Positions 1-64,000 of a stretch of DNA of 64,000 nt are shown in pieces (within the stretch, counting starts at the first letter, position 1; each line of letters begins with the position of its first letter). Below the pieces are notes generated by a model that ran no database searches, had not been told where the DNA came from, and saw only the letters and a list, made by a program, of their open reading frames with translations. Both the position numbers and the translations under genes were made by a program. Source of the DNA: Candidatus Omnitrophota bacterium (GTDB taxonomy: Bacteria; Omnitrophota; Gorgyraeia; JABMRG01; JAFGKX01); contig JAZDPX010000013.1 in assembly GCA_043797125.1 (NCBI GenBank), positions 73,180 through 137,179 of the forward strand, written 5' to 3'.

Positions 1-690
1 GATTAAAGGGCAGAACGGAACCCCCGGTTTAATAAAAAGCCCGCCTATGCCTTTTGGCCCGTAGATCTTGTGCCCGGAGAAGGATAAGAAATCAACGCCT
101 AATTCATCCACATCCACAGGTATCTTTCCGGCCGCCTGAACCGCGTCAGTATGCATAAGCGCGCCGTATTGATGCGCCAAATCCGTAATTGCTTTTATAT
201 CCTGAATAGTGCCGATCTCGTTGTTAGCCAACATAATAGAAACAATGGCTGTTTTATCGGAGAGCTTTTCTTTCAGCTGCCGCATATTTATCTTGCCATA
301 CTCATCAACATCTATGTAATGGATAATCAGCCCCCTGCCATGAAGGCATTTGGCTGTTTCCATGATGCAGGGGTGCTCAATCTTTGAGGTGATAATCTCT
401 TTTCTTTTCCCGTGACAGACATCGCATCCTGTCACGCAGCAGGAAATGATATTTAACACGGTGTTATTTGCTTCGGAGCCGCTTCCCACAAAAATAACAT
501 CATCACTCGCTGCTCCGATAAATGACGCGACTATCTCTCTTGCGTCCTCAATCTGCCTTTTTGCCTCTCTGCCAAAGCTGTGAAGGCTCGAGGCGTTGCC
601 AAAGACCTCCATGGCATCTTTTAAGGCAATTTTTACCTCAGGATGAAGTGGGGTCGTGGCATTATAATCCAGGTAGATTTTTTTTGGCAT
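1..690 (-). CDS. Cysteine desulfurase (NifS/IscS family), 3' end truncated by the window edge. Start codon at 690..688.
   Basis: Minus-strand translation from 690 reads MPKKIYLDYNATTPLHPEV...GNASSLHSFGREAKRQIEDARE...IFVGSGSEANN...KEIITSKIEHP. These match class-V aminotransferase/IscS motifs (GNxSSxHSFG, TSGxTESNN, HIITSxxEH). It carries an unusual Cys-rich stretch SCCVTGCDVCHG. Confidence 0.8.
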   Translation of the reverse strand, partial: MPKKIYLDYNATTPLHPEVKIALKDAMEVFGNASSLHSFGREAKRQIEDAREIVASFIGAASDDVIFVGSGSEANNTVLNIISCCVTGCDVCHGKRKEIITSKIEHPCIMETAKCLHGRGLIIHYIDVDEYGKINMRQLKEKLSDKTAIVSIMLANNEIGTIQDIKAITDLAHQYGALMHTDAVQAAGKIPVDVDELGVDFLSFSGHKIYGPKGIGGLFIKPGVPFCPLI

Positions 691-748
691 TTTGATACTC
701 CTTCTGGAAATGATACCATATAAGTATCATTTTGTCAAGAGGCGTTTT

Positions 749-1243
749 TTATAATAGGTCTTTAATGGCTTCTTCGAAAAAATCTTTATCTCTGTAACCA
801 ACTACCTTTTGGACAATGTTGCCGTTGCGATCAATTATAAATGTGGTGGGAATGCCTCTTATGCCGCCGTAAGCTGACTGAACTTCCTGTGTGCCTATAA
901 GTATGGGGTAACTTATACCGTTTTCCTGCGCAAAAGACTTGACTGCGCTTGCTCCGCCCTCATCAAGGGAAATGCCGACAACTGCAAGGCCTTTATCATT
1001 ATACTGTTTATCCAATTCAACAAAATGCGGTATCTCTTCTCTGCACGGGGGGCACCACGTTGCCCAGAAATCGAGTATAACCACCTTACCTTTGAGGCCT
1101 GATGAATCAAATGAATTGCCGTTGATATCCGTTAAGGTGAAGCTCGGGGCTTGTTCCGCGGGCTCTTCATCCAGCGCCGGCGCCTGTTGGCAGCCTGTTG
1201 CCAAGAAAATCGCGCTTAATAAAATTACTGCTATGGTTTTCAT
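749..1243 (-). CDS. TlpA/ResA-like periplasmic thiol:disulfide oxidoreductase (thioredoxin fold), lipoprotein.
   Basis: 164 aa. Lipoprotein-type signal LLSAIFLATGC. Thioredoxin active site WCPPC within ILDFWATWCPPCREEIP, typical of TlpA/ResA family. Confidence 0.8.
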   Translation of the reverse strand: MKTIAVILLSAIFLATGCQQAPALDEEPAEQAPSFTLTDINGNSFDSSGLKGKVVILDFWATWCPPCREEIPHFVELDKQYNDKGLAVVGISLDEGGASAVKSFAQENGISYPILIGTQEVQSAYGGIRGIPTTFIIDRNGNIVQKVVGYRDKDFFEEAIKDLL

Positions 1244-1261
1244 TGCATGTCTCCCTTGATT

Positions 1262-1357
1262 GTAATGGTTCAGCTCTCTGAAGCACTACCGACGTAGCGG
1301 AGGCTTAAGCCTCCGCTACGTTCTAGTCTAGATGCTTACAGTGGCTAAATTATTACC
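1262..1357 (+). repeat. Palindromic MITE/REP-like element, full-length copy 1: TIR-like ends plus a 15-bp stem and 4-nt loop core.
   Basis: Sequence gtaatggttcagctc...cgacgtagcggaggcTTAAgcctccgctacg...gcttacagtggctaaattattacc. Same architecture as the copies at 14845, 34960 (reverse), 47365 and 56826. Confidence 0.8.
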
Positions 1358-1358
1358 T

Positions 1359-2093
1359 TTATTTTGAGAATTTATAGAACACTTCCGGCGTAAACCTTGA
1401 TAGCGCGGAAAGGTTATCGGTAAATATCAGCGCGCCTACAACTATAAGAAATACGCCTGCAACAACTTCGGTCCAGCGTATAAGCTTCTTGTATTTTTCG
1501 AAAAAGCGCATAAATGCGCCCACGCTAAAACCCGTAATAATAAAAGGAATACCCAAACCTAAAGAATACATAAACAACAGAAACATTCCCTTAAGCAGCG
1601 TCTTCTGCGCAGCTGCCATAGTAAGTATTCCGGCTAAAATAGGGCCAACGCAAGGAGTCCAACCAAATGCAAAGGCAAGGCCTATTAAAAACGCGCTGAA
1701 AAGCCCAGGGGTGCGCGGCTTTACTCTAAGGCGCTTTTCATAATTAAGCCAGTTGAATTTTAAAACTCCTGTTAAGTGCAGGCCCAAAGCAACAATTACA
1801 ACACCCGCTACTTTGGTCAATATATCTATATGCTTGGTAAGCAGCTTCCCTATCAGGGAAGTCGATGCCCCTAATGATACGAAAACCAATGAGAATCCAA
1901 AAACAAAAAATATCGATGTAAGTCCGGCCTTGGTGAGGGCCCTGCGCCTTTGCCCGCCCTGGCGCAATTGCTCTATTGATACGCCTGATAAAAATGAAAT
2001 GTAGCCCGGGACAAGCGGCAGCACGCATGGCGAGAGAAAAGAAAGTACGCCTGCTAAAAACGCTACCGGGATAGAAATTTGATTTGTATCCAT
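1359..2093 (-). CDS. ccdA: Cytochrome c-type biogenesis / thiol-disulfide transmembrane electron-transfer protein CcdA (DsbD family).
   Basis: 244 aa polytopic membrane protein with the two conserved CcdA cysteines, in LSPCVLPLVPGY and WTPCVGPILAGIL. Confidence 0.8.
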   Translation of the reverse strand: MDTNQISIPVAFLAGVLSFLSPCVLPLVPGYISFLSGVSIEQLRQGGQRRRALTKAGLTSIFFVFGFSLVFVSLGASTSLIGKLLTKHIDILTKVAGVVIVALGLHLTGVLKFNWLNYEKRLRVKPRTPGLFSAFLIGLAFAFGWTPCVGPILAGILTMAAAQKTLLKGMFLLFMYSLGLGIPFIITGFSVGAFMRFFEKYKKLIRWTEVVAGVFLIVVGALIFTDNLSALSRFTPEVFYKFSK

Positions 2094-2138
2094 AAATAAT
2101 ATGCCGCCTCCATTGGCATAGAGGCGGCCTTTAAAAAA

Positions 2139-2375
2139 TTATTCCATGTTATCTAAGGCTTCTTGAATAAGCGGAAGGATAGAGGTTATCTCTTCTTTGC
2201 TTAGCCTGCCGAGTTTGGCAAATTTGTAATTTCCATCGTCATCTTTATTCTCGCGGCTGATCTGAAGTTTTTTAGCTCCCTGGTTATAGGAATAGATGCT
2301 TACAGTAAGACGGCTGGTATCATTCTCCCATGTCTTTGCAAACAGAGACTCATCTAAGCTGCTATTATACGGCAT
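2139..2375 (-). CDS. Small hypothetical protein, 78 aa.
   Basis: ORF in operon context between ccdA and the LTXXQ gene. No recognisable motif. Confidence 0.35.
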   Translation of the reverse strand: MPYNSSLDESLFAKTWENDTSRLTVSIYSYNQGAKKLQISRENKDDDGNYKFAKLGRLSKEEITSILPLIQEALDNME

Positions 2376-2395
2376 ATTTCTCTCCTTCTTTAGCT

Positions 2396-2443
2396 GTTAG
2401 TAGCGCAGGCTTAAGCCTGCGCTACTAATGTAGATAACTCAAC
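2396..2443 (+). repeat. Palindrome-only short copy of the MITE/REP-like family.
   Basis: ttagtagcgcaggcTTAAgcctgcgctactaa followed by tgtagataactc. The stem carries compensatory changes (gcgcagg/cctgcgc) relative to copies with gcggagg/cctccgc. Confidence 0.65.
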
Positions 2444-2487
2444 ATTTTAAGTAGTAATGATATAACATCTGCTAAAAAAAGGCAAGC

Positions 2488-2585
2488 GAAATCCCTCGCT
2501 TTCATCAGGATTTCGTCCCGAGCAAATGCGAGGGGAGAAATCCCTCGCTTTCATCAGGATTTCGTCCCGAGCAAATGCGAGGGAA
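2488..2585. repeat. Tandem direct duplication, 2 x 49 nt. Each unit contains two overlapping, mutually exclusive inverted repeats.
   Basis: Unit gaaatccctcgctttcatcaggatttcgtcccgagcaaatgcgagggga repeated head-to-tail. Stem A is gaaatcc/ggatttc, stem B is ccctcgc/gcgaggg, and the two share nucleotides. Confidence 0.8.
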
Positions 2586-2586
2586 A

Positions 2587-3138
2587 TTAATTTTGTTCCC
2601 CACTCATCCCCATGCCGCATTCTCCGCCTTTGCCCATTTTACCCATCTTGCCCTTTTTGCCTTTCATATTCGAGCACATTTCGGTAAACTTGTCAAATTG
2701 CTCAGACGTTAGAATAGCCTTGGTCTGCAAAATATTAGCTACTCTACCATCAACCTTCTGGGCCTGCAAGCTCTTAACTTCAGCAGCTATGCTGTTTATT
2801 ACAGCTGTGTCTGAAGTTGCGCTATCCAGCGCCTGTCGCAGGTTTTCTTCCTTTTCTTTCAGGGCCTGGCATATCTGGTCCATCTGCGTCCTATGCGCCT
2901 CGCGCAGGCTCTTAAGCTTGTCCTGCTGCTCCTGGGTAAGCCCAAGCTCCTTATCCATGCTGCTGCACATATCTTCAGGTTTTATCTCCTTGTTACAGTG
3001 CGGGCATACAATGGTTTTACCTTTACGGCTTCCATACATACCCCCATGCTCTGCATATGCCGGCATAGAAGCAATTAATAATGCTGCAATGCCCATAAAA
3101 ACTATTGCTTTCTTAAAATTTGCATTCATTGTTTTCAC
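2587..3138 (-). CDS. Periplasmic LTXXQ-motif stress protein (CpxP/Spy/ZraP family) with Gly/Met/Lys-rich C-terminal tail.
   Basis: 183 aa. Signal peptide MKTMNANFKKAIVFMGIAALLIASMPAYA. LTQEQQDKLKSLREAHRTQM matches the LTXXQ motif. C-terminal GKKGKMGKMGKGGECGMGMSGEQN suggests metal binding. Confidence 0.6.
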   Translation of the reverse strand: MKTMNANFKKAIVFMGIAALLIASMPAYAEHGGMYGSRKGKTIVCPHCNKEIKPEDMCSSMDKELGLTQEQQDKLKSLREAHRTQMDQICQALKEKEENLRQALDSATSDTAVINSIAAEVKSLQAQKVDGRVANILQTKAILTSEQFDKFTEMCSNMKGKKGKMGKMGKGGECGMGMSGEQN

Positions 3139-3191
3139 CTCCTATCATTATCTTAGACAAACAAAACCGTCAATAAGTTCCTTTAGTTCTT

Positions 3192-3236
3192 CGGTAGCGG
3201 AGCCTTAAGGCTCCGCTACACTTGTGGATAACTCGC
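3192..3236 (+). repeat. Palindrome-only short copy of the MITE/REP-like family.
   Basis: gtagcggagccTTAAggctccgctac, with a compensatory gcc/ggc variant of the stem, followed by acttgtggataactc. Confidence 0.65.
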
Positions 3237-3245
3237 CTTATCCTT

Positions 3246-3713
3246 TTACAGGAAATATTCTTCCACGGCGCTGCTAAGATTCTCATTATCCTGTTCTTCA
3301 TAATCATTTGTATTGCCATTGCCGCTGGTTAAAGAAACAAGAAATTGCGCCTGTTCCTGTAAATATACTTCGGCTGTATCGTGCCTGACAGACAGCCGCA
3401 TTATAAAAGAAAACGCTATAATCAAAACTGTTAGAATTGCCGCAGCCGCAAACGCGGGCCTTGGCATATGAAAAAAGGCAGGCTTTGGCGCGCTTTCTAT
3501 TTTATCTTTAATATTATACCAGAGCGCCTTAGGGGCGTTCTTTTTTTCTGCCTGCTTTAACGGCTCTACGGCTGTTTTGCGCATAGCTTCCTCGAAACGC
3601 TTACATTCGCTGCAGGCGCTTAGATGAAGCGTTATTTCTTTGCGCAGCCCTTCGCTAATCTCGTTATCAAGATAATCCGTGATAATTATTTCCTGAATTT
3701 CCTTACAATTCAT
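3246..3713 (-). CDS. Anti-sigma factor (zinc-finger ZAS-like, single TM) cognate to the upstream ECF sigma. The ORF track extends it to 3746; the likely start is 3713, overlapping the sigma stop by 11 nt.
   Basis: HLSACSECKRF (HxxxCxxC zinc anti-sigma motif), one hydrophobic TM segment AAAAILTVLIIAFSFIM, located immediately 3' of the ECF sigma gene. Confidence 0.65.
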   Translation of the reverse strand: MNCKEIQEIIITDYLDNEISEGLRKEITLHLSACSECKRFEEAMRKTAVEPLKQAEKKNAPKALWYNIKDKIESAPKPAFFHMPRPAFAAAAILTVLIIAFSFIMRLSVRHDTAEVYLQEQAQFLVSLTSGNGNTNDYEEQDNENLSSAVEEYFL

Positions 3714-4239
3714 TTTTACCGCCCCTTTTGCCAAATTGAGTAACAAGCGCCTCCCTGGCCCTCTTAAGCCTTGAGCGCACGGTATTTATATTAATCTTTA
3801 AGGTGTCCGCTATCTCCTGATAGCTTAGGCCTTCTATGTTTCTTAACACTATGCAGGAACGCTGCTCGGGGTTAAGCGCGGCTAACAAAGATTTAATTAG
3901 CGCTTCGTTTGGCTGCTCTTTAGTTTCGGCTGCTATATCATCGGTAAGCTCTACGAGCTTGCCTGATTCCCTGGTTCTTTTTTTACATGTATTTATGGCG
4001 GTATTAACAGCTATTCTGTAGGCCCATGTTTTAAATGACGAGCGGAATTGGAAATTTTTAAGGTTCTTATATATGTTTACAAACACATCCTGCGTAATTT
4101 CTTTGGCGTCTTCGGCGTTATTAGCCATGCGAAAAGCAAGATTATACACAAAATCAGAGCTTACATCATATATGCTCTGAAAAGCGCTCATATTGCCCTC
4201 CGATGCCTCTTTTATAATGTTATCCGGTATATCCTGCAT
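3703..4239 (-). CDS. ECF-type RNA polymerase sigma-70 factor (RpoE-like).
   Basis: 178 aa. Region-2 motif DVFVNIYKNLKNFQFRSSFKTWAYRIAVNTAIN. Region-4 HTH SYQEIADTLKININTVRSRLKRAREAL. Confidence 0.85.
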   Translation of the reverse strand: MQDIPDNIIKEASEGNMSAFQSIYDVSSDFVYNLAFRMANNAEDAKEITQDVFVNIYKNLKNFQFRSSFKTWAYRIAVNTAINTCKKRTRESGKLVELTDDIAAETKEQPNEALIKSLLAALNPEQRSCIVLRNIEGLSYQEIADTLKININTVRSRLKRAREALVTQFGKRGGKNEL

Positions 4240-4254
4240 CTTTCCTCTATTATA

Positions 4255-4290
4255 TTAGACAGCCAAACCCTCTAAAAAGTTCCGGTTAAT
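4255..4290 (-). promoter_or_regulatory. Candidate ECF-type autoregulated promoter upstream of the sigma gene.
   Basis: Minus strand reads GGAACtttttagagggtttggcTGTCTaa, i.e. GGAAC-N17-(T/C)GTC, about 20 nt upstream of the RBS aggaaag-ATG. Resembles the ECF -35 AAC / -10 CGTC architecture. Confidence 0.35.
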
Positions 4291-4305
4291 TATACCCTGC
4301 AAAAC

Positions 4306-4334
4306 AAAAAACCCCAAGCTAAATTTGCTTGGGG
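4306..4334 (-). terminator. Rho-independent terminator downstream of the 528-aa secreted-protein gene.
   Basis: Minus strand: ccccaagc-aaattta-gcttgggg hairpin followed by uuuuuu. Confidence 0.6.
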
Positions 4335-4362
4335 TGAAAATAACAATTTTTCTTGTTAATGT

Positions 4363-5949
4363 TTATGCGGCCATATTAAATCCAGCAAATATGGAATCCG
4401 AACTTTGTACTTTAAGCTTGAACATGTCCATTGACTTATCTATTTTACTATTGCCTTGAACAAGGGATAGCTTAGATATTGTTTCTATGTCATCTTCCGA
4501 TACAAGAGTAATTGGCGGTTGGATTTTGTATTCAACTTCTAATTTGCTAAATTCCGTTTGCCTATTACAACCATTAAAAAAATCTTTAGCCACAATCGCA
4601 TATATCATGCCTGATTTATCCAAGGCGAAATTTATAAGCGGGCATGGCCCAAAATATGTAAAAGTTGCACGCTCACGAAAACTGCTCTCTCCAGCGCTTT
4701 CCTGCTTATCCTTATCTTCATAAGAGCTGGTAACTATTGTTTTATCCTTACCAAAGGTGATGTTGTGTTTCATATCCGTGTCTGTGCCATCGGTCAACTT
4801 GCGATATGAGGCTTCGAATTTAATTTCTTCGCCGGAGCTTAGAGTTACAACAAAGTAATTTCTGTCAGCGCCGCCTAATTTGCGCTCCGAGTCTGATTTG
4901 TTGCGCGTTAAGTGGCCGCTGGTTTTATTTTTATAATCGTTATATATATAAAGATGATAACCCTTTTCTTGCATAATCTTTCCTAATTTTTCAAATAGCT
5001 CGGAGTAAGAAACATTTTCTACGGAGGCCATAATATCCGGACTAATCGGATATAACGCTTTTGTTTTTCCGGCTGCAGGCTCAAGTATAAACATACTCGG
5101 TTTGTTAGTCAATGAATGGCCCAATTCTGCGTTTTCATATTTTTCATAAAATTCTTTAGTTACATATGCCTTAACACATACGCCCCTATCGTTTCCAGCA
5201 TCATAAACCACCAATCCAAAACCTCTGATGGGGTTTGGGCCTTTAATCACAACGCCTTTTGAGCTTGAATAATAGCCGTCTTTTTTGTGTTGCTCCTTAG
5301 GGAAATCGATCGCGCCGATGCATTCAGAAATTTCTGCTTTATCTTTGCCAAATATAAATTCATCGCGGGAAAACAATCTTTCATTGTATTCGTCTTTTTC
5401 GGAATATGTGCGGTCTTTTGATTTTCTAAAAATCAGAGTGCCGTCTTTTTGTAAAATAATTTCGTCGGTTTCGAAATTAGTTTTGCGCACATATCTTATT
5501 CCTTCCCCGGAAGGGGCTATTTCCAGGTTAAACTTCGCACAAGGATATTGCATGTCTGATATTGCTTTTCCAATTACTAGTACTAATGCCCGGAATAGTT
5601 CAAGGTTGGGATTGACGCCTTCTTGCGGGGGTATTTCCATCCTAAAGCCCTCATGCGGAGAATACATACTTGATATTTCAACTTCAAGTTCTGGTGTTAT
5701 TTTAAAGCTGCTAATAAAGTTGCTGTTAAAGATATCTGTGAGATTAAAATCTTTCTTAGGCAACCCTCCTTCTACTATTCTGAATATTCTAAAAGAAGCA
5801 GGCCTTAATGCAGATGCATTATATTGTTTTTGATTAAAATAAGGCGTGGAATTTAAAATTTGCGTGGAAGTAAATAAAAGTGCTATTGTAGTTGATAGTA
5901 TCTTACGCATAATATTAGCCCGTTCCATATTAACAGCTGATACAGCCAT
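4363..5949 (-). CDS. Hypothetical secreted protein, about 515-528 aa. Probable true start is MRKILS at 5910.
   Basis: Long ORF co-directional with and immediately downstream of the giant gene. N-terminal signal-like MRKILSTTIALLFTSTQILNS. No recognisable catalytic motif. Confidence 0.6.
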   Translation of the reverse strand: MAVSAVNMERANIMRKILSTTIALLFTSTQILNSTPYFNQKQYNASALRPASFRIFRIVEGGLPKKDFNLTDIFNSNFISSFKITPELEVEISSMYSPHEGFRMEIPPQEGVNPNLELFRALVLVIGKAISDMQYPCAKFNLEIAPSGEGIRYVRKTNFETDEIILQKDGTLIFRKSKDRTYSEKDEYNERLFSRDEFIFGKDKAEISECIGAIDFPKEQHKKDGYYSSSKGVVIKGPNPIRGFGLVVYDAGNDRGVCVKAYVTKEFYEKYENAELGHSLTNKPSMFILEPAAGKTKALYPISPDIMASVENVSYSELFEKLGKIMQEKGYHLYIYNDYKNKTSGHLTRNKSDSERKLGGADRNYFVVTLSSGEEIKFEASYRKLTDGTDTDMKHNITFGKDKTIVTSSYEDKDKQESAGESSFRERATFTYFGPCPLINFALDKSGMIYAIVAKDFFNGCNRQTEFSKLEVEYKIQPPITLVSEDDIETISKLSLVQGNSKIDKSMDMFKLKVQSSDSIFAGFNMAA

Positions 5950-6011
5950 TATAAAAGCGGCGCTTAGGGGAAATATGTTTTCCGCTTAAGGCTGTGGCTA
6001 TCCAAGCAGAT

Positions 6012-9000
6012 TTAAGCTGCTTGCTGCAGTGCCACAGCGACTTTTTCATCAACTCTTCTTGGCAGAATCTCTTCCTTTTGATCCTTTACTTTATCGAACG
6101 TCTGTTTCCTGTACTCTTTTAAAAGCTCGAGAAATTCACTATCATCTGAAAATTTAAAAACTTTAATGTTATTACCTGAGCTGTTTCCGTTTGCATCGTT
6201 GATCTTTTTCTTGATTATCTTTATAGCATCATATCCAACCCTTACTATATCCTTTTCGCTAGCTAATCTTCTCCATTGATCCCAATATATATCAACGCCT
6301 GACCATGCTGCGCCAAGCATCATAATATCGTAAGTTACAAAACTTAGGCCTGTGCCTAATTCTTTAAAATGTTCAATATATTTATCTAAACTCAATGTAT
6401 CTGAAGGAGTAGCTATATTGATACCGACCTGCAACCCGTCCTGGCCAGGTATCAGATTCATTTCTTTCAGTATGTGTTTCCAGGCGATAACAACTGCCCC
6501 TGCCTGAGTGCCTTGCAAATCAGTAATTTGCAAGCCAAGACGCTTCTTCTGCTGAACGCCTAACTTATCGCGCGCTTCTTTAAAAGCCTGCAATTCTAAA
6601 CGATTTATCGGATAGAAATCACTTATCGCCTTAGCTGCGCCTTTTAAGCCATAATCGGGGTTAGGATTGACATCTTCAACTAAGAATGAACCCACAAGCA
6701 TATTGCTAAGTTCAGCGCAATTAAGGCTGGTTGTCGTATGGATAACAAACTCTTCTGTATTATTCTTTAAAGTATCTAGAATGTGCTGCTTAAATACTTG
6801 CCTGATAAACTCATCCGCTGTTTTGTCTTCCTGTTTGAGTAATGAAGATATGTCATTTTTAAGTTGCTTGATATATTTTTCTCTTACGGCATCCTGCTTG
6901 GGAATCTCGATGCTTTTGTTTTTTGCAATATTATTACAAATATTTTCAAGTGAAGTTTTTATGCTATCTTCCGGAAGACCTTTTATCTTTTGCATAAACC
7001 TGCCGAGTAGATCCTTTTTTTCTGATTCATCAGAAATTTTAGAAATCTTGTCTGCTTCATCATATAAATCACCGATGTGTTTATTAAATATCTCGGCAAA
7101 ATTTTTCTCAAAATTTTTCTCATCGCTGCCGTAGGCGTGTATAAGCAAAGGATGAAACTTAAATGCGCCATATGCATCATTTGCGTTTTCCCTGACAGCC
7201 AATTCTTCGTTTACAGCAGGCTCAATCTCCGGTATCGGCAGCGATCTAGGCTCTACCTTTTCTCTTTTCACTTTTAAATCGCCTTCGTAAATTTTGCCTG
7301 CCTTATAGTCTATTGTAACAAATTTACCGTTTAATTTTGTTTTTTCTTTTCCTATATTTTTCGATATTACTTTTACCCTTGTCGGAATAATACTTTTGCC
7401 TGCGTCAAATACATCCCAGTCCTCCAGGCTGACGCCTGCATCTATGATTATAGCTTTTGCATACTGCAGATCATCCCAATCAATGCCCTGCCTCTCAAGG
7501 CCTTCTGTTGTATTATCCCAGGCCTTATTCCATGCCTTTAAGATGCCACTGCGCGAGTTTTCGTCGAAGTTCATATTTTCTAATTTGTTCAAAAATTTAT
7601 CTGAAGTAATACTGTATAAATTGGCCCACACATAAACATTTTCAGAAACTTCTCTCACCAAGCCTTTCTCCAGCAGGATATTAAAATCTTTCTCCTTCAT
7701 CGTTTCTAGAAACTCTTGTTTTTGCATTAACACAAAATTTTTAGTTAAAACAACTATTTTATTATATACACTCATAGTGCTCTGCGCGCTTTCCGGGCTT
7801 TGCAATTTCATAAATTCTTTTTTCTTGGTAAGCTCATCGCCTTTAAGGCCTTTTAAACTGTTTGGCACCAAATCATCCTTATCATCTATAAAAATAATTT
7901 CACCCTTAATAACGCCTTCGTCCTGCCTAATTTCGTCACCATTTGATTTTAAATCAATTAATATGTTTCTGTCTTTGGAAGGCACGTCTATTTCTTTCAT
8001 TGCGGACATAGCATCATAACGCACCATTGATGCGAGCAGCCTTACCGACATGGTACTTACCCCAAAAGAATTAAGCAAGGCCATTACTTTGCCTGCTAAA
8101 TCATAACGGCGTATTTTAACCAGATTTGTCACTAACTCACCGCATAATTTTGTAATTATTTCATGGTTATCAGCCTCTCTTACCACAGCCTCAATAAGCT
8201 GCAATATAGTATAGGCACCCTCAAAAGCCAATGGCAGGTTCTTATTGCTTTTATCATAGTAATATCCGCTTTTAATTATTTCATCTATTGCTTGTATCGC
8301 TGCCGGGTCTTCTATTTTTAGCTTTGTTTTGTAGTCCTCCCTGCAGGCTTTTGAGGCTATATAAGTATAGTCATTGGTCCCGAATGAGAAAAAGACGGAT
8401 TCTACTCCGTATTTTTTATATTTTTCCTTAATTTGATTCAGCCTTTCGCTTATTTCAGAGATCTGCATAGCGCAACTCGGCACTTCAATCATAATGCCAA
8501 CTTCTCTTGGAAGCATACCTTTTTTACCTGCCGCCATTTGCAAAGCCCTATCCATAATTTCAAGCTCATTGGCAAATCTTATAAACACATAAAAAAAAGA
8601 CTGGTTGCGCGTATTTTTGTGAGCGTCTATAACAGCCTCTATTAAAAAAGAAAGTACTTTCTGGTCGTAATGTTCGAGCTTAATGCCTCGCAAGCCGACA
8701 AATGGATTTTTCCCGGGCTCTGCAAATATGTCGCCTATCAAGCCTCTTATTTTATCCATAGCAAAATCGTATGACCTGGCGCTTGCTTTCTGCATTGAGC
8801 CGCAGCAAAAACCCATCAGATTATAAAAATTATAGAAATTCTTCGAAAGATATTCCTGCGCCGATGCGCACCCCCCTTCTTTAATCTTTTCTTCTGTCTT
8901 TTTTATAACATATTCATTAGCTTTCATTTTTTCAATTATATTGTAGTCATAATTAAAATTTCTTTCCATTTCCCCGTAATAGTGCGCAATGAGATTTGCT

Positions 9001-12000
9001 CCCTGCTCGCCCGGCACTTGCTGAATAAATTGCCATAGCCTTCCTTGTTCAGAAGATAGTTTGGGTTTATTGTTGCCATTTTCTTCTTCTCTTATTGCAT
9101 CAAGAACCGCCAAAAGCTTTATGCCACAATCTTTTGCATATTGCTTACCAACTATATTTTTAAATTTTTGCAAAGCATCTTTTTTAAGATATCTGTAGAT
9201 TTCATCGTTAACTTTTTCTACAAAATCGGCAAACAACCTATTTTCTTTGTCTTTTTTCGATTTTTTAGACTTGCTAATGATTTCTTTGGCCGATATTCTT
9301 TTCGGAGGCTGCATTTTGCCAGCTTCTATTTGCTTGATAAGGTCATATCCATAAGCATCTGTTGGATGAATCCCTAATTTTTCTCCCAGGAACTCCGCTC
9401 GTTCTAAGGCATTGCCATCTGAATCAGCAAGTATGTGGGGCGCATTCCGCTGCACTGCTTCTTCAGCAGCTATTACAAGGCCTATGCCCGGCACTTCGAA
9501 GTCATCTTCATCCACCCATTTTACTTTTCTAAGTCCTGGTTTAATTACAACGCGCTTAACTCCGGGGATTGCATATGGTTTTAATCTCAATTTAGTAAAT
9601 TTTATAGGAATTTTGTTGTTTGGATCTATTTTAAATAAACGCCCGCTATTCGCATCTATGGTTAAACCATCGCCGGTTTTTAATGCCCTGTTATCAAGCA
9701 CAATCGGCCGTGTGCCGGTGATAGCCGGAATACACCTTTCTCTGCAGAATATCGCTGCGTGGCAAGTATCTCCTCCGTGGATTGTGACCACCGCATCAAC
9801 AAGGTTCATTATAGGATCATGGTGAGGGTCTGCTTCAGACAAATAAAGCGCTACAGGCAGTTTCTTCTCTGATTTTTCCGTGTAGTCATCGGGATTAAAT
9901 CCTAAATCTCTTATAAGTTTTCTTTCGCCATCGGTAAATTTACCTCGCTTTAATCGCTTTATTTCATCTGCATGCCAGGCAACGCTTTTTGTTGTATCAA
10001 ACGCAAGAATATAAGCATGAGTCGCGTTCTCTCCCTTTGTACCCGTAGCTATAGGCTTAATTCCATGCTTCTCAATAAAGTCTTCATCTGTTTCTGTCCG
10101 CTTAAGCACAAAATCCACTTTTGTATATTCTGCTGTATATGGCCTTGCTTGCACATTATATAAGCTGAGTTTAACCATATTTTCATTGCTGCTTATTATT
10201 TGCTCTTTTTCCTCGCCGCTAAGCTCTATAATCTCGTCATTTCTCATGCCCAAAACATTGCCTTCTTTATCCAACGCATATATACTAATCTTAGAGCCTC
10301 CTTCTGCCTTAGGATCAATCTCGATAGCAAATTCCACATCTCTTGCGTCTTTATAAAAATTGGCTATTTTTGACACCATTATGGCAACTTTCGCGGCTTC
10401 AGAATCTGATATTGAAAACGCATCTTTATGCGAATCTGTAGTCAATATATTGCAGGTAAAACTATTGTCAATTAACGACCTTATAAGATAGCTTAGATTC
10501 TTAAAGTTTCTCTCGTCAACACCTATCTTGTCTAAAATGGTTTTCTTGTCCGTATCTGGCACATCGGGTCTTTCGTTATGCCATACCCCCTTGACCATTT
10601 TGATAAAAGAATCTATATAATCATTTCCTTGTTTTTTTCTGTTGAAATATTTCTTCAAATTATTTTTGCCTTTACTGGACTTTTCTTTGGTCATTTTAAC
10701 TAAATCATATGTACCATCAACTATCTTTTTCAGGTTATCTTCATCGATGCCGCTCGCTCTGGAAGCGTCCTGTACATAAAATTTTGATTTTATATATTCC
10801 ACAACCCGACCTTTTATCTCTGCGGGATTGGTGTTGTTATCTACCCCGGATTTAAACATATCGGCAATTTTTTCCGCTTCCATCTGCAAGCGCACTTTTT
10901 TATCATTATCTGTTTCGCCTGATTCTGGTATCAAATAAGAAATACCCTGTAAATCTTTTGCTAAGATACCTTTAATCTGCTTCTGCACTTCATCGTAGCT
11001 TATAGCGTCTTTAACCATCGAAGCTATGTTGCGAATTTTGGTTTCGTCAAGGCCTTCCTTTTGTCTTAAAAATTCAAAGGCATATTCTACATCCACCATT
11101 TGTATAAATTTATCTCCTTTTTCGGACTGAACGGTAAACCAGTTATCCCCATCCAGCGTAACCATGACAAATTTATCGCCTCTTACTTTACCGCCAACAA
11201 CATTCTCTCCATACCCATGGCTTATCTCAAAGCTTACAACATTTGCCTTTGTGCTGATGATTTCGCCTTTTTCATTACGATTAACAAAAGTATCATCATT
11301 CTCATACCAGGCCTTATATAAAGCCTGGGAAACGCCGGCGAATTTGGTAGCTGGATTCACTGTAAATGCCACTCCCGCTAAACAACTTTCTACCATGCGC
11401 ATAATGACTACGGACATTCCCACCAAATCAGGATGTACAAATTCTTTTGCAGTCTCCATTAATAATTCCAAACAATGGCTTATTTCAGCGTTCTTGGGTT
11501 CGTATTCCAATATTTCTATCATGGCCTTAATTAAATTTACCGAACCTGGGTTTTGATATTTGGTAAGCGTATCTGCTATTTTTCCAAGTTGTGAATTTTT
11601 ACTAGAATATTCACGAAGTTTCTCCATTAAATTATGATATACCCTTTGCGGTTCTGTTTCTCCAAAGCCCATAGTAGCGGCAAAAATTTGGAATATGTCT
11701 CCATCCCTATAGCTTATGGCTCTGTCTGTAAATAAACTGGCACAGCAAGCCTTCCATTTATCAAGTACGTTCTTAATGCCCCTGACATTAAGATAGGTAT
11801 CTGCCTGTCCGGCCTGAGAGCCGCTTGTAACAGGGAACCAGGATTGTATTTTGCTGTCCTCGCCTCTTATGCCTGAGCTTCTTTCCGCGACAGCGACAGG
11901 AGTTTTTTTGCCGGATAAATGCGCCAGAATATTCAGGTGTCTATACATCCTGATAATCTCTTCTTCTACCTCTTCGGGGATTTTTGCGTTCATTATGGCG

Positions 12001-13799
12001 TGGCGTATTCTATCTCCTATTACATTTCTTATCTGGTCGTCTGTAGCGTCCAAAGTAGCTAATTCTTCTATGGCCTTTCTCGCTTCCTCATTAGCTTTTA
12101 CTAATGCAAAATATGCTGTTGAGGTAGCATTAACACCCCAGGGGGTAGGCGCAACGCTTTCGGTCAGCGAAAGGCTTAAGCCCTTTCCTCCGGATAATTC
12201 AAACCCGCCTGATTTCAGGAATTCCTTATATCCTTCTTTGAGGTGTTTAAGTTTGTTTTCAAGTCGGTTTTTATAAACTAACGAATCAGGGTTTTTCTTT
12301 AATTCAGATTCAATTTTACTTATATCATTTCTATATTTCTCATCTTCTTTTTCAAATAATTCTTGATGCTGCCTCTGCTCTTTAAAAGTCAGGCAATAGC
12401 GTTTCCAGGCCGGTATTTTAGCGCGTTTTAAAAAATATACATAATCATCAAGAACAAGGTCTATCGCTCCTTTTCTTTCTTTTCTTATTTCTTCTGCGTT
12501 TTCCGCAATTGCCTCAAGCGTTATTCCGCCCAGCTCCTCCGCTAACTTAACTATGCTAGTTTTCCCGGGTTCTATTCTAACATCATTATTGCTATCTTTT
12601 TTGACAATGGCTATGGGCTGTGCATTAAAGTAGAGAACATAATATTTCTCATCGGGCTTAACCTCTTCTTTAAAATATTTCCCTAACCGCCCTTTAATAT
12701 CCTTGCTATCCTTTAAGTCTATAAGCTTTTCCATATAGCTGAATGGCAATTCTTCCTTAGAATCTTTTAACTTATAAGTGTCTGTGCCTAAAACCTGCTC
12801 TAGTACCTCTTCTTTCCTGATTGCGTCAACGGATAGGGGCTTATATTGAGACAATAAAGGGGCTCGTTCAATACGCTCTTCTCTTGACAGCGTTATTTTT
12901 TGCTCTTTTTCAAGCTTGAATACATTACAAATTGTTTCTTTAAGCTCACCAATTGCTATAATAAGAGAAACGGATTGAAAGGCTTCACCTTGCTCACTAG
13001 CTATATCCTTGGCATGCTCTATACAGGACAAAGCTTCTTCCATGTTCCCTGTTATATACAGCAGATATGCGATATTCATTTCTGATATGGCTTTTCTGTT
13101 AACGCCGTAAGCCTCGTTCCATCCGACCAGCAGGGTGTTTAAAATAGACTTTTCCCTTTGGGATAATTTTCCAAATACTTTCTCAAGCCCGATAGGAAAA
13201 CCCGTTATTTTTAATTGTATTGATATTTTTTCAAATTCTTCTGTTATGATAGGAACGGGATGCAAGATAAGCGGTATTTCTGTTATTAGTAATGTCCTGT
13301 CTCCTTTTCTTAATAACTCTTCTGCAAACTTATCCATAAGGTTGCATATATGCTGCTCGTAGTTAAGGCGCGTTGTTTCAGAAGTAATATTCTGCGCTAA
13401 CTGCATAGCCTTATGCACACAAGCTAAAGCTAATCCTAACTCCTCTGCTTCATATAAAATTTTTGCAATCCCTAAGCATATTTTAGTTTTTTTCTTATCT
13501 TGCGTGCTGGGTTTTTGCCATAATAGCAAATGCGCAGTTAGTTTTGAGGCTGCTGTTTCACTTAATTTCCCAACTACCTCCAGTAGGTCAACGGGGAATT
13601 CTGCTTGTTCTAGTATTCGCTTTGTAGCCTTATCGAGCTCATCACGGAGACTGTTATCTGTCTTAGCTGTAGAAACACCGCGCAGGGCATTATTTTTTGC
13701 GGTTTGATTTGCTGCAGGCAGGTAATGAAGATTTGCGCTTTGGCAGGTAAAAATAATAGTAAATAATAGTGTTATTGTTTTTTTGTAAATACGAGCCAT
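6012..13799 (-). CDS. Giant 2595-aa multidomain protein. An N-terminal signal/anchor plus TPR-like helical region is followed by a complete PEP-synthase/PPDK-type catalytic core: PPDK_N ATP-grasp nucleotide domain, phosphohistidine swivel domain and PEP-utilizing TIM barrel. The core domains are separated by very large insertions, and there is a C-terminal extension of about 600 aa.
   Basis: Uninterrupted 7.8-kb ORF.
- PPDK_N motifs (about nt 11300-12210): SGGKGLSLSLTES...WGVNATSTAYFALV, VAVAERSSGIRGED...SGSQAGQADTYLNVRG, SVVIMRMVESCLAGVAFTVNPATK, VVSFEISHGYGENVVGG.
- Phosphohistidine motif TIHGGDTCHAAIFCRERCIPAITGT at about nt 9745-9800.
- TIM-barrel motifs IMIEVPSCAMQISE and FFSFGTNDYTYIA at about nt 8380-8520.
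- N-terminus MARIYKKTITLLFTIIFTCQSA is signal/anchor-like. Confidence 0.75.
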   Translation of the reverse strand: MARIYKKTITLLFTIIFTCQSANLHYLPAANQTAKNNALRGVSTAKTDNSLRDELDKATKRILEQAEFPVDLLEVVGKLSETAASKLTAHLLLWQKPSTQDKKKTKICLGIAKILYEAEELGLALACVHKAMQLAQNITSETTRLNYEQHICNLMDKFAEELLRKGDRTLLITEIPLILHPVPIITEEFEKISIQLKITGFPIGLEKVFGKLSQREKSILNTLLVGWNEAYGVNRKAISEMNIAYLLYITGNMEEALSCIEHAKDIASEQGEAFQSVSLIIAIGELKETICNVFKLEKEQKITLSREERIERAPLLSQYKPLSVDAIRKEEVLEQVLGTDTYKLKDSKEELPFSYMEKLIDLKDSKDIKGRLGKYFKEEVKPDEKYYVLYFNAQPIAIVKKDSNNDVRIEPGKTSIVKLAEELGGITLEAIAENAEEIRKERKGAIDLVLDDYVYFLKRAKIPAWKRYCLTFKEQRQHQELFEKEDEKYRNDISKIESELKKNPDSLVYKNRLENKLKHLKEGYKEFLKSGGFELSGGKGLSLSLTESVAPTPWGVNATSTAYFALVKANEEARKAIEELATLDATDDQIRNVIGDRIRHAIMNAKIPEEVEEEIIRMYRHLNILAHLSGKKTPVAVAERSSGIRGEDSKIQSWFPVTSGSQAGQADTYLNVRGIKNVLDKWKACCASLFTDRAISYRDGDIFQIFAATMGFGETEPQRVYHNLMEKLREYSSKNSQLGKIADTLTKYQNPGSVNLIKAMIEILEYEPKNAEISHCLELLMETAKEFVHPDLVGMSVVIMRMVESCLAGVAFTVNPATKFAGVSQALYKAWYENDDTFVNRNEKGEIISTKANVVSFEISHGYGENVVGGKVRGDKFVMVTLDGDNWFTVQSEKGDKFIQMVDVEYAFEFLRQKEGLDETKIRNIASMVKDAISYDEVQKQIKGILAKDLQGISYLIPESGETDNDKKVRLQMEAEKIADMFKSGVDNNTNPAEIKGRVVEYIKSKFYVQDASRASGIDEDNLKKIVDGTYDLVKMTKEKSSKGKNNLKKYFNRKKQGNDYIDSFIKMVKGVWHNERPDVPDTDKKTILDKIGVDERNFKNLSYLIRSLIDNSFTCNILTTDSHKDAFSISDSEAAKVAIMVSKIANFYKDARDVEFAIEIDPKAEGGSKISIYALDKEGNVLGMRNDEIIELSGEEKEQIISSNENMVKLSLYNVQARPYTAEYTKVDFVLKRTETDEDFIEKHGIKPIATGTKGENATHAYILAFDTTKSVAWHADEIKRLKRGKFTDGERKLIRDLGFNPDDYTEKSEKKLPVALYLSEADPHHDPIMNLVDAVVTIHGGDTCHAAIFCRERCIPAITGTRPIVLDNRALKTGDGLTIDANSGRLFKIDPNNKIPIKFTKLRLKPYAIPGVKRVVIKPGLRKVKWVDEDDFEVPGIGLVIAAEEAVQRNAPHILADSDGNALERAEFLGEKLGIHPTDAYGYDLIKQIEAGKMQPPKRISAKEIISKSKKSKKDKENRLFADFVEKVNDEIYRYLKKDALQKFKNIVGKQYAKDCGIKLLAVLDAIREEENGNNKPKLSSEQGRLWQFIQQVPGEQGANLIAHYYGEMERNFNYDYNIIEKMKANEYVIKKTEEKIKEGGCASAQEYLSKNFYNFYNLMGFCCGSMQKASARSYDFAMDKIRGLIGDIFAEPGKNPFVGLRGIKLEHYDQKVLSFLIEAVIDAHKNTRNQSFFYVFIRFANELEIMDRALQMAAGKKGMLPREVGIMIEVPSCAMQISEISERLNQIKEKYKKYGVESVFFSFGTNDYTYIASKACREDYKTKLKIEDPAAIQAIDEIIKSGYYYDKSNKNLPLAFEGAYTILQLIEAVVREADNHEIITKLCGELVTNLVKIRRYDLAGKVMALLNSFGVSTMSVRLLASMVRYDAMSAMKEIDVPSKDRNILIDLKSNGDEIRQDEGVIKGEIIFIDDKDDLVPNSLKGLKGDELTKKKEFMKLQSPESAQSTMSVYNKIVVLTKNFVLMQKQEFLETMKEKDFNILLEKGLVREVSENVYVWANLYSITSDKFLNKLENMNFDENSRSGILKAWNKAWDNTTEGLERQGIDWDDLQYAKAIIIDAGVSLEDWDVFDAGKSIIPTRVKVISKNIGKEKTKLNGKFVTIDYKAGKIYEGDLKVKREKVEPRSLPIPEIEPAVNEELAVRENANDAYGAFKFHPLLIHAYGSDEKNFEKNFAEIFNKHIGDLYDEADKISKISDESEKKDLLGRFMQKIKGLPEDSIKTSLENICNNIAKNKSIEIPKQDAVREKYIKQLKNDISSLLKQEDKTADEFIRQVFKQHILDTLKNNTEEFVIHTTTSLNCAELSNMLVGSFLVEDVNPNPDYGLKGAAKAISDFYPINRLELQAFKEARDKLGVQQKKRLGLQITDLQGTQAGAVVIAWKHILKEMNLIPGQDGLQVGINIATPSDTLSLDKYIEHFKELGTGLSFVTYDIMMLGAAWSGVDIYWDQWRRLASEKDIVRVGYDAIKIIKKKINDANGNSSGNNIKVFKFSDDSEFLELLKEYRKQTFDKVKDQKEEILPRRVDEKVAVALQQAA

Positions 13800-13905
13800 A
13801 GGTTTCTCTAAAGTGAAATATGTTAAGATGATATAAATGGTTAAAAAAAGTACTTAATATTATACACAAAAAAAATTCCTGTGTCAATCAAAATATTTAC
13901 GTGTG

Positions 13906-14826
13906 TTATGGCAATAATTTTACGCTAAGCAGATTAAATAGGTAGCCTGTAAAGATAATTCCAAGGGTGGTTATGCCGAAAAATATAATTACAAGCTTAA
14001 GTTTCATAGCCCGCCTTAGTATTACTGCTTCCGGAAGGCTTAAGGCAGATACAGCCATCATAAAGGCAAGGGCGGTGCCTAAGGGGACGCCTTTTCTAAA
14101 TAGCGCGACGGCAATGGGCACGATAGCGGCGCAGCTTCCGTACATTGGAACGCCTAAAAGCACTGCTATGGGCACTGAAAACGGGCCAGTCTTTGCGATT
14201 GCCCCCTGGATGGTTTCTTTTGGCACATAATTATGTATAACGGCGCCTATACCAACGCCTATTAATATCCAGGGCCATAACCTTTTTAAAATTAATTTCG
14301 CCTCGCCTACGCCAAAAAGAATTCTGTCCTTTATTGAGGTGAATTGGAGCAGCTTTTCTGTTTCGGTTTTTATCGGAAGAAAATCCCTGTCAATGTATTT
14401 ATCTAATTTCATTTTACCTAATATAAGCCCGACAAACACGCCTAAAAAAATTCCGCTTAAGACATAAAACGCGGTTATCTTCCAGCCGAAAAAACCAAGC
14501 ATCAGGACGACCAGATATTCATTGACTAAGGGCGAGGTTATCAGGAATGAAAAGGTAACGCCCAAAGGCACCCCTGTTTTTAGAAAGCCCAAAAATATCG
14601 GAATTGATGAACATGAGCAAAACGGGGTTATGGCGCCGAACATCGAGGCGTATATATTCGCGAAAAACTTTTTTTTGGCAAGCCAGGAACGCACCTTGCC
14701 CTGTGATAAATAGCTTCGCAGGAATCCCACAAAGGATATCATCACAAAAAGCAAAAGCATTATCTTTACGGAGTCGTAGACAAAAAATTGCAGCAATCCA
14801 ACTAATCCATTTTTATGATCAATCAT
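13906..14826 (-). CDS. Polytopic membrane permease, DUF318/ArsP-like family with a Cys-X-Cys motif.
   Basis: 306 aa, multiple TM segments. ITPFCSCSSIP motif characteristic of DUF318/ArsP-type permeases. Located directly downstream of the HME-RND pump. Confidence 0.55.
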   Translation of the reverse strand: MIDHKNGLVGLLQFFVYDSVKIMLLLFVMISFVGFLRSYLSQGKVRSWLAKKKFFANIYASMFGAITPFCSCSSIPIFLGFLKTGVPLGVTFSFLITSPLVNEYLVVLMLGFFGWKITAFYVLSGIFLGVFVGLILGKMKLDKYIDRDFLPIKTETEKLLQFTSIKDRILFGVGEAKLILKRLWPWILIGVGIGAVIHNYVPKETIQGAIAKTGPFSVPIAVLLGVPMYGSCAAIVPIAVALFRKGVPLGTALAFMMAVSALSLPEAVILRRAMKLKLVIIFFGITTLGIIFTGYLFNLLSVKLLP

Positions 14827-14844
14827 ATCAAGCCCTTTAGCTTT

Positions 14845-14940
14845 GGTAATAGTTCAGCTCTGGGAAGTTTTCACGACGTAGCGCAGGCTTAAGCCTGCGC
14901 TACGTCCGAGTCGAGATACTTACAATGACTGAACTGTTAC
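14845..14940 (+). repeat. Palindromic MITE/REP-like element, full-length reference copy.
   Basis: ggtaatagttcagctctgggaagttttcacgacgtagcgcaggcTTAAgcctgcgctacgtccgagtcgagatacttacaatgactgaactgttac. The ends are imperfect inverted repeats (gtaatagttcag... / ...ctgaactgttac) flanking a 15-bp perfect stem. Confidence 0.85.
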
Positions 14941-17900
14941 TAGCTTTGAAGCAGGCGGCGTTCCTGGTACCATGAATAAAGGCAGGGCACGATAAACCAG
15001 GTTATCATCTCTATAACCATACCGCCCAACGACGGAATAGCCATGGGCTGCATAACTTCCGAACCGCTTCCTTTTATAAACATAATCGGTAAAAGCGCGA
15101 CAATGGTTGTAATGGTCGTAAGAAACGCCGGGCGTATCCTGCCTAAGCCCGCGTAGACTGTGGCCTCGACCACGTCTTTTTTTGATTTTATCTTATCTTT
15201 TCTCTCCTTAAAAACATCGTCCAGATATGTAGTCATTAAAATTCCGTCATCAACAGCCACTCCGAAGAGCGCGATAAAACCGACCCAAACGGCGATGGAA
15301 AAATTATACCCTGAAAACGCCAAAAGCCATATTCCGCCAGATAAGGTAACCGGTATTGCCGTAAATATAAACAGGCTTTTTACTACGGATCTAAAATTCA
15401 TGTAAATAATCATGAAGTTCAAAAGAAGGCTTATCGGCACCAAAACCAGCAGTTTCTTTTTTGCCCTCACCTGATTTTCAAACTGGCCTGACCATTCAAG
15501 AAAATAATTTTCCGGAAGTTTGAGCTTCTCCCTTACAACGCGCGATGCCTCCTCGACAAATCCCACCATATCACGGCCACGCACGTTCATAAGCACGTAT
15601 GCCCTTAGCAGGCCGTTTTCCGAATTTATCATCGCCGGGCCTGTTACAAAATATATATCCGCAAGCTGCGTTATCGGAATCTGCTGGCCGTCCGAAGTCG
15701 GCACAAGTACGCGCCTTAAGGCATCCGGGGTATCGCGCAGTTCCCTCGGGTAGCGCACCCTGACAGGATAGCGCTCTCTGCCCTCCAGCGTGGTTGTTAT
15801 ATTTTCGCCGCCAATACCCATCTCGATAACATCCTGCACGTCGCTTATGCTTAATCCATAGCGGGCAATCTGGTCGCGTTTAATCTTAAATTCAATATAA
15901 GGTTTGCCGACTATCTTTTCCGAATATAAATCCGCCGCTCCCCTGACGCCCTTAAGGATATTCTCGACCTCCTGGGCAATATCCTGAATTTTATTTAAGT
16001 CCGGGCCGAATACCTTTACCCCGACAGATGTCCTTATGCCCGTAGCCAGCATGTCAATTCTGTTAATTATCGGCTGGGTCCAGATATTTGAAACACCCGG
16101 TATCTGAAGGCTTGAGTTCATTTCCTGGATAAGCTTGTCCTTGGTCATGCCTTTACGCCATAGGTTTTTTGGTTTAAGCGTAATTGTTGTCTCAAACATT
16201 TCTATCGGGGCAGGATCTGTGGCGGTCTCCGCGCGCCCGAGTTTTCCTACCACCATCTCAACTTCGGGAAACTTACTTATTACCTCATCCTGAATCTTTA
16301 TTATGCGGTGCGCTTCGGTAAGCGATACGGCAGGCTGCATAACCGGCATAAACAAAATACTTCCTTCATCAAGCGGCGGCATAAACTCCCTGCCTATAAA
16401 CGCGGCCGCAACCAAAGAGCCTGTTAGAACTAAGGCGGGTATCAAGAGAAATTTTTTTCGGTTAGCAAGCACCCAGCGTAGTATTTTTTCATAATATCTG
16501 TGGAGCGCGCTAACAAGAGGGTTTTCCTCGGGTTCGCGCAGGCGGCCCCTTAAGCCAAAGAAGCACAAAACCGGGGTAAATGTTAAAGCTACGGTAATCG
16601 ACGCTAAAAGGGCTAATGTCTTTGTCCAGGCAAGCGGATGAAAAAGCTTGCCCTCTTGCGCTTCAAGCGCGAAGACAGGGAAAAATGAGACTACTGTCGT
16701 AAGAACAGCTGTTAAAACAGCGCTGCCTACTTCAGAAGCAGCGCCGAAGATAACCTCAAGCCTTGTTGTTATGCCTTTTTTTATGTCTTGCGCATTGAGA
16801 ATAAGCCTTCTATAGGAATTTTCAGTCATAATTATTCCCATGTCAACAAGGGTTCCTATGGCAATGGCTATGCCTGACAACGACATAATATTGGAGTCTA
16901 TACCAAGATAATACATTGCAATGAACGCTATCAAAACCGAAAATGGAAGAGCTATGCATATTATGAAACCCGCAAATATGTGGGCCATAAACGGGACAAC
17001 CACTGCCATAGTGATAATAATCTCAAGGATCAGCGCCTCTTTTAAAGTCCCTATTGTGCGATGAATTAAACCTGTGCGGTCGTAAAATGGTATTATCTTT
17101 ATATCGGAAGGCAGGCCTGCCTGTAACTGTTTTATTTTCTCCTTAACGCCGTGTATTACCTGCATCGCGTTCTGGCCGTAGCGCATAACAACTACGCCGC
17201 CTACAACTTCTTTTCCGGCCTTATCCAATATGCCTCTTCTGAATTCAGGGCCAAGCTGCACAGAAGCTATGCTTTTAAGATATATAGGGGTGCCTTCTTT
17301 ATACCCAACAGCGATATTTTCTATATCCTCGACGGATTTGATAAATCCCAGGCCTCTTACGATATATTCCATTGCCCCTGACTCTATAACTTTCGCGCCT
17401 ATATCGATATTTGACTTTTTAACCGCTTCAAGTGTTTCCCGCAGGCTTATGTTCTGGCTTGACATCTTGTTGGGGTCAACGTCTATCTGATACTGCCTTA
17501 AAAATCCTCCGACTGTTGCAACCTCTGACACGCCTTCAACAGAATTAAGCTGATAACGGATAAACCAGTCCTGCATGCTCCTTAATTCGTCTAATGACCT
17601 GTTTTCCCCTTCTACCGTATACCAGAAGACCTGGCCCAGGCCTGTCGCATCCGGCCCAAGAACCGGCATTATACCTTGCGGAAGTTTTGTTGAGGCAATA
17701 TTAAGTTTTTCCAGAACGCGGGAACGCGCCCAATAGTAATCTATCTTATCGTGGAATATCAGGTATATTTCCGAAAATCCGAACGCTGACGCGGCTCTGA
17801 TGGTTTTAACTCCGGGAACGCCTTTAAGAGATATTGAAAGCGGGTATGTAACCTGGTCTTCCACATCTTGCGCGGAACGGCCCGGCCATTCGGTATAAAC

Positions 17901-18044
17901 AATGACCTGTTTTTCTCCTATATCCGGAATTGCGTCAATAGGAACGTTGGTAAGCGCCCATAGCCCCCAGAAAAAAACAGCCGCATATATTATGAAAACT
18001 ATAAGCGGAGTCTTCAAGCAATACGAAATTAATCTGTTTATCAT
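14940..18044 (-). CDS. cusA: Heavy-metal efflux RND transporter, CusA/CzcA (HME-RND) family.
   Basis: 1034 aa, 12-TM RND architecture. N-terminal region LKTPLIVFIIYAAVFFWGLWALTNVPIDAIPDIGEKQVIVYTEWPGRSAQDVEDQVTYPL is typical of CusA/CzcA. Confidence 0.85.
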   Translation of the reverse strand: MINRLISYCLKTPLIVFIIYAAVFFWGLWALTNVPIDAIPDIGEKQVIVYTEWPGRSAQDVEDQVTYPLSISLKGVPGVKTIRAASAFGFSEIYLIFHDKIDYYWARSRVLEKLNIASTKLPQGIMPVLGPDATGLGQVFWYTVEGENRSLDELRSMQDWFIRYQLNSVEGVSEVATVGGFLRQYQIDVDPNKMSSQNISLRETLEAVKKSNIDIGAKVIESGAMEYIVRGLGFIKSVEDIENIAVGYKEGTPIYLKSIASVQLGPEFRRGILDKAGKEVVGGVVVMRYGQNAMQVIHGVKEKIKQLQAGLPSDIKIIPFYDRTGLIHRTIGTLKEALILEIIITMAVVVPFMAHIFAGFIICIALPFSVLIAFIAMYYLGIDSNIMSLSGIAIAIGTLVDMGIIMTENSYRRLILNAQDIKKGITTRLEVIFGAASEVGSAVLTAVLTTVVSFFPVFALEAQEGKLFHPLAWTKTLALLASITVALTFTPVLCFFGLRGRLREPEENPLVSALHRYYEKILRWVLANRKKFLLIPALVLTGSLVAAAFIGREFMPPLDEGSILFMPVMQPAVSLTEAHRIIKIQDEVISKFPEVEMVVGKLGRAETATDPAPIEMFETTITLKPKNLWRKGMTKDKLIQEMNSSLQIPGVSNIWTQPIINRIDMLATGIRTSVGVKVFGPDLNKIQDIAQEVENILKGVRGAADLYSEKIVGKPYIEFKIKRDQIARYGLSISDVQDVIEMGIGGENITTTLEGRERYPVRVRYPRELRDTPDALRRVLVPTSDGQQIPITQLADIYFVTGPAMINSENGLLRAYVLMNVRGRDMVGFVEEASRVVREKLKLPENYFLEWSGQFENQVRAKKKLLVLVPISLLLNFMIIYMNFRSVVKSLFIFTAIPVTLSGGIWLLAFSGYNFSIAVWVGFIALFGVAVDDGILMTTYLDDVFKERKDKIKSKKDVVEATVYAGLGRIRPAFLTTITTIVALLPIMFIKGSGSEVMQPMAIPSLGGMVIEMITWFIVPCLYSWYQERRLLQS

Positions 18045-18045
18045 A

Positions 18046-19419
18046 TTAATGGTGAATATGTTTTGTTTCTATCTTTGGCTCTTCTTCGGCAGGCGTTTCT
18101 AATCCTGCCTCTATTTCCTGGGCGCCTGACCACAACAAGCTCGCTCCACCTGTAAGCTGGCTTTGGGAATCTATAAGAAAATTTCCTTTTGTAACAATTA
18201 CATCGCCTTCGCTTAACCCGCTTAAGACAGGGTAGAATTGAGACGCTATGCCCTCTTCTTCTGCCGATGCAAGTGAACCAATCTTTATTTCTCTTCCTAC
18301 AAATTCGCCTTCTTTGGCTTGAATATATACAATTTTTCGAACGCCCGTGTCTAACACAGCGTCTTTGGGCACAGCCAAAATCATACCATCTTCATTTTGT
18401 GTTACTGTATATATATCTTCTATAACAACATTCACATACATCTGGGGTTTCAGTTTTAGATCCGGGTTATCCACTTCTATTCTTACCCGCGCTGAACGGG
18501 TCTTTGGGTCTATGACAGGATTTATTGACACTACTGCTCCTTTGAATTCCTCGCCGGGATATGCATCGGTCGTAATTTTCGCTTCCTGGCGCGGCTTAAC
18601 CCAGCCGAGTTCATACTCATATATCTGGGCATACGCCCACATTTTATCTTGCGGCAATATTAAACTCTGGTCGGCAGTAGTCTGGTTTTGCAGGCTTGCT
18701 ATATATTCATCGCTTAAGCCAAGCAATTTAAGCCTGGTCTTTGACCTGTTTAAAATGTCATCGGCGCGCGCGATTACATCCGGGTCCGGGCTATTTCCAA
18801 CTTTTTCCCTGGTCTGAACCGCGGTTAGAAATTCCTCTTGCGCAACAGCAAGTTCCGGATCATAAGCTATGGTTCCTGACGCACGTATGAGCTTTGACAA
18901 ACTTCTCTTTTTTATCGGCTCTGTTTTTATGCCTGCAAGATCGACCTGCTGCTTATTAAGGCTGACCCTCGATACCGCTGTTTCGCCATTCTGAACTCTT
19001 AGTTTCGCCGCCTGTTCAGGCTTTATCTTTTTAAGGGGTTTTTTGCATACGGGGCAGCTCATTTGCTTATCCGCTGTGATTACAAATGAATGGCCGCCGC
19101 ATATGCATTGCGCGTCTTTTATGCCTTCGTCGCAATGCTTACAATGGCCTTGTTCTGTCACGCCGCAGCCATAATAATCCTCATTAGCCTGTACCGCTTC
19201 ATCCTGCTGCGGCTCTGCTGTTTCATAAACAGGGATTAAGTCCATGCCGCAGATGGGGCATTTGCCTTTTTTTTCAGCGTGCACGCTTGGGTGCATAGAA
19301 CATGTCCAATATGAAATCTTTTGCTCGGTGCTAGTTTTTTCTACCGCTTGTGCCACGCAAACTGTCGCAGTTAAAAGTGCTGTTAATACGACAGCCGCTA
19401 AAATTATTTTGAGTCTCAT
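18046..19419 (-). CDS. cusB: RND efflux periplasmic adaptor (CusB/CzcB-like) with N-terminal Cys/His-rich heavy-metal-binding domains.
   Basis: 457 aa. Signal peptide. YWTCSMHPSVHAEKKGKCPICGMDL is a TCSMHP...CPICGM heavy-metal-binding module. A second cluster is CKHCDEG...CICGGH...CPVCKKPL. Membrane-fusion beta-barrel/lipoyl segments follow. Confidence 0.8.
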   Translation of the reverse strand: MRLKIILAAVVLTALLTATVCVAQAVEKTSTEQKISYWTCSMHPSVHAEKKGKCPICGMDLIPVYETAEPQQDEAVQANEDYYGCGVTEQGHCKHCDEGIKDAQCICGGHSFVITADKQMSCPVCKKPLKKIKPEQAAKLRVQNGETAVSRVSLNKQQVDLAGIKTEPIKKRSLSKLIRASGTIAYDPELAVAQEEFLTAVQTREKVGNSPDPDVIARADDILNRSKTRLKLLGLSDEYIASLQNQTTADQSLILPQDKMWAYAQIYEYELGWVKPRQEAKITTDAYPGEEFKGAVVSINPVIDPKTRSARVRIEVDNPDLKLKPQMYVNVVIEDIYTVTQNEDGMILAVPKDAVLDTGVRKIVYIQAKEGEFVGREIKIGSLASAEEEGIASQFYPVLSGLSEGDVIVTKGNFLIDSQSQLTGGASLLWSGAQEIEAGLETPAEEEPKIETKHIHH

Positions 19420-19432
19420 TTATGCGCCTCCA

Positions 19433-20692
19433 TTATAAGTCAATGCCCACAGCCATTTCCAGCTCTGCTAATGCCGCCTCATGCTCAACTGTCGCCATAT
19501 AATAATCTAATTTAAATTCCAGAAGCGTTCTTTGGCTGTCAAGAAGGTTTAAGAAATCTATGGTGTTTGCCTCATAACCAACAGATGCGGATTTAAACGC
19601 CTGCTCAGCCTGCGGAATAAAAGATGTCTTATACAGAGTTGCCAATTTTTTATACGCCTCGGCTTTTGAATAAGCGTCCTTCACTTCAAGCAGGACCGTG
19701 TTCTTTTTATCCTGATACTCTGCCTCCATTGCTTTAAGCTCATTTTTCATCTGGCTTACATTAAAACTTTCTTTCTGCCAAAACCATAATGGTATGCTTA
19801 TACCCACCATGCCTGCCCAGTCTGTAAGGCGCCCGTCCCGCTCCATGCTTTCGTATTTTACCGTAAAATCAGGCAGATATTCCTGCTTTGCCAAAGAATA
19901 GATTTTCTTCGCCCTTTCAACTGCCAGATGCGACGCCATAAGCTCGGGCCTTTTTTCAAGCGTTATTTTGTTTAATTCATCAAGGGTATATTTAAGCTCT
20001 GTTTCGCCGCTTGAGGCAATGGGGCCTAGCTCAAAGCTCGGGTCCTTGTTTAAAAGTATATCCAGCCGCGCCTGCTTTGCCTGCCTTTTCTGCTCAAGCA
20101 TCAGCAGTTCATTATCCATACGCGCTATCTCTACGTGCGCTTTCAATGCGTCCTGCTGGCTTGTTTTACCAAGCGAGTACTGCGCGGATGCGGAAGAGGC
20201 CAACTGTTCCAAGAGCAGTTTGTTTTCCTTTGTTATGTCAATTGATTTATATACAAACGCAAGTTCCGAATATAACGACTTGACGCTTGAAATTATCCGC
20301 CTTTCTTTTTCCCTATATTCGCTATATGCTATCTGGGCTTCTTTCTGCGCTATCTGCGCCCTTGTCAAAAGCTTTGAAAGAAACGGCACATCCTGGGACA
20401 CCGCGTATGTGCGCATCGGAGCGGTATCGCCTTCCATAACAGCATCCATACTCGCGTTTATCTTATCATACTTAAATTCAAACTCCGGGTTGTTTAAACT
20501 TGATGCCTGGGGTATCTTATTCTTCGCTGCCTCATATCTATTCTTTGATGCTATAATTTCTGGATTGTTCCGGACGGCTTCGTCGATGAGTGTAGCTAAA
20601 TTATCTGGTTCATCGGCATACAGATGCAGAGTAGAAAAAACTGATGCCAGCAATGCCAGCAAACAAATAAATTTTATCTTTGACTTTTCCAT
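19433..20692 (-). CDS. Outer membrane efflux protein (TolC/CusC-like OMF).
   Basis: 419 aa. Signal peptide MEKSKIKFICLLALLASVFSTLHLYA. Two-repeat TolC-like coiled-coil architecture. Operon position upstream of the adaptor and RND pump. Confidence 0.75.
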   Translation of the reverse strand: MEKSKIKFICLLALLASVFSTLHLYADEPDNLATLIDEAVRNNPEIIASKNRYEAAKNKIPQASSLNNPEFEFKYDKINASMDAVMEGDTAPMRTYAVSQDVPFLSKLLTRAQIAQKEAQIAYSEYREKERRIISSVKSLYSELAFVYKSIDITKENKLLLEQLASSASAQYSLGKTSQQDALKAHVEIARMDNELLMLEQKRQAKQARLDILLNKDPSFELGPIASSGETELKYTLDELNKITLEKRPELMASHLAVERAKKIYSLAKQEYLPDFTVKYESMERDGRLTDWAGMVGISIPLWFWQKESFNVSQMKNELKAMEAEYQDKKNTVLLEVKDAYSKAEAYKKLATLYKTSFIPQAEQAFKSASVGYEANTIDFLNLLDSQRTLLEFKLDYYMATVEHEAALAELEMAVGIDL

Positions 20693-20750
20693 TTTTCGGA
20701 TTAATTATAGCACGAAACTCGCTGTTCGTACAAATATTATCGAAAACAAT

Positions 20751-20784
20751 AATAGTAGGGCAGGCTTAAGCCTGCCCTACTATT
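20751..20784 (+). repeat. Palindrome-only short copy of the MITE/REP-like family.
   Basis: aatagtagggcaggcTTAAgcctgccctactatt. The stem variant gggcagg/cctgccc preserves pairing by compensatory change. Confidence 0.65.
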
Positions 20785-20810
20785 ACATAACATGTGCCTT
20801 ACGCTAATTA

Positions 20811-22013
20811 TTAAATCGGGCGTTCGTTTAACGGCTTAAATGTGTAGCCTGAATCAGCTCCCGGCAGAGAAGCCACGGGTTCACTTAACAAAAAGTCGCC
20901 TTTCTTGATCCACTTTTTCAGTGTGTTGGCAATCTCAACCGCCTTGCTGTAACTGGAAAGGCTTCCTGTCGGAATTTCTTTGCCCTGGAATTTAATCTTG
21001 CCGCTTCTAAGCTGAGCGTAATTTACCTCGCCAAGGCTTCCTGGTATTCCTTGCGGATACGCCTTGCTGTAATCAACTACCTGCGCCCACAGGTCTTCGT
21101 CTTTAACTGTTGTATATTGGCAGATTTCCTCGTTTAATATAGGTATAGGAATGCCTATGCCAACATTGAGAGTTACGCCATAACCCTGCATAGATACTCC
21201 GACAAGCCATTCCTGCTTCATTTGTTTAAGGTCACCTATAACTGCCAAGGTTCCTGCCGGCGCCTGGGGCACACCGTTGTCTTTGCGTTTTACCGAAGGG
21301 TTATGCTGCGTTCCGTGCCAGGCCACATAGCCTATTCCGCCGCCTAAGAATATCTTTGTGCCGATACCGATAGTTTTATAATACGGGTCATTTAAAAGAG
21401 GCGAAAGCTGGCCGGCGCTACAGTAATTGGCATTGCCCAATTTTGGCCTAAGTATTCCCATATACGTATAGATGACTTTATCCGACAAGTTAACCGCTAC
21501 GTTGTAATTCTGGTAAACATTTCTTGGATTAAAAAGCACTGCCTCGTTTAAATCCTTGATGTTTATCTTGGTCTTCAGTTCTTTGCGCGGATAGCAATCA
21601 GTGCCATATGCTGTAGCTGTCAGGACTAAATCTTTACCAGCTACCAAGTCTTCTATCACGTGGGCTCCGCCGTATTTGAATTCTCCCGGGAAAACTTTGT
21701 TTCTTGGATCGTCGTCGGGCATGGCGGTTGCGCCAACATAAACATCGACTGCGGCAAATCCCGCGTAAACAGGCACGTCATTAATATATGCCCTGCCTCC
21801 GCCGATTTTTGTTTTCGGTTTGCTGTGGCCTATGTTAAAATACGCACCTGATGAGCACATCGGGCCAAAGGTACCGGTGGTAACAACATCGACTTCCTTT
21901 GCCGCTTTAGCCGCGCCTTTTTTCTTAACAATGTCAATTATCTCTTCCGCGGTTACCACTACCGCATTTCCGCTTTTTATGCGTTCGTTAATTTCTGCTA
22001 TAGTTTTTGCCAT
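20811..22013 (-). CDS. DUF39/COG1900-like protein, putative sulfur-incorporating homocysteine biosynthesis enzyme (L-aspartate semialdehyde sulfurtransferase-like).
   Basis: 400 aa. N-terminus MAKTIAEINERIKSGNAVVVTAEEIIDIV...VDVVTTGTFGPM resembles COG1900 proteins. Genomic context with cysK and an Rrf2 regulator supports a sulfur-metabolism role. Confidence 0.45.
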   Translation of the reverse strand: MAKTIAEINERIKSGNAVVVTAEEIIDIVKKKGAAKAAKEVDVVTTGTFGPMCSSGAYFNIGHSKPKTKIGGGRAYINDVPVYAGFAAVDVYVGATAMPDDDPRNKVFPGEFKYGGAHVIEDLVAGKDLVLTATAYGTDCYPRKELKTKINIKDLNEAVLFNPRNVYQNYNVAVNLSDKVIYTYMGILRPKLGNANYCSAGQLSPLLNDPYYKTIGIGTKIFLGGGIGYVAWHGTQHNPSVKRKDNGVPQAPAGTLAVIGDLKQMKQEWLVGVSMQGYGVTLNVGIGIPIPILNEEICQYTTVKDEDLWAQVVDYSKAYPQGIPGSLGEVNYAQLRSGKIKFQGKEIPTGSLSSYSKAVEIANTLKKWIKKGDFLLSEPVASLPGADSGYTFKPLNERPI

Positions 22014-22034
22014 AGTTTCCTCCGTTTTTTTAGC

Positions 22035-22955
22035 TTATTTAAACAGCCAAGTAGTTAAGTAGCGTTCGCCTGTATCAGGAAGTATAACAACGATTAATTT
22101 GCCTTTATTTTCTTTGCGCTTAGCTATTTCTACGGCCGCGTGCACTGCCGCGCCGCTTGATATACCCGCTAATATGCCTTCTTCTTTTGCCAGCCTTCTT
22201 GCCATTATGCCGGAATCTTCGTTACTAACCTGAATTATCTCGTCGATTAATTCCTTTTTTAAAACATCCGGCACAAACCCGGCGCCTATTCCCTGAATTT
22301 TATGCGCGCCCGGCTTTCCGCCTGAAAGAACAGGTGAATCTGTCGGCTCAACCGCAATTGCTTTAAATGACGGCTTTCTTTTTTTAATTACTTCTGCTAC
22401 GCCGGTGATTGTTCCGCCTGTGCCAACGCCGCTGATTAAAATATCTATTTTGCCGTCGGTATCTGCCCATATCTCCTGCGCTGTTGTCTCTCTGTGTATC
22501 TTAGGATTAGCGGGGTTTTTAAACTGCTGAGGCATAAATGAGTTTGGCGTTTCCTTAAGAAGCTCTTCTGCCCTTTTAACTGCGCCTGTCATTCCTTCCG
22601 CGCCCGGGGTAAGAACAAGCTCTGCGCCAAATACAGATAAAAGCTGCCTGCGCTCAATAGACATGGTATCTGGCATTGTTAAAATTAGACGGTAGCCTCT
22701 GGCAGCGCATACAAAGGCAAGGCCTATGCCTGTATTTCCGCTTGTCGGCTCAATTATTACAGTGCCTTTTTTAATCAGGCCTTTTTTTTCCGCGTCATCA
22801 ATCATTGAAACGCCTATTCTGTCTTTTACGCTGGACAGCGGGTTAAAGGATTCTAATTTTCCTACCAATGCCGCCTCAGATCCTTGGGCAATTTTATTTA
22901 ACCTCACCAAAGGCGTGTTGCCTACCAATTTGGTTATATCATCTGCTATCTTCAT
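22035..22955 (-). CDS. cysK: Cysteine synthase / O-acetylserine sulfhydrylase (PLP-dependent, CysK/CysM).
   Basis: 306 aa. [25 protein letters not shown]-lysine motif SVKDRIG, glycine loop [16 protein letters not shown]. Confidence 0.9.
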
Positions 22956-22990
22956 TATGTTTTCTCCGGTTTATATAGCTATTAAAAGTT

Positions 22991-23090
22991 TCACAGATAA
23001 TCACAGATTAAAAGAAACAGACTATCGCAGATTTTTTAAAATATATCTGTGATCATCTTGTATCTTTTCATCTGCGATCATCTGTGTAAT
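22991..23090 (+). repeat. Repeat family B, copy 1 (~95 nt), built from periodic ATCTG(T/C)GAT(C/T) boxes. Lies in the cysK promoter region, 3' of the Rrf2 gene.
   Basis: tcacagataatcacagattaaaagaaacagactatcgcagatttt...atatctgtgatcatcttgtatcttttcatctgcgatcatctgtgtaa. About 85% identical to the reverse complement of 54076-54172. Confidence 0.75.
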
Positions 23091-23101
23091 AAATCTCATT
23101 T

Positions 23102-23545
23102 TCATATAACATACATATGCGGGGTTTTAAGTTTTTTCTTGTGCCTTTTAACCATTTCCTCTAAAGTTACTGATTCTAAACTTTTTAATATTTTATCGCC
23201 TAATTCTTTCCATATATCGCGCGTTACGCAAATATCTATTCTATCACAAACAGCGGGCGAATCAATACATTCAACAGGTGACAATGAACCTTCAAGCGTC
23301 AAAATTATTTCCTTGAGCGTTATTTTGGATGGCGCCTTTGCCAGCGTGTAGCCGCCATGCGCGCCCCTGCTTGATTTTACAAGCCCAATAGCTTTAAGCG
23401 GCGGCACAAGATGCTCTAAATATCCTTCGGAAATATTCTGTCTTTTGGCAATATCTTTCAGCAGAACATTGCCGTTGCCATAATTAAGCGCCAGTTCCAG
23501 CATTAATCTTGCGCCATATCTTCCTTTTGTTGAAAGCCTCATCAT
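23102..23545 (-). CDS. Rrf2-family transcriptional regulator (IscR/CymR-like, three-Cys cluster ligand set).
   Basis: 147 aa. N-terminal wHTH MMRLSTKGRYGARLMLELALNYGNGNVLLKDIAKRQNISEGYLEHLV. Cys triad CIDSPAVCDRIDIC. Confidence 0.85.
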   Translation of the reverse strand: MMRLSTKGRYGARLMLELALNYGNGNVLLKDIAKRQNISEGYLEHLVPPLKAIGLVKSSRGAHGGYTLAKAPSKITLKEIILTLEGSLSPVECIDSPAVCDRIDICVTRDIWKELGDKILKSLESVTLEEMVKRHKKKLKTPHMYVI

Positions 23546-23614
23546 AAATTATGATTTCTTAACCTATTAACCTTATCATATTGGTAGGGATTATATACAA
23601 AAAAATATTTCCTG

Positions 23615-25021
23615 TCAAGGTTTTTCTTCTGTTTGCGGCGGCTGTTGCGGAGGTTCTTGCGGGGCAGCCTCTTCTTTTTTAAGATCAAGGTTTGTAAGAT
23701 TTTCAAATATATTGCTAAAAATCCCTTTTCTAATCGAAAATACGGCGTCTTTGCCGCGCAATCTTGCGATGTATGTTTCCCCTTTTTTAACAACATCGAT
23801 TGCTAAAGTGGTTGCATCCTTGTTTTCTATCTCGAACGAATACGCCAGCATATCCTTGGATGCATCCGCATAGTTCTCGTTAAAAAGAATCTTCTCAACC
23901 TCAAAACCTTTTAATTTATCGATATAGCTTGTATTTTTCTGTACCAGGGCTTCATCAAGTTTATAAACTTCGTTTTCCGCGCTAACAGATACGGATTTCA
24001 AGTTATCTTTGTTTATCTTCAGCGGGTTATCTATAAAAAATTTGGATGTATCTATATCCAGCTTATCAATTGCGTAGCTGCGCAGGATATAGGCGTATCC
24101 GTCTTGAGTCTTGGCGTATCTATCCTTGCCGTCTTTTTCGGTTGCGTTGCCCAAAATAATCTCTATCGGCTTTTCCTGGCCTTCCAGCACAACCTTAAGG
24201 TACGGTTTTTCAAAGCCCCGGCCTTCGGCGCTTTCTAGGGCAATGGCCTCTTGCGCCTTTGCCTCTGTCATGGCCTTAAGCGCATTTTTTATTTTTTCCG
24301 AATCAATGTTAAATAAGGGCTCTTGCCCGACCGCCACCCAGCGCTTAAGGTTTCTTTCCGGATCGAGTTCTTTCTTAAGATCCGCGGTTGCTATTTCAAC
24401 ATCCTGCTGCCTGCGGATTATCTTTATTGATTCTATTTTTTCGGTATCAAATTTGGCAACAGTCAAATCAATCCACGTGTCCGCATTAATGGTGGCGTCT
24501 TTGGGTTCTGTGTAAATATCAAGAAATGAATAAACATCCTTATCCGTGATATAAACTTCTTCCGAGCTTCCTATTCTCAGGAATGAGCTTCCCTCGCCGG
24601 GTTTTTCCATGCCTATAAAAAACACCTGGTATGGTTTTGAATCCTTATCAAGTATAGATATCGAAAACGCCTCGTTATCAGCAATCTTGTAATCTGAAAA
24701 GAGGTTTTTCGAATTAGAGCGCATTTCTCCCTGCAATGACGCAAGATCTGTTATAAATTTTTCTATTCTTTCGCTCTGCGCCATCATATTACCTTTGGAA
24801 GGAAGGCGCCATTGAGCGTCTTTTTTCTCAAGCGTTAAAAGGTTCTCGTTTTCGCCTTTTTTAATCTGGATTCCGTAAATTAAAGAAGGATCGATGGTAA
24901 TCTGAAGGCCCTTGTACTCCTGTTGCGCTAATTCGGGTTTCATAAAAATCTTTTTGGCGGATAATATCGCCAAAAGGGTTATTAGTATAACTCCTAAAAA
25001 TATTAAATGTTTGGTCTTCAT
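23615..25021 (-). CDS. Membrane-anchored hypothetical protein (DUF4340-like partner of GldG-type ABC systems).
   Basis: 468 aa. N-terminal TM MKTKHLIFLGVILITLLAILSA. Pro/Gln-rich C-terminus. Positioned directly after the ABC-2/GldG fusion, as is typical for DUF4340. Confidence 0.35.
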   Translation of the reverse strand: MKTKHLIFLGVILITLLAILSAKKIFMKPELAQQEYKGLQITIDPSLIYGIQIKKGENENLLTLEKKDAQWRLPSKGNMMAQSERIEKFITDLASLQGEMRSNSKNLFSDYKIADNEAFSISILDKDSKPYQVFFIGMEKPGEGSSFLRIGSSEEVYITDKDVYSFLDIYTEPKDATINADTWIDLTVAKFDTEKIESIKIIRRQQDVEIATADLKKELDPERNLKRWVAVGQEPLFNIDSEKIKNALKAMTEAKAQEAIALESAEGRGFEKPYLKVVLEGQEKPIEIILGNATEKDGKDRYAKTQDGYAYILRSYAIDKLDIDTSKFFIDNPLKINKDNLKSVSVSAENEVYKLDEALVQKNTSYIDKLKGFEVEKILFNENYADASKDMLAYSFEIENKDATTLAIDVVKKGETYIARLRGKDAVFSIRKGIFSNIFENLTNLDLKKEEAAPQEPPQQPPQTEEKP

Positions 25022-25034
25022 ATTATTTAAGCCG

Positions 25035-27509
25035 CTACGCTTGAAGGCTTTTTAAGTACAGCCACTTTGTGCGCTTTCTCATAAAAATCCTGAAAGCCCC
25101 GATAACGCACAACGCCACAGGCAATAAAAATGTCGTGAATATTCTCCACCAGGCCTTGGCTATAGTTGATATCTTTTTTGTGGAGCGGTCCACCTGCTGT
25201 TTGCTTCTTACCTCAATAAGCTGCTCGCCCAGGGTAATCGCGTCAATTGAATTGATAAAAAATCCCAATTGCCCGCCTTTTGTAAAAAGCTCTCTTGTAA
25301 ACATCATTGTGCAGCCTGTCAGCACCAATTTGCCCGGGGCAGGCGAAAGCGCCACGTTTTCCTTTGGTTTTTCATAGCTTTCTTCTTCCGCGGCCTCCTC
25401 TTTCGGCCATTCCGGGACGCCTTTGCCTTCAAACGCGTCGGGAAACTGCCCCTGCACCAGAACAGCCAGCGGAATGCTCTTTCTTTTATCAGGCGGCGGC
25501 ATATTAAAGTCGTCGTTGGTAAGCTCGCCCTGGTGAAATTCCGCCTGCCACGAATCCTCGCTTGAGGTAAAAAGTGTTTTTGAGGCAAGGTTTAATGTTG
25601 AGAGTTTCGCGGAATCGACGACAACAGCCGTGCCCCAGAGGTAAAACATGGTGGAAAGCCTTGATGTTATGGATACATCCTTGTTCATTTGGTCTGATAT
25701 AATCTTCACCTGAATAGGCAGTTTTACAGGCGCGCTAATAGGTATTACGCCGAATAACTTACTGCCCGTAAGGCTTACTATATCGACCTGGGAATCCATA
25801 AGGAAATCTTTGCTTACGCCAAGGCCCCATTTTTCAAGTATGTCTTCGACCTGCGGGTTTTTATCAACCGAAGCGACTCTTATGCCCTGCTGGGAAAACG
25901 AGCTGTATTCAAAATTGTATCTTTGAACCGCCATAAATACCGAGCCGCCGTTCACTAAAAATCTATTTATCTCGAATCTTTGGCGCTCGTTGAGGTCTCT
26001 GGGCTCTATGATAATAAGAGTATTTGTGCCTGCCGGTATCGGTTCTTCCTGCGTAAGCTTTATACGGGATACGGTGTAGCCTTCGTACTCCAGCAATTTA
26101 GGAAGAAACTCATACTCATCTTCCCTTAGCTTATCAACCTGGTCCTGGCCCAAGCTTGCCAATATCTGTTTCATAGACGGGTCAATAAACCTTTCCTCGT
26201 ACGGAGCGACCAGGGCAACGGAAGGCTTTTTAGCCAAAGTCATCTTATATATGGTTGAGATGACAATGTACTCTAAATCATATATATGGTCAGCCGTTAT
26301 TCTCGGTATGACTTCTTCGGGCTTTTCCTTATACGCTATGGATATGGCCGAATAAATAAGCTTTACGCCTAATTCGTCGGCCTCTATGCTTTGCACCTGA
26401 AACGGCCGTATGCCCTTTTTCTCGATAGATTTTTCCAGCGACTCCTCCTGGCCCTCCTGCGTAACATTGGCTGCCTCCATATGAAAAACCTTATAGTCAA
26501 AATTGCCCTTTGACGCCACCTTTAGCTCGTCGAGCTTGTCCCTGATGTCACGCTCCAGGTTTTTCATTCCTGTGGGCATCTTATCCGAGGAGGAGATAAA
26601 CAACTTCGCCGTAGCAGGCGCTTTTAAACCTTGCAGGATTTCTTTTGTCGCCTTTGATATGGTGTACATCTTTCCTTCTGTTAAATCCGCGCGGCCTATG
26701 GGCATGTCCGAGAATATAAAATTAAACAGCGCGAAAATCGCAACGCTTATAAGAACGGCTGTGGTAAAAAACGTTTTTGATTTTGGCTTTAATCTCGTTT
26801 CCAGCCAGAAAGTATTAAGCGCCAGGAATATCGCTGTCCCGATAACAATATATAATACGTCGCGGATATCTATGACTCCCTTATTAAAAGCGCTGAAATG
26901 CTGCGTAAGGCCTAACGAGCTTCTTAAGAACGATCCTAGCCCGGGTATCCAGCCATCTATGGAGCCTGCGGTGAAATCCGTGCCTAAAAGAAACAGCCCA
27001 AAACAAGCCACCATTCCTATAATCAAAGAGACAATCTGGTCTTTGCAAAACCCTGAAACAAAAATTCCTATTGAAAGGAAGAGGCTGCCCACAAGAATTG
27101 CGCCTATATATTGGCATATAATAATGCCTATGTCCGGCTTTCCAAGGATTGCGATCATTATGGGTATGGTGACTGTGGAAAGAAGCGCGGTTATATAGAA
27201 GACCAGGCTGGCTAAAAATTTACCCATTACAAGCTCCTGCGTCTTGACAGGAAACGTAAGTAAGAGTTCCAGGGTATTGCCTTTTCTGTCTTCGGCCCAT
27301 AGGCGCATTGTAACCGCGGGCAAAAACACGCAAAGTATAAGCGGTAAAGCATAAAAGAATCTTCTCATGTCGGCGATTGAAATTATGAAAAACTCCGTCA
27401 TGTATACCCCGCCTGATATAAGGAGAAATACTATTATAAATATATATGCTATCGGCGAATTAAAAAACGCCTTTATTTCGCGTTTGAATATGGTAATTAT
27501 GTTTCTCAT
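25035..27509 (-). CDS. Fused ABC-2 family permease and GldG-like (ABC-type uncharacterized transport system) protein.
   Basis: 824 aa. N-terminal about 270 aa with six TM segments (ABC-2). A large periplasmic domain and a C-terminal TM. Translationally coupled (4-nt overlap) to the upstream ABC ATPase. Confidence 0.55.
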   Translation of the reverse strand: MRNIITIFKREIKAFFNSPIAYIFIIVFLLISGGVYMTEFFIISIADMRRFFYALPLILCVFLPAVTMRLWAEDRKGNTLELLLTFPVKTQELVMGKFLASLVFYITALLSTVTIPIMIAILGKPDIGIIICQYIGAILVGSLFLSIGIFVSGFCKDQIVSLIIGMVACFGLFLLGTDFTAGSIDGWIPGLGSFLRSSLGLTQHFSAFNKGVIDIRDVLYIVIGTAIFLALNTFWLETRLKPKSKTFFTTAVLISVAIFALFNFIFSDMPIGRADLTEGKMYTISKATKEILQGLKAPATAKLFISSSDKMPTGMKNLERDIRDKLDELKVASKGNFDYKVFHMEAANVTQEGQEESLEKSIEKKGIRPFQVQSIEADELGVKLIYSAISIAYKEKPEEVIPRITADHIYDLEYIVISTIYKMTLAKKPSVALVAPYEERFIDPSMKQILASLGQDQVDKLREDEYEFLPKLLEYEGYTVSRIKLTQEEPIPAGTNTLIIIEPRDLNERQRFEINRFLVNGGSVFMAVQRYNFEYSSFSQQGIRVASVDKNPQVEDILEKWGLGVSKDFLMDSQVDIVSLTGSKLFGVIPISAPVKLPIQVKIISDQMNKDVSITSRLSTMFYLWGTAVVVDSAKLSTLNLASKTLFTSSEDSWQAEFHQGELTNDDFNMPPPDKRKSIPLAVLVQGQFPDAFEGKGVPEWPKEEAAEEESYEKPKENVALSPAPGKLVLTGCTMMFTRELFTKGGQLGFFINSIDAITLGEQLIEVRSKQQVDRSTKKISTIAKAWWRIFTTFLLPVALCVIGAFRIFMRKRTKWLYLKSLQA

Positions 27510-28249
27510 AGGGGTGTCTTTTGCTGTTTTGCGTTTTGCGCGTCTTTGGCAAGAAGCCCGATAAATGCCTTTTCCAGCGTTTCGCTGCCCTGGGTTACTT
27601 CCTTTATAGTGCCGTTGGCAATAATGCGCCCGTCATTTAGAATAACCACCCTGTCTGCCAGCGCTTCAACTTCCTGTAATATATGGGTTGAAAAAATAAT
27701 TGTTTTATTTGCAGAAAGTTTTCGGACAAGCTCTCTTATGCTGATAATCTGTAATGGGTCCAAACCGCTGGTGGGTTCATCAAGGATAAGAACATCGGGA
27801 TCGTGAATAAGCGCCTGGGCCAGGCCTACCCTCTGGCGATAGCCTTTGGATATCTCTGAAACGCCGTGTTTCCATATCCCGGATAAGCCGCAGTTTTCTT
27901 TCACCCACGTTAATCTGTCTCTTAATTTTTCGGATGAAAGGCCCCTTGCCTTTCCTATAAACGTGAGGTATTCATCCACAATCATATCGTCATACAAAGG
28001 AACTGCCTCAGGCATATAGCCTGTAAGTTTTCTTACTAAAAGAGGCTGCAGCGTTATGTCGTGGCCGTCAATTACAGCCGTGCCTTTGGTGGGATATAAA
28101 TAGGTGGTTAATATGCGCATCAGGGTGGTTTTGCCTGCGCCGTTCGGCCCAAGCAGGCCAAGGATCTTTCCCTTTTCCGCGTTGAAAGAGACTTTATGAA
28201 GGGCTACGGTCTTACCATAGTTTCTTGTTACAGACTTAACCTCTATCAC
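27506..28249 (-). CDS. ABC transporter ATP-binding protein.
   Basis: 247 aa. Walker A GPNGAGKTT, signature-like ISKGYRQRVGLAQAL, Walker B LILDEPTSGLD. Confidence 0.9.
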   Translation of the reverse strand: MIEVKSVTRNYGKTVALHKVSFNAEKGKILGLLGPNGAGKTTLMRILTTYLYPTKGTAVIDGHDITLQPLLVRKLTGYMPEAVPLYDDMIVDEYLTFIGKARGLSSEKLRDRLTWVKENCGLSGIWKHGVSEISKGYRQRVGLAQALIHDPDVLILDEPTSGLDPLQIISIRELVRKLSANKTIIFSTHILQEVEALADRVVILNDGRIIANGTIKEVTQGSETLEKAFIGLLAKDAQNAKQQKTPL

Positions 28250-28324
28250 GCTGGCTCCTTGTGTTGGCTATCTTATCTATATATATTAGAATTCTACAAA
28301 ATTTTTTAGTTTTGTCAAGTGTTT

Positions 28325-29986
28325 TCACTTATACTGTATTATTTCTTTAATTGTAAATTCTTCCGGCGTTTTAAAATCTGCTTTCAGAAGAGAATATTTA
28401 AATTGCCCGTCATGCCTTGAAAATTGCAGCTTTGATTTATGAAATTTTTCAAAAGACCCCTTTTCCAAAACTACCAGCTTCGGGCAATCTAACCTTTGCG
28501 AAAGCCTTTTTAACTTATATTCGATATTAACCCTGCTTAAATTATCCTCCATGCTCATTAAAAAACCCTTTTTTTGGGAATGAGTTGGCTCGCCTATAAA
28601 TTCTATCAAAAAAGAATAATGCGGCGGTATCTTGCGTTCAAGGCAGCAGCAGAAAAATTCCATATCAAGGCCTGTTGTTTCCCTTGCTTTGTTCATCGCG
28701 TCAATCACGTGGCTTTCATACAGCTTCTCGCCTGTCACAGATGAAACATTTTGCGCCTTCTGGATAAATTCAATAAGCGGCGTTTTGTTATATAAGCCTA
28801 CGACCCTTATTATGTCAGCTATGTTATAACGATAAAGCCCTGAAGGCGTGGTAAGATAAATGCAATACTGTTTATCTTTTTCCAGCTCGCTTACTGTTAA
28901 ATATTGCTGTTTTTCTTTTTTAATGTCTTCTTCAATCACAAATTCATAAAAATTTGAATCAATCGTAAGAATTCCTGCGTGGCCCTCATCCCAGCGCGGG
29001 ATGGAGCAGCGCGCTTCTGTTGAAAGATATCCAAAATCCCGCACCTTTGTTTTGGCCGGAAAATACTTCAGTAGCTCGTCGATAAATATGCCTACCGTTC
29101 CTCCCTTCCAGCAGTCAATCAATGCCAAATTCGGCCAGAAGTCCTTTGGCATGAGCGCGCCTGATTGCGCAAGCATGCCTTCCAGCTCTTTTGCCCTGGC
29201 AGGATTGGGCTTAAGCGTCTTTTCTATTTTTTCCCTGATATCCTCGGTGATATAAAAAGACTCTTTTAGCGTACCGTCGTTAATATCTTTGATAATATCT
29301 TTAGCGTGTCTTTCTATCTTTTGAAAAAGAATGAGTATGGTTAAAGGGTTCATGGTTGCGATGGTGGTAACATCATGCTCAAGCCCGAGCCGCAAAATCG
29401 TGTAATAACGCGCGTCGTAGTTTTCTATGCAAAAGACTTCGTAAGGCAAAATATACTTGCTGCGTATAATCCATGGTAAATTTTTATACGCATGCCCGGA
29501 CTCCGAACCATAGGGCATGCCGGACGCTGTATAACCTTCTGTTGCAGAGTTTACAATTGCCAGCACCTTGCCGTTGAACATATCGGGGTGATCTGCGTTG
29601 GCGTAATAAAGCCATATGTTCATTACCTTTGCTCTTTTTTTGCTGGAATATTCTGTTACAGGGATAAACTTTGGTCTGTTCGTAGTGCCCGAGGTAATAC
29701 CAAAATACAGGGGTTTGTCTTTTATTAATATGTTTTTTTCTTTCCTTAGCATCCTCCTGATAAAGGGTAGCAGGGTTTCATAGGTATTGACAGGCACTTT
29801 TTGCTGGAAATCTTTAATGCTTTTTATTGAAGAAAAGTTGTATTTTTTGCCGAAGGCTGTATCTTTATTTTTTCTTAAAATATTAAAGAGCACCGTTTCC
29901 TGCGCTTTGGCCGGGTTTTTTGTTTTTAATTCAAAGCGCGCGGCTTCAAGAGCAAACGACTTCATTATAAGGTTTATGATATTCAT
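28325..29986 (-). CDS. GH3-family acyl-acid amido synthetase-like (adenylate-forming) protein.
   Basis: 553 aa. N-terminal GH3 motif YFGITSGTTNRPKFIPVT, matching the F/Y-x-x-SSGTT-x-G-x-x-K-x-IP consensus. Size and layout consistent with bacterial GH3 homologues. Confidence 0.55.
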   Translation of the reverse strand: MNIINLIMKSFALEAARFELKTKNPAKAQETVLFNILRKNKDTAFGKKYNFSSIKSIKDFQQKVPVNTYETLLPFIRRMLRKEKNILIKDKPLYFGITSGTTNRPKFIPVTEYSSKKRAKVMNIWLYYANADHPDMFNGKVLAIVNSATEGYTASGMPYGSESGHAYKNLPWIIRSKYILPYEVFCIENYDARYYTILRLGLEHDVTTIATMNPLTILILFQKIERHAKDIIKDINDGTLKESFYITEDIREKIEKTLKPNPARAKELEGMLAQSGALMPKDFWPNLALIDCWKGGTVGIFIDELLKYFPAKTKVRDFGYLSTEARCSIPRWDEGHAGILTIDSNFYEFVIEEDIKKEKQQYLTVSELEKDKQYCIYLTTPSGLYRYNIADIIRVVGLYNKTPLIEFIQKAQNVSSVTGEKLYESHVIDAMNKARETTGLDMEFFCCCLERKIPPHYSFLIEFIGEPTHSQKKGFLMSMEDNLSRVNIEYKLKRLSQRLDCPKLVVLEKGSFEKFHKSKLQFSRHDGQFKYSLLKADFKTPEEFTIKEIIQYK

Positions 29987-29987
29987 A

Positions 29988-31097
29988 TTATTTAATTAAT
30001 TGGCTTTTCTTCGTGTATTTTCTTAAAACTTCTTCCTTTATTGTAACCCCCAAGCCGGGATTAGTCAATGCTCGCGCAATGCTGTTTTTGGGGGTTAAAT
30101 CCTCTACGATAATATCCTCTTTTAAAATAAACCTTGCGTATGAGCCTTCTAAAAATTTAAAGCCGTTGACAGCCCCTGCCAGGTGCCTGCCTGCAGCCGA
30201 TAAAACGCCTGTTTCTCCTACGTGGCAGCCAATCTGAAAACCGATATTATAATCCTGCGCGATTTTTATAATATCAAGACTGCCGAAAATGCCGCCGCAT
30301 TTAGAGAGCCTTATATTAAACATATCGCAAGCCTTCATTTGCGCCAGTTTTAACGCGTCGGCTTTAGTGCACACTGACTCATCCGCTATAATCGGCTCAT
30401 CGCAGGCATCCGCAACTTCCTTAAGACAAGTAAAATCGTTCTTCGGCGTAGGCTGCTCTATGCAGGATATATTAAATTTTCTAAACTTTTCTATCATCTC
30501 CAGCGCCTTATATTTATCCCAGGCGCCGTTTGCATCCACCCTTAAATCAACGGCCTTTAACAGGCTTCTGCATAGCCTAAGCCTTAGAAAATCGTTTTTC
30601 AATCCTACTTTAAGTTTCACAAACTCGCATTTGTGTCTTTTTGCGAGCAGGCTTATCAAGGCTACTTTAAGGGGCGCCTCTCCCGATATAACAGCGCTAT
30701 AAACAAATTTGGTTTCCTGCGGGCCTCCTAAAAGCTCATATACGGGTTTGGTAAAAACTTTGCCAAGGCAATCCAAAAACGCTATTTCTGTTGCGCAGCG
30801 CGCTTCAGCTTCTGTAATTTGTATATTTTTTATAAACCGCGTTGAAGCGTCTTGATCTTTTATTTCCACGCCTATAAGCCTTGGCGAAAACGCGGTTAAG
30901 CTGTCAAAAACCATGCCTTGCGTATTGCCTGTCACATAAGGCCTTGGTAAAGATTCTCCGAATCCTGTTATCTTATTATCCAGTTCGATTTTAACAAATA
31001 TACTTTCGCTTATGGTGCGCTTTTTTAGCGAATGTTTAAAAGCGCTTTTAAGCGGGATATCGGCTTTAAATATTTCTACCTGCGATATGCGTGCCAT
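29988..31097 (-). CDS. Enolase-superfamily MR/MLE enzyme: dipeptide epimerase, o-succinylbenzoate synthase or N-acylamino-acid racemase-like.
   Basis: 369 aa. KxK motif FVKLKVG, metal ligands in LRVDANGAWD and CIEQP, capping domain MARISQVEIFKADIPLKSAF. Confidence 0.7.
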   Translation of the reverse strand: MARISQVEIFKADIPLKSAFKHSLKKRTISESIFVKIELDNKITGFGESLPRPYVTGNTQGMVFDSLTAFSPRLIGVEIKDQDASTRFIKNIQITEAEARCATEIAFLDCLGKVFTKPVYELLGGPQETKFVYSAVISGEAPLKVALISLLAKRHKCEFVKLKVGLKNDFLRLRLCRSLLKAVDLRVDANGAWDKYKALEMIEKFRKFNISCIEQPTPKNDFTCLKEVADACDEPIIADESVCTKADALKLAQMKACDMFNIRLSKCGGIFGSLDIIKIAQDYNIGFQIGCHVGETGVLSAAGRHLAGAVNGFKFLEGSYARFILKEDIIVEDLTPKNSIARALTNPGLGVTIKEEVLRKYTKKSQLIK

Positions 31098-31102
31098 TCT
31101 TT

Positions 31103-31936
31103 TTAGGTTATCCTTACCTTTATCCAGTCAACAATATACTGCATAATTTCTTCGGGGCGCTCTTCGAATAAAATAATATGGTGGCAGCCTTCATAAATCT
31201 TCATTGTCTTGTCATTTGAAAGGGCCTGTTGGAACCAGCTGCTTGCTGCTTTGACATCGACGATATCATCAATGCCCGCCAAAAGAAGCAAAAGCGGCAC
31301 GCTGACATTGTGGGTGGCCTCTTTAAAATCGCGGCCCATCCTGAAAATCTCAAGATAATAGCGCGCTGATACATAATGAAGCCTTAAGGGGTCATTTTTG
31401 ATAAAATCTATGTATTTTTCGTTAGCGGTAAACATATTGTCTTCGATGGGGATTTTGAACTCCTTCTGCGGCTTGAAAAGCCCAAAAAGCAAAATGCCTA
31501 ATTTTGCCAACAGGGAAAATTTTAATTTATTTCCAATTGAGGGAGAAAGCAGCACCAGGCCGTCAACCGCCCTGGGATAATATAAAAAGAAATTAACGGC
31601 AATCTTGCCGCCAAGGCACAGGCCTGCTAAAAACACCTTGGCTTTAGGGTGCTCTGTGCGCACAAGGTCCAGGAATATTTCAATATCATCAAAAAGATTG
31701 CGGTAGTTGTATACGTGGCCGCGCTGGTCCCTGTTTAGGCCTGAGCCTCGCCTGTCAAATGCATACACATTAAACCCGCCATTATTCAAAAATACAGCCA
31801 AGTTAGAAAACCAGCCCATGTGGCTCTCCAGCCCGTGTAGATAAACAACGCACGCGGCGTCTTTATCCGCCTTCCAGCTGCGGTAAAACAGTTCTAAATT
31901 GTCGTTGGTCCTGAATTTCTTTATAGCATCTTCCAT
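31103..31936 (-). CDS. Alpha/beta hydrolase (lysophospholipase/monoacylglycerol-lipase-like). Cys occupies the nucleophile-elbow position.
   Basis: 277 aa. VVYLHGLESH...FDRRGSG, nucleophile elbow G-L-C-L-G-G in place of G-x-S-x-G, C-terminal HHIILFEE histidine. Confidence 0.6.
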   Translation of the reverse strand: MEDAIKKFRTNDNLELFYRSWKADKDAACVVYLHGLESHMGWFSNLAVFLNNGGFNVYAFDRRGSGLNRDQRGHVYNYRNLFDDIEIFLDLVRTEHPKAKVFLAGLCLGGKIAVNFFLYYPRAVDGLVLLSPSIGNKLKFSLLAKLGILLFGLFKPQKEFKIPIEDNMFTANEKYIDFIKNDPLRLHYVSARYYLEIFRMGRDFKEATHNVSVPLLLLLAGIDDIVDVKAASSWFQQALSNDKTMKIYEGCHHIILFEERPEEIMQYIVDWIKVRIT

Positions 31937-31938
31937 GT

Positions 31939-33189
31939 TTAACCAAACTCTACAAACATAATATTTACAAGATCCGGCACCTGCCTATTGATAAAGAGGT
32001 CGTAAAAATGTATATAATCCCTCGCTGCCCCTGCCACGATTGCCAAGGCAATAATTGCGACCGCTATATAGAAATAGGTTCTAGAAAATTTTAGTTTTAA
32101 AAATGAAGCCATGTGCCAGGCCCCCAGGCCGCCCAATAGATAAAAAGGCCCGTATACACAGGATATATATCTTAAATTCTTAAAGTGCGCAGGCGCCGTA
32201 AGAATAATAACAAAAGCTACTATAAAAAACACAAGCCCGAAATAAAGTTTTTCATTTTGCCTCTGTAAAAACGCCGTTATAATTCCTATTAATCCAAATA
32301 CGGTGCAAACAGGGCTAAGAAGCCAAAACCCGGTTATAAAATAATACCATGGCCCGTTTTGGTATGTTACCGCGTATGTGTTGTTTTGAACAGCTCCTGA
32401 CATATGAATGAGAATTTTAAAAAAGTCTCTCGCGTCGCCTGTGGCAAGCCCGATTATCAAAATGCTCATAACTACCGATGCCATGCTTAACGCTGCCAGC
32501 AAAAATACCGCTTTTAAGGATTTTTGATTAAACCACGCAACCACCAGGATCCAAATAACCAAAAGCCCGAATATGGTAATGCTTGAACGGTCTTTTATCA
32601 GCATAGAATATATTCCAAAAATAAAAAACAGCGCATACCAGATCTTTCTTTTGTGGTTAAGCGATATCTCGCAGCAGAAATACACTAGCGCCAGGCTAAA
32701 AAAACCTACTACTCCGTCCTGCCAGACACGCCTTGCTATGGCAAGCTCAACCGGAGAAACAGCCATAAAAACAATGCTGCATAACGCTGCCCACCGATTC
32801 AAAAATCTTAAGGCCATAAACGCCAAAAGCGCAAGCGAAAGCACGCTGAAGAAAAGCGAAATATGGACAAGGGTTTTTTCGTCAGTAGAATTTAATAGTT
32901 TCATCAGGCCTGCACATAAATAGATATATCCTATTCTTATCGGGGGCGGATATATCCACATCTTTTTGTCCGCATGATTCTGCGCCACCAGCGCCTTGGT
33001 GGCGCTTAAGCCTTGTGTGGATATTGTGCTGGCATGGTAGGTATAGACGCGTTCATCCGGGGTCCTGTTCTTAGCCTCGGGGTTAAATAAACGCAAAAAT
33101 ACACCTGCGCCTAATGCGCATGCTAACAACAAAACAAAAATAATAAAGATTATTTTCTGCTTATCCATTTTTTTAGCCGGCGCTATCAA
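31939..33189 (-). CDS. Polytopic membrane GT-C-fold glycosyltransferase (ArnT/PMT-like, polyprenyl-phosphate-sugar dependent).
   Basis: 416 aa, about 11 TM segments. First extracytoplasmic loop carries RTPDERVYTYHA (DE motif). 4-nt overlap with the upstream GT2. Confidence 0.45.
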   Translation of the reverse strand: MIAPAKKMDKQKIIFIIFVLLLACALGAGVFLRLFNPEAKNRTPDERVYTYHASTISTQGLSATKALVAQNHADKKMWIYPPPIRIGYIYLCAGLMKLLNSTDEKTLVHISLFFSVLSLALLAFMALRFLNRWAALCSIVFMAVSPVELAIARRVWQDGVVGFFSLALVYFCCEISLNHKRKIWYALFFIFGIYSMLIKDRSSITIFGLLVIWILVVAWFNQKSLKAVFLLAALSMASVVMSILIIGLATGDARDFFKILIHMSGAVQNNTYAVTYQNGPWYYFITGFWLLSPVCTVFGLIGIITAFLQRQNEKLYFGLVFFIVAFVIILTAPAHFKNLRYISCVYGPFYLLGGLGAWHMASFLKLKFSRTYFYIAVAIIALAIVAGAARDYIHFYDLFINRQVPDLVNIMFVEFG

Positions 33190-33935
33190 GCGGGTTTTTT
33201 AAAAAGCTGGAAGCGGACTATTTTTGTGTGCTGGAGGATATATTTAATCATGACCCAAATGGTCTGGATTCCGTATGCCAGGCTTCTTCTGAAATTTATC
33301 GATGAGGCTTCGGGGAAATAACGCGTGGGGATGGGGATATCTCCTACCCGAAACCCGTCATATATAGCCTGCACAAGGAATTCCGTATCAAATATAAAAT
33401 CATCCGAATTATTAATATAGCTTATTTTTTCTATAACCTCTCTTTTATAGACCCTGAAGCCGGAATGAAAATCGCCTAAATTCTGGCCCAGCACCATGTT
33501 TTCCAGCGTGGTCAGAAAACGGTTGCTGATATATTTATAAACGGGCATACCCCCCTGCAACGCTTCGCGGCGAGTCCTGATTCGCGAGCCGATGATAATA
33601 TCGCATACGTCTGTGGTAATAAAACCTATGGCAAACGGTATTACCCTCGGGTCATACTGGTAATCAGGGTGAAGCATAATTATTATATCTGCGCCGGCTA
33701 AAAGAGCCTGTTTGTAGCAGGTCTTTTGATTCGCGCCATAGCCTTTGTTTTTCTCGTGCACAAAAGTTGTAATTCCAAGGTTCTCCGAGATGATTGCGGT
33801 CTTATCAACACTGCCGTCATCCGTCAGAATGATCTTATCTACAATGTTGTGCGGTATATCGTCAAATGTCCGCTTAAGCGTTTTCTCCGCGTTATAGGCA
33901 GGCATGATAACAACGATTTTTTTGCCGTCAAACAT
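33186..33935 (-). CDS. GT2-family polyprenyl-phosphate glycosyltransferase (DPM synthase/ArnC-like).
   Basis: 249 aa. VVIMPAYNAEKTLKRTFDDI, DxD-type LTDDGSVDKT, HPDYQYDP. Confidence 0.7.
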   Translation of the reverse strand: MFDGKKIVVIMPAYNAEKTLKRTFDDIPHNIVDKIILTDDGSVDKTAIISENLGITTFVHEKNKGYGANQKTCYKQALLAGADIIIMLHPDYQYDPRVIPFAIGFITTDVCDIIIGSRIRTRREALQGGMPVYKYISNRFLTTLENMVLGQNLGDFHSGFRVYKREVIEKISYINNSDDFIFDTEFLVQAIYDGFRVGDIPIPTRYFPEASSINFRRSLAYGIQTIWVMIKYILQHTKIVRFQLFKKPA

Positions 33936-34014
33936 ATTAAATCCTTTAGTTATACATAGTCTATTATAACTTCAAAAATAACAAATCCCAAGAAAAAAAA
34001 TAAATGTTTTGCCT

Positions 34015-34947
34015 TTATTTCAGGTAAGGCTGGATGATTAGTTTTTGCGAAGGTTTCTTCTGGTCCTTCGGTTTTTGGGAATTGTCTGTGTCGCCGGTTA
34101 TTTGTTCTTTAGCCGCAGGAGGACTGGTTGTCTTGATAGGTTTTGGCGGCATGGGCGGCTTGGACTTCTGCTGGGGCTTCCCCATTTGCGGCATGGCTTT
34201 TCTTTTTTCCAGCCTTCTTTCGATATTGCGCTGCATTCGTTCTTTTCTAAAATGAGCGCCCGGCTGCATCTTTCTTTTGTTTATAACATTGCGCGCGCGT
34301 TTTACAACATCGCGTTTCATCATCTGCAGCTTTTGGCGCCTTACATCAGAAAACCTCTGCGGCATTAAGGGCCTTTGGAATTTTTGTATTCTGGTTGAAT
34401 ATCCGGATGAGACTACTGTTTTATCAGGCATGGGGCTACCGTCTTGATTAAACCCTTTGACATAAACATCCCCGTCAAGAGATTCCACATCCGTACCTTC
34501 ATCGCTGACCTTTGTTGTCCATGATGTGCCTAAGACGCCCGCGACAGTCGTAGGGGTTCTTATTTCAAATGAACTTCCCTGCGGCAGGTTATCCAGTGTC
34601 GTAAACGCTTCTCCTTCGGACAGCTCTATTTTCTCGCCTTCCTCTAAAATAATAGTTGCCAGGGCGTTGGAGTCCAGGCGCAGGACGTTGTCTGCGTCTT
34701 CATCAAAGGCTAGTTCGGCGTAAGAGTTATCCGCGGTTTTTATTTTGTCGCCGGGGGAAAGAAACATATCCTCCTCGGCGTCTTCGTACGCCTGCTCGGG
34801 CGCCGGGCATACCTGCACAGAGCCTGATATTGCCACAATTTCGACCACAGGTTCCTCTGGTTTTCCTAATTCCTCCTGCGCAAAAAGAGCCCTTGAAGAT
34901 AAAAAGAATATAAATAATAAACAGGCTACTATTGTAACGTGTTTCAT
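34015..34947 (-). CDS. Secreted protein with FecR-like domain and Pro/Lys-rich C-terminal tail.
   Basis: 310 aa. Signal MKHVTIVACLLFIFFLSSRALFAQEE. LSPGDKIKTADNSYAELAFDEDADNVLRLDSNA is FecR-like. C-terminal KPQQKSKPPMPPKPIKTTSPP. Confidence 0.4.
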   Translation of the reverse strand: MKHVTIVACLLFIFFLSSRALFAQEELGKPEEPVVEIVAISGSVQVCPAPEQAYEDAEEDMFLSPGDKIKTADNSYAELAFDEDADNVLRLDSNALATIILEEGEKIELSEGEAFTTLDNLPQGSSFEIRTPTTVAGVLGTSWTTKVSDEGTDVESLDGDVYVKGFNQDGSPMPDKTVVSSGYSTRIQKFQRPLMPQRFSDVRRQKLQMMKRDVVKRARNVINKRKMQPGAHFRKERMQRNIERRLEKRKAMPQMGKPQQKSKPPMPPKPIKTTSPPAAKEQITGDTDNSQKPKDQKKPSQKLIIQPYLK

Positions 34948-34959
34948 GTTTTCTCCTTA

Positions 34960-35054
34960 GTAACAGTTCGGCCATTGTAAGCATCTCGACTCGGACGTAG
35001 CGGAGGCTTAAGCCTCCGCTACGTAGGGAGAACTTCCCGGAGCTGAACCATTAC
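34960..35054 (-). repeat. Palindromic MITE/REP-like element, full-length copy in inverted orientation.
   Basis: gtaacagttcggccattgtaagcatctcgactcggacgtagcggaggcTTAAgcctccgctacgtagggagaacttcccggagctgaaccattac is the reverse complement of the 14845-14940 architecture. Confidence 0.85.
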
Positions 35055-35140
35055 TCTCCTTGCGGCTTATGGCGTTTCTTTTTTATATTATATCTTCTGG
35101 GTTTGGAAAAAGAAAGGGAAATCCGATTATAGGTGGATAG

Positions 35141-38100
35141 TTACGCGGCAGTGCTTATTTTTTCCGATACGTCTACGGGGTCTTTAATTTCGTTCTGCTG
35201 TTTTGCCATTTCTTCGTAATAAAGTTTAACCCTGCTAAGGTAAATTAAAAATTCTATAAGGCCCTGCCTATTTTCGCTATTAGCGAGGTCTTTTGTTTTT
35301 AACATGGCGAATTCTACTTTTCTCTTAATAAACCCTTTCTGGCAACTATTGGCAAGGGCGCGGGCTATTTCATAAGAATAAAGCCCGTGTAGATATTTCG
35401 AGGTGCAGCCATCGTACGCTATTTTTCTTCCGCCTGTCTTTTTAACGGTGTCCAATGTTTTTATCGCTAAGGCTATTATCTCAAGCCCTATATCAGCCCC
35501 GCCGAAGGACTGCTGATAAGAAATATGGCCCTCTTTTGGGAATTTAGTCAATTTATCCATAATGCCGAAGTGCCTGGTGAACCGCTCTATTAACTCGAGT
35601 TCAGAATCAACATTATCATTTATGCACATGTTCACGCTTTTGCCATTGATTCTGGCATGATGCATAAGGACTACGGTTTCCTTCGCGGAATCATCGAAAT
35701 CCGAAATGTCTTTGGTTAAATCATAAAGCCTGTCCATCGCTTCCTGGATTTTCGCGTAGGCCTTGTCGCTTTTATCCCGGTACTCTTCGGTTGACTGGCG
35801 CGCCGCGGCTTTGTATTGCGCTTCCTCTACAAACAGCGAAAACAACTCGTTCACTACTTTTAATATTTTAACTTTATCTTCGTCGGTCATTGTCATGCTG
35901 TTTTTAAACTTGGGCAGGTTATTTAACTGCTCTTTGGTTATTTGGCCTGGCCCATAATTATTATTTTCATCTCTAAGGTGTATTGATTCTTTTACAAAGG
36001 CAGGGCCTTTTTCAACGTCTTTTAAGTCGTCTTCGAACATCTTATTTCTTTCTTTTTCATCTCTAACAGGCAAATCATCATCGCCAAATTTCTTGCTTCC
36101 GGAATTATACATGGTGAAAGCGGCGCCGTTTTCACCTTTTAGGAAGTCTTTGTATGCCTCAACATCCGGCTGAAGATACGGCAGATAGGTATCCGCTACC
36201 CACCTTAAATACACCTCTTCCTTTTGTATCTGGGGGTCTTTCGCTTTTCCGCTAGAAACAATTCTTCTAAAACTGTGCCTTTTCGGGTCATATTTAACTT
36301 TTCTTATATCAGCGGCAGTAAACCCGACTTTTTTGTAATAATCTTCTACCTGTTTTTTTGCCTCATCGGTAAGTTCTAAGCTGTCCGCCTTATTAAGCAT
36401 GGCGTTAAGGGTGCTGAACATCCCATACCACATTACAAAATCCTCAAAAAATTGACGTAATTTATCAAGCTCAAGTTCATCCTGCTCTCTCAATTTATAT
36501 CTTATGACTAAATTCCCTCTGGCTGTTTGCTCTTTGATGATTGCCTGTTCCGCTTCTATATCCGCCTTTGTCATATAATTATCGCTCATGATGAAATAAA
36601 CCCTGGAGCCGGGCTCATCTTTAACATATTTTAAAGCATGCACCATTTCCTGCGTAGTCGTGCAATAAGCCTGAAAACCCACCGCGTAGCCGGCAATTTT
36701 ACCTTTGCCTAAGCTTTCAGGGGCTATCTGACTTTTCCCTTCCTGGGTTCTCCCATAGGCAACCCTGCTTGGGGCAGCGATGCATAGTTTGCGCGGATTA
36801 AACAAGGTAATGAGTGCGGCGAGTTTCTTAGACGGGTTGTCATTTCCGCTTTCAAGCTGGAATTGCGCTACTTCGCTTCCTGACTCAAGCTGTTTTTCAA
36901 CATCAAAACCCATTGCGACATTATAGGCATAACCGTTCGGGCTTCCGCCCTGGAAACGGCCGCCATGATTGCCCGCCATCCACACCGTCTTAACGGGAAA
37001 GGTTTTAGCGTCATATTTTTTGGCGAATATTTTTCCTAATATATCAAAACGGCTGCCTGTCTTTTTTTCAAGATCCCCTTCTCCCGTGACAAAAATTGTC
37101 CGTTTTAACACAATAGAAAATATTCGTTTTTCTGTCTTATTCATTCTGCCGATGATATCATTATCATCATCAAACCAGGATCTGCCATTGTAAATTTTCT
37201 TAATCATGCCGTTGGCTTTGGTTGTTCCTTTGTCATCGCCATAAACATACCTAAAATACGTTTCAATAAGAGCGCTGACGCAAAGCTGGAAATTGGCCAT
37301 GGTTTCATCTGTTGTGCCTGATTTTGACCCTGCTATGACCATAATTCTCACTGCTTCTTTAATTTTTTCCAATTCTTCAAGCTTGCCTTTGTCTGTGCCG
37401 GCTTTGCTTGTGCGTAACATTGTAAGCCATTCTTTTATAAGCTTGGTATAATTTACATTTAACCTGTCAAGCGGCACCATTTTCCGGTTCGGAAAAGGAT
37501 TGCGCACGCCAACAGCCTGATAAGAACAAGCGGCTTGCCCTCCTATTCCATCGCCAATAACAATAACATCGCCTTCATAATTTTCAGAATCCCCATCCAT
37601 TAGCTGATCATTGAATTCCTTTATTATGTCAATGGCTTCATGCATGGGCGGGCCATAGCGGGGCTTTTTTTTCTTAGATATATATTTTTCATAAGGCTGA
37701 TTGATATAGCCCCCTGCCCTTGGGTCATATCTTCTTGCTGTATGAAAACTTTTTGTTGTTACCTTTACCAGGTCGGAATTTAAAAAATCTAAAACATCGG
37801 GCAAATCAACGTTATCTCCGGGATAAAATTCTAACCGCCCGCCCATGCCTTTATCAAGTTTCAACATGCCTAACAGCGGTTGAAAATTAGGAAATGCCCA
37901 TTCGGCGCCCGCCTCCATTAAGGAGGCCTTTCTGTTCAGCTCGGAAGCGATGCCGAATCCGGAAATGCCTGCGGCTTTTGCCGCTTCCATATCCCTTTCC
38001 ATATCGCCAAATAAAATTGCCTGTTCCGGAGATGCTCTGCACACATCCAAAACCCCTTTTATTGCATTACCAAGCCCCTGCTGGCCCTTAGTAAACACGC

Positions 38101-38416
38101 TTATTAATATACCTTTTTGTTTTAAATAGTCGAGCGTTTCTATTGTAGCGGGTGACTGCGCTATGGTCCGGTCTACACTAATGAACACTACCTTAATTTC
38201 TCCATTATTTATCCCGGGGATTATCTGCAGCGCGGGCTCGGCATATCCTGTTTCAAAAATCCTCTCGAATTGGATGTCGCCTGCGATTTCTAAATCTGCG
38301 GACATGCCCCTTAAGGTATCCGTTTGTATTGGCGCGGCCCAGGAAATGGAATTCGCTATTAATAATATAGATAATAATAGTGATAGTATCTTCATATAAT
38401 ATGGGTAAGCGGACAC
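35141..38416 (-). CDS. Large (1091 aa) exported hypothetical protein with an N-terminal HAD-like region and central SIS/phosphoglucose-isomerase-like motifs. Tentative.
   Basis: Signal MKILSLLLSILLIANSISWAAP. HAD-like IKVVFISVDRT...ILFGDMERDMEAAKAAGI. DVIVIGDGIGGQAA and VIAGSKSGTTDETMANF resemble PGI/SIS signatures. Confidence 0.4.
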   Translation of the reverse strand: MSAYPYYMKILSLLLSILLIANSISWAAPIQTDTLRGMSADLEIAGDIQFERIFETGYAEPALQIIPGINNGEIKVVFISVDRTIAQSPATIETLDYLKQKGILISVFTKGQQGLGNAIKGVLDVCRASPEQAILFGDMERDMEAAKAAGISGFGIASELNRKASLMEAGAEWAFPNFQPLLGMLKLDKGMGGRLEFYPGDNVDLPDVLDFLNSDLVKVTTKSFHTARRYDPRAGGYINQPYEKYISKKKKPRYGPPMHEAIDIIKEFNDQLMDGDSENYEGDVIVIGDGIGGQAACSYQAVGVRNPFPNRKMVPLDRLNVNYTKLIKEWLTMLRTSKAGTDKGKLEELEKIKEAVRIMVIAGSKSGTTDETMANFQLCVSALIETYFRYVYGDDKGTTKANGMIKKIYNGRSWFDDDNDIIGRMNKTEKRIFSIVLKRTIFVTGEGDLEKKTGSRFDILGKIFAKKYDAKTFPVKTVWMAGNHGGRFQGGSPNGYAYNVAMGFDVEKQLESGSEVAQFQLESGNDNPSKKLAALITLFNPRKLCIAAPSRVAYGRTQEGKSQIAPESLGKGKIAGYAVGFQAYCTTTQEMVHALKYVKDEPGSRVYFIMSDNYMTKADIEAEQAIIKEQTARGNLVIRYKLREQDELELDKLRQFFEDFVMWYGMFSTLNAMLNKADSLELTDEAKKQVEDYYKKVGFTAADIRKVKYDPKRHSFRRIVSSGKAKDPQIQKEEVYLRWVADTYLPYLQPDVEAYKDFLKGENGAAFTMYNSGSKKFGDDDLPVRDEKERNKMFEDDLKDVEKGPAFVKESIHLRDENNNYGPGQITKEQLNNLPKFKNSMTMTDEDKVKILKVVNELFSLFVEEAQYKAAARQSTEEYRDKSDKAYAKIQEAMDRLYDLTKDISDFDDSAKETVVLMHHARINGKSVNMCINDNVDSELELIERFTRHFGIMDKLTKFPKEGHISYQQSFGGADIGLEIIALAIKTLDTVKKTGGRKIAYDGCTSKYLHGLYSYEIARALANSCQKGFIKRKVEFAMLKTKDLANSENRQGLIEFLIYLSRVKLYYEEMAKQQNEIKDPVDVSEKISTAA

Positions 38417-38545
38417 AAACAGATTCCCTCTTGTTTTGAATTGGTTGAAGTTGATTAAATGTTTTTATATTATTTATAAATTATAACATAAAAACATTCC
38501 TTTGTCAACGCGATTTTAGATATTTTAAGACTATGGCAAGCTAGT

Positions 38546-39514
38546 TTAAACCGCTTCCATTGTTGATGGGGGCTTGGAAGCTATGTTATAGGTTACGCTT
38601 ACTACTCCCGGGACTTCCTTAAGTATCCTATCTGCTAAGCCGGTTAATGTGTTGAAGGCGAGCTTTGTAGGCGTTGCTTCCCTGGCATCGATGCTGTCCC
38701 AACATCTTATCTCGATCTGAAAGCCAAAATCCCTTTTGCCCGCGCGTATACCGGTAACTTTATCCTGATGCAGAATTGCCATATACTGGAAGGCTTCTGT
38801 TTGCGATAACTCCTCTTCAACTATGGATGTGGCTCTTCTAACCATGTCTATTTTCTCCCTGGTCGCCTCGCCGATAACCCTTGCTGAAAGCGCGGGCCCT
38901 GGAAACGGCATGCGGTTATACACAGCTTCGGGCAGGCCCAGAGCCTTTGCAACTTTTCTTACTCCGTCTTTGCGCAACTGTACAAGCGGCTCTATAATCT
39001 TATATCCGAACGCCTCCTGCGGATTTATGCCCAATTGCTCAAATACATTATGCTGCCTTTTAATTCCGGCGACAGTCTCATCTATGTCGGTCAATATGGT
39101 GCCTTGCAAAAGATAGGTTGCCTTGCTATCCCTGACGAGTTTTCCAAACACGTCCTTGTAAAAAGTCTGCGTGATTGCTTCCCTTTTTTCTTCCGGGTCT
39201 GTTATGCCTTTTAACGCGTCAAAAAATTTATCCTGGGCATTAATTATTTCAACGGTAACGTCTAATTTTTTAAATATTGACACTATTCTTTGCGGCTCGC
39301 CTTCTCTCATTATGCCGTTATCAACAAAATATGTTTTAAGCCTGTTGCCCAGAGCCTTATGCCCGAGCATCGTAACTGCGGAAGAATCAACGCCTCCTGA
39401 AAGCGCGTTGATAGCCAGGCCATCACCGACTAACTCTTTTATCTGCTGGGTCTTCTCCTTTATAAACTTGTCCGTATTTAATTGACTCTGTTTTATTTCC
39501 TTTATTGCCTCCAT
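38546..39514 (-). CDS. guaAB: GMP synthase, ATP-pyrophosphatase subunit B (two-subunit GuaA-B type).
   Basis: 322 aa. PP-loop LSGGVDSSAV. GMP-synthase C-terminal dimerisation region. No glutamine amidotransferase domain is fused, and none lies adjacent. Confidence 0.75.
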   Translation of the reverse strand: MEAIKEIKQSQLNTDKFIKEKTQQIKELVGDGLAINALSGGVDSSAVTMLGHKALGNRLKTYFVDNGIMREGEPQRIVSIFKKLDVTVEIINAQDKFFDALKGITDPEEKREAITQTFYKDVFGKLVRDSKATYLLQGTILTDIDETVAGIKRQHNVFEQLGINPQEAFGYKIIEPLVQLRKDGVRKVAKALGLPEAVYNRMPFPGPALSARVIGEATREKIDMVRRATSIVEEELSQTEAFQYMAILHQDKVTGIRAGKRDFGFQIEIRCWDSIDAREATPTKLAFNTLTGLADRILKEVPGVVSVTYNIASKPPSTMEAV

Positions 39515-39530
39515 CTTTACCTCCTTGTGG

Positions 39531-40844
39531 TTAGTACCTTATCGTTTTTCTTTCAACGCCGAGCATGGGCCTTATCCCGATTACGCTGAAAAACAGGTCA
39601 TTGCTTTTAACTTTATCGACACTCCTTACCTCCTTAAGCCTTTTCGGGATATAAACTGCTACTGCCACGCGAAGGATAGAAGATATTAAAAAAAGAGTCA
39701 GTATCTTATACCCAAAAAGCGGCGGCAGCCACGATACTAAAAAACCTCCTAAAAGCGCCCCGCAGCATAGCGCCAGGCCGTTAAGGACATTGAAATAGGC
39801 GATACAGCGCGTTCTTTTCTCAGGGCTCACCGCGTCATAAATAAAATTTGACGTGCACAGGTTAAACCCTGCCCACATAAATCCGGAGAATATCTGCGCA
39901 AGTATTAAGAAGCCCGGGTGATGATTAAAAATCCAAAAAAGCGGTATTATCCCGATTAGCGGCGAAGTTATTTTTATAATTTTTAAATTGCCCACCTTAT
40001 CCGCGTGAGCGCCCCATCTTTGCATCATGATAAAGATTGTAAGCGTCGCCGCAATTGTAATAAACGTATAAAGAAGGTAGCTAAAACGCAAATCCCTTAA
40101 CATGAAAACCGAAAAAAACGGCGATGCCAGGTTAACGGAAAAGCTCATTGCGGACACGAATAATACAAATTTCGCAAAATTGCTCTCTCTGATGCGCGAA
40201 ATAAAATCGACAAAATTAAACGTGTCTTCTTTTTTGTATATAAGCAGCGGTTCGTGCATTTTCCTTAAAAAATACCACGAGATTATCCTGAACGCAAATG
40301 CCGTAAAAAAAATAATCGCAAATCCCCAATATACGTTGAACCTTTTTGCGGTATTAAGTATAAGGCCCGCAAAAAAGGCTGCGCCGACCACTATAAACCC
40401 GAGGACCTTATTTCTGTAGCCAAAATACGCCCCTCTTTCTTTATCCGGTATAAAATCTGACATCAGGCTGCCCCACGCCGGGTTGGCAAGCGCGCCGAAA
40501 GACGTAAACAAGACTATTAATCCTATAAAATAATACGGGTTAGTTATGCGCAAAAGTGCCGCAGCCCCTATCGGCAAAAGCATAAACGCCTGAAGCAGCA
40601 CAAGCGCGTTTATGACCTTTTTTCTTGAATTAAACTTCTGCGCTATATCCGCGCTTTTAAGCTGGCTTAAGGACGCGAACAAATTGGGCAAAGCGCTAAG
40701 CATGCCGACGTGCTTTGCCGTGGCTCCCAGCAATAACAAAAACGGCGTAAAATAATCCTGCGTAAAACCAATCATAGAGCTGGCAAAGGCACCGTCTAAC
40801 ATTGAAAACTTAAAATTTTCTTTTGTCTTTTTCGCGTCCAGCAT
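39531..40844 (-). CDS. MFS transporter.
   Basis: 437 aa, 12 predicted TM segments, typical MFS loop charges. Confidence 0.7.
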   Translation of the reverse strand: MLDAKKTKENFKFSMLDGAFASSMIGFTQDYFTPFLLLLGATAKHVGMLSALPNLFASLSQLKSADIAQKFNSRKKVINALVLLQAFMLLPIGAAALLRITNPYYFIGLIVLFTSFGALANPAWGSLMSDFIPDKERGAYFGYRNKVLGFIVVGAAFFAGLILNTAKRFNVYWGFAIIFFTAFAFRIISWYFLRKMHEPLLIYKKEDTFNFVDFISRIRESNFAKFVLFVSAMSFSVNLASPFFSVFMLRDLRFSYLLYTFITIAATLTIFIMMQRWGAHADKVGNLKIIKITSPLIGIIPLFWIFNHHPGFLILAQIFSGFMWAGFNLCTSNFIYDAVSPEKRTRCIAYFNVLNGLALCCGALLGGFLVSWLPPLFGYKILTLFLISSILRVAVAVYIPKRLKEVRSVDKVKSNDLFFSVIGIRPMLGVERKTIRY

Positions 40845-40864
40845 AAAAATCTATTTCCTTTTGT

Positions 40865-42049
40865 TTACCCTGAGCGGACCCGGAGAAAATAACCCTTTAA
40901 ATACTCTGTTTCCTGTATTCCCTTAACAATGGGGTGGTCTTGGGCCTGATGGCATGTATTTAAAACTTCAAAACTTTTTTTTGCTGATTTTGCCGCGCTT
41001 TTCAATATATCGGAAAACATATCCTGCCTCATGTGATGGGAACAGGAGAACGTGCATAAAATGCCGTCTTGGGATAAAATTTTCATGGCTTGAAAGTTTA
41101 AAAACTCATAGCCTTTGGCCGCGCTTTTTATTGATTCTCTGGATTTTAAAAATGACGGCGGGTCCAGTATTACGACATCCGCGTATTCCCCGGAGCTTAC
41201 CATGTTTTCTAAAAAAGTAAAAGAATCGGATTTAATGAATTTTATTTTTTGAGAAACTCCGTTTAATTGGGCGTTTCTGGCGCTTAAGTCAAGCCACTGC
41301 TGTTTGATATCAACGGCGTATACATCTTTTGCGCCGGAAATGGCGGCGTTTATGGAGAACCCTCCTGTATAACAAAAAATGTCGAGCACCTTTTTCCCGG
41401 GAGAGATTGCCCTTGAAAGGTATCTTGATTTTCTCTGGTCCAGATAAAATCCGGTCTTGTGCCCGTTTTCTATATCTACATAAAATTTTACTTCGTTTTC
41501 AAAAATTTCTATTACGCTTGGCCCTTCTTTGCCGTGCCACCTCTTTATTGGCAGCAGCCCTTCAAGCTCTCGTATGTTGGAATCGCTTCTTTCATAGATA
41601 TATTTCGGGTTCAGCGCTTCGCTGATGCTCTTTGTAAGTGTATCTTTAAGCCTCTCCATGCCAAGCGTAAGCACAGAAAACACAGCTGTATCAGAATATA
41701 CATCCACAATAAGCCCCGGCAGACAATCGGATTCGCTGAAAACCGCCCTGAAGGCATTGGTCTGGCTTAACAGATGCCTTCTTTTTTCAAAAGACTCTTT
41801 GATTCTTCTTGTAAAAAATGCATGGTCTATCTTTTCATCGCTGAATGTCAAAAGCCTCACGGCAATCTGGGATTCAGGATTATAATAGCCGTTGCCGACA
41901 AATTTACCGTCCGGGCCTATTACTGAAACCAGAGCGCCGGGTGAGGCGGATGAACGGGCCGCGGAAATCCAGCTTTTATATATCCACGGATGGCTAGGCC
42001 TTAAGCTTACTTTTTTGCTTTTTCGAAGTTTTATGGTCCTTGTTTCCAT
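40865..42049 (-). CDS. rlmI: Class I SAM-dependent rRNA methyltransferase, RlmI/RlmK-like (PUA plus MTase). The ORF track extends to 42073; the likely start is METRTIKL at 42049.
   Basis: PUA-like N-terminus LRKSKKVSLRPSHPWIYKSWI. SAM motif VLDIFCYTGGFSINAA. DVVILDPPSF. Confidence 0.75.
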   Translation of the reverse strand: METRTIKLRKSKKVSLRPSHPWIYKSWISAARSSASPGALVSVIGPDGKFVGNGYYNPESQIAVRLLTFSDEKIDHAFFTRRIKESFEKRRHLLSQTNAFRAVFSESDCLPGLIVDVYSDTAVFSVLTLGMERLKDTLTKSISEALNPKYIYERSDSNIRELEGLLPIKRWHGKEGPSVIEIFENEVKFYVDIENGHKTGFYLDQRKSRYLSRAISPGKKVLDIFCYTGGFSINAAISGAKDVYAVDIKQQWLDLSARNAQLNGVSQKIKFIKSDSFTFLENMVSSGEYADVVILDPPSFLKSRESIKSAAKGYEFLNFQAMKILSQDGILCTFSCSHHMRQDMFSDILKSAAKSAKKSFEVLNTCHQAQDHPIVKGIQETEYLKGYFLRVRSG

Positions 42050-42052
42050 AAT

Positions 42053-42081
42053 TAAAAACCCCAAGCAAAGCATGCCTGGGG
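42053..42081 (-). terminator. Rho-independent terminator after the PG-binding lipoprotein gene. Core similar to the 4306-4334 terminator.
   Basis: Minus strand: ccccaggcaugcuuugcuugggg hairpin followed by uuuuu. Confidence 0.5.
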
Positions 42082-42109
42082 TTTTCTATGCCGATAAGCT
42101 AATCTTAAA

Positions 42110-42523
42110 TTAATTTGTTTCTTCTATTGTTAAATAAGCCGCAAGCAGGCTTTTTGTCTTTGCGCCGGCTACGCCATCGACTTTTAAACCTTTTGATTCC
42201 TGAAAAGCCTTGATTGCCTTAGTAGTCTCAGGGCCGATTGTGCCGTCTATTGAGCCGCTGTAGAAGCCTGCGTTCTTTAAAGCAGTCTGAATGTCTTGAT
42301 TTGTCATAGAAGCTTCAACTGCGCTAACAGCTACTTCCTTCTTCTGTGTCATAAGTTCATTATAATTGCTTTCAATAACAACCTGCTTCTGCTCCAATAA
42401 ATCAACTCTTTCTCTTAAGCTGCCTAATTCGCTTTCCAAGCCCCTGATCTTCTCGTCGGAAGCCACGGTGCAGCCTGAAACCAATAGGCTCATAAAAACA
42501 AGTGCTAAAAATACCTTTTTCAT
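42110..42523 (-). CDS. Lipoprotein with coiled-coil and a peptidoglycan-binding (PG_binding_1-like) domain.
   Basis: 137 aa. Lipobox LLVSGC. Coiled coil LGSLRERVDLLEQKQ. GFYSGSIDGTIGPETTKAIKAFQESKGLKVDGVAG. Confidence 0.65.
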   Translation of the reverse strand: MKKVFLALVFMSLLVSGCTVASDEKIRGLESELGSLRERVDLLEQKQVVIESNYNELMTQKKEVAVSAVEASMTNQDIQTALKNAGFYSGSIDGTIGPETTKAIKAFQESKGLKVDGVAGAKTKSLLAAYLTIEETN

Positions 42524-42607
42524 AAGCGCCTTCCTCCTTTTCTATGAGATTTATACAAACGTTAAGGTTATCCGGTGATATAACATATGAGATTGCTGAA
42601 ATATTGC

Positions 42608-42665
42608 TTGTAGGGGTTCGATTTATCGAACCCTTTTATAGGGGCGCCATAAATGGCGCCCCTAC
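42608..42665. promoter_or_regulatory. Nested perfect palindromes in the divergent intergenic region upstream of the only plus-strand gene.
   Basis: tgtagggGTTCGATttATCGAACccttttataGGGGCGCCATaaATGGCGCCCCtaca: two perfect hairpins, 9-bp and 10-bp stems, nested in an outer tgtagggg/cccctaca inverted repeat. Confidence 0.5.
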
Positions 42666-42814
42666 ATAAAGTGGCAAGCATTGGCAAATATGCGTATTAT
42701 TGTAATGAGAATAGCCCTAATTGTCAATTTAAAAATGCAGAATGGGTAGAAATGGGCCGAACGGGTTTTTCTCTTGCCCCAACGCATTGTGTTTGTTAAG
42801 ATTGTACTATAGAT

Positions 42815-44548
42815 ATGGAATCTACGCCTTTTAAAAAGCGCTCTATGCGATCCTTCAGCCCTTCGGGCTTCAGGATGAGCCCCTCGAGCAGAAAAACTCT
42901 CCGAGGGCTCATTTTAATAATAATCCTGGGGTGTATTGTCTATTTCAATTCGCTAAACGGCGCATTCCTATGCGACGATAATAACTTAATAGAAGATAAT
43001 CCAAATATAAAAAGCTGGTCCAACATAAAGAAAATCTTCACCCAGGATATAGGGCAAAATATAGGCGTGGCTGCGGGCGGAGAATATAATTTTTACCGGC
43101 CCCTGCAGATGCTCACATATATGGCGGACTATTTCTTGTGGGGCCAAAACCCAACCGGCTACCACATTACAAACAGCATATTGCACATCTTGGCAGCGCT
43201 GTCTCTTTACTGGCTGATAGGTATTCTTTTCAGCGATTGGCTTATCTCTCTTTTTTGCGCTCTTTTTTACGTAATTCATCCCGTGCACACAGAAGCTGTA
43301 TCGTATATTTCAGGCAGGGCAGACCCTCTGGCTTTATTGTTTATCCTGCTTTGTTTGGCCTTTTATATAAAATCTGCTTCCCCGGGAAAAAACCCGATAC
43401 TTTTTTTATCTGCATGCTTAAGTTTCATATTAGCGCTTTTGTCAAAAGAAAGCGCGTTAATCCTGCCGGCGTTATTACTGCTTTATCATTATGCCTTTAG
43501 AAAAAAAATAATGCTAAAGCGTTTTTTGCCGATCCTGATTATTGCATTAGCCTATATTATTCTTCGCGCAACGGTTTTGGCTTTTACGCTGCCGGATTTA
43601 TCGACACACCAACCATTTTTAAAAAGAATACCGTCTTTTTTTGCGGCTGTTGTCGAGTATCTAAGGCTTTTGTTTCTGCCTCTAAACCTGCACATGGAAT
43701 ACGGCAACGGCAATTTCAGTTTTTATGACCTTAAGGTAATCGCGGGAATTATTGTAACGCTGGCGGGGCTTGCCTGCATTTTACTAACGAGGAAACGCAA
43801 CGGGCTTGTCTTTTTCTCTCTAAGCTGGTTCCTTTTAATGCTTTTGCCTGTTTCAGGCATATATCCCATTAACGCATATATGGCAGAACACTGGTTATAC
43901 TTGCCGTCGGTGGGATTTTTTCTTATTCTGGCGAAATATTTAGCTTTGGCATACAAAAGAAAGGTTTTTAAAACGCTAAGCCTTGTTATTATTATAATCG
44001 CGGTGGCATTTTATTCATATTTAACCATAAGACAAAACAATTACTGGAAAGGCCCCGTAGGCTTCTACGAAAAAACTCTTGAATATGCTCCGGATAATAT
44101 TAGGGTGCTTTGCAACCTTGGCAATGAATACTGGAAAATGGGTAAGGCCAAAGAAGCCGTGCCTCTTCTTAAAAAGGCGATAGAGATAAATCCGGCTTAC
44201 GCAGAGCCGTATAATAATCTTGGCAGCGTATATGTTGATTTGGGTAGAAATGAGGAGGCCATACCCGTACTCAAGAAAGCGATAGAGATAAATCCGGGTT
44301 ATTTAACGCCGTATATCAACCTAGCCGTCGCATATTTTAATATAGGAGACAATGAAAAAGGGTTTGAACTACTAAATAAGGCTTTGGAGATAAATCCAAA
44401 CTCAGCAAACACGCATTTTACCCTGGCTGTAGCGTATTTTAAACAAAACAATTACGCATTATCGATAAAACACTGCGATATGGCAATTAAGCTTGGATAT
44501 AAAGTTGACCCTAAACTTTTGAGGGCCCTTGAACCTTTTCGCCGTTAA
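42815..44548 (+). CDS. TMTC-like protein: N-terminal polytopic GT-C/PMT-like domain plus C-terminal TPR repeats (putative protein O-mannosyltransferase).
   Basis: 577 aa. First loop FLCDDNNLIEDNP (DD motif). About 10 TM segments. Four or five C-terminal TPR units (AEPYNNLGSVYVDLGRNEEAIPVLKKAIEINP repeated). Confidence 0.6.
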   Translation: MESTPFKKRSMRSFSPSGFRMSPSSRKTLRGLILIIILGCIVYFNSLNGAFLCDDNNLIEDNPNIKSWSNIKKIFTQDIGQNIGVAAGGEYNFYRPLQMLTYMADYFLWGQNPTGYHITNSILHILAALSLYWLIGILFSDWLISLFCALFYVIHPVHTEAVSYISGRADPLALLFILLCLAFYIKSASPGKNPILFLSACLSFILALLSKESALILPALLLLYHYAFRKKIMLKRFLPILIIALAYIILRATVLAFTLPDLSTHQPFLKRIPSFFAAVVEYLRLLFLPLNLHMEYGNGNFSFYDLKVIAGIIVTLAGLACILLTRKRNGLVFFSLSWFLLMLLPVSGIYPINAYMAEHWLYLPSVGFFLILAKYLALAYKRKVFKTLSLVIIIIAVAFYSYLTIRQNNYWKGPVGFYEKTLEYAPDNIRVLCNLGNEYWKMGKAKEAVPLLKKAIEINPAYAEPYNNLGSVYVDLGRNEEAIPVLKKAIEINPGYLTPYINLAVAYFNIGDNEKGFELLNKALEINPNSANTHFTLAVAYFKQNNYALSIKHCDMAIKLGYKVDPKLLRALEPFRR

Positions 44549-45756
44549 ATGTAATTCAGGTGGACAAGTTTTGCTGGAGGGAATCCGTTAAAGTAGGTGG
44601 ACGACGCCACTGAATAAGCGCCGATGTTTTCTGCATACACTAAATCGTCGAGTTCCAGCTCGGGGAGTTCTGCTGCGAGCGTTATGGTATCCAGGGCGTC
44701 GCATGTAGGCCCGAAGACAGCTGAAATTTGCGGCTCGCCTTCTTTAAACGCCTTTACAGGATACTCGCAATGATCAAAGATTTGCCCTGAGAACGTGTGA
44801 TAAATGCCGTCGTTTATGTAGTAGCAATTTTTCCCGTTTCTGATTGCCTTGCCTACGACTTTTGCCACTAACGTGCATGCATTGGCAACCATAAACCTGC
44901 CTGGCTCCGCAAGTATCTCCATATCCTGAGGGAACAGTCTTTTTATTTCCTCGTTTAATTTCCTAGCAAGCGTCTTAAATGATTTCACCCTGGGATTATA
45001 TTTAACGGGAAAGCCGCCGCCTATGTCGAGGATTTTAATCTGTTTATTGCACCTGGTTTCCGTCTCTTTTATTATATTTGCCGAAAGGTTGAGCGCCTGA
45101 ATATAATTCTCGAAATTAGTGCACTGGCTGCCGACATGAAAGCTTATCCCCTCTACAACCAGCCCGGTATTAAATGCCTCTTCTATTAAATCAACCGCTT
45201 CCCCGGGATCCGCGCCGAACTTCGACGAAAGCTCAACCATGGAGCCTGTGTTCGGGACGCGTATGCGTAGACAAAGTCCCGCGTTGGGGGCGTGCTGTTT
45301 TATTTTTCCTAGTTCTGTAATATTGTCAAAGGTAACAAGCGGCTTATACTTATCAAGGGCCTTTAAAGTCTCAACCGGTTTAATGGTGTTTGCATAAATT
45401 ATTTTATCCCATATCCAGTCTTGTCTTTCCTTTTCCGGAAGATTCTTGATGTATTGATAAACAATCATAAACTCGGGCATTGACGCGACATCAAAGCTTG
45501 ACCCCATATCATATAAGGTCTTTACGATCTCAGGGTTTGAGTTTGCCTTTACAGCAAAATAGGCCTGCACGTCGGGGAGGTGTTCCTTAAATTCAGCGTA
45601 GTTGGCCCGTATCTTATCGTGGTCTATTATAAAAATAGGGGTTCCGTGTTCTTTCGCGAGCTCGAGAAAGAGTTTTTTTCTTTCTTCATCCATGCCTTTT
45701 AAACCGTTGATTTGAGATTTTTTAGGTTCTTTTATACCGTCTTTTATCATGGCCAT
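44545..45756 (-). CDS. PLP-dependent Orn/Lys/Arg/DAP decarboxylase (fold-type III), probable ornithine decarboxylase supplying putrescine. The ORF track extends to 45831; the likely start is MAMIKDG at 45756.
   Basis: YFAVKANSNPEIVKTL (the YAVKAN PLP-lysine motif), GGGFPV, C-terminal EPGR. Confidence 0.75.
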   Translation of the reverse strand: MAMIKDGIKEPKKSQINGLKGMDEERKKLFLELAKEHGTPIFIIDHDKIRANYAEFKEHLPDVQAYFAVKANSNPEIVKTLYDMGSSFDVASMPEFMIVYQYIKNLPEKERQDWIWDKIIYANTIKPVETLKALDKYKPLVTFDNITELGKIKQHAPNAGLCLRIRVPNTGSMVELSSKFGADPGEAVDLIEEAFNTGLVVEGISFHVGSQCTNFENYIQALNLSANIIKETETRCNKQIKILDIGGGFPVKYNPRVKSFKTLARKLNEEIKRLFPQDMEILAEPGRFMVANACTLVAKVVGKAIRNGKNCYYINDGIYHTFSGQIFDHCEYPVKAFKEGEPQISAVFGPTCDALDTITLAAELPELELDDLVYAENIGAYSVASSTYFNGFPPAKLVHLNYI

Positions 45757-45769
45757 ATTTTTATGGATT

Positions 45770-47212
45770 TTATGGGATGTATGCGAAATTTTTAAACTGC
45801 CATATGTCTTCGGTGTCGGGCTTTGCATCAAGGTTTTCCTTAAAGAACGTTTTTCTGTTCTTTAGGGGGGTCCAGTCGGATGGCATAGATACAAATTGCC
45901 CGAGATAGGGCTTTGCGGTTTTTAAAATAAAATCATGCGGCAGGTCATCGGGCAGATGGAAACCTGTTCTGGGATTTTCCAGCATCCACATCAACGCGCT
46001 TATAACTCCCATAGCAACCTGAATGGTTGTTGCGTTCTGCCCGGCGATAAGCTGGCGCGCTCTGTCTATCGTTAAGACGCTTCCTGTCCACCATGAATTA
46101 TACTCATGGCCCATTAGTAACGCGCCAAGAATATCAGCTCCGGAGGTAATATCGTCAAACATTATTCTAATCCTTGGCTGAAGTTCGTGGTTCCTGCACC
46201 TAAGCTCGTGCAGCGACGAAAGGGTTTCGTGGCATGTCATATAGGCATAATGGACCGTCGGCCGATAAATTGCCTTGCCGTTTTCCCATACTGTCCATTT
46301 GTCGGAAATGCCGAATGCTTCGCCGTGGCGTATAACCATTCCCACAATCTCTTCGTTAGGAATCCATGAACGCACCCATGTGTTCATGCCCATCTGCGAC
46401 AAGAAAATCTGATTTTTAGGCCCTGACGGCGGGACATGCGCATATTTGGGAAGTTGTTTTTCGTGCGTTCCCCAGCCCATTTCAGCCGGGGCTGTGCCTT
46501 CTTCTCTTAGGCCTTCAATACTCCATGTTCCCACAAACTCATCGACTTCCTTCGGCCTGTTTGTTATCTGCGTATCGCGCTCAGAGCAGTGAATTACCTT
46601 TATTCCTATCTCCATAGCCAACTTTCCGAATTCTTTATCTTTTATAAGGTCTTTGAGCATTTGCGGGTCTTTGGCCTTGTTGTCCGCGATTAATTGCTGC
46701 GTTATATCAACTACGCCTTGTTTGGCAAAATGCGAAATAAGCCCGGGATTTGCGCCGTGGTCTACAATGCAGGTTGTTGCGTTATTCCAACCCTCTGTAA
46801 GGTCTCTTAAAAGCATCTGCCTGTAGTATAACGACTTTTGATACGGCGAAGCTGAAAGCATTGTCCTCCTCGGGTCCCATTCTTCAACCGACGTATTTAT
46901 ATATAAAACCTCGTTCTCGTGGCACCATTTTAAAATATCACAGCATTCGATATTCCACGCAAGATCTATGCACAGGCCTCCGCGCTCAAGATATTTTGAA
47001 AGGATATCGTTTAAATTGTTTTTTGCAATCTTTTCGCAGCAGTATTTTACCCCTTTAGATATCCATTCCTTCAGGGCTTCGTGCTTATCCGCAAAATCTA
47101 TTATTGTTATGTTTTTGTAAGGAATCTCGACGTGCCTTAATAAGAGGGGAAGCGTGCATTTAGATACTGACCCGTAACCGATTATCAATACTTTTTTTTC
47201 GAATTTCTTCAT
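45770..47212 (-). CDS. hss: Homospermidine synthase (saccharopine-dehydrogenase-like, NAD-dependent).
   Basis: 480 aa. Rossmann N-terminus KKVLIIGYGSVSKCTLPLLLRHV resembling the HSS GFGSIGRGTLPLIERH. Length matches HSS (about 470-480 aa) rather than carboxynorspermidine dehydrogenase (about 400 aa). Confidence 0.6.
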   Translation of the reverse strand: MKKFEKKVLIIGYGSVSKCTLPLLLRHVEIPYKNITIIDFADKHEALKEWISKGVKYCCEKIAKNNLNDILSKYLERGGLCIDLAWNIECCDILKWCHENEVLYINTSVEEWDPRRTMLSASPYQKSLYYRQMLLRDLTEGWNNATTCIVDHGANPGLISHFAKQGVVDITQQLIADNKAKDPQMLKDLIKDKEFGKLAMEIGIKVIHCSERDTQITNRPKEVDEFVGTWSIEGLREEGTAPAEMGWGTHEKQLPKYAHVPPSGPKNQIFLSQMGMNTWVRSWIPNEEIVGMVIRHGEAFGISDKWTVWENGKAIYRPTVHYAYMTCHETLSSLHELRCRNHELQPRIRIMFDDITSGADILGALLMGHEYNSWWTGSVLTIDRARQLIAGQNATTIQVAMGVISALMWMLENPRTGFHLPDDLPHDFILKTAKPYLGQFVSMPSDWTPLKNRKTFFKENLDAKPDTEDIWQFKNFAYIP

Positions 47213-47364
47213 TTGCCCTTTGGGCCCTCCTTAGTATTATAAAATTTATTTTCAAAAAAATTATTTACTTTGTCTTTATAATCATTCTATATATAATAAA
47301 AATAAAATGCAAGAAAAAAATTTACTTTATTAAAGATTTTAGCGGAATGTTTTATTTTTGTGAT

Positions 47365-47455
47365 GGGTCAACTCTTGAAAGGTCTTTAGACGTAGCGGAG
47401 GCTTAAGCCTCCGCTACGTCTAAGTCGAGGTACTTATAATGACTGAACTACTACC
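47365..47455 (+). repeat. Palindromic MITE/REP-like element, full-length copy with degenerate left end.
   Basis: gggtcaactcttgaaaggtctttagacgtagcggaggcTTAAgcctccgctacgtctaagtcgaggtacttataatgactgaactactacc. Confidence 0.8.
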
Positions 47456-47470
47456 AACATTATTACCTGT

Positions 47471-47839
47471 TTACCTCGCTACAATTTCCGTTGCTACCTT
47501 TTGGCCTTCGGCATTTACCTGATATTTTACTGCAACGTTCTGACCGACCGTTAAATCAGTAAGGTTTATTGCGTATAGGTTCTGCTTGACAACGGTTGTG
47601 CTTGCAACTTTAATTGTAATCTTTTCCGAAGCAGGGCTGTTTTCCGCAGCTTTAGTGCTAACAACCAAGGATGACGCGTCGGAGGCGATAGAAACAACGC
47701 TGCCGACAATTTCTCCCGTTACTACCGCTGCTGCGGGAACTTCTTCTGTTAAAACTGCCACATCTTCAGAATATGCGAACTGTAATCCGCCAACCAAAGA
47801 TGCCGCCAAAAATATAATTAATCCGATATTCCTTTTCAT
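47471..47839 (-). CDS. Small secreted hypothetical protein, 122 aa, last gene of the MacAB-TolC operon.
   Basis: Signal MKRNIGLIIFLAASLVGGLQFAYS. Ala/Val/Thr-rich beta-type sequence. Confidence 0.45.
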   Translation of the reverse strand: MKRNIGLIIFLAASLVGGLQFAYSEDVAVLTEEVPAAAVVTGEIVGSVVSIASDASSLVVSTKAAENSPASEKITIKVASTTVVKQNLYAINLTDLTVGQNVAVKYQVNAEGQKVATEIVAR

Positions 47840-47919
47840 GTTATGTCACCTCCTCTCTTCTTACTTACTATATTTTGTTATTCTATGTTTTTATTGTACC
47901 TTTTGTCAAGCCTTATCGG

Positions 47920-49878
47920 TTACTCATATCTTAACGCCTCGATTGGATTAAGCTCCGATGCCTTTTTTGCGGGCCATAGCCCGAAAAACATCCCAACGGC
48001 AATTGAAAACCCGGATGCAAGAATAATGTTTGAAATTGTCACTTTGGTAGCCCAGCCGGCCAAAAACGATAATATTGCGGACGCTGCCACGCCAAGTGCC
48101 ATTCCCATAATACCGCCGCTTAAAGTCATTGCAATCGATTCAATAAGAAACTGCGTCATAATATCATTGGCCCTGGCGCCTACTGCCTTGCGCAATCCGA
48201 TTTCGCGCGTGCGTTCTGTTACAGAAACAAGCATTATGTTCATTATCCCTATGCCGCCAACCAAAAGCGATATAGCGGCGATACACCCCAAGAGAATGCT
48301 CATGGTCCGAGTCGTGCTGGTTAGCATTTGCTGAATTTCGCTCATATCGCGCATGTGGAAATAATCGTCCGGATCTTTATATATGCGGTGTCGTTTTACT
48401 ATAAGCTGCTTTATTTTATCTTGCGCTTCTTTCATCGAGTCTACATCGTTTACTTCAGCATAAATACCGCCCAAATAATCCTTACCTAGCACCCTGTACA
48501 TGGCTGTTGTTACCGGGATATAAACGACATCGTTTTGGTCGTGCCATCCGCCGGAGCCTTTTTCCGGCGCAATTCCAATTACTTTAAAATTTATGCGGTT
48601 TATTTTTATTGTCTCGCCGACAGGGTTGACATTTCCAAAAAGTTTCTCTATCACCGTCAATCCTATTATCGCTACTTTATCGCGCCGCGTTATTTCTTCC
48701 TGGGTAAACCATCTGCCGATTTTAGGTACGCTTGCGCGCATCTCGCCGTAATCATATCCCACCCCTTCAATGCTTGTATTCCAGTTTCCGTTTTTATACA
48801 CGGCTTGAGCGCTGCCATTCGCATAACCCGTTACTTTCTTCACTAAAGGTTTTAAGCCTCTGATGGCGTCGACATCTCTCCATGTAAGGCGTGTCATGGT
48901 TCCTGCGCCTTGAGATACGCCTCCGTGTCTTGCTGAGCCGCCCTCAATCGACAGAAGATTGGAGCCAAGCGTCTTAAGCCGCTCCTGAATAGATGCGCTG
49001 GCGCCTTGACCCAAGGCAAGCATCGCTATTACCGCGGCAACACCGAATAAAATACCGAGCATCGAAAGAAATGACCTGACTTTATTCGAAAAAATCGCCC
49101 TAAACGACTGGCGTATATGCTCCAGCAATTCGACTTTGCTAAAATGCGCGTGTACAGAATTGAGTATTTTACCAACCGATACCTTACTATCACCGGCTAT
49201 CCTGGCCGCTGCCTTGGTTTCATCCGAAATAATTTCTCCGTCGCGCATTTTTATAATTCTTTTTGCGTGTTGCGCTATTTCCTGCTCGTGGGTAACCATT
49301 ACGATTGTCTTGCCTTGTTCGTTTAGGGTTTTAAGGATTTTGATAATCTCTTCTTCGCTTTTGGTATCAAGGTTTCCTGTGGGTTCGTCGGCAAAGATTA
49401 TCATGGGCTCGTTAACGAGAGAGCGCGCTATGGCAACTCTCTGTTGCTCGCCTCCTGATAGCTCGCTTGGTATATGGTTTAAACGTTTTGCGAGGCCGAC
49501 TGATTCCAGCTTCTGCCGCGCCTTTTCAATTACGCTTTTTTTACCGGAATAAATAAGGGGCAGTTCTACATTTTCAAGCGCGCTGGTTCTGCGAAGTAAA
49601 TGAAATTGCTGAAACACAAAACCCGCTAATTTGTTTCTTAAATATGCAAGTTCATCGTCGGATAACTGCGAAATATCTGTTCCAAAAATTTTGTACGTGC
49701 CTCTATCCGGACGGTCTAAAAAACCTAATATGTGAAGAAGTGTTGATTTGCCGGAACCCGAAGGCCCCATTACCGCCACAAATTCACCTTGCGAAATGGC
49801 CATAGACACATTCTTTAATGCGGCAACCGAAGCCTGCTCTTTTCCATATGTCTTGGATAAATTCTTTAGCTCTATCAT
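47920..49878 (-). CDS. macB: MacB-type ABC transporter, fused ATPase and FtsX-like permease.
   Basis: 652 aa. Walker [10 protein letters not shown], signature [13 protein letters not shown], Walker [13 protein letters not shown]. Four-TM FtsX C-terminal domain with a large periplasmic loop. Confidence 0.85.
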
Positions 49879-50828
49879 CTTCTTCGTGAGGGCATAAACG
49901 GGCTGGTCTTTTCAGCTGCCCTTTTAGGCAAGTAGCCGTTACTATATATTATAACATTGTCCTGCGTTGTTAATCCCGAAAGGACTTCAACTGTCTTTTC
50001 GTTGCTTAATCCTATTGTAATGTTACGCTCGGAGGGTTTTTTGTATCCCTGCTCCACTAACACAAATTGCCGTTCGCCATCGTAATGAACTGCGTTGGAA
50101 GGTATCGTTATGACGTTGGTGCTTTCTTTTTCTACAACATCAACGCTGACACTCATGCCGGAGCGCAAAATTTCAGGCACTTCTTTAGGAAGTATATCGA
50201 CATTATATATGGTGACGTTATTTACAATCTCAGATTCATATGCTATATGGCTGACTACGCCTTCTATCTTTATGTCCGGATATGCATCCAACGTTATAAG
50301 GCTTAGCTGATTAAGCTTAACCCTGCCTATGTCTGTCTCGTCAAATTGAGCGCTTATGATAAGCCTGTCGGATAAAACTAATACAGCATCAGATGTTGTA
50401 ACGGTCTGGCCGGGCTCAAAAGCGCGCACTATTACTTCGCCGTTAATGGGAGATATGATGGGGGTCGTTTTATAAACCTGCTGCCAGTAATTTAACACTT
50501 CCCCGCCTTGCGAACGGGCAGCATCAATAAGCGCGGCCCTTTCCGTTGAACTCATCCACGCTAATATGTCACCTTCTTTAACAAGGCCTCCTTCGTTAAC
50601 CAATATGCTTTCTATTCTGCCGCCTATCGAGGGTTTAATTTCAAGGCGGTTCTGCGGCTCGACTATGCCTGTGGCGCTGACCGTCACCGCGATATCCTGC
50701 TGGACCGGATTGATTATCTCAGGCGTGCCGTTTTCCTGCTTGACGGATTTGCGCGAATAAATAAGCGCCGACGCTACCACTATTACAAAAAATAAAACTA
50801 TGGCTATTTTATATTTATTCTTCATCAT
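49875..50828 (-). CDS. macA: MacA/HlyD-family periplasmic adaptor (membrane fusion protein).
   Basis: 317 aa. N-terminal TM anchor. Lipoyl and beta-barrel segments. 4-nt overlap with macB. Confidence 0.7.
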   Translation of the reverse strand: MMKNKYKIAIVLFFVIVVASALIYSRKSVKQENGTPEIINPVQQDIAVTVSATGIVEPQNRLEIKPSIGGRIESILVNEGGLVKEGDILAWMSSTERAALIDAARSQGGEVLNYWQQVYKTTPIISPINGEVIVRAFEPGQTVTTSDAVLVLSDRLIISAQFDETDIGRVKLNQLSLITLDAYPDIKIEGVVSHIAYESEIVNNVTIYNVDILPKEVPEILRSGMSVSVDVVEKESTNVITIPSNAVHYDGERQFVLVEQGYKKPSERNITIGLSNEKTVEVLSGLTTQDNVIIYSNGYLPKRAAEKTSPFMPSRRR

Positions 50829-52095
50829 AGTCTAATGTTCCTCCTATTGCCTGTACCCAATATGCCTCTTTTGTCAGCATATCTGCCTGCGCGTTTAGAA
50901 AAGCCTTTTTGGCATTTACAAGATTATCTTCTATTATCACCCAACTATCGAAAGATATAAGGCCTGTCTCGTACTGGGCGCTTGATATCTTCGCGCGTTC
51001 TTTTGCCGCATTAAGAAACTTCTCCTGCACCGAGACATTGGCTATCGAATCCTGGAAATCTTTCCATGTTGTCTCAAGGGTGACAAGGGCGCTGTCACGG
51101 CCGCTGCGCTGGTCAGCCTGCGCCTGTTTCAATTGGGATTTCGCTTTATAAATTTGCGCTATGCTGCTCGTGCCTTCAAACATCGGGATAGAAACCCTTG
51201 CGGTTGTTGACCATTCATTATCCCGGGGCGGCCATGAGTCATCTGTTTTGCCGACGGAAGCGCCTAAATATACCTTCGGCAGAAGGTTTGCCTGCGCAGA
51301 TTGAAGGTTATAACGCGCGGCGTCTTTTCTGGCTATTAATTCTTTTAAGAAGGGTGAGTTGTCCGCAAAATATTCCAAATCAGGCTTTGCGCTGTATCCC
51401 TCGACAACAGAAAAGTCTCCGCTTACGTTTGCCTGTATCATTTTATCAAGCCCGAGTTCTTTTGATAGCTCTCTTTGCGCAAGAGAAATGTTTCTTTTGG
51501 CCTGCTCGACCTCAAATTCTGCTTTTGCCAAATCCGCCTGCGCTGTCAAAAGCGCCCCCTTATGTTCCCTGCCCGCTTCGTATCTTAATTCAATGAGCTT
51601 AAGATTCTGCTGCCTGCGTTCGGCTATTTCTTGTGTAATAAAAGTAAGTTCTTGCGTCTTTAGCAATTCGACAAAGGCGCTGCGTAGCTCGAGCCTGATA
51701 TTTGACGATACTACTAAATAATTATATTCCTGGGCGTTAATAAGCTTTACCGCATTTGATATATCGTTTGTGGTTTTAAACCCGTCGAACACCAGCTGTT
51801 CGCCTGTTACGCCAAAAGAGTAATCTTTTGTTTTTGTTTTACCGGCTGTTTTCGATTTTGTCCTCGACCTTGTCCCTGAAACGCTGCCTGTAACCTGCGG
51901 CAATATAGTGGCTATATTTATGTCCTTATCGGACTTTGCCTGTTTTACTTCTTCGGCAGCAGAAATCAAATCTGGGTGATTTTTCTTTGCCTTTTGCACG
52001 CACTCCTGCCAGGTGAGCGGGCCTTGCGCGAACGCAAGGCCTGCGCTTAGGAAATAAAACGATAAAACAAATATGCTTGATATCTTCTTATTCAT
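50815..52095 (-). CDS. TolC-family outer membrane efflux protein.
   Basis: 426 aa. Signal MNKKISSIFVLSFYFLSAGLAFAQ. Duplicated TolC coiled-coil and beta-barrel repeats. Confidence 0.75.
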   Translation of the reverse strand: MNKKISSIFVLSFYFLSAGLAFAQGPLTWQECVQKAKKNHPDLISAAEEVKQAKSDKDINIATILPQVTGSVSGTRSRTKSKTAGKTKTKDYSFGVTGEQLVFDGFKTTNDISNAVKLINAQEYNYLVVSSNIRLELRSAFVELLKTQELTFITQEIAERRQQNLKLIELRYEAGREHKGALLTAQADLAKAEFEVEQAKRNISLAQRELSKELGLDKMIQANVSGDFSVVEGYSAKPDLEYFADNSPFLKELIARKDAARYNLQSAQANLLPKVYLGASVGKTDDSWPPRDNEWSTTARVSIPMFEGTSSIAQIYKAKSQLKQAQADQRSGRDSALVTLETTWKDFQDSIANVSVQEKFLNAAKERAKISSAQYETGLISFDSWVIIEDNLVNAKKAFLNAQADMLTKEAYWVQAIGGTLDYDEE

Positions 52096-52138
52096 GGCTA
52101 CATATACTTAGACAATATAAGGTGGTAAAAAGTTGCGT

Positions 52139-54064
52139 TTATTTTAAAATAGGCAGGTCCAGGGGGGAGATATAATCGCCAAACTGCTTTTGGGCTTTAA
52201 GCAAGCGTTTACGCTGCTGTTTGAGCACCTTAAATAGGGCCTGCGGCGCGTTAAGAACGTTTTCTTTATGAAAATTCTCTACGCGGTCAATCTTGGATAT
52301 GTTTTCAGGAACGCGAATTGTAAATTGCTTTATATAATCTTCTTTTGCATAATCTTTCCGTAAAACTTGTTTAAAAAGATCGCGCAAATCATCATATACC
52401 GGTATAAGGCCTGTCGGGGTTTCTATCGCGGTTACGTCATTATGAATGCGCAGCTCCATCCATTTCACCCACGCGTGCTTGTCCCTGACGCCGTTTAAGA
52501 ATTTACCTTCTTTATCTCTCAAGAAATAATTGACGCCGAAGATAATGGGGGATTTTTTAAGCCTTTTGCCGAATTCCAGGTTATTTTGCACATACTTGCC
52601 TAAGGAAATTGCAACAAAGTCCTGTATGCTCATCAGGTTTATCTCAGGAACCCCTTCTTTGCCTATGGTTGCAAAGGTTGTCTCCGTTTCCAAAGAAGCG
52701 CCGTAAGCAATAATGCCGTGCTCCCAGTCAAAACTTTGTTGAACCGGCACATAGCTTTTTGCGTCCCTTCCGCCGTACATTATGCCGGACAATTCCACGC
52801 CCGTCGGGTTATTTAGCTGCTGGTCAACGCTATCAAGCGCCTGCAGCGCGACAGTATAGCGCGCATTTTTGTGGGCAAGGGGAATTTTATCGCCTTTTGC
52901 ATCTGTTTTGCCTTCATGCCATGCGCCTGAAAAATTTACGCCTTTTTTTGAAATATCGCCGTGCATCCCCAACCAGTACGGCTTGCCGTCCGCTACTAAA
53001 ATATTGGAGAAGATAACCTCTCCGGGGGTGGTAAGCACTTTATAAATAGCTGGGTCGTCAACCGGATTTACATTTTGAATAATTCCGAAGATTCCGGCTT
53101 CCGCATTCACTGCCCGCGCCACGCCGTTAATATTACGAAAATATGCAATGTCATCGCCGACTATTGTCTCGCCGGGAAGCATGGCGGTGGAGGTCTTGCC
53201 GCAGGCGCTTGGAAAAGCGCCGGCTAAATAGGTTTTTCTGTAATTTGGCCCGTGCACTCCCATTAAAAGCATATGCTCTGCGAGCCAGCCTTCCCTGTCT
53301 GCCTTGCGAATGGTAAGCCGTAGCGCAAGTTTCTTAAGGCCAATGGTGTTGCCGGCATATTGGGTATTTACGCTATAAATAGCATCTTCAATATAATCAA
53401 TGTAAATGCGTTTCTTATCCGCATCCGCACTAACCATATCTTCGTTCATTCTGCCTGCTGAATGCAATATACAAAATGGTTTTGATTCTGCCGTTTTTTT
53501 GGTAAACATGTTGTAGGCCGGCCTGTAAAGAAGGGACTTGCTATGAGCAACATACCACGAATCAGTACACTGCACGCAGGGAATACTAAATACAGAATCA
53601 GCAGGCCCCAGCGAAAGAAAACGCACAATCATGGTGCGGCCTTTCATGCTGGCCTTAAGAAGGCCCTTTATCTCTTTTAATCCCTCTTCTCTTTCTATCT
53701 GATTAAGGCTTTTGCTCAGGGTATCATTTTTTGGCACAAGGTATTTAGTAACTTCCCTGTCCCTGCCTTGGTCATCAATGCCGTCGAAGTGGTAAGTATG
53801 TCCCTGTGTTGCCAGAGGTTTTTCTTCTTTGTTTGAAATGGCCTGCTGGCGCACAAATGCTATATCCGCGTAAGAATCGCCGCAAATAAATATATCTTTT
53901 GGGCAACAAAGCTGGGCTGATTCCGCGATAAACCGCACAACGCTTTCAGCGCTTATTGCGGACAGCTTCTTGTAATTGGCTTCGTCTAATTTAGGTCTTA
54001 ATATTTTAGAATAATTTTCAAGCATTGCGTACATCCCATCCTTTGCGATACTGTAAAAAACCAT
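52139..54064 (-). CDS. pckG: Phosphoenolpyruvate carboxykinase (GTP).
   Basis: 641 aa. Kinase-1a FPSACGKTSTAML. EGWLAEHMLLMG. Overall length typical of GTP-PEPCK. Confidence 0.85.
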   Translation of the reverse strand: MVFYSIAKDGMYAMLENYSKILRPKLDEANYKKLSAISAESVVRFIAESAQLCCPKDIFICGDSYADIAFVRQQAISNKEEKPLATQGHTYHFDGIDDQGRDREVTKYLVPKNDTLSKSLNQIEREEGLKEIKGLLKASMKGRTMIVRFLSLGPADSVFSIPCVQCTDSWYVAHSKSLLYRPAYNMFTKKTAESKPFCILHSAGRMNEDMVSADADKKRIYIDYIEDAIYSVNTQYAGNTIGLKKLALRLTIRKADREGWLAEHMLLMGVHGPNYRKTYLAGAFPSACGKTSTAMLPGETIVGDDIAYFRNINGVARAVNAEAGIFGIIQNVNPVDDPAIYKVLTTPGEVIFSNILVADGKPYWLGMHGDISKKGVNFSGAWHEGKTDAKGDKIPLAHKNARYTVALQALDSVDQQLNNPTGVELSGIMYGGRDAKSYVPVQQSFDWEHGIIAYGASLETETTFATIGKEGVPEINLMSIQDFVAISLGKYVQNNLEFGKRLKKSPIIFGVNYFLRDKEGKFLNGVRDKHAWVKWMELRIHNDVTAIETPTGLIPVYDDLRDLFKQVLRKDYAKEDYIKQFTIRVPENISKIDRVENFHKENVLNAPQALFKVLKQQRKRLLKAQKQFGDYISPLDLPILK

Positions 54065-54075
54065 GCTGACATTTA

Positions 54076-54172
54076 TGTATACGCAGATTAGCGCAGATGA
54101 AAAGATGCAAGATGATCACAGATATAAAATCTGCGATCATCTGTATCTTCTAATCTGTGATTATCTGTGCAA
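54076..54172 (-). repeat. Repeat family B, copy 2 (~95 nt). Inverted relative to copy 1. Lies in the pckG promoter region.
   Basis: acgcagattagcgcagatgaaaagatgcaagatgatcacagatataaaatctgcgatcatctgtatcttctaatctgtgattatctgtgc. Its reverse complement aligns at about 85% identity to 22991-23090. Confidence 0.75.
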
Positions 54173-54224
54173 AAAGTCAGCAAGATTTTTGGCGTTATCT
54201 CCTTTGCGCCCCTCGCTAAATAAT

Positions 54225-55403
54225 CTATTCCTCCGGCAGCAATATCTTTGTACCAAGTATAAGCTTGTCGGGATTTTTGATATTTTCTTTGTTAAGATTG
54301 TAAATCTCTTTCCAGCGGTTACCGTCTCCTAATTGTTTCTTTGCGATTTTCCATAAGGAATCGTCTTTGGCAATAACATATGTGCGTTTTACAGAAGCGG
54401 GCGATTCCTCATCTTGCTGCTGCTGTTCAATGGGTATCATTATAACCGTACCTGCCTCTATCGCGTCCGGGTCTTTAATATTCTCCTTATTAAATTCGTA
54501 AAGATATTTCCATCTACGCTCTGCGCCTAATTGCACCTTGGCTATTTTTTTAAGCGTATCGCCCTCTTTTACAACATATTCTTTTGTTGAAACTTTAATT
54601 TCTGATTCAACATCTAAATTTTCCTCTACGGTATATTCTCCGTCGCCGATAGGCGTCGCGCCCATCTCTTTAAGTTCGCCTTCGTACGGAATCATTATCT
54701 CCTCTACCTCCGCTATCATAAATTGCGCGTTTCTGTCTTTCTGCATGCCTACAAGGTCGGTTATGTGGGCGACTGCGTCTAATTTTCCGCGGCTGACTAT
54801 CTTGATACGGCCTTGTGTGATTCCGTTTTCCAGCATAAAATTTTTCACCGTTTCTCCGCGGCGCTTGCCCAGCTTCTCGTTGTACGCTTCGGTGCCGCGT
54901 ATGTCGCAATTGCCTGTTATCAGAATGCTTGTCTCGGGGTTTCTTTTTAAGGTGCCTACCGCGCCTGATAAGATTTCCGAGGCATCGTCGCGCAAATCGG
55001 CTTTATCATAGTCAAAATAGATTTTTACGTTTTTCATTATTTTCTTTATAAGCAAGGAGGGCCGAAGCTCCTGCTGTTTTGGGGCAGGGAGCTCTTCTTC
55101 CTTGTAATCAAAAATGATTTTATTCACGTAAATATAGCCTCTGTTGCCCCAGGGGCGCATTGTCCCCGGGTTTGTAGGCCACCACCAATAGCCGCTTCGT
55201 TGGTCGTCTTTCACCGGAGCTGGTGTTGCATCTGTAGGCCACCACGTAAACTGCTTTTGCTGCTGGTCGGTTTGTTTTTGCCGGCTTGCCTCTTTATCAA
55301 CCAGCAAATTCTCCCATAACGCAAAGGCATCGGATGCAGATAATAATATTATAGTTATAAGCAGGTATCTAAGAGCCGCCTTAAAATTTAGTTTTTTTGC
55401 CAT
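54225..55403 (-). CDS. OmpA-family peptidoglycan-binding protein with two C-terminal LysM domains.
   Basis: 392 aa. Signal peptide. OmpA_C motif ILITGNCDIRGTEAYNEKLGKRRGETV. Two LysM repeats, YVVKEGDTLKKIAK... and YVIAKDDSLWKIAK.... Confidence 0.8.
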   Translation of the reverse strand: MAKKLNFKAALRYLLITIILLSASDAFALWENLLVDKEASRQKQTDQQQKQFTWWPTDATPAPVKDDQRSGYWWWPTNPGTMRPWGNRGYIYVNKIIFDYKEEELPAPKQQELRPSLLIKKIMKNVKIYFDYDKADLRDDASEILSGAVGTLKRNPETSILITGNCDIRGTEAYNEKLGKRRGETVKNFMLENGITQGRIKIVSRGKLDAVAHITDLVGMQKDRNAQFMIAEVEEIMIPYEGELKEMGATPIGDGEYTVEENLDVESEIKVSTKEYVVKEGDTLKKIAKVQLGAERRWKYLYEFNKENIKDPDAIEAGTVIMIPIEQQQQDEESPASVKRTYVIAKDDSLWKIAKKQLGDGNRWKEIYNLNKENIKNPDKLILGTKILLPEE

Positions 55404-55475
55404 AACGACCTCCCTGCCTGCCGGCAGGCAGGCTTTCTTTATTCTAATAGTAATACTTCATTTTTTATTAAACTA

Positions 55476-55509
55476 AGATGTAGCGCAGGCTTAAGCCTGC
55501 GCTACATCT
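55476..55509 (+). repeat. Palindrome-only short copy of the MITE/REP-like family.
   Basis: agatgtagcgcaggcTTAAgcctgcgctacatct. Confidence 0.65.
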
Positions 55510-55551
55510 ATTACAATCTTATAGGTAAGCGAAAGACATATTAACATATAT

Positions 55552-56826
55552 CTAACTGATACTCAAGCGTAAAATTACAACCGTTTCTATATGCGGGGTA
55601 TGCGGGAAAAAATCATAACATGATATGCTTTTAAGGTTATACGCTCTAAGCAGTTTTTTTAAATCTCTTGCAAGCGTGGCCGGATTACAGGATATATAAC
55701 AAAGAGCCGGCGCTGGCTTTTCCAGTATGCTGTTTATGATAATATCTGAAAGCCCTTTTCTCGGGGGGTCCATTATCACTAAGTGCGGCCTTTTTTGCAG
55801 CAGCTCATTAATCGCTTTTTCGCAGGGGTTTTTATTAACAGCAAAATTGGGGATATTATTCAGCAATATGTTCTTTTTTAGAAAATAAACGTTTTCCCTC
55901 TGCGATTCGACCCCTGTCATGCGCTTTGCCTTATGCGCCAAAAGAATGCCGAATGTCCCTACGCCGCAATATAAATCCAGGATCTCGTGCTTAGTATCCG
56001 GCGAAAGTGAATTCTCAAGGTCGCTTGCCAGCTTCTCTAACATTGATAAATTCACCTGGAAGAAAGATTCTGCCCCGACATGGAATACTTTGCCGTTTAT
56101 GCTTTCTGTCAGGAAGCTGTCACCCCACACGCTGAATTTTTCGCCGCTCTCCTTAATAATATATACTATGCCTTTGATAAAACCGGGCGTATTATCTTTG
56201 CTTATATCAAGAAGCTGTTCTTTATTTTCCTCTTTCAATTTTCCGTAGAGCGCTAATAAAACTTCCTTTTTGCTGTTCTGGCGTATTGTAACTTCTTCTA
56301 TAAAATCAAGGCTGTTTTTTTGCATAACATCGATTAGAAAATCCATTGCGCTGTTGGTTTCTTCCGGCGCGAGAAAACATTCCTTTACCGCGCTTGGGCT
56401 TGTGTCTTCTTCAAAAGACACGTATGCAAAGCTATAAAGCCCGCCTTTACGCACAACGCGCAAAGATATCTTATTTCTGTATCCCCAGATTACCGGCGAA
56501 GGGTTAAAAATAATATTCGGCTTTTCTATTTTAAGGTCGTGGCTGAATGTTTCTCTTATTTGAGCCTCCTTAATCCTAACCTGCTCTTTGTAATCTATGT
56601 ATTGGTAGGGCGAACATATCCTGTAATGAGCGCATCGCGGCTCTATTCTGTGGACAGAGCTAAGCTTTACTGTTTTTGTCTTGGCCTCTGTGTAATTTTT
56701 TCTTTCCTTAATAACCTCGATTTCAACAGTCTCCTGCGCAAGGCCTTCATCCGTAATAATGACCTTTCCTTCCTGCCTGGAAATGCTTTTCCCGGGATAT
56801 ATAATTTTATCTATCTTGATATCCAT
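55552..56826 (-). CDS. rlmD: 23S rRNA (uracil-C5)-methyltransferase, RlmD/RumA family (TRAM plus Fe-S plus MTase).
   Basis: 424 aa. TRAM N-terminus. Cys cluster RCAHYRICSP. SAM motif DLYCGVGTFG. Catalytic CYISCNPATLARDL. Confidence 0.85.
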   Translation of the reverse strand: MDIKIDKIIYPGKSISRQEGKVIITDEGLAQETVEIEVIKERKNYTEAKTKTVKLSSVHRIEPRCAHYRICSPYQYIDYKEQVRIKEAQIRETFSHDLKIEKPNIIFNPSPVIWGYRNKISLRVVRKGGLYSFAYVSFEEDTSPSAVKECFLAPEETNSAMDFLIDVMQKNSLDFIEEVTIRQNSKKEVLLALYGKLKEENKEQLLDISKDNTPGFIKGIVYIIKESGEKFSVWGDSFLTESINGKVFHVGAESFFQVNLSMLEKLASDLENSLSPDTKHEILDLYCGVGTFGILLAHKAKRMTGVESQRENVYFLKKNILLNNIPNFAVNKNPCEKAINELLQKRPHLVIMDPPRKGLSDIIINSILEKPAPALCYISCNPATLARDLKKLLRAYNLKSISCYDFFPHTPHIETVVILRLSIS

Positions 56827-56911
56827 GTAATTAAAAGCCCTTCCGACGTAGCGCAGGCTTAAGCCTGCGCTACGTCTAAGTCGAGATGCTTATAATGGCT
56901 GAGCTATTAAC
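56826..56911 (+). repeat. Palindromic MITE/REP-like element, full-length copy.
   Basis: tgtaattaaaagcccttccgacgtagcgcaggcTTAAgcctgcgctacgtctaagtcgagatgcttataatggctgagctattaac. Confidence 0.8.
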
Positions 56912-57016
56912 AATTACAGGGCAGTTTAGACACCCCTGCCCTGTCATTTTACTCCTTTTGAATCAGTAGATCCCTTTTAAATAATTATCGGGAAGACTTG
57001 AAGTAGAATCTCTTTT

Positions 57017-57184
57017 TTAGCGGCCTTCGTTCTTGCGCTTTGAAAAGCAATCCTTGCAATACACAGGACGATCCCCTCTAGGTTTGAAAGGTACGTCGCA
57101 TTCCTTATTGCAGTCTGAACAGGTTGCCTTGAACATTTCCCGTGGACCCCTGTCAAATCCACCATTACCCTTTTGATATCCCAT
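57017..57184 (-). CDS. Unannotated small CxxC-x17-CxxC zinc-ribbon protein, 55 aa, below the ORF-track size cutoff.
   Basis: Minus-strand ORF with RBS ggagga.
MGYQKGNGGFDRGPREMFKATCSDCNKECDVPFKPRGDRPVYCKDCFSKRKNEGR*.
The core is about 80% nucleotide-identical to the 3' part of 58899..59390. Confidence 0.65.
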   Translation of the reverse strand: MGYQKGNGGFDRGPREMFKATCSDCNKECDVPFKPRGDRPVYCKDCFSKRKNEGR

Positions 57185-57282
57185 GCTTCCTCCGTTTTAG
57201 ATTAGGCCTTTTTTGGTTCGCCTAACCTGTGTTATCCATACAATAGGTTATTATTATACATTCACTATTGCACCATGTCAAA

Positions 57283-57567
57283 CTATTTAATATTTATATA
57301 ACCAGCTAAAGTCGGGCTCCTCTTGCTTAAGAAAACCGTTGCCTTCCAAACGATTAAGATAGCGGCCGTGATGGTTGCTCCCAATAACAAATCGCTTGCT
57401 ATGTTTTCGGAAATAAGAAATAATTCCCCGTTCCAAAGATGGTCTATTAATCCGAAAAGGGCGCCTCCATAAAGCATAAGCATCAACCACCATGTCTTCA
57501 CGTCTTTCGTTTTGCCCCACGCTATTGTTGTAACTATAGCCCCTGCCAAGGGCGCTGCATAACACAT
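57283..57567 (-). CDS. Small membrane protein, 94 aa, three predicted TM segments.
   Basis: Hydrophobic segments AAPLAGAIVTTIAW, WWLMLMLYGGALFGLI and LLLGATITAAILIVW. An alternative overlapping frame, 57287..57565, is judged less likely. Confidence 0.4.
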   Translation of the reverse strand: MCYAAPLAGAIVTTIAWGKTKDVKTWWLMLMLYGGALFGLIDHLWNGELFLISENIASDLLLGATITAAILIVWKATVFLSKRSPTLAGYINIK

Positions 57568-57613
57568 ATGTCCCTCCTTATTTGCTGGAAGTTAACACAA
57601 AGACAATATAATG

Positions 57614-57832
57614 TCAAGAGATTTTAATGACCTTATCCCTGGATTTTTCACCGGAAACGATTCTTACCTGTGATTTTTTGATATTAAAATGCTGGGCAAG
57701 GACTTCTATGAGGGCTTTATTTGCCTTTCCGTCAATTGCTGCTGCGCTAACGCGCACCTTAAGGCTGTCTGCGAATTTCTCAACGCTGTTTATTTTTGCT
57801 TTCGGGATTACCCTTATTTTAACGGTTCTCAT
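57614..57832 (-). CDS. DUF167/YggU (UPF0235) family protein.
   Basis: 72 aa. VKIRVIPKAKINSVEKFADSLKVRVSAAAIDGKANKALIEVLAQHFNIKKSQVRIVSGEKSRDKVIKI matches the YggU pattern. Confidence 0.65.
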   Translation of the reverse strand: MRTVKIRVIPKAKINSVEKFADSLKVRVSAAAIDGKANKALIEVLAQHFNIKKSQVRIVSGEKSRDKVIKIS

Positions 57833-58875
57833 TACGATTTGCTGCGCTTTAGGTATTCTTCGAATTTTATCCAGAAAGGATCTGCTTTTGGGTGCTCGAG
57901 CTTCTTTTTCTTGCCGCTATCATAAACATGCATGCCATCGGCTGTTTTAGTAATCTCTCCGACAATGCTGGCAGGGATACCTTGGTCTTTAAGCGCTTTT
58001 ACTACCTGCTTTGCCTTGTTATCTTTTACTGTTGCAAGCAATGTCCCTTCGCTAATAGCGATATAAGGGTCGATGCCAAAGCAATCGCAGGTCTTTTTAA
58101 CAGCATCCTGCAGTATTATATCCTGTTTATTGATTATCATGCCGACATTGCTATGATTAGCAATCTCGTACAAGCCCCCGAATACTCCTCCCTCGGTAGC
58201 GTCGTGCATCGCGGTAACTCCGCCTACAGAAGCTGTAATAAGCGCGTCTTTAACGCATGACATCTGAAAATAGACATCTTGCGCTTCTTTGGTCAATTTT
58301 GCGCCATATTTTTCATTTAGAAATTTCGGAAAATACGCTGCCATAAGTCCTGTTGTTTCTATGGCCGGGCCCTTGGTAACGATAATTTTATCGCCTACAC
58401 ATGCGCGGGGAATTATTAATTTTTCTTTTTTATCGACGCCGAACATCGTTGCCCCGCCCACCATCGGGAAATTACATCCTGCGTAACGCGCGGTATGGCC
58501 TGTTACCACATTTATCCCTAGGTTTTTACATTCGTCATTTACAATATCCCACATATCCAAAAATTCGCCCTCGGTCATTTCCGGAGGCAAATTCAGGTCA
58601 ACGGCTAAATATTTTGGAGCGATGCCGCTTACAGCAACATCGCTTGCCAGTATATGAACGGCAAACCAGGCTGCCTTACGCATACCCAGCTCCTTGGCAA
58701 TGTAGAAAGGGTCTGTTGACAACACGACGACAGAGCCGCCTATCTCTATTGCGCCGAAATCCACGCCGTTCTGCGGCTTTACAATAACATTTTTATTCGG
58801 TGCGCCTAATTTATGGCGTATGTGTTTATCAAAAAAATCCGGGTGGATTTTACCGAGTTCTGGCATCTTTTCCAC
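57832..58875 (-). CDS. AIR-synthase-related (PurM-like fold) protein, selenophosphate-synthetase/HypE-related group.
   Basis: 347 aa. PurM N-domain VVVLSTDPFYI...HILASDVAVSG. C-domain GDKIIVTKGPAIETTG. Stop codon overlaps the start of the DUF167 gene. Confidence 0.55.
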   Translation of the reverse strand: MEKMPELGKIHPDFFDKHIRHKLGAPNKNVIVKPQNGVDFGAIEIGGSVVVLSTDPFYIAKELGMRKAAWFAVHILASDVAVSGIAPKYLAVDLNLPPEMTEGEFLDMWDIVNDECKNLGINVVTGHTARYAGCNFPMVGGATMFGVDKKEKLIIPRACVGDKIIVTKGPAIETTGLMAAYFPKFLNEKYGAKLTKEAQDVYFQMSCVKDALITASVGGVTAMHDATEGGVFGGLYEIANHSNVGMIINKQDIILQDAVKKTCDCFGIDPYIAISEGTLLATVKDNKAKQVVKALKDQGIPASIVGEITKTADGMHVYDSGKKKKLEHPKADPFWIKFEEYLKRSKS

Positions 58876-58898
58876 GTGTCACCTCATAGGTTAAGCGG

Positions 58899-59390
58899 TT
58901 ATTTTCTGCGTCGGGGGCTTGGCTGCCTTTTTTTATAAGGCCTTTTGCCTGCGCTATTTCTTTGCTTGGGGAAATGGCTCGCCGGCATAAAAGTTGTTTC
59001 TTGCGGTTTATTATTATGGTCTTCTTTAAACGGGTTTGCGCCTTTTCGTTTTGAAAAGCATTCCTTGCAATACACGGGGCGGTCCCCGCTGGGCTTAAAA
59101 GGAACTTCGCATTCTTTGTTACAGTCTGAACAAATAACCTTGGTAAAACTTCTGTCCCTAAAGCCGTCTTCTCTGGGCCTTCTATCATCATGACGAGGCC
59201 GGTCAAAACGCTGGAAAGGCTTTGGAAAGCGCTGGCCTTCGGACTTATTTTTAAAAGACTGGCTTGCCAATGCATCGATTTTGTTTTCAATGGATGCAAG
59301 CTGCTGCTGCATCTTGCTAATCAGGTCCATTATATCCGGCTCGCTTTGCGCCTGTGTTAAGGAACCTCTGTGCCTAAAATTTTTTTTCAT
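58899..59390 (-). CDS. CxxC-x17-CxxC zinc-ribbon protein, 163 aa: coiled-coil N-terminus, Arg/Asp-rich linker and basic C-terminal tail.
   Basis: CSDCNKECEVPFKPSGDRPVYCKECFSKRK with exactly 17 residues between the two CxxC pairs. C-terminus KRPYKKRQPSPRRRK. Confidence 0.7.
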   Translation of the reverse strand: MKKNFRHRGSLTQAQSEPDIMDLISKMQQQLASIENKIDALASQSFKNKSEGQRFPKPFQRFDRPRHDDRRPREDGFRDRSFTKVICSDCNKECEVPFKPSGDRPVYCKECFSKRKGANPFKEDHNNKPQETTFMPASHFPKQRNSAGKRPYKKRQPSPRRRK

Positions 59391-59400
59391 TTCACTCCTC

Positions 59401-59673
59401 CTAAATTTTACCCATAAACATTAGTATGCCGACAATAACAAATAACGCCGCGCCGCCGTATCTTATCATGTCGGGCCGTATATATTTGCTCAAGGTCGCG
59501 CCTATTAATACGGTGATCGCCGTTACTATAAGATAAGCTGAAACAGACCCTAACCACACAGTTAGAGGCTTGCCTGATTTAGCAGACAGGCTTATCCCAA
59601 TCAATTGCGTCTTATCTGCAAGCTCCGCGAAAAAAATCGCTGAAAATGTCGCAAAAAATATTTTCCAATCCAT
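59401..59673 (-). CDS. UPF0016 (GDT1/TMEM165/MneA) family half-size cation transporter.
   Basis: 90 aa, three TM segments. Family signature E-x-G-D-K-T appears as ELADKTQL. Confidence 0.6.
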   Translation of the reverse strand: MDWKIFFATFSAIFFAELADKTQLIGISLSAKSGKPLTVWLGSVSAYLIVTAITVLIGATLSKYIRPDMIRYGGAALFVIVGILMFMGKI

Positions 59674-59706
59674 ATCTGTTATCTCCTTTTATTTGTTGTG
59701 AGCCCT

Positions 59707-61536
59707 TTAATTATTCTGTTCTTTCTTGGTGGTTCGTTTACGGTCTGTTTCCTTAAGCTCGATTTTTCGCAGACGTATGCTCTGAGGGGTAATCTCGACT
59801 AACTCATCATCCTCTATAAACTCAAGGGCAATCTCAAGAGTCATTTCTCTGGGCGGGGTAAGCTGAATAGCTTCATCAGAGCCCGCGGCGCGCATATTTG
59901 TCTGTTTTTTTTCGCGCAACGCGTTTACCACCAAATCAGCGCCTTTATTATTCGCGCCTATAATCATCCCTTCGTATATCTTATCCCCGGGCTTTATGAA
60001 AATTTCTCCCCGCGGCTGCAGATTAAAAAGCGCGTACGCGACAGCCTTGCCTTCTGCATGCGAAATAAGCACGCCCTTTTGTCGCTCGGGCATTTCTCCC
60101 TTATAGTTCTGATACTCGAGAAAATTTTGGTACATTACACCGTTTCCGCGCGTCATCAAAAGAAAATCGCTTCTAAATCCTATCAATGCCCTTGAGGCAG
60201 CGATAAATTCCATGCATATAGAGCCTGATGATGTTGTTTTGAGGCTGCGCATTTCCGCCTTGCGAAGCCCCAGCGCCTGCATAATAGTTCCCTGATACTC
60301 GCTATCCACCTCGATAACCACTTCCTCTACGGGTTCAAGTGTTTTTCCGTCTATTTCCTTCAAAATAACATGGGGCCGCGAAACTTCCATTTCATATCCT
60401 TCGCGGCGCATTGTCTCTATCAGTATTGCGAGGTGCAGTTCTCCCCGGCCTGAAACCTTAAACCGTTCGCCGCCGTCAACTTCCTCAACCTTTATCCCGA
60501 CATTTATCATGGCCTCATGCTCAAGGCGTTCGCGTATGTGGCGCGATGTCAAAAACCTTCCGCCGTCTTTGCCGGAAAGAGGGCTTGTATTATGAGAAAA
60601 ATTCATTGAAATCGTGGGTTCGTCAATTTTGACTGTAGGCAAACTCTTTGGCTCATCAACGCATGCAAGCGTATCTCCAACCTCCATGTCCTCCATGCCC
60701 GCTAGCAATACAATATCTCCAGCCATCGCCTCGCTAACTTCTACCCGTGTTAACCCGCGATATTTCATAATCTTTGTCACCTTGCCCCTAGAAACAGCGC
60801 CGTCTCGTTTTACCAGGGCAACAGGGTCTGCGGCATGTATCAGGCCGTGGAAGATGCGCCCGATTGCAATACGCCCTACATATGAATCGTAGTCAAGCAT
60901 GGTTACCAGCATTTGAAACGGCAATTCAGGATCCGCGACCGGCGGCAACACCCTGTGCAGAATAGTTTCTAAAAGAGGTTTTACAGACTCGCTCGGCTCA
61001 TCAAGGTCAAGCGTCGCGTAACCGTTTTTCGCCGAGGCGTACACAATGGGGAAATCGAGCTGCTCATCAGAAGCGTTGAGCTCGCAAAAAAGATCAAATG
61101 TCATATTAGCAACTTCATCTGCCCTGGCATTTGCGCGGTCTATTTTATTTATTACAAGAATAGGCTTTAAATGCAGCTGCAGTGACTTTTTCAATACGAA
61201 TTTTGTCTGCGGCATCGGGCCTTCAACTGCGTCGACCAAAAGAAGCACGCCCTCGACCATTTCAAGAACGCGCTCTACCTCGCTGCCAAAGTCTGCGTGC
61301 CCTGGGGTATCCACAATATTGCACTGGACCCCCTTATATTGGAAAGATGCGTTTTTGGACACAATCGTTATGCCCCTTTCTTTCTCGATGGGGTTTGAGT
61401 CCATAATGGTCGCTTCGCCTTCTTTAAACGCATAGGCGCCTGTGTATTTCAGGAGCGCGTCGACAAGGGTTGTCTTGCCGTGATCGACATGCGCGATAAT
61501 CGCGAGATTTCTTACGTCTTTTCTTCTTTTTTGCAT
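59707..61536 (-). CDS. typA: Translational GTPase TypA/BipA.
   Basis: 609 aa. G1 AIIAHVDHGKTTLVD, DTPGHADF, NKIDR. EF-G-like domains. Confidence 0.9.
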   Translation of the reverse strand: MQKRRKDVRNLAIIAHVDHGKTTLVDALLKYTGAYAFKEGEATIMDSNPIEKERGITIVSKNASFQYKGVQCNIVDTPGHADFGSEVERVLEMVEGVLLLVDAVEGPMPQTKFVLKKSLQLHLKPILVINKIDRANARADEVANMTFDLFCELNASDEQLDFPIVYASAKNGYATLDLDEPSESVKPLLETILHRVLPPVADPELPFQMLVTMLDYDSYVGRIAIGRIFHGLIHAADPVALVKRDGAVSRGKVTKIMKYRGLTRVEVSEAMAGDIVLLAGMEDMEVGDTLACVDEPKSLPTVKIDEPTISMNFSHNTSPLSGKDGGRFLTSRHIRERLEHEAMINVGIKVEEVDGGERFKVSGRGELHLAILIETMRREGYEMEVSRPHVILKEIDGKTLEPVEEVVIEVDSEYQGTIMQALGLRKAEMRSLKTTSSGSICMEFIAASRALIGFRSDFLLMTRGNGVMYQNFLEYQNYKGEMPERQKGVLISHAEGKAVAYALFNLQPRGEIFIKPGDKIYEGMIIGANNKGADLVVNALREKKQTNMRAAGSDEAIQLTPPREMTLEIALEFIEDDELVEITPQSIRLRKIELKETDRKRTTKKEQNN

Positions 61537-61572
61537 AAGTGGACGCTATAGTAGCACTTTACGAATATATGT

Positions 61573-64000
61573 TCAAGGAAATTCAGCGCAAACGCTGACA
61601 ACGCGGGTTTTTACCCAGTCATGCTTGCCCGGGTACACAAAAGCTTCATTGATGAATTCTTCCGGAATAAATTTGTCGCCTGGGGTTATTTCAGTTGTGA
61701 AATCCGCGGTTAGGGAAAGGCCGGATATTATATTCTTTTTAACTGATGCCTCGGTAAATTTAAAGCAATACTCGCCCTCTGCTTTCTTAAGCAGCGTGTA
61801 TTTAAGGCTTCTTTTTTTAAAATATCCCGAACCATCAAATTTAAACGGCGAATAGACATTTATTTTAACTCTCCCCTCCGTTCGGGAAGGGTTTAATTTT
61901 CCCCATGTTCCTAATTCAGCGTTTACTAAATTAAGAAAGCTTTTGTCTGCTAGTTTCTTTTCAAGCAGAGAAACTCCCTTTTTATCCCATCCTAATACCA
62001 CCACATCATCACCTATTATCCAGGATAATTGAGAGCTGTCTTTAGACCAGTAAGACGAAATATAAGAGCGAAAGTATGCAGCAAGAGACGGCTCTGCCTT
62101 CATTATTGCGCTGGCCAACACAATACCAAAATATTTCCTGAAAACACCCCGCCCTTTTTCACCGACAGTAACATAAAAGCGTCTTTGAACTTCATCGTTC
62201 TTTATCCGGGCAGCTCTTTCCTTGTACTGCTTAACCGTAAATTCGGGTTTTTGGATCTTTAGTTTATCCAGGCTCGCGCCCGCCTCGGTGAAATTAATAT
62301 TTTTTTCGTATATCTCCCACAAAGGCCTCCTGTCAAGGCCTGTGCTAACTTGCGCCCACGGTTTTGACATGCCCTCTTCAAACGAAAAACCTTCAAACAG
62401 TTTCTTATTTTCTATGCCTTCTTTATTCAGCGCCTTCATAAACAGAGAAAAGAAAGGTTCCCTGACAGCGTTATAATAAGTGAATCCGGAATTGTTCAGC
62501 GCGTTTAAAAGCGCCTGTTTAATTCTATCGTCCGAGGCCCTCGCCAATATCTGCGACACGGCATACTCATTTGCCCCTATCGCCTCGCGGGCTTCAAACT
62601 TGCAGCTTTTCGCCTCACGGCAGATTCTGGAAATAATTTTATCATGTATATCCGCAGAAAACGCCTTATCAAACTCCAGAGGCGTCCATGGAAATTTAAC
62701 GAGCGGCGTAATGGAAAAGATAACGCGTGTTTTAGCATAAGACTTCTCTCTTGCCTCTTGCACCGTATTTAGAAATTCGCTAAATTCAGCGAAATCAGCG
62801 TCATCCTCTAGGCCGGTGGAAAGCATAAAGATCTTTAATTCCCGCGCCTTTATCTTAAACACTGATTCCATGCTTTTGTGCAGGGTTTTATCATTAAGAT
62901 TTTTGTTAAGATATCTCCTAAGCCTGGCTGATATGCCTTCCAGGCCAAAACTAAAAGTTGATTTTCCGGCCGCATGCTCGTATTCAGCCATAGCGGGATC
63001 GGCAGCGAAAGCGTCAATTCTCTGGCTTTTAAGCGCGGTCTTCTGGAAAAATAAGGAAAAGTCCCAAAGTATTTTATAGAACTCGGTATGCATATTAAAA
63101 TTGAAGCTCGAAAGGCTGATCTGTTCTAACCCCATATGCGCCTTCATCCTGAGGGCCTTTTCTGAAAGAAAAGGTGCGTTTAATTCCTTGTAAGGCTTCT
63201 TAAGCCAGCTTTCGGCGCAAAAACTGCACGATGCCCTGCAGCCTTCGCTGATAGGGATGTACCCGTTGCCGATTTCTTCTTCCGTATACGGGACAATTCC
63301 CTTTTCTAATATTTGCGGGGCCTCGGGTGAAAGCTTTTCAGTTTTTCGCGCTTTAGCGGCGTTGTCCGTCGAGTAAAACCCTGGCAGGGATTTTAATTGT
63401 TCTAATATCTCTTTTTTGGTCCTGCCTTGTTTGCGTCCAAAAGCGCAGATTTGGAGTAATTTTTTTATTTCTAAAACGCCGCTCCCCATGAATATGCCGT
63501 CAACCCATGAGTCGTTTCCCCATATGGATGTTGTGTAAAGGCTGTTCGCTCCTCCCATGATAACAAGCGGTATATCTTCTCTTTCTAAACGCTCGTTTCT
63601 ATTTAATGGTATTGCGCTTGTCTTAAGGAACTTAGGAATATTCAGTATTTCCTGAACTATGGAATTTGAAAAACCGACCACATCGAAAGCTTTCGCGCTA
63701 AACTTTGTCTGGGTTCCTAAAAGCCACGGAATATTATCTTTTTCAAACACCTTAGCGTCGTTATGAGGAGGCAAGTAGGCAATGTCAGGGAAAACATCCG
63801 CAATAGAAGCGGCTATCTGGTAAAGTAAAGAATGTGTGAATGAAGACGCCACATCTTTATATGTCGAAAGTCTCGTGAATAAAACCCTAAACGGCCTTAA
63901 GCTGTATTCTTCGTTGGGTAGCGTATTAATTTCGCCGCCGCGAAGCCACAACCCGTAGTCGGACAACAGCGGATAAACAGCGTCATACCATTTGGAATAA
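61573..64000 (-). CDS. Large radical-SAM domain protein, 5' end beyond the window. The reading frame continues past the reported TTG at 63966.
   Basis: ISEGCRASCSFCAES (CxxxCxxC). More than 800 aa. Frame stays open upstream of 63966 (…YSKWYDAVYPLLSDYGLWL…). Confidence 0.6.
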   Translation of the reverse strand, partial: YSKWYDAVYPLLSDYGLWLRGGEINTLPNEEYSLRPFRVLFTRLSTYKDVASSFTHSLLYQIAASIADVFPDIAYLPPHNDAKVFEKDNIPWLLGTQTKFSAKAFDVVGFSNSIVQEILNIPKFLKTSAIPLNRNERLEREDIPLVIMGGANSLYTTSIWGNDSWVDGIFMGSGVLEIKKLLQICAFGRKQGRTKKEILEQLKSLPGFYSTDNAAKARKTEKLSPEAPQILEKGIVPYTEEEIGNGYIPISEGCRASCSFCAESWLKKPYKELNAPFLSEKALRMKAHMGLEQISLSSFNFNMHTEFYKILWDFSLFFQKTALKSQRIDAFAADPAMAEYEHAAGKSTFSFGLEGISARLRRYLNKNLNDKTLHKSMESVFKIKARELKIFMLSTGLEDDADFAEFSEFLNTVQEAREKSYAKTRVIFSITPLVKFPWTPLEFDKAFSADIHDKIISRICREAKSCKFEAREAIGANEYAVSQILARASDDRIKQALLNALNNSGFTYYNAVREPFFSLFMKALNKEGIENKKLFEGFSFEEGMSKPWAQVSTGLDRRPLWEIYEKNINFTEAGASLDKLKIQKPEFTVKQYKERAARIKNDEVQRRFYVTVGEKGRGVFRKYFGIVLASAIMKAEPSLAAYFRSYISSYWSKDSSQLSWIIGDDVVVLGWDKKGVSLLEKKLADKSFLNLVNAELGTWGKLNPSRTEGRVKINVYSPFKFDGSGYFKKRSLKYTLLKKAEGEYCFKFTEASVKKNIISGLSLTADFTTEITPGDKFIPEEFINEAFVYPGKHDWVKTRVVSVCAEFP

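Follow-up and report, generated by a model that had tools for sequence, protein, structure and literature searches.

Nine copies of a 26-nt perfect palindrome occur in the window, by which is meant the whole 64-kb stretch of Candidatus Omnitrophota DNA that was analyzed. In the reading judged quite probable here, the palindrome is a GTAG-tagged REP of the Omnitrophota with a RAYT in relatives, and five of the nine copies sit at the apex of a lineage-specific, 95-bp MITE. An earlier note on this DNA had treated all nine as a single family. They do share a common core, but two nested things are really present, namely a 26-nt REP of many species and a lineage-specific 95-bp MITE. The REP family is new in the Omnitrophota, but it is a well-known kind of element; no report of REP/RAYT elements in the Omnitrophota was found in the literature searched. 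Judged by sequence, the partner of the REP in these organisms appears to be a RAYT, which belongs to the domesticated HUH/Y1 enzymes and is akin to the TnpA of IS200/IS605.

The palindrome in the window

The perfect palindrome GTAG-N7-TTAA-N7-CTAC is present exactly nine times in the 64-kb window, against zero expected by chance. The pattern GTAGSGSAGSCTTAAGSCTSCSCTAC, in which six variable positions can each independently be G or C, matches at positions 1294, 2400, 3194, 14878, 20755, 34997, 47392, 55480 and 56848, with no match in 100 shuffles. A generic search for GTAG..CTAC palindromes and a search for perfect palindromes centered on TTAA return the same nine sites and none besides in the window, and independent pattern searches thus recover the five full-length and four core-only copies that had been listed before. 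Solo half-sites and decayed copies are absent from the window, where a half-site search gives 18 matches, or nine times two. REPIN or BIME doublets are likewise absent, all nine copies being singletons with the nearest pair 794 bp apart, and a REPIN doublet reading is thereby ruled out. Since flanks and genes differ at every copy, an assembly artefact or collapse is also ruled out.

Each core has a G+C-rich stem of 7 bp closed by a TTAA loop and bears the GTAG tag on both strands, which makes the unit two-fold symmetric. The tag is present in all nine window copies, and their perfect stems are 11–17 bp long. The stem of the full-length copies had been described as a perfect one of 15 bp; perfect it is, but its length is not uniform and ranges from 13 to 17 bp. 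As DNA, the core is predicted to fold into a hairpin of −12.5 to −13.3 kcal/mol (z-scores −5.4 to −6.8).

According to a simple gene model, ~92% of the window is coding and 43 of its 46 genes are on the minus strand. All nine cores fall within the non-coding ~8%, in gaps between co-directional minus-strand genes, as the earlier note had it. For six of the nine, a distance of 26–53 nt separates the core from the upstream gene's stop codon. Neither tRNA nor tmRNA was detected in the window. A hammerhead-like reading of a 47-nt tandem repeat at 2488–2583 receives no support from Rfam.

A region of ~95 nt is common to five of the copies, and the other four share the core alone. Two of these four are assigned to the minus strand. 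The first (p1, GTAGCGCAGGC..., 2400–2425) has a DnaA-box-like 9-mer, TGTAGATAA, at 2429–2437 with one mismatch. The second (p2, GTAGCGGAGCC..., 3194–3219) adjoins the exact 9-mer: TGTGGATAA at 3223–3231 is TTATCCACA on the minus strand, and it stands 3 nt from the core in the same arrangement as in the RAYT-flanking REPs of other species. A RAYT between these two copies is ruled out, the gene there encoding a LTXXQ/Spy-like periplasmic protein. The remaining two copies, without strand assignment, carry copy-specific palindromic extensions, of 5 bp (TAATA/TATTA) in the copy at 20755–20780 (p3, GTAGGGCAGGC...) and of 4 bp (AGAT/ATCT) in the copy at 55480–55505 (p4).

The 95-bp element that carries the palindrome

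The five MITE copies are numbered c1–c5. Copy c1 (1262–1356, plus strand) is 95 bp long and bears the core GTAGCGGAGGC TTAA GCCTCCGCTAC at its apex (1294–1319), with a 13-bp perfect stem; it fills the gap from the stop codon of a DsbD_TM gene (1359–2093, minus strand) to the ribosome-binding site (RBS) of an AhpC/TSA gene (749–1243, minus strand). Copy c2 (14846–14940, plus strand), the element originally reported, has its core at 14878–14903 and terminal inverted repeats (TIRs) of the form GTAATAGTTCAGC and, approximately, GCTGAACTGTTAC. Copy c3 is inverted (34960–35054, minus strand; core 34997–35022). Copy c4 (47360–47454, plus strand; core 47392–47417) has a 17-bp perfect stem and TIRs that mismatch at 8 of 15 positions. 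Copy c5 (about 56827–56912, plus strand; core 56848–56873) had been counted as full-length like the others. While about 95 nt are indeed common to the set, the left arm of c5 is shortened and degenerate, and its left end abuts the ATG (56824–56826) of a tRNA-U5-methyltransferase-like gene (55552–56826).

The TIRs had been called imperfect. They are present, 13–15 nt long with GTAATRGTTCAGC at both ends of c1 to c4, but they are quite imperfect, with 4–8 mismatches per 15 positions, none of them compensated. For the scoring of target-site duplications (TSDs), a test that the earlier note had proposed, the ends of the element were set as GTAAT...(A/G)TTAC. Duplications of 8 bp are found with zero offset at two copies. 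At c2, the octamer TAGCTTTG at 14838–14845 (plus strand) is identical in 8 of 8 positions to that at 14941–14948 (plus strand), and the stop codon of the AcrB-like gene (14940–14942) spans the junction of element and TSD. At c3, TCTCCTTA (34952–34959) and TCTCCTTG (35055–35062) agree in 7 of 8 positions, the flanks reading CAAGGAGA and TAAGGAGA; the duplicated octamer is the RBS of the downstream gene (AAGGAGA on the minus strand). Copy c1 scores only 5 of 8, and no TSD is left at c4 or c5. At random window positions, with any of 16 offset combinations allowed, matches of 8/8 arise at a rate of 0.0006 and matches of 7/8 at 0.009. The MITE arms are 50–92% identical between copies, and c2 and c3 are the most alike (84–92%); they are therefore taken to be the youngest copies, and the older ones, c1, c4 and c5, have lost the duplication.

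When c2 and one copy of the TSD are deleted in silico to reconstruct the empty site, the sequence becomes ...CAA AGC TAA AGGGCTTGAT ATG. The gene then stops with TAA at an unchanged codon position, and AAAGGG (RBS), 10 nt and the ATG come next. At present the AcrB-like gene ends in TAG, whose G is supplied by the element. A comparable picture is given by a relative (L010) with a homologous pair of DsbD_TM and AhpC/TSA genes (44–49% identity), where the junction is ~15 nt long and holds no element at the place of c1. Within operons, the MITE went exactly into the gap that separates a stop codon from a ribosome-binding site. In another relative (L002), conversely, a REP lies behind a homologue of PEP-carboxykinase (PEPCK), and none lies at that place in the window, whose gene at 52139–54064 is a GTP-dependent PEP carboxykinase by Pfam.

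Outside the five elements, the MITE's TIR was found neither elsewhere in the window nor among the 62 related loci listed, and tblastn/blastn searches with the arms found them in the window only and not among the 62 loci listed. Metagenome scans with the right arm and with an extended core likewise gave no full-length 95-nt form elsewhere. Since the TIR was found in the window only while the REP occurs in many species, the MITE looks lineage-specific. Elements of the IS200/IS605 type make neither TIRs nor TSDs (PMC2817692), and the 95-bp element is therefore read as a MITE moved by a DDE-type transposase. Such an enzyme, and not the RAYT, would have made the 8-bp TSDs. An autonomous IS with the MITE's TIR was not found in the window or in the 62 loci listed. 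The inverted repeat of the IS66 family begins with GTAAGCG and its direct repeats are 8 bp long (PMC11946415); the MITE terminus, GTAATRG or GTAACAG, shares GTAA alone with that sequence, and the TSD is 8 bp in both. With four matching bases, the IS66 family is a lead only as to a possible parent type.

RAYT genes, stem covariation and unusual features in related genomes

A search with the degenerate core pattern, limited to one genome per species, found at least 62 loci from at least 18 assemblies besides the window. Among the assemblies listed, ~15 are labelled Candidatus Omnitrophota or Omnitrophica; the remainder is made up of bins with Planctomycetia and Spirochaetes labels, a single unclassified bin, and Syntrophomonas zehnderi. 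One related MAG has at least 25 copies of the palindrome. Several window proteins have their best matches among the listed loci at 44–76% identity, and none of these loci exceeds ~74% nucleotide identity to the window. The protein matches by themselves make it very probable that the window belongs to an Omnitrophota genome.

Pairs of palindromes 560–600 bp apart enclose an ORF of 163–168 aa in some of these loci. The proteins of two of them (L004 and L034) match the NCBIfam equivalog NF047646, "REP-associated tyrosine transposase", with 117 and 131 bits (cutoff 80), as well as Pfam Y1_Tnp; among solved structures, the L034 protein matches TnpA-REP of E. coli best (4ER8, E = 8e-11). By tblastn, a RAYT gene is present in seven of the 62 loci listed, and the seven proteins all keep the HUH histidines and the catalytic Tyr. 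On either side of each of the seven genes stand REPs that combine a GTAG tag with a G+C-rich stem and a short A/T loop. RAYTs flanked by REPs are the substance of the published definition of a REP/RAYT unit (PMC2817692), which the Omnitrophota RAYT and its flanking palindromes appear from their sequences to match. A search for an IS200/IS605-type enzyme had been proposed before, and its outcome is that relatives carry a Y1 RAYT flanked by the palindrome. In six of the seven loci the flanking units are double-tagged (GTAG-stem-CTTAAG-stem-CTAC), and in the seventh (L051, from Syntrophomonas) they are classical single-tag dimers, one half of which is nearly the same as the Omnitrophota unit. The flanking stems vary by species and even between the two sides of a gene, for example GGGGAGCC, GGGGACCC, GGTGACCC, CGCAGGC, CCGACCC and TGTAGCC.

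In four species (L004, L021, L031 and L057), the gene immediately before the RAYT is the same one, a Mg-chelatase/ComM-like gene, and this synteny would fit a vertically inherited, domesticated gene. In the window, tblastn and a relaxed search found no RAYT, the 47 gene models scanned with Pfam include no transposase, and the ComM-like anchor is absent. It is thus from other genomes that a RAYT is linked to the palindrome, and the RAYT of this genome, if any is retained, must by these searches lie outside the 64-kb window. In a further relative (L022), two palindromes lie in frame within a GT2 glycosyltransferase gene and encode GGLSLPY.

Stem covariation was assessed over 529 kb with an unbiased pattern, GTAG-N7-TTAA-N7-CTAC, that leaves all 14 stem positions free and has a chance expectation well below one. 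Perfect complementarity is seen in 92 of the 96 matches, which comprise 20 distinct sequences. Among the latter, 97.7% of cells are paired, compared with 78% in shuffles and 33–45% with slid partners. Two-sided changes occur in six of the seven free pairs (36 cells), one-sided (G-T) changes occur in none, and there is no G-U-type pair in 220 cells. No variation is seen in the GTAG/CTAC ends, at the A8:T19 pair or in the TTAA center. Compensatory pairing, a main claim of the earlier note, is borne out by these numbers, and the four stem variants that it named are all found, each perfectly complementary. The compensation is stronger across genomes than within the window.

The MITE itself provides an internal control. 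In all five copies, the 26-nt core has no mismatch between its arms, whereas the MITE arms drift without compensation. The core varies among the five at one compensated G/C pair only, and this pair departs from the phylogeny of the arms: the closest copies, c2 and c3, differ at it. Consequently, either the switch occurred more than once or cores were exchanged between copies.

The view that the hairpin is under constraint is therefore upheld, as is the description of the copies as MITE/REP-like, non-autonomous elements in a window without a transposase. This constraint is most simply explained at the level of DNA, by RAYT recognition on single-stranded DNA and/or by hairpin-templated correction, because of the strict Watson-Crick symmetry without G-T pairs, the conservation of sequence across species, and the association with RAYTs. 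The two sources are compatible with each other. For recognition of the hairpin by RAYT on single-stranded DNA, structural evidence exists from E. coli (PMC3479197); template switching, in turn, may convert a single change into a double change in one step.

A mechanism can be proposed by analogy with E. coli TnpA-REP and IS608. A RAYT would bind the hairpin together with its GTAG tag where the DNA is single-stranded, at the replication fork, and would cut and rejoin the strand so as to seed or replace REP copies. Only those copies still able to fold would serve as substrates. Hairpin-templated repair, or template switching, would transfer a change in one arm to its partner all at once. In combination, fold-dependent mobility and templated repair could keep the arms complementary despite variation of the stem.

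Three features of the palindrome are unusual. First, the window and the listed loci contain 102 perfect 7-bp stems with a TTAA loop, 98 of which have GTAG on at least one side, and 92 have GTAG and CTAC at the two ends, so that the tag is paired. In the 24 GTAG families described, the tag is unpaired and located at one end only (PMC3733652). Second, TTATNCACA, mostly in the form TTATCCACA, stands beside 16 of 77 copies, with at least nine genomes represented; it lies 2–3 nt, or rarely 5 nt, outside the tag and points at it, and the background rate is 0.08 sites per kb. The sequence TTATCCACA is a perfect DnaA-box 9-mer. It is present on both sides of the RAYT in L004, L021, L031 and L057, in direct rather than inverted orientation; the orientation of the flanking cores themselves is undefined, the core being symmetric. 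The 9-mer is taken here to be part of the mobile unit, and any role as a DnaA box is putative. Third, at least 3 further bp of palindrome run contiguously with the core in 43% of copies, compared with 1.6% expected. These extensions reach 14 bp and differ in sequence from copy to copy. In another species (assembly JBDRJN), the REP is central in a different repeat of ~150 nt that has its own copy-specific outer inverted repeats. Since the extensions are contiguous with the core, growth outward from it, through fold-back or template switching, is favored here over insertion into hairpin loops.

A more active version of the joint reading is also conceivable, but we consider it rather unlikely as a whole. 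According to this version, REP/RAYT activity or replication fold-back builds longer palindromes around the REP, and the core is re-templated while the MITE arms decay. REP hairpins could be placed or extended at the apex of inverted repeats, TTATCCACA would be a working part of the unit, and the 95-bp element would be a hybrid usable by two unrelated transposase classes. The 9-mer could then be a cleavage or guide region for RAYT, or a DnaA site that aids hairpin extrusion or titrates DnaA. The version is put forward because 43% of copies have copy-specific extensions and because the REP is central in longer repeats in two genomes.

RNA roles, rival explanations and known systems

The REPs of the window are probably transcribed as hairpins inside operons and, by analogy with other REPs, would probably serve as 3′ exonuclease barriers or as partial attenuators that dampen read-through. 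REPs of E. coli are known to stabilize upstream mRNA (reviewed in PMC3733652), and this speaks for a rival explanation in which the copies are host RNA elements, such as operon-internal terminators, attenuators or mRNA-stabilizing 3′ hairpins, selected as RNA and not mobile as DNA. The location of six of the nine cores shortly downstream of a stop codon (26–53 nt) in co-directional gene runs speaks for such elements, as does the great stability of the RNA hairpins (−21 to −28 kcal/mol; full elements have z-scores of −5 to −8). However, no T-run follows the hairpin in the printed flanks of the nine copies, and this rules out an intrinsic (Rho-independent) terminator; within positions 1–20000, none of the four copies scanned was called terminator-like, though canonical sites with a hairpin and a T-run exist elsewhere in the window (e.g., 4335–4311). 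No Rfam family matches at gathering thresholds anywhere in the window, and E-value mode at 14800–14990 and 2380–2660 gives only sub-threshold noise at chance level. RNA selection also accords poorly with the conservation of sequence as well as structure over at least 18 assemblies, with the lack of G-U-type pairs in 220 cells, with a perfect symmetry that leaves the element without strand preference, and with a palindrome that flanks RAYT genes and even lies in frame within the L022 coding gene. An origin of this kind is accordingly judged distinctly unlikely, though the REP may have been exapted secondarily for a role as RNA.

Another possibility is a single MITE family in which the four core-only copies are eroded 95-bp elements and the RAYTs elsewhere are irrelevant to this window. 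The same 26-nt core is found in the five long and the four short copies, and c5 shows that arms can be lost or shortened. However, there is no trace of arm or TIR beside the four short copies, and two of them (2400 and 3194) have next to them an extension of the TTATCCACA type, as found around RAYT genes in other species. Moreover, it is the short form that is widespread, none of the 62 related loci listed has the TIR, the arms were found in the window only, and conservation of the core is far above that of the arms. For these reasons, a single family is highly improbable. A double-stranded site for a dimeric protein (nucleoid, partition or regulatory), or a restriction-modification-related site centered on CTTAAG, would suit the perfect two-fold symmetry, the invariant GTAG/CTAC ends, A8:T19 pair and TTAA center, and the lack of G-T pairs, but is scarcely credible, since it predicts one consensus in both halves rather than 16 different perfect palindromes whose two halves have changed in concert, and accounts neither for the consistent flanking of RAYT genes nor for the unrelated, copy-specific palindromic extensions of 43% of copies.

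Candidatus Omnitrophota is an uncultivated phylum of very small cells. A GTAG-tagged REP with a RAYT in relatives would extend the REP/RAYT partnership to this phylum, with the same palindrome kept across many species. A syntenic RAYT in at least four species supports the view of REP/RAYT pairs as old, vertically inherited residents and not selfish newcomers, and the 95-bp element is a natural control in which the arms decay freely while the 26-nt REP stays paired. On the practical side, the hairpins can be used as a lineage marker, are worth masking or labelling in the annotation of Omnitrophota MAGs, and mark operon-internal sites of interest for metatranscriptomes. Current understanding of REPs is left unchanged and the finding is of modest general interest; what deserves further attention is the double tag, the DnaA-box 9-mer and the extended palindromes.

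The closest known systems are the GTAG REP/RAYT systems, including REP/BIME and TnpA-REP (PDB 4ER8) of E. coli, SMAG of Stenotrophomonas, and REP/REPIN of Pseudomonas (PMC3733652, PMC2817692, PMC3479197). Members of the GTAG REP superfamily have stems of 6–13 bp and short loops, and their subfamilies are set apart by complementary changes in the stem; a few families are nested in longer palindromes, and the elements are associated with uni-directional genes, close to upstream stop codons, with some being intragenic (PMC3733652). The Omnitrophota palindrome resembles them in its 7-bp, G+C-rich stem, 4-nt loop and GTAG tag, in having subfamilies defined by complementary stem changes, and in its extragenic location among unidirectional genes near the upstream stop. 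Its relatives' RAYTs, in turn, are like known ones in being flanked by repeats, in having the HUH and Tyr motifs, and in scoring above the NCBIfam equivalog cutoff. It differs in that the tag is present on both ends and base-paired, giving a perfect 26-nt palindrome, and in the fixed TTATCCACA 2–3 nt outside the tag in many copies, in direct orientation around the RAYT. In contrast to the doublets of REPINs and BIMEs, the window copies are singletons.

Further likenesses are found outside the classical REPs. The two in-frame copies in the L022 gene recall Rickettsia palindromic elements and intragenic REPs (PMC3733652), although all nine window copies are intergenic and the intragenic case comes from a relative only. 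As with REPs embedded in longer palindromes, the REP here is central in an inverted-repeat sequence that is itself repeated. Unlike in the embedded REPs described, the outer element shows in its TIRs and 8-bp TSDs the marks of a MITE that has transposed, and in place of a common "target palindrome", 43% of copies have copy-specific, contiguous extensions. Finally, the 95-bp element is similar to the operon MITEs exemplified by Correia/NEMIS of Neisseria in its size (~95 bp), in being non-coding and multicopy, and in its TIRs, fixed TSD, long hairpin, and position between co-transcribed genes. It is set apart from them by its center, which is a REP that is kept perfect while the MITE arms around it decay.

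Extended and nested palindromes

Many copies of the REP, the 26-nt palindrome GTAG-N7-TTAA-N7-CTAC, do not end at their GTAG tags. At least three extra base pairs lengthen the palindrome straight from the core in 43% of REP copies, versus 1.6% expected, and these extensions are copy-specific in sequence and up to 14 bp long. Extended palindromes occur in the window at 20750-20785, 55476-55509 and 47386-47423 and, among the related loci from other assemblies, in L005 (6355), L028 (2340), L004 (3932), L037 (1096) and others. They suggest growth of the palindrome by template switching, or insertion at palindrome centres.

In assembly JBDRJN, which comes from a further Omnitrophota species, this REP occupies the middle of a different repeat of ~150 nt (L012 1368; L017 4403; L019 6323; L023 864; L038 1960; L047 1873; L059 860). 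The outer inverted repeats of this element are copy-specific, with lengths of 22 nt (L012) and 16 nt (L017). It is the second case, after the 95-bp MITE of the window, in which a longer repeat encloses a REP.

A DnaA-box 9-mer beside the REPs

A perfect DnaA-box 9-mer (TTATCCACA / TTATNCACA) stands beside 16 of 77 REP copies, in at least nine genomes, against a background of 0.08 sites per kb. It is located 2-3 nt, rarely 5 nt, outside the REP tag. The window holds such sites at 3223-3231 and, with one mismatch, at 2429-2437; further examples come from L006, L007, L011, L015, L024, L028, L032, L050, L052 and L060. Genes for the REP-associated tyrosine transposase (RAYT) in L004, L021, L031 and L057 carry the 9-mer on both flanks, in direct orientation. 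The 9-mer may belong to the mobile unit, or it may have a DnaA-related function.

Gene layout and other repeats of the window

Since GC skew on the plus strand is negative throughout and the minus strand carries 43 of the 46 genes, the window lies inside one replichore, where genes and replication run in the same direction. Of the five MITE copies, four point the same way. The minus strand also encodes a 2595-aa ORF (6012-13799) with pyruvate-phosphate-dikinase / PEP-utilising domains and TPR repeats, a fusion protein of unusual size.

Directly 3′ of an LTXXQ/Spy-like gene (2587-3138, minus strand), a 47-nt unit is duplicated exactly in tandem with a period of 49 (2488-2583). Each unit contains nested inverted repeats, CCCTCGC...GCGAGGG and GAAATCC...GGATTTC, and the tandem repeat has no Rfam match. 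A 99-nt direct repeat (57033-57131 and 59044-59142; 81% identity) has one non-coding copy and another overlapping a zinc-ribbon gene model (58899-59390), which neighbours an AIR-synthase-related gene (57832-58875).

Two ~100-nt blocks (22989-23088 and 54080-54172) are mutually inverted copies (88-91%) composed of ATCTGTGAT/ATCACAGAT-like motifs. One has an Rrf2-family regulator gene (23102-23545) on one side and, on the other, a cysteine/homocysteine-synthesis operon; the second block lies upstream of a PEP carboxykinase gene (52139-54064). Both blocks may serve as operator arrays for the Rrf2 regulator.

A bracketed RAYT cassette and REPs within a gene

In L034, a REP-RAYT-REP unit has a ~35-nt direct repeat (aaaaagataaaatttagtgaacgaaaaac) at either end (about 2400-2450 and 3040-3080), which suggests that the entire cassette was duplicated or inserted at the site. 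In L022, a GT2 glycosyltransferase ORF of 335 aa includes two in-frame REP copies (2334-2359 and 3027-3052), both encoding GGLSLPY. These in-frame copies resemble intragenic REPs and the Rickettsia palindromic elements.

Follow-up and report, generated by a model that had tools for sequence, protein, structure and literature searches.

Two short, related segments lie beside metabolic genes in the 64-kb stretch of DNA analysed here (the window), one close to a cysK-like gene and the other close to pckG. This raises the question of whether they are a control region shared by the two genes, or a repeat that merely happens to lie beside them. An earlier note on this DNA had placed the segments at 22991-23090 and 54076-54172, in the promoters of the two genes, and proposed a shared regulatory module in which an array is bound cooperatively by a regulator; a small dispersed repeat, distinct from another repeat of the window (family A), was named as the fallback. 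Both segments are present, with cores at 22992..23086 and 54082..54169, and it is the fallback that has held, as they belong to a multi-copy intergenic family without a GTAG tag, here called family B. Our preferred reading, to which we give a probability of about 0.6, is that family B derives, in the manner of a MITE, from an element carrying a gene for a GxxExxY protein, that it has lost this gene, and that it spreads with the nuclease supplied in trans.

Anatomy of the repeat

Copy 1 (22992..23086, plus strand, nhmmer score 111) and copy 2 (54082..54169, minus strand, nhmmer score 117) are both gene-less ('solo'), with cores of 88-95 nt. With one of them reverse-complemented, the two share 88% identity over 50 nt and 91% over 47 nt, close to the earlier estimate of about 85%, and their central loops differ in length by 7 nt. 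The repeated unit had been described as a helically phased sequence of 10-11 bp in four or five copies. The 10-bp phasing stands, but the unit is a 7-mer, CACAGAT (ATCTGTG on the other strand), with a variable 3-nt linker, and each copy has eight boxes, some of them degenerate, which are paired at a distance of 10 bp. Of the eight, four face one way and four the opposite way, so that each copy is an imperfect palindrome, a feature that had been missed.

The left arm of copy 1 (22992..23032, plus strand) contains CACAGAT at 22992-98 and 23002-08, a degenerate AACAGAC at 23016-22 and CGCAGAT at 23026-32. It is followed by a central loop of 12 nt (23033..23044) and by the right arm (23045..23086, plus strand), which contains ATCTGTG at 23045-51, a degenerate ATCTTGT at 23055-61, ATCTGCG at 23070-76 and ATCTGTG at 23080-86. 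This polarity, left arm first, is that of the gene-carrying elements described below, and copy 2 has the opposite polarity to copy 1. In the minus-strand reading, the right arm of copy 2 occupies 54082..54123 (minus strand; boxes on the plus strand CGCAGAT at 54082-88 and 54092-98, degenerate GCAAGAT at 54107-13 and CACAGAT at 54117-23), the central loop has 5 nt (54124..54128), and the left arm occupies 54129..54169 (minus strand; plus-strand boxes ATCTGCG at 54129-35, degenerate ATCTGTA at 54139-45, and ATCTGTG at 54153-59 and 54163-69).

Matches to ATCTGYGATYATCTGT with up to three mismatches number 10 against 1.22 expected, a count reached by none of 100 shuffles, and eight of the 10 lie in the two sites, as do all seven exact matches to ATCTGYGAT (0.81 expected). 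When all loci recovered in this study are considered, boxes on the same strand lie mainly 10 bp apart (416 cases), with 84 spacings of 24 bp, 67 of 9 bp, 39 of 25 bp and 2 of 7 bp. Complementarity between the arms reaches 92-95% in the boxes and 44% in the linkers, compared with 51% for linkers with shuffled partners. Since the linkers are not complementary between arms, it is the boxes that are conserved and not base pairing, and this gives the boxes the look of a protein-binding array. To that extent the idea of an array bound by a regulator survives; the likely partner is the element's own putative GxxExxY nuclease and not an Rrf2 protein.

Neighbouring genes

Pfam domains and gene positions confirm the neighbours that had been named (Rrf2, cysK/DUF39 and pckG). 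Copy 1 lies between two genes of the same strand, 15 nt from the stop codon of an Rrf2-family regulator gene (23102..23545, minus strand; PF02082, E = 1.7e-36) and 36 nt from the start codon of a gene for a cysK-like PLP enzyme (PALP; 22035..22955, minus strand; PF00291, E = 1.3e-73), with a GGAG ribosome-binding site between the copy and this start codon. The HcyBio/DUF39 gene is at 20811..22013, also on the minus strand. Upstream of the Rrf2 gene there is a sigma70-like promoter, TTGACA - 17 nt - TATAAT (23590..23618, minus strand; a consensus match only), which is likely the promoter of an Rrf2-cysK-HcyBio operon, and copy 1 probably sits within the Rrf2-cysK operon.

Copy 2 is likewise between two same-strand genes, an OmpA/LysM-domain gene (54225..55403, minus strand), whose stop codon is 55 nt from the copy, and the GTP-dependent PEP carboxykinase gene pckG (52139..54064, minus strand; PF00821 and PF17297). 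The pckG ORF probably begins 13-17 codons ahead of the true start, as homologues have 624-628 aa. The location in promoters was therefore not borne out: both copies are between same-strand genes, the predicted promoter is upstream of Rrf2, and no promoter-like site was found within copies 1 and 2. The pckG orthologues nearest in sequence, three genes with 76-79% aa identity, have no family-B copy upstream. An orthologue of the OmpA/LysM gene at locus L021 (67% nt identity) has a shorter family-B copy on its 3' side, but another downstream gene.

Distribution among genomes

A scan with the family-B pattern gave matches in at least 97 genome stretches, mostly from Candidatus Omnitrophota MAGs and often at many loci per MAG, with at least 14 loci in JBBIOC01, at least 8 in MHHD01 and two copies in the 64-kb window. 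A few matches are in MAGs labelled Edwardsbacteria, Chitinophagales, Planctomycetia and Thermodesulfovibrionia, taxon labels that are submitter-given and may include mis-binned contigs. Among the matches listed, 117 distinct copies were recovered, including 80 of full length. This first locus set was picked by the element's own pattern, and its ORF calls are crude. Many copies are found at contig ends. In Omnitrophota genomes these gene-less copies form a major class of repeats, one that breaks metagenome assemblies.

Family-B copies are found outside ORFs in 109 of 117 cases, although ORFs make up 88% of the sequence according to the crude caller. Most (86 copies) separate two genes of the same strand, with median distances of 8 nt to the preceding stop codon and 18 nt to the following start codon, and three are between convergent genes. 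Their orientation relative to the flanking genes is 29:26, i.e. either way. The 86 genes downstream match 147 Pfam families, none of which is enriched, and PALP and PEPCK are represented among them by the window's own genes only. Family B therefore has no regulon.

Identical loop sequences can be found at separate loci (ATTTTAAGACGTT in L007 and L062; AGATTT in L025 and L031), and four JBBIOC01 loci have loops of zero length. Since a given loop can recur both elsewhere in its own MAG and in other MAGs, it appears that solo copies have spread as solo copies. Orthologous gene pairs with and without a family-B copy have been found in distant species (L067 vs L078, and L057 vs L146); because the flanking proteins share only about 50-70% identity, insertion and deletion are indistinguishable in these pairs. 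A search for target-site duplications around the 80 full-length copies and in the orthologous pairs revealed no flanking direct repeats, and the three nucleotides beyond the last box show partial complementarity rather than duplication. Viral contigs contained no family-B copies and no close relatives of the GxxExxY protein.

A longer relative with a nuclease gene

Family-B arms also flank a gene for a PD-(D/E)XK protein of about 125 aa (PF13366/TIGR04256, 'GxxExxY'), and by sequence the arms are homologous to the flanks of this gene. The full element, of about 0.5 kb, consists of a forward CACAGAT array with a 10-bp period, one GxxExxY gene and an inverted array of those boxes. When the arms of L111 and L048, two elements that carry the gene, are joined, the window copies align with them colinearly, and the identity of copy 2 to the L111 arms, read directly off the alignment, is about 88-90%. 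The loop of copy 1 is at the position where gene-carrying relatives have the GxxExxY gene of about 380 nt, and over all loci the distance from forward to reverse boxes is bimodal, at 0-60 nt and 370-390 nt. The GxxExxY start codon is within the innermost left box pair (cAGATGATC..., giving M-I-A/T-D), and the stop codon is at or in the innermost right box. In copy 1, the spacer TAAAAGAA is the counterpart of a ribosome-binding-site-like spacer in gene-carrying elements, and the ATG of the nuclease gene is mutated (AGACTATC). No GxxExxY gene was found in the 64-kb window.

The gene is intact at L026, cut by the contig end at L080 and 5'-truncated at L012, in each case between or next to family-B arms. 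L048 has a GxxExxY gene with a frameshift in its loop, and belongs to an Omnitrophota MAG in which at least 14 solo loci were counted. The order at L026, L098 and L100 is forward boxes, gene and then a full hairpin, so the gene is not central. An intact element has also been found between acpP and a FabA-like gene in an Omnitrophica MAG, and GxxExxY genes are found inside operons of core genes, among them hemE, leuCD and acpP-fabZ.

An independent test of this association used 65 metagenome loci fetched by the GxxExxY protein alone, with at least 150 nt on both sides of the gene. Upstream of the gene there were 163 forward and 2 reverse boxes and downstream 167 reverse and 23 forward boxes, compared with 11 boxes in 16 kb of control stretches 400-570 nt from the gene. 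At least two boxes per side in the expected orientation were present in 22 of 24 close homologues, and in 42 of the 65 loci overall. The boxes themselves vary (CGCGGAT, CGCTGAT, CACGGAT and CACAAGAT, with GATTACAGTGAT in L090), and within an element they change all together.

The GxxExxY protein

GxxExxY proteins score 110.9 and 134.9 bits against TIGR04256 (cut-off 35), and 111 and 131 bits against PF13366 (cut-off 22). These are the sole family matches of the protein, with a database function entry of 'Unknown' and no recognised transposase. Among 53 diverse members, D74 and K86 of the catalytic residues are invariant and E84 is present in at least 90%. An AF2 model from a diverse alignment has a pLDDT of 88.6 (one from a shallow alignment, with a pLDDT of 54.6, was discarded), and its best fold matches in the PDB are PD-(D/E)XK nucleases (lambda-exonuclease-like, Cas4 and RecB-type), with I-Bth0305I among the weak matches; a sequence search of the PDB with the nuclease gave 0 matches. 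With these catalytic residues and this predicted fold, the GxxExxY protein looks like an active nuclease. We know of no PD-(D/E)XK protein of about 125 aa that acts alone as a transposase.

The family is very large, with 9,120 clusters at 50% identity (E <= 0.001). Proteins of 82-88% identity are found in MAGs labelled Nitrospirota and Omnitrophota, and in at least eight gene contexts, which suggests horizontal transfer. Searches of one literature library on GxxExxY, PF13366/TIGR04256 and the element sequences found no description of the element.

Proposed origin and spread of the gene-less copies

The preferred reading involves several steps. Gene-less copies would have arisen by loss of the GxxExxY gene, and would then have spread as units in the fashion of MITEs. 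Acting in trans, a GxxExxY nuclease may bind the copies at their boxes and so mobilise them. The copies would end up in the short gaps that separate co-directional genes, a place in which they are tolerated. Intermediates that point to an origin by deletion are few, namely the frameshift at L048, the truncation at L012 and a possible 3' remnant of the gene in the loop of L027, and a search of all solo loci with a nucleotide profile of the gene body found no remnants beyond loci already known. The family-B element is little studied and probably selfish. The copies in the window are likely passengers, their sole likely effect being a side effect of the long imperfect hairpin in transcript or DNA.

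This gives a very large protein family a concrete and testable genomic context. More tentatively, since we hold it somewhat less probable than not, GxxExxY proteins in general may be the enzymes of undescribed, very small mobile elements in many phyla, characterised by phased inverted 7-mer arrays that co-vary with the protein, placement in operon spacers of core genes, no target duplication and gene-less hairpin families. If the nuclease does mobilise the arrays, this would be transposition or homing built on a minimal PD-(D/E)XK enzyme, and the pairs of box and protein, which would differ in specificity (CACAGAT, CACGGAT, CGCTGAT and GATTACAGTGAT), would offer ready-made proteins for binding or cutting specific DNA sequences.

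The nuclease could instead be a homing-like invader of arrays that are primary and spread by other means, cutting near the centre of the palindrome and being copied in, so that the window copies would be empty targets. The PD-(D/E)XK fold is known in some homing endonucleases, and I-Bth0305I is one of the weak fold matches of the model. The GxxExxY gene is always between inverted arrays, the first locus set has about 20 solo copies for every gene-carrying one, and most solo copies have no gene remnant. At L020 the loop of a family-B copy contains a nested, different palindromic element, which suggests that the centre accepts insertions, and the lack of target duplication is as homing predicts. 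However, some further mechanism would have to account for the arrays having reached hundreds of sites. The left arm has the start codon of the gene and its ribosome-binding-site-like spacer built into it, the gene follows forward boxes and is not at the centre in L026, L098 and L100, and truncated or frameshifted genes are found between arms (L012 and L048). We therefore consider this explanation unlikely, but the best of the alternatives.

A possible role of the hairpin in RNA

A second alternative is that selection acts at the RNA level, on a long hairpin of polycistronic transcripts that would serve in RNase III cleavage, mRNA stabilisation, attenuation or termination, the link to the nuclease being secondary. 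RNA-level roles of this kind have been proposed for REP, BIME and Correia elements. Copies are inside operons, directly between cistrons, and folding predictions give hairpins of very high stability (-39 to -45 kcal/mol, z about -8). For copy 1 the folding energy is -38.8 kcal/mol on the plus strand and -44.2 kcal/mol on the minus strand (z about -8.5 and -8.9), for copy 2 it is -45.4 and -41.3 kcal/mol, respectively, and z ranges from -7.4 to -8.9 over both copies. On the gene strand, the inner stem of copy 2 together with TGCATCTTTT fits a simple terminator pattern; this is within chance, with 1 found against 0.5 expected.

Several results speak against a role of this kind. Orientation relative to transcription is random, and the copies fold no better in the sense than in the antisense direction (-40.3 vs -39.9 kcal/mol, p = 0.59; G-U pairs 162 vs 129), nor is there any fold asymmetry relative to the element's own polarity. 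A selected hairpin as the main constraint is rejected by the lack of linker complementarity, as pairing as such has not been maintained. The window has no match in Rfam 15 at gathering thresholds; in E-value mode, the only hits were sub-threshold ones to eukaryotic miRNA-precursor models, i.e. generic hairpin matches. An RNA-level function is thus improbable, more so than homing.

Co-regulation of cysK and pckG by the adjacent Rrf2 protein, or by another transcription factor, acting on an operator or iteron array common to both genes, was suggested by the 10-bp phasing and by the position of copy 1 next to the Rrf2 gene, but is scarcely credible when more than 100 copies are found in unrelated spacers of dozens of MAGs, in either orientation and even between convergent genes, without promoter preference or functional pattern, when the closest pckG orthologues have no copy, and when copy 1 is downstream of Rrf2, within the operon, and neither copy has a promoter-like site. 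A false regulatory lead can thereby be removed: cysK and pckG have no common operator here, and the control region of Rrf2 is likely upstream of the Rrf2 gene.

Comparison with known systems

Like MITEs, family B is small and non-coding, with inverted ends, many dispersed intergenic copies and subfamilies inside a genome, and as with MITEs and their parent insertion sequences there is a longer partner in which the same ends surround a single gene. Unlike in MITEs, the partner gene encodes a PD-(D/E)XK protein of about 125 aa and no known transposase, the ends are 7-mer arrays with a 10-bp period rather than simple terminal repeats, there is no target-site duplication, and mobility is putative.

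Free-standing homing endonuclease genes are also small nuclease genes placed between host genes without disruption, and they too are scattered patchily among phyla in a way suggestive of horizontal transfer. I-Ssp6803I and I-Bth0305I are homing endonucleases of the PD-(D/E)XK type. The GxxExxY gene differs in being between multi-box inverted arrays at many different sites, and gene-less copies are far commoner; its nuclease role is predicted from sequence and fold.

Correia, ERIC and RUP-type repeats resemble family B as hairpin-forming intergenic repeats of about 100-150 nt that are co-transcribed with flanking genes, and they can affect mRNA processing. They have no sequence relation to family B and are not tied to a GxxExxY gene, and RNA effects of family B are not supported by any strand asymmetry.

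Cyanobacterial STRR sequences are intergenic direct repeats of heptamers. Arrays of the TAACTGA heptamer have been described from intergenic regions of Beggiatoaceae, Cyanobacteria and Bacteroidetes, where they are patchy across phyla without a known spreading mechanism (PMC4679880). Family B is similar in having arrays of a specific 7-mer, in intergenic positions near start codons and patchy across phyla. TAACTGA arrays are head-to-tail with a 7-bp period and mostly have one orientation upstream of genes; they do not form inverted arms, and no nuclease gene has been reported with them (PMC4679880). An assignment of family B to the TAACTGA/STRR type was rejected given its 10-bp period (416 spacings vs 2 at 7 bp), inverted arms and 29:26 orientation.

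REP/BIME sequences and their RAYT partners resemble family B in being extragenic imperfect palindromes that fill operon spacers in large numbers and have a single-gene partner with the repeats on either side of it. They differ from it in length (20-40 nt, compared with about 95 nt for family B), in the GTAG or CGTC tag that family B lacks, and in their partner, which is of the HUH/Y1 type (IS200/IS605-like) and not PD-(D/E)XK; in family B it is also the boxes, not the stem, that are conserved. Family A of the window was compared with GTAG-tagged REP sequences (PMC3733652); it bears GTAG and looks like a true REP.

Organisation and genomic setting of family B in the window

The two related segments reported in the earlier note are present, with cores at 22992-23086 (copy 1) and 54082-54169 (copy 2). 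Reverse-complement alignment gives 88% identity over 50 nt and 91% over 47 nt, with central parts of unequal length (a difference of 7 nt). The repeat unit is the 7-mer CACAGAT (ATCTGTG on the other strand) with a variable 3-nt linker, rather than a 10-11-bp unit in four or five copies as first described, and each copy carries eight of these boxes, some degenerate, in four pairs with a 10-bp spacing inside each pair. As the left four boxes point one way and the right four the opposite way, each copy is an imperfect palindrome, with a predicted RNA folding energy of -39 to -45 kcal/mol (z -7.4 to -8.9). The 16-mer ATCTGYGATYATCTGT has 10 matches in the window at up to 3 mismatches (1.2 expected), 8 of them within the two family-B sites, which also hold all seven occurrences of the 9-mer ATCTGYGAT (0.8 expected). 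The helical phasing proposed earlier is real and general: across all collected sequences, same-strand boxes are spaced at 10 bp (n=416), 9 bp (n=67), 24 bp (n=84) or 25 bp (n=39). Between the last forward and the first reverse box, distances fall into two groups, 0-60 nt and 370-390 nt.

All four genes flanking the copies are on the minus strand. Copy 1 is faced by the stop codon of an Rrf2-family gene (23102-23545) and by the ribosome-binding site of a cysK-like gene (22035-22955), which is followed by an HcyBio/DUF39 gene; copy 2 separates an OmpA/LysM gene (54225-55403) from the GTP-PEPCK gene pckG (52139-54064). The copies had been placed in promoters, but the promoter-like site, a sigma70-type consensus match (TTGACA-17 nt-TATAAT, 23618-23590, minus strand), stands directly upstream of Rrf2, so copy 1 lies inside a probable operon, and simple scans found no promoter-like site within either copy. 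This site overlaps the stop codon of the preceding DUF4340 gene. If a true Rrf2 operator exists, 23546-23590 is a likelier place for it than family B. The one hit of a simple terminator scan, in copy 2, does not exceed chance.

A Candidatus Omnitrophota MAG encodes a protein 100% identical to the pckG product, whose best relatives likewise come from Omnitrophota. Read from its first ATG the ORF has 641 aa, compared with 624-628 aa in the closest homologues, and the true start is probably 13-17 codons downstream; copy 2 would then be ~55-70 nt from the start codon, not 17 nt. In L021, a locus from another Omnitrophota MAG, an OmpA/LysM orthologue (67% nucleotide identity) is also followed by a family-B copy (1149-1260, compared with window 54170-54225), which is shorter, with a truncated right arm; the gene downstream differs and is not pckG.

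Dispersal of family B and the operator proposal

An exact-pattern scan of a species-representative genome collection found family B in at least 97 genome stretches, the majority from Omnitrophota MAGs, often with many loci each. A few of the listed stretches come from MAGs that their submitters assigned to Edwardsbacteria, Chitinophagales, Planctomycetia, Thermodesulfovibrionia and other taxa, with mis-binned contigs possible. This first locus set was chosen by the family-B pattern itself, and the window's own genome is not among the loci. A profile built from the two window copies recovered 117 distinct copies among the listed loci and the window, 80 of them full length. By a crude ORF caller, which marked 88% of the sequence as coding, 109 of the 117 are outside ORFs; 86 copies are in same-strand, 3 in convergent and 4 in divergent spacers, a mix like that of the background. 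Within same-strand spacers, the median distances are 8 nt from the upstream stop to the copy and 18 nt from the copy to the next start.

The earlier note had proposed an operator shared by cysK and pckG. Orientation relative to genes is 29:26, and the 86 genes whose start faces a copy match 147 Pfam families, the commonest only four times, with PALP and PEPCK contributed by the window's own genes alone. The three closest fetchable pckG orthologues (76-79% identity) have no family-B copy upstream, and their neighbours differ. With copies dispersed over at least 117 sites, neighbours of mixed function and pckG orthologues without a copy upstream, a pattern that the note itself had named as refuting, the operator proposal as first made is wrong, although what underlies it is worth following. 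The fallback of the same note, a small dispersed repeat, holds. Family B is almost certainly not an operator but a dispersed repeat, one with homology to the arms flanking GxxExxY genes.

Association with a GxxExxY gene

At L048, a locus of a MAG with at least 14 loci of solo (gene-less) copies, 340 nt lie between the left arm and the right and hold a frameshifted gene for a ~120-aa protein. Related genes adjoin the same arms at three further loci: intact in L026, with boxes upstream and a full hairpin downstream, cut off by the contig end in L080, and 5'-truncated in L012. Scores of the protein against PF13366 (PDDEXK_3) and TIGR04256 ("GxxExxY protein") are far over the cut-offs. When the two arms of the gene-carrying elements L111 and L048 are joined, copies 1 and 2 align colinearly with them.

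Because the first loci had been picked by the repeat, an independent set of 80 metagenome loci was fetched with the protein alone, 65 of which have at least 150 nt on both sides. In these 65 loci, 163 boxes are forward and 2 reverse in the 170 nt around the gene 5' end, against 167 reverse and 23 forward in the 180 nt around the 3' end, where the forward ones come from extra hairpins directly after the gene; control stretches 400-570 nt away have 11 boxes in 16 kb. At least two correctly oriented boxes per side were found in 22 of 24 close homologues and 42 of the 65 loci overall. The start codon sits within the innermost left box pair (cAGATGATC...) and the stop codon at or within the innermost right box.

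One intact element lies between acpP and a FabA-like gene in an Omnitrophica MAG. Other contexts, identified from sequences and translations rather than domain searches, are a radical-SAM gene beside hemE, leuC-leuD, and a MoxR-like gene beside a DUF58-like gene. At the leuC-leuD junction (L149, 1358-1990) the 3' end of leuC, the 5' end of leuD and a portion of the box array are apparently duplicated. In L026 (5199-6311) the upstream host ORF reads through the box array, with the tail KRRRLSQMITDRTQISTDKKRR. Many collected proteins (P0121-P0240) have 250-900 aa, with the GxxExxY domain embedded or present as a tandem pair; most are probably gene calls that run on through arrays, though some may be real fusions.

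Origin and spread

Family B is best read as a gene-less, MITE-like derivative of a small element encoding the GxxExxY predicted nuclease. Solo copies would originate by deletion of the gene and would be moved in trans by the nuclease, a joint claim to which we give about even odds. The main rival is homing, with the solo palindromes as targets and the GxxExxY gene as invader. Solo copies without gene remnants lean this way, as does a nested insertion in the locus L020, where the family-B loop (1697-2017) holds a different palindromic element, with AATAACCAA-type short repeats around a GC-rich hairpin; the centres of family-B palindromes can thus take further insertions. The MITE-like derivation, to which we incline, is favoured instead by genes found truncated between arms, by a start codon that forms part of the arm and by the way solo subfamilies have spread. 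Several observations are compatible with both.

Solo copies with identical loops recur at different loci of one MAG and across MAGs, some with common flanks reaching past the hairpin (L007 and L074), indicating that such copies multiply as whole units. In distant species, orthologous gene pairs were found of which one has a copy and the other lacks it (L067/L078, with an empty spacer of 10 nt, and L057/L146), and no target-site duplication was visible at family-B copies or in these pairs. MAGs labelled Nitrospirota and Omnitrophota have GxxExxY proteins that are 82-88% identical; in IMG/VR viral contigs neither the element nor close GxxExxY relatives were found. The copies in the window are best read as passengers in operon spacers.

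Family B behaves like a MITE or a REP, yet it fails the defining features of both: it is not a classical MITE, having no known transposase and no target duplication, nor a REP, as the GTAG tag and Y1 partner are missing. The TAACTGA heptamer arrays (PMC4679880) have a different period, symmetry and orientation. A literature search by family names, with thin coverage of subscription journals so that a prior description is possible, found no description of the GxxExxY-box arrangement.

Box conservation and the candidate recognition protein

Arm-to-arm complementarity within one copy is 92-95% in boxes and 44% in linkers, the latter no better than the 51% obtained with arms swapped between copies; the three bases just beyond the last box show modest complementarity (48% against 39%). 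Sense and antisense folding did not differ, whether by host gene direction or by the element's own polarity. The box/linker contrast and equal folding indicate that the palindrome arises because a single recognised 7-mer is arrayed in inverted orientation, rather than through selection for pairing, and a purely RNA-level role for family B is not supported by these symmetry tests.

In variant family-B copies every box is changed together. Other GxxExxY homologues have the variant boxes CACGGAT, CGCGGAT, CGCTGAT, CACAAGAT and, in the locus L090, GATTACAGTGAT, each type with the same inversion across the gene as CACAGAT. The L090 homologue (6879-7330, 42% identity) lies between inverted GATTACAGTGAT / ATCACTGTAATC repeats, suggesting that protein-box specificities may differ between elements. 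Joint change of the boxes fits recognition by a protein whose specificity would shift with the element, and the encoded GxxExxY predicted nuclease is the obvious candidate.

The family comprises 9,120 clusters at 50% identity (E <= 0.001). Across 53 diverse members D74 and K86 never vary, and at least 90% keep E84. The confident predicted structure (pLDDT 88.6) matches just generic PD-(D/E)XK nucleases, weakly, and a PDB sequence search found no relative. A survey of PD-(D/E)XK proteins gives PF13366 as 'Unknown' (PMC3424549).

Other repeats in the window

Family A, GACGTAGCGCAGGCTTAAGCCTGCGCTACGTC, is a perfect or near-perfect palindrome of 32-34 nt with a REP-typical GTAG tag, and by sequence looks like a GTAG-tagged REP (compare PMC3733652). 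Its nine copies in the 64 kb are at 1291-1324, 2397-2430, 3191-3224, 14875-14908, 20752-20785, 34994-35027, 47389-47422, 55477-55510 and 56845-56878, five of them within a larger ~100-nt repeat unit (at 1258, 14842, 34957 (inverted), 47356 and 56812). A perfect 47-nt direct repeat, GAAATCCCTCGCTTTCATCAGGATTTCGTCCCGAGCAAATGCGAGGG, is found at 2488-2534 and 2537-2583 with a gap of just 2 nt, and a 99-nt direct repeat of 81% identity at 57033-57131 and 59044-59142, 2 kb apart in a region of small ORFs.

Follow-up and report, generated by a model that had tools for sequence, protein, structure and literature searches.

A hydrolase, enolase-superfamily and GH3 gene cassette beside a glycosyltransferase pair in an Omnitrophota genome: a possible acyl-amino-acid pathway

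In the ornithine-lipid pathway of Singulisphaera acidiphila, the GH3-family enzyme OlsH acts with ATP on a free (3-hydroxy) fatty acid and ornithine, and its product is O-acylated by OlsI, an alpha/beta-hydrolase O-acyltransferase of the same operon (PMC12493201). OlsH/OlsI is the closest characterised precedent for the pairing of a GH3 enzyme with an alpha/beta hydrolase considered here. Free long-chain acids also feed the Ole pathway of olefin biosynthesis, which employs the alpha/beta hydrolase OleB, the adenylating beta-lactone synthetase OleC and the SDR OleD. ArnC and ArnT are, respectively, the undecaprenyl-phosphate-Ara4FN synthase and the lipid A transferase. The locus described below includes a cassette of a hydrolase, an enolase-superfamily enzyme of the MLE subgroup (hereafter MLE) and a GH3 enzyme, of which no published description was found in the literature.

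A five-gene unit and its enzymes

The window, a stretch of 64,000 nucleotides from a Candidatus Omnitrophota contig, carries five open reading frames lying exactly at the limits given by an earlier note, 28325-33935, on the minus strand. They are listed in the direction of transcription, together with two candidate promoters.

33963..33991, minus strand: candidate sigma-70-like promoter (TTGGGA-17-TATAAT, 10/12 matches) within the 79 nt that precede GT2; a possible operon start, weak
33186..33935, minus strand: GT2 glycosyltransferase, 249 aa, soluble, polyprenyl-phosphate-sugar-synthase-like; Pfam PF00535 (Glycos_transf_2), 78 bits
31939..33189, minus strand: minimal GT-C membrane glycosyltransferase, 416 aa from TTG at 33189; PMT_2, 31.3 bits (cut-off 26.1)
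31103..31936, minus strand: alpha/beta hydrolase (Hydrolase_4; monoglyceride-lipase/lysophospholipase type), 277 aa, 182.7 bits; Cys-Asp-His triad, no signal peptide
29988..31097, minus strand: enolase-superfamily enzyme, MLE subgroup, 369 aa; MR_MLE_C 150 bits and MR_MLE_N 36 bits; NIRLSKCGG, R263
28325..29986, minus strand: GH3-family ATP-dependent acyl-acid amido synthetase, 553 aa; GH3 N/M/C domains 266/73/64 bits
28291..28318, minus strand: candidate sigma-70-like promoter (TTGACA-16-TAGAAT, 11/12 matches) within the 75 nt that separate GH3 from gldA-like ABC transporter genes; a possible unit boundary, weak

The earlier description of five co-directional, tightly spaced genes proved accurate: all lie on the minus strand at gaps of -4 to +5 nt (-4, 2, 5 and 1 nt from GT2 through GT-C, hydrolase and MLE to GH3), with 79 nt upstream of GT2 and 75 nt downstream of GH3. 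Since homologues exist for all five proteins, these are real genes and not chance reading frames, and Pfam profile matches for each uphold the enzyme classes previously assigned. The count of sigma-70-like sites in the region is not above shuffled expectation, and the gldA-like genes beyond GH3 are not kept beside the cassette in other loci. A gene at 42815-44548 once labelled "TMTC-like TPR", with approximately 11 predicted TM segments, matches TPR alone in Pfam; the TMTC-like label is not confirmed as it was given, and the gene product is a putative transferase.

The best NCBIfam matches of GT2 are PpgS (66 bits), AglJ (65), dolichyl-P-hexose transferase (61) and ArnC (33), all far under their cut-offs. 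GT-C, called by NCBI at 409 aa in agreement with an in-frame ATG at 33168, spans the membrane about nine or more times, lacks a large periplasmic domain and matches no NCBIfam model. Only eight homologues were found among 5.8 billion proteins, and the "DE" loop motif noticed earlier, which follows TM1, is invariant in all nine members of this family. An AlphaFold (AF2) model of GT-C (pLDDT 84) matches STT3/AglB/PglB, ArnT and Pmt4 at TM-scores of 0.5-0.65. That GT2 and GT-C form a polyprenyl-P-sugar donor and transferase couple, as originally proposed, is plausible.

The hydrolase bears the reported GLCLGG elbow with Cys at the nucleophile position: in an alignment with human monoglyceride lipase, C106 falls on Ser122, and the Asp and His of the triad on D239 and H269. 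Monoglyceride lipases are its best PDB matches (91 bits), and lysophospholipase L2 and phospholipase BipL are also among its best matches. Every cassette hydrolase keeps the elbow Cys, whereas paralogues outside cassettes read GESMGG; this interchange of Ser and Cys indicates a live nucleophile.

In the MLE, the KxK motif (K161/K163) and the metal ligands D188/E214/D239 are retained, and R263 and K266 are invariant among 50 diverse clade members. Its nearest structures are the dipeptide epimerases 3jva/1jpm/3q45 and N-succinyl-Arg racemase 2p88, at 143-130 bits with the single sequence and 270-230 bits with a clade profile. Where these relatives have the beta6 catalytic Lys, each of the 25 GH3-linked MLEs and 123 of the 133 motif-bearing cluster representatives have Arg (NxRxSKCGG); none of the PDB matches listed for the MLE has Arg at that position.

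GH3 finds its best PDB match in JAR1 (125 bits), and 20 orthologues share its motifs TSGTT, YGSESG and YRYNIAD without change. The annotation of a Candidatus Omnitrophota MAG includes a protein 100% identical to it, and MLE-linked GH3s form the basal branches of the GH3 tree.

The cassette in other genomes

The conserved unit is hydrolase-MLE-GH3, usually with an OleD/HpnA-like SDR upstream. Many Omnitrophota carry it, as do MAGs of Planctomycetota, Chloroflexota, Acidobacteriota and Pseudomonadota (at least five phyla), the loci including MAGs labelled Planctomycetota, Dehalococcoidia, Vicinamibacterales and Pseudomonadota. The pairing of GH3 with an epimerase-like enzyme had been called unusual for bacteria, a view that no longer holds: an MLE gene adjoins 24 of the 82 GH3 genes analysed (window counted), across several phyla, and its gene family is the called neighbour in 23. 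Looking in reverse from Arg-type MLE representatives, GH3 was adjacent in three of four informative cases. Of 20 evaluable MLE-linked loci, 15 carry the hydrolase (cassettes without it are L055, L058, L070, L072 and L076), and the SDR occurs in 15 of 19; the window cassette is without this SDR, whose best matches are OleD 2-alkyl-3-oxoalkanoate reductase (195 bits) and HpnA (184 bits). Fusion proteins were observed that join hydrolase to MLE (P0267, P0269, P0314), hydrolase to SDR (L073) and a heme-oxygenase-like domain to MLE.

Genes outside the core vary from phylum to phylum. A patatin phospholipase lies directly upstream in two independent loci, and further neighbours include ketoacyl synthase, MMPL, P450, GMC oxidoreductase and an acyl-CoA-ligase-like enzyme. 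Six extended cassettes feature a UbiE/MenG-like methyltransferase. Among the closest relatives, L004 has an MFS_3 (EntS-like) gene and L001 an MFS_1 gene 3' of GH3; where the window has GT2 and GT-C, the closest relatives carry a GNAT, a paralogue of GH3, a protein of 116 aa and the SDR.

A proposed pathway and its alternatives

We tentatively propose, with a probability of roughly 0.4, that the five genes form one transcription unit of two modules, in which an OlsH/OlsI-like acyl-amino-acid (amino-lipid) pathway with additional alpha-carbon chemistry is coupled to envelope glycosylation. The product of the cassette is probably an acid-amino-acid conjugate and likely a lipid. From packing, families, active-site substitutions, conservation, fusions and recurrent neighbours we infer this chemistry, its substrates, the order of steps and the link between modules. 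The first module (Cys-hydrolase, Arg-type MLE and GH3) would act in the cytoplasm and most likely join an amino acid, through an amide bond, to a carboxylic acid, for which a fatty or hydroxy-fatty acid is the probable candidate; the product would be a lipid of the N-acyl-amino-acid type. Firstly, an acyl group may be taken onto the hydrolase Cys, to be released as free acid or transferred in an OlsI-like O-acylation. Secondly, the MLE would hold the free carboxylate on Mg2+ while its single remaining Lys, in the beta2 KxK motif, takes the alpha-proton, with elimination or isomerisation as the expected outcome and not two-base racemisation. Finally, GH3 would adenylate the carboxylate with ATP and couple it to the amino acid. 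In the second module, GT2 would place a sugar on polyprenyl phosphate and GT-C would pass it to an acceptor at the outer face of the inner membrane. The context leans towards lipids: the hydrolase is lipase-like, the SDR resembles OleD and HpnA, and patatin, ketoacyl synthase, MMPL and P450 genes are neighbours. Points that speak against the proposal are the missing SDR in the window, the hydrolase-less cassettes, and the occurrence of a GT pair in only 5 of 24 cassettes.

Conservation of all five genes in relatives was not found; only the hydrolase-MLE-GH3 core recurs, and among 77 related loci there are no orthologues of the window GT2 or GT-C. Homologues of GT-C occur in unrelated gene contexts, and the closest relatives have other genes at this position. 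All of this would suit a glycosyltransferase pair that performs ordinary envelope glycosylation and shares a promoter with the cassette by chance, a reading we consider unlikely. The gap between the modules is at most 2 nt, and at four other loci (L018, L019, L055 and L058) an ArnC-like GT2 (167 bits) and an ArnT-like GT-C (132 and 111 bits) directly follow GH3 in differing orders. These genes, whose best matches in L018 and L019 are the ArnC and ArnT models, are non-orthologous to the window pair (GT2 shares 24% identity with its counterpart in L018) and represent two further arrangements. Such GT2s are otherwise nearly absent from the surroundings, the GT2 profile matching 6 of 1108 neighbouring genes, five of which lie in an operon-like run with an MLE-linked GH3 (adjacent or 2-4 genes away). 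This amounts to 5 of 24 MLE-linked GH3s versus 0 of 58 others (one-sided hypergeometric p ~0.0016, by hand arithmetic), though the five represent approximately three independent lineages and the statistics are therefore weak. The independent arrival of non-orthologous glycosyltransferase genes beside the cassette makes a functional link plausible. Unrelated ArnC- and ArnT-like genes attached in other lineages suggest that the modules probably serve one envelope product, which may be a glycosylated lipid or a lipid-A-type acceptor.

The earlier note had instead suggested an amino-acid-conjugated, possibly D-configured substituent. Spelled out, GH3 would make an N-acyl-L-amino acid which the MLE, as a true epimerase analogous to dipeptide epimerases and N-succinyl-amino-acid racemases, would convert to the D-form, to give a D-amino-acid-bearing envelope substituent. 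The nearest characterised MLE relatives, dipeptide epimerases and the N-succinyl-Arg/Lys racemase 2p88, all work at the alpha-carbon of N-acylated amino acids, and the MLE and GH3 genes lie 1 nt apart as a conserved pair. However, Arg replaces the counterpart of K268 in YkfB from B. subtilis, a Lys that serves as one of two bases in 1,1-proton transfer, and the clade-wide loss of this Lys renders two-base racemisation and a D-configured product doubtful. Moreover, the D-x-D region of YkfB, which we take to bind the ammonium group of the dipeptide, reads E-G-S-Y in the MLE, and the AEE model scores 129.7 bits against a cut-off of 500. Arg can occasionally serve as a base, which leaves some room for racemisation; we regard the epimerase interpretation as improbable. 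In OSBS, the beta6 Lys acts electrostatically and not as a base (bioRxiv 10.1101/2022.03.03.481873), so that Arg at this position is compatible with elimination chemistry.

Comparably improbable is a route through glycans, in which GH3 would attach an amino acid by amide linkage to a uronic acid carboxylate, at the stage of either a nucleotide sugar or the polyprenyl-P-sugar that GT2 makes. The SDR would then be a sugar-nucleotide enzyme, the hydrolase would strip a protecting acyl group in the manner of ArnD, and GT-C would hand the amidated sugar on to lipid A or to some other acceptor in the envelope. The Arn pathway likewise combines an extended SDR, N-acylation, a GT2, a deacylase and a GT-C; the window pair is a third arrangement beside the four loci above; and the SDR (NAD-dependent epimerase/dehydratase family) also matches LegB, RmlB (dTDP-glucose dehydratase) and GalE, nucleotide-sugar enzymes of a family for which a sugar substrate is therefore possible. 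Against this, OleD and HpnA, the better matches, are not sugar-nucleotide enzymes, the hydrolase is lipase-like, 19 of 24 cassettes are without glycosyltransferase genes, the patatin, KAS, MMPL and P450 neighbours suggest lipids, and we know of no GH3 enzyme that acts on a sugar acid.

Least probable is a menaquinone-like logic, with the hydrolase as MenH, the MLE as an OSBS-type dehydratase akin to MenC for which the beta6 Arg would suffice, and GH3 in place of MenE joining an aromatic or cyclohexadiene acid to an amino acid and not to CoA, to give a secreted aryl-amino-acid conjugate: the parallel with MenH/MenC/MenE, weak scores with the models for MenH (38.6 bits) and MenC (104.9 bits), the non-acid/base Lys of OSBS, the UbiE/MenG-like methyltransferases, the MFS exporter genes, and plant GH3.12, which uses benzoates and also acts on isochorismate, are outweighed by a clade profile scoring 270 bits with dipeptide epimerases and 117 with Thermobifida OSBS, by men models all under their cut-offs, by a Cys-type, lipase-like hydrolase, and by the absence of MenD, MenF, MenB and MenA from the window and the inspected loci. 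The dual assignment of the MLE as dipeptide epimerase or OSBS-like is thereby narrowed to the former as nearest kin, and the possibility that it groups with MenC beside a men operon, which would have made its association with GH3 trivial, is countered by its separation from MenC and a window without men genes.

Comparison with known systems

The two-module pathway preferred here resembles several described systems in part. Like the ArnC/ArnT and Dpm1/PMT pairs, it places a polyprenyl-phosphate-GT-like GT2 beside a membrane enzyme of GT-C fold whose first outer loop bears an acidic motif. It differs in that GT2 matches PpgS, AglJ and dolichyl-P-hexose transferase better than ArnC, GT-C is a protein of ~410 aa without periplasmic domain or NCBIfam match, and homologues of ArnA, ArnB and ArnD are absent from the operon. 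With dipeptide epimerases and N-succinyl-Arg racemase the MLE shares KxK, the D/E/D metal ligands and a second-shell Lys at +3; it departs from dipeptide epimerases in its beta6 Arg, in E-G-S-Y for D-x-D, and in its linkage to GH3 and not to murein-peptide recycling genes.

As in OleBCD, an extended SDR (OleD being its top NCBIfam match), an alpha/beta hydrolase and a carboxylate-adenylating enzyme occur together. However, the SDR score of 195 bits is below the cut-off of 580, GH3 is the adenylating enzyme in place of an ANL-type OleC, a Cys-bearing MGL-like hydrolase is found in place of the dehalogenase-like OleB, OleA is absent, and the window has no SDR.

Relative to OlsH/OlsI, the cassette has an extra enzyme of the MLE subgroup and in most cases an OleD/HpnA-like SDR, lacks the methyltransferase OlsG, and uses a Cys nucleophile in its hydrolase (none is stated for OlsI in PMC12493201). 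Scores of 138.6 bits for GH3 against the OlsH model (cut-off 620) and 26.8 bits for the hydrolase against the OlsI model (cut-off 385) exclude orthology and leave the two systems as analogues, each co-encoding a bacterial GH3 amido synthetase with an alpha/beta hydrolase and both occurring in the PVC superphylum.

Operon layout and the glycosyltransferase pair

The operon comprises five minus-strand genes, and Pfam placed every one of them in the family named for it in an earlier note, which a model had made from the sequence alone:

33935..33186, minus strand: GT2 glycosyltransferase, 249 aa
33189..31939, minus strand: GT-C glycosyltransferase, 416 aa from a TTG start (the NCBI call of 409 aa begins at the in-frame ATG at 33168)
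31936..31103, minus strand: alpha/beta hydrolase, 277 aa
31097..29988, minus strand: MR/MLE enzyme of the enolase superfamily (MLE below), 369 aa
29986..28325, minus strand: GH3 amido synthetase, 553 aa

Intergenic spacing, 5' to 3', is -4, 2, 5 and 1 nt, and the run is bounded by gaps of 79 nt (5' of the GT2 gene) and 75 nt (3' of the GH3 gene). A sigma-70-like match falls in each of these flanking gaps; as matches in the promoter and terminator scan were overall not above shuffled expectation, the two sites constitute weak evidence. The hydrolase, MLE and GH3 have neither a signal peptide nor a transmembrane (TM) segment, and are thus predicted to be cytoplasmic.

Directly 3' of GH3 (23615-28249, minus strand) is an ABC system resembling a gliding-motility transporter, with a GldA-like ATPase, an 824-aa GldF-GldG permease/auxiliary fusion and a DUF4340 protein. 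It has a promoter-like site of its own and is not kept beside the hydrolase-MLE-GH3 core, hereafter the cassette, in other loci. Two genes lie on the 5' side (34015-38416, minus strand). One encodes a FecR-domain protein that has a single TM segment, at the N terminus, and weakly resembles Lsa33 and LipL45, adhesins of Leptospira; the other encodes a 1091-aa protein matched only over a short HAD-like stretch. Further away, the lowest-GC part of the window (0.37-0.39) holds a 2595-aa ORF (6012-13799, minus strand) in which PPDK_N, mobile and PEP-binding domains of the pyruvate-phosphate-dikinase/PEP-utilising kind extend across some 1400 residues, with long stretches free of domain assignment. 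An ordinary PPDK is about one third of this length.

The window's GT2 carries its Pfam domain at 78 bits. Its best curated models (PpgS, AglJ, dolichyl-P-hexose transferase and ArnC) score 33-66 bits against equivalog cut-offs of 325-529, and since all of them describe polyprenyl-phosphate glycosyltransferases, the protein is likely a member of this class. The GT-C matches PMT_2 narrowly (31.3 bits, cut-off 26.1) and has a D38-E39 pair after the first TM helix that is invariant in its family. Its AlphaFold model (pLDDT 84, pTM 0.86) is matched by Foldseek to STT3, AglB, PglB, ArnT and Pmt4 with probability 1.0 and TM-scores of 0.5-0.65. Together, these observations indicate a genuine but minimal GT-C. 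No NCBIfam model, that of ArnT included, matched it, and the fold search did not separate the ArnT, PMT and STT3 subtypes. Homologues are few: eight among 5.8 billion proteins, 26-41% identical to the window's GT-C. The three on longer contigs have no common neighbour, being found near thioredoxin/MauE genes, a TPR protein and a polysaccharide cluster, respectively. One homologue, P0128, directly follows a 669-aa TPR protein in locus L079. Elsewhere in the window, the gene described as TMTC-like in the earlier note (42815-44548, plus strand) encodes about 11 predicted TM segments followed by TPR repeats; an FLCDDNN motif follows TM1, and Pfam matches the TPRs only, with none in the N-terminal membrane domain.

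Conservation of the cassette and attached glycosyltransferases

A scan guided by the GH3 alignment, with one genome per species, yielded 77 loci, which were searched by tblastn with the window proteins and with locus neighbours; the 1108 predicted neighbour proteins were clustered. Of 82 GH3 genes analysed, the window's included, 24 have an adjacent MLE gene. Where enough upstream sequence was available, the MLE-linked loci also contain the hydrolase (15/20) and a short-chain dehydrogenase-like SDR (15/19), most commonly in the order SDR-hydrolase-MLE-GH3. In the closest relatives (GH3 57-60% identical) the order is GNAT, GH3 paralogue, 116-aa protein, SDR, hydrolase, MLE, GH3, with a radical SAM gene beyond GH3 and an MFS gene further on; the GH3 paralogue (GH3b) lies just upstream of the cassette, between the GNAT gene and that for the 116-aa protein, for which Pfam gave no match. 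Other clades have UbiE-like methyltransferase, SDR, nitroreductase, hydrolase, MLE and GH3.

Either the pair or the full cassette was also found in MAGs labelled Planctomycetota (L071, L075), Dehalococcoidia (L070, L072), Vicinamibacterales (L076) and Pseudomonadota (L073). Many loci titled "uncultured Planctomycetia bacterium" (binchicken, SRP co-assemblies; L001, L003, L008, L012, L014, L016, L019-L021, L023 and others) have the same cassette, with GH3 proteins 50-60% identical to those of Omnitrophota-titled loci, and it may be imprecise to class these MAGs as Planctomycetia. In a neighbour-joining tree, MLE-linked GH3s form the basal branches and enclose a large clade of MLE-less Omnitrophota paralogues. 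This second, derived clade, to which GH3b of the closest relatives belongs, accounts for 58 of the 82 GH3 genes (L001, L003-L005, L023, L032, L043 and 51 further loci). Elsewhere, MLE-less paralogues occur near an arginase-fold gene or a fusion of fatty-acyl-AMP ligase and carrier protein.

Gene fusions tie the parts of the cassette together. The hydrolase is fused to MLE in P0267 and P0269 (both with Cys at the nucleophile elbow) and in P0314 (Ser), and to the SDR in L073, and a heme-oxygenase-like diiron domain (PF14518) is fused to MLE in L070, L072, P0288 and P0332. In the Dehalococcoidia MAGs (L070 8085-12880, L072 8133-11665) this domain is N-terminal to an MLE that has Arg in place of the beta6 catalytic Lys (Arg-type), and in L070 the genes that come after GH3 encode a monooxygenase of the flavin N-hydroxylase-like kind and a family-5 solute-binding protein. 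A reverse look-up from diverse Arg-type MLE representatives found GH3 adjacent in three of four informative contigs; three further look-ups fell on contigs too short to show the neighbourhood. Outside Omnitrophota, cyclic-nucleotide-binding domains occur beside the cassette: a cNMP-binding-patatin fusion just upstream in two independent loci (L073, 8085-9965, and the P0267 contig), and a cNMP-binding protein of about 150 aa just 3' of GH3 in the P0267 contig, L086 (9820-10278) and L087. Such neighbours suggest that the cassette is regulated by a cyclic nucleotide.

The glycosyltransferases behave differently from the cassette. By tblastn, none of the 77 GH3 loci contains an orthologue of the window's GT2 or GT-C, and the five-gene synteny expected of relatives therefore fails; of the conserved pathway proposed in the earlier note, the hydrolase-MLE-GH3 portion is syntenic and the two glycosyltransferases are not. 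We had initially read this null result as indicating a GT pair unrelated to the cassette. That reading was revised on Pfam and NCBIfam annotation of the neighbour genes, which places non-orthologous ArnC- and ArnT-like genes 3' of GH3 in four loci. A 229-aa GT2 directly follows GH3 in L018, L055 and L058 and follows a GT-C in L019; GT-Cs of 521-563 aa give the order GH3, GT2, GT-C in L018 and GH3, GT-C, GT2 in L019. These genes abut their cassettes, either spaced by 0-1 nt or overlapping by 4-8 nt, and score best with the curated models for ArnC (167 bits) and ArnT (132 and 111 bits). The attached GT2s share only 24% identity with that of the window, and no alignment can be made between the attached GT-Cs and the window's GT-C.

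A profile of the attached GT2s matches six of the 1108 neighbour genes, five of them within an operon-like run that holds an MLE-linked GH3. A GT2 thus accompanies 5/24 MLE-linked GH3 genes and 0/58 without MLE (one-sided hypergeometric p ~0.0016), the five cases representing only about three independent lineages. Three arrangements with non-orthologous GT genes argue, if modestly, for a functional connection between glycosyltransferases and cassette. It is possible, given the lack of orthologues in the compared loci, that the window simply co-transcribes two unrelated modules, GT pair and GH3 cassette, by chance; the recurrent attachments bear on the other side.

Active sites and the nature of the substrate

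GH3 has the full domain architecture of its family (PF03321, PF23571 and PF23572 at 266.4, 73.2 and 64 bits, cut-off 23.6), and its PDB matches are plant GH3 structures only, JAR1 being the best. All three nucleotide-binding motifs, defined as TSGTT-, YGSSE- and YRxGD-type from PMC12493201 and established knowledge, were found (GITSGTT, YGSESG, YRYNIAD), and their residues T98, S99, G100, G160, E162, R386, Y387 and D391 are invariant in 20 orthologues. A GH3 protein identical to the window's is annotated in a Candidatus Omnitrophota MAG, and dozens of orthologues, 50-62% identical, are likewise listed under Candidatus Omnitrophota.

The hydrolase belongs to Hydrolase_4 (182.7 bits). Its best PDB matches are monoglyceride lipases, and it also resembles lysophospholipase L2 and the phospholipase BipL. 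The Cys of its GLCLGG elbow aligns with Ser122 of human MGL, and its Asp and His with D239 and H269. The elbow nucleophile is Cys rather than Ser in all cassette hydrolases, and unlinked paralogues in the same loci read GESMGG; one hydrolase-MLE fusion, P0314, has Ser. The cassette SDR best matches the OleD 2-alkyl-3-oxoalkanoate reductase (195 bits) and the hopanoid-associated HpnA (184 bits), and other cassette neighbours include a ketoacyl synthase, MMPL, P450, GMC oxidoreductase and an acyl-CoA-ligase-like enzyme. Several lines, namely the lipase-like hydrolase, the OleD/HpnA-like SDR, the patatin phospholipase and the lipid-type neighbours, therefore point to a lipid-like acid as the putative substrate. 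A glycan route, in which GH3 would amidate a uronic acid, could draw on the Arn-like GT pairs and on the superfamily to which the SDR belongs, but the lipase-like hydrolase and the lipid neighbours do not fit it.

The MLE retains the KxK motif and metal ligands of its subgroup: VKLKVG (K161/K163), D188, E214 and D239 align with K160/K162, D191, E219 and D244 of 1jpm (B. subtilis YkfB). It departs from this enzyme at the beta6 catalytic Lys, with NIRLSKCGG in place of NIKLMKAGG (K268), the second-shell Lys at +3 being kept. The motif is N[IV]R[LIV][SC]KCGG in all 25 MLEs encoded close to GH3 in the related loci; a second, GH3-unlinked MLE in L076 reads NLKISKVGG. In a set of 1.8 billion proteins clustered at 50% identity, 133 of the 150 best representatives contain the motif, 123 of them with Arg at beta6. 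An alignment of 50 diverse clade members shows no variation at R263, K266, K161, K163 or the metal ligands, and Arg was found at beta6 in none of the PDB matches for which an alignment was shown.

Searched as a single sequence, the MLE matches best the structures of three dipeptide epimerases (3q45, 1jpm and 3jva) and of the N-succinyl-Arg/Lys racemase 2p88, at 130-143 bits; muconate cycloisomerases, N-acylamino-acid racemases and OSBS, the last at about 52 bits, come next. A profile of the 50-member clade returned the same order (3jva and 2p88 270 bits, OSBS 2opj 117 bits). The protein scores far below the dipeptide epimerase models (NF041118 129.7 against 500, NF011708 68.6 against 343) and lacks the D-x-D motif after beta8, the RFDFD of 1jpm aligning with LEGSY. 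In YkfB, the beta6 Lys is one of two bases that carry out the 1,1-proton transfer. The beta6 Lys of OSBS has an electrostatic role and is not an acid/base (bioRxiv 10.1101/2022.03.03.481873). Combining this with the beta6 Arg, we infer by analogy that the Arg-type MLE would perform single-base chemistry, either elimination or isomerisation, rather than racemisation.

We rejected a canonical racemase on the grounds of the beta6 Arg. A true epimerase yielding a D-residue, as the earlier note suggested, is a weakened alternative: the resemblance to dipeptide epimerases was borne out, but the Arg and the low model scores argue against racemisation. The current annotations "dipeptide epimerase" and "muconate cycloisomerase" are probably misleading, and the first of them, a common one, is probably wrong. 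Low weight is given to a men-like route, with an aromatic acid passing through hydrolase, MLE and GH3 as through MenH, MenC and MenE. In its favour, the three enzyme types correspond, GH3 being the adenylating one, and OSBS chemistry tolerates a beta6 residue that is not basic; against it, the MLE is closer to dipeptide epimerases than to OSBS (best OSBS model TIGR01928, 104.9 against 200.65), all men models stay below their cut-offs, and no men gene was found in the 64-kb window.

A candidate amino-lipid pathway and its precedent

Our best model, reasoned from analogy with characterised enzymes, is that the cassette probably serves an acyl-amino-acid (amino-lipid) pathway. The Cys hydrolase would handle the acyl group, by release or by transfer via a thioester; the Arg-type MLE would enolise a free carboxylate with one base; and GH3 would form the amide. 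The GT2, as a putative polyprenyl-P-sugar synthase, and the GT-C might add a sugar to an acceptor at the outer surface of the inner membrane, be it the cassette product, lipid A or another molecule.

Taken jointly, the Arg-type MLE, the Cys lipase-like hydrolase and GH3 could represent an unrecognised multi-phylum pathway for a new class of amino-acid-conjugated lipids, glycosylated in some Omnitrophota via a dedicated polyprenyl-P-sugar/GT-C pair, in which the MLE reaction would be new to the enolase superfamily – a single-base elimination or isomerisation on a fatty-acid-derived carboxylate. We would put the chance that this whole reading is correct at about one in four. The locus offers a second and much wider bacterial context for GH3, with the cassette in at least five phyla and its partners marked by two clade-wide active-site changes (beta6 Lys to Arg, hydrolase Ser to Cys) and sometimes fused together. 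For enolase-superfamily and lipid biochemists, this is a concrete, testable set of enzymes and a route to the function of a large unstudied clade. To our knowledge, Omnitrophota have no cultured representatives, and cassette and GT pair together point to an unknown envelope component in this group.

Our literature searches did not find descriptions of a conserved GH3-MLE association, of the clade-wide Lys-to-Arg (MLE) and Ser-to-Cys (hydrolase) changes, or of the cassette fusions and the recurrent attachment of ArnC/ArnT-like pairs. Searches on bacterial GH3 function, and on GH3 with MLE or enolase genes, returned OlsH (2025), of the ornithine-lipid pathway of Singulisphaera acidiphila, as the sole characterised bacterial GH3. 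OlsH joins ornithine to a free fatty acid at the expense of ATP, and the product is O-acylated by OlsI, an alpha/beta hydrolase encoded in the same operon; the same study refers to thousands of uncharacterised bacterial GH3 homologues, does not mention an enolase-superfamily partner and does not give the catalytic residues of OlsI (PMC12493201). Orthology with this pair is ruled out by the curated cut-offs. The window's GH3 scores 138.6 bits with the OlsH model NF052613 (equivalog cut-off 620) and the paralogue GH3b of L004 121.7 bits; the hydrolase reaches 26.8 bits with the OlsI model NF052614 (cut-off 385), over residues 79-133 only. All five proteins of the operon belong to known superfamilies, and the logic of a GH3 paired with a hydrolase, for which the 2025 system provides the precedent, is common to OlsH/OlsI and the cassette.
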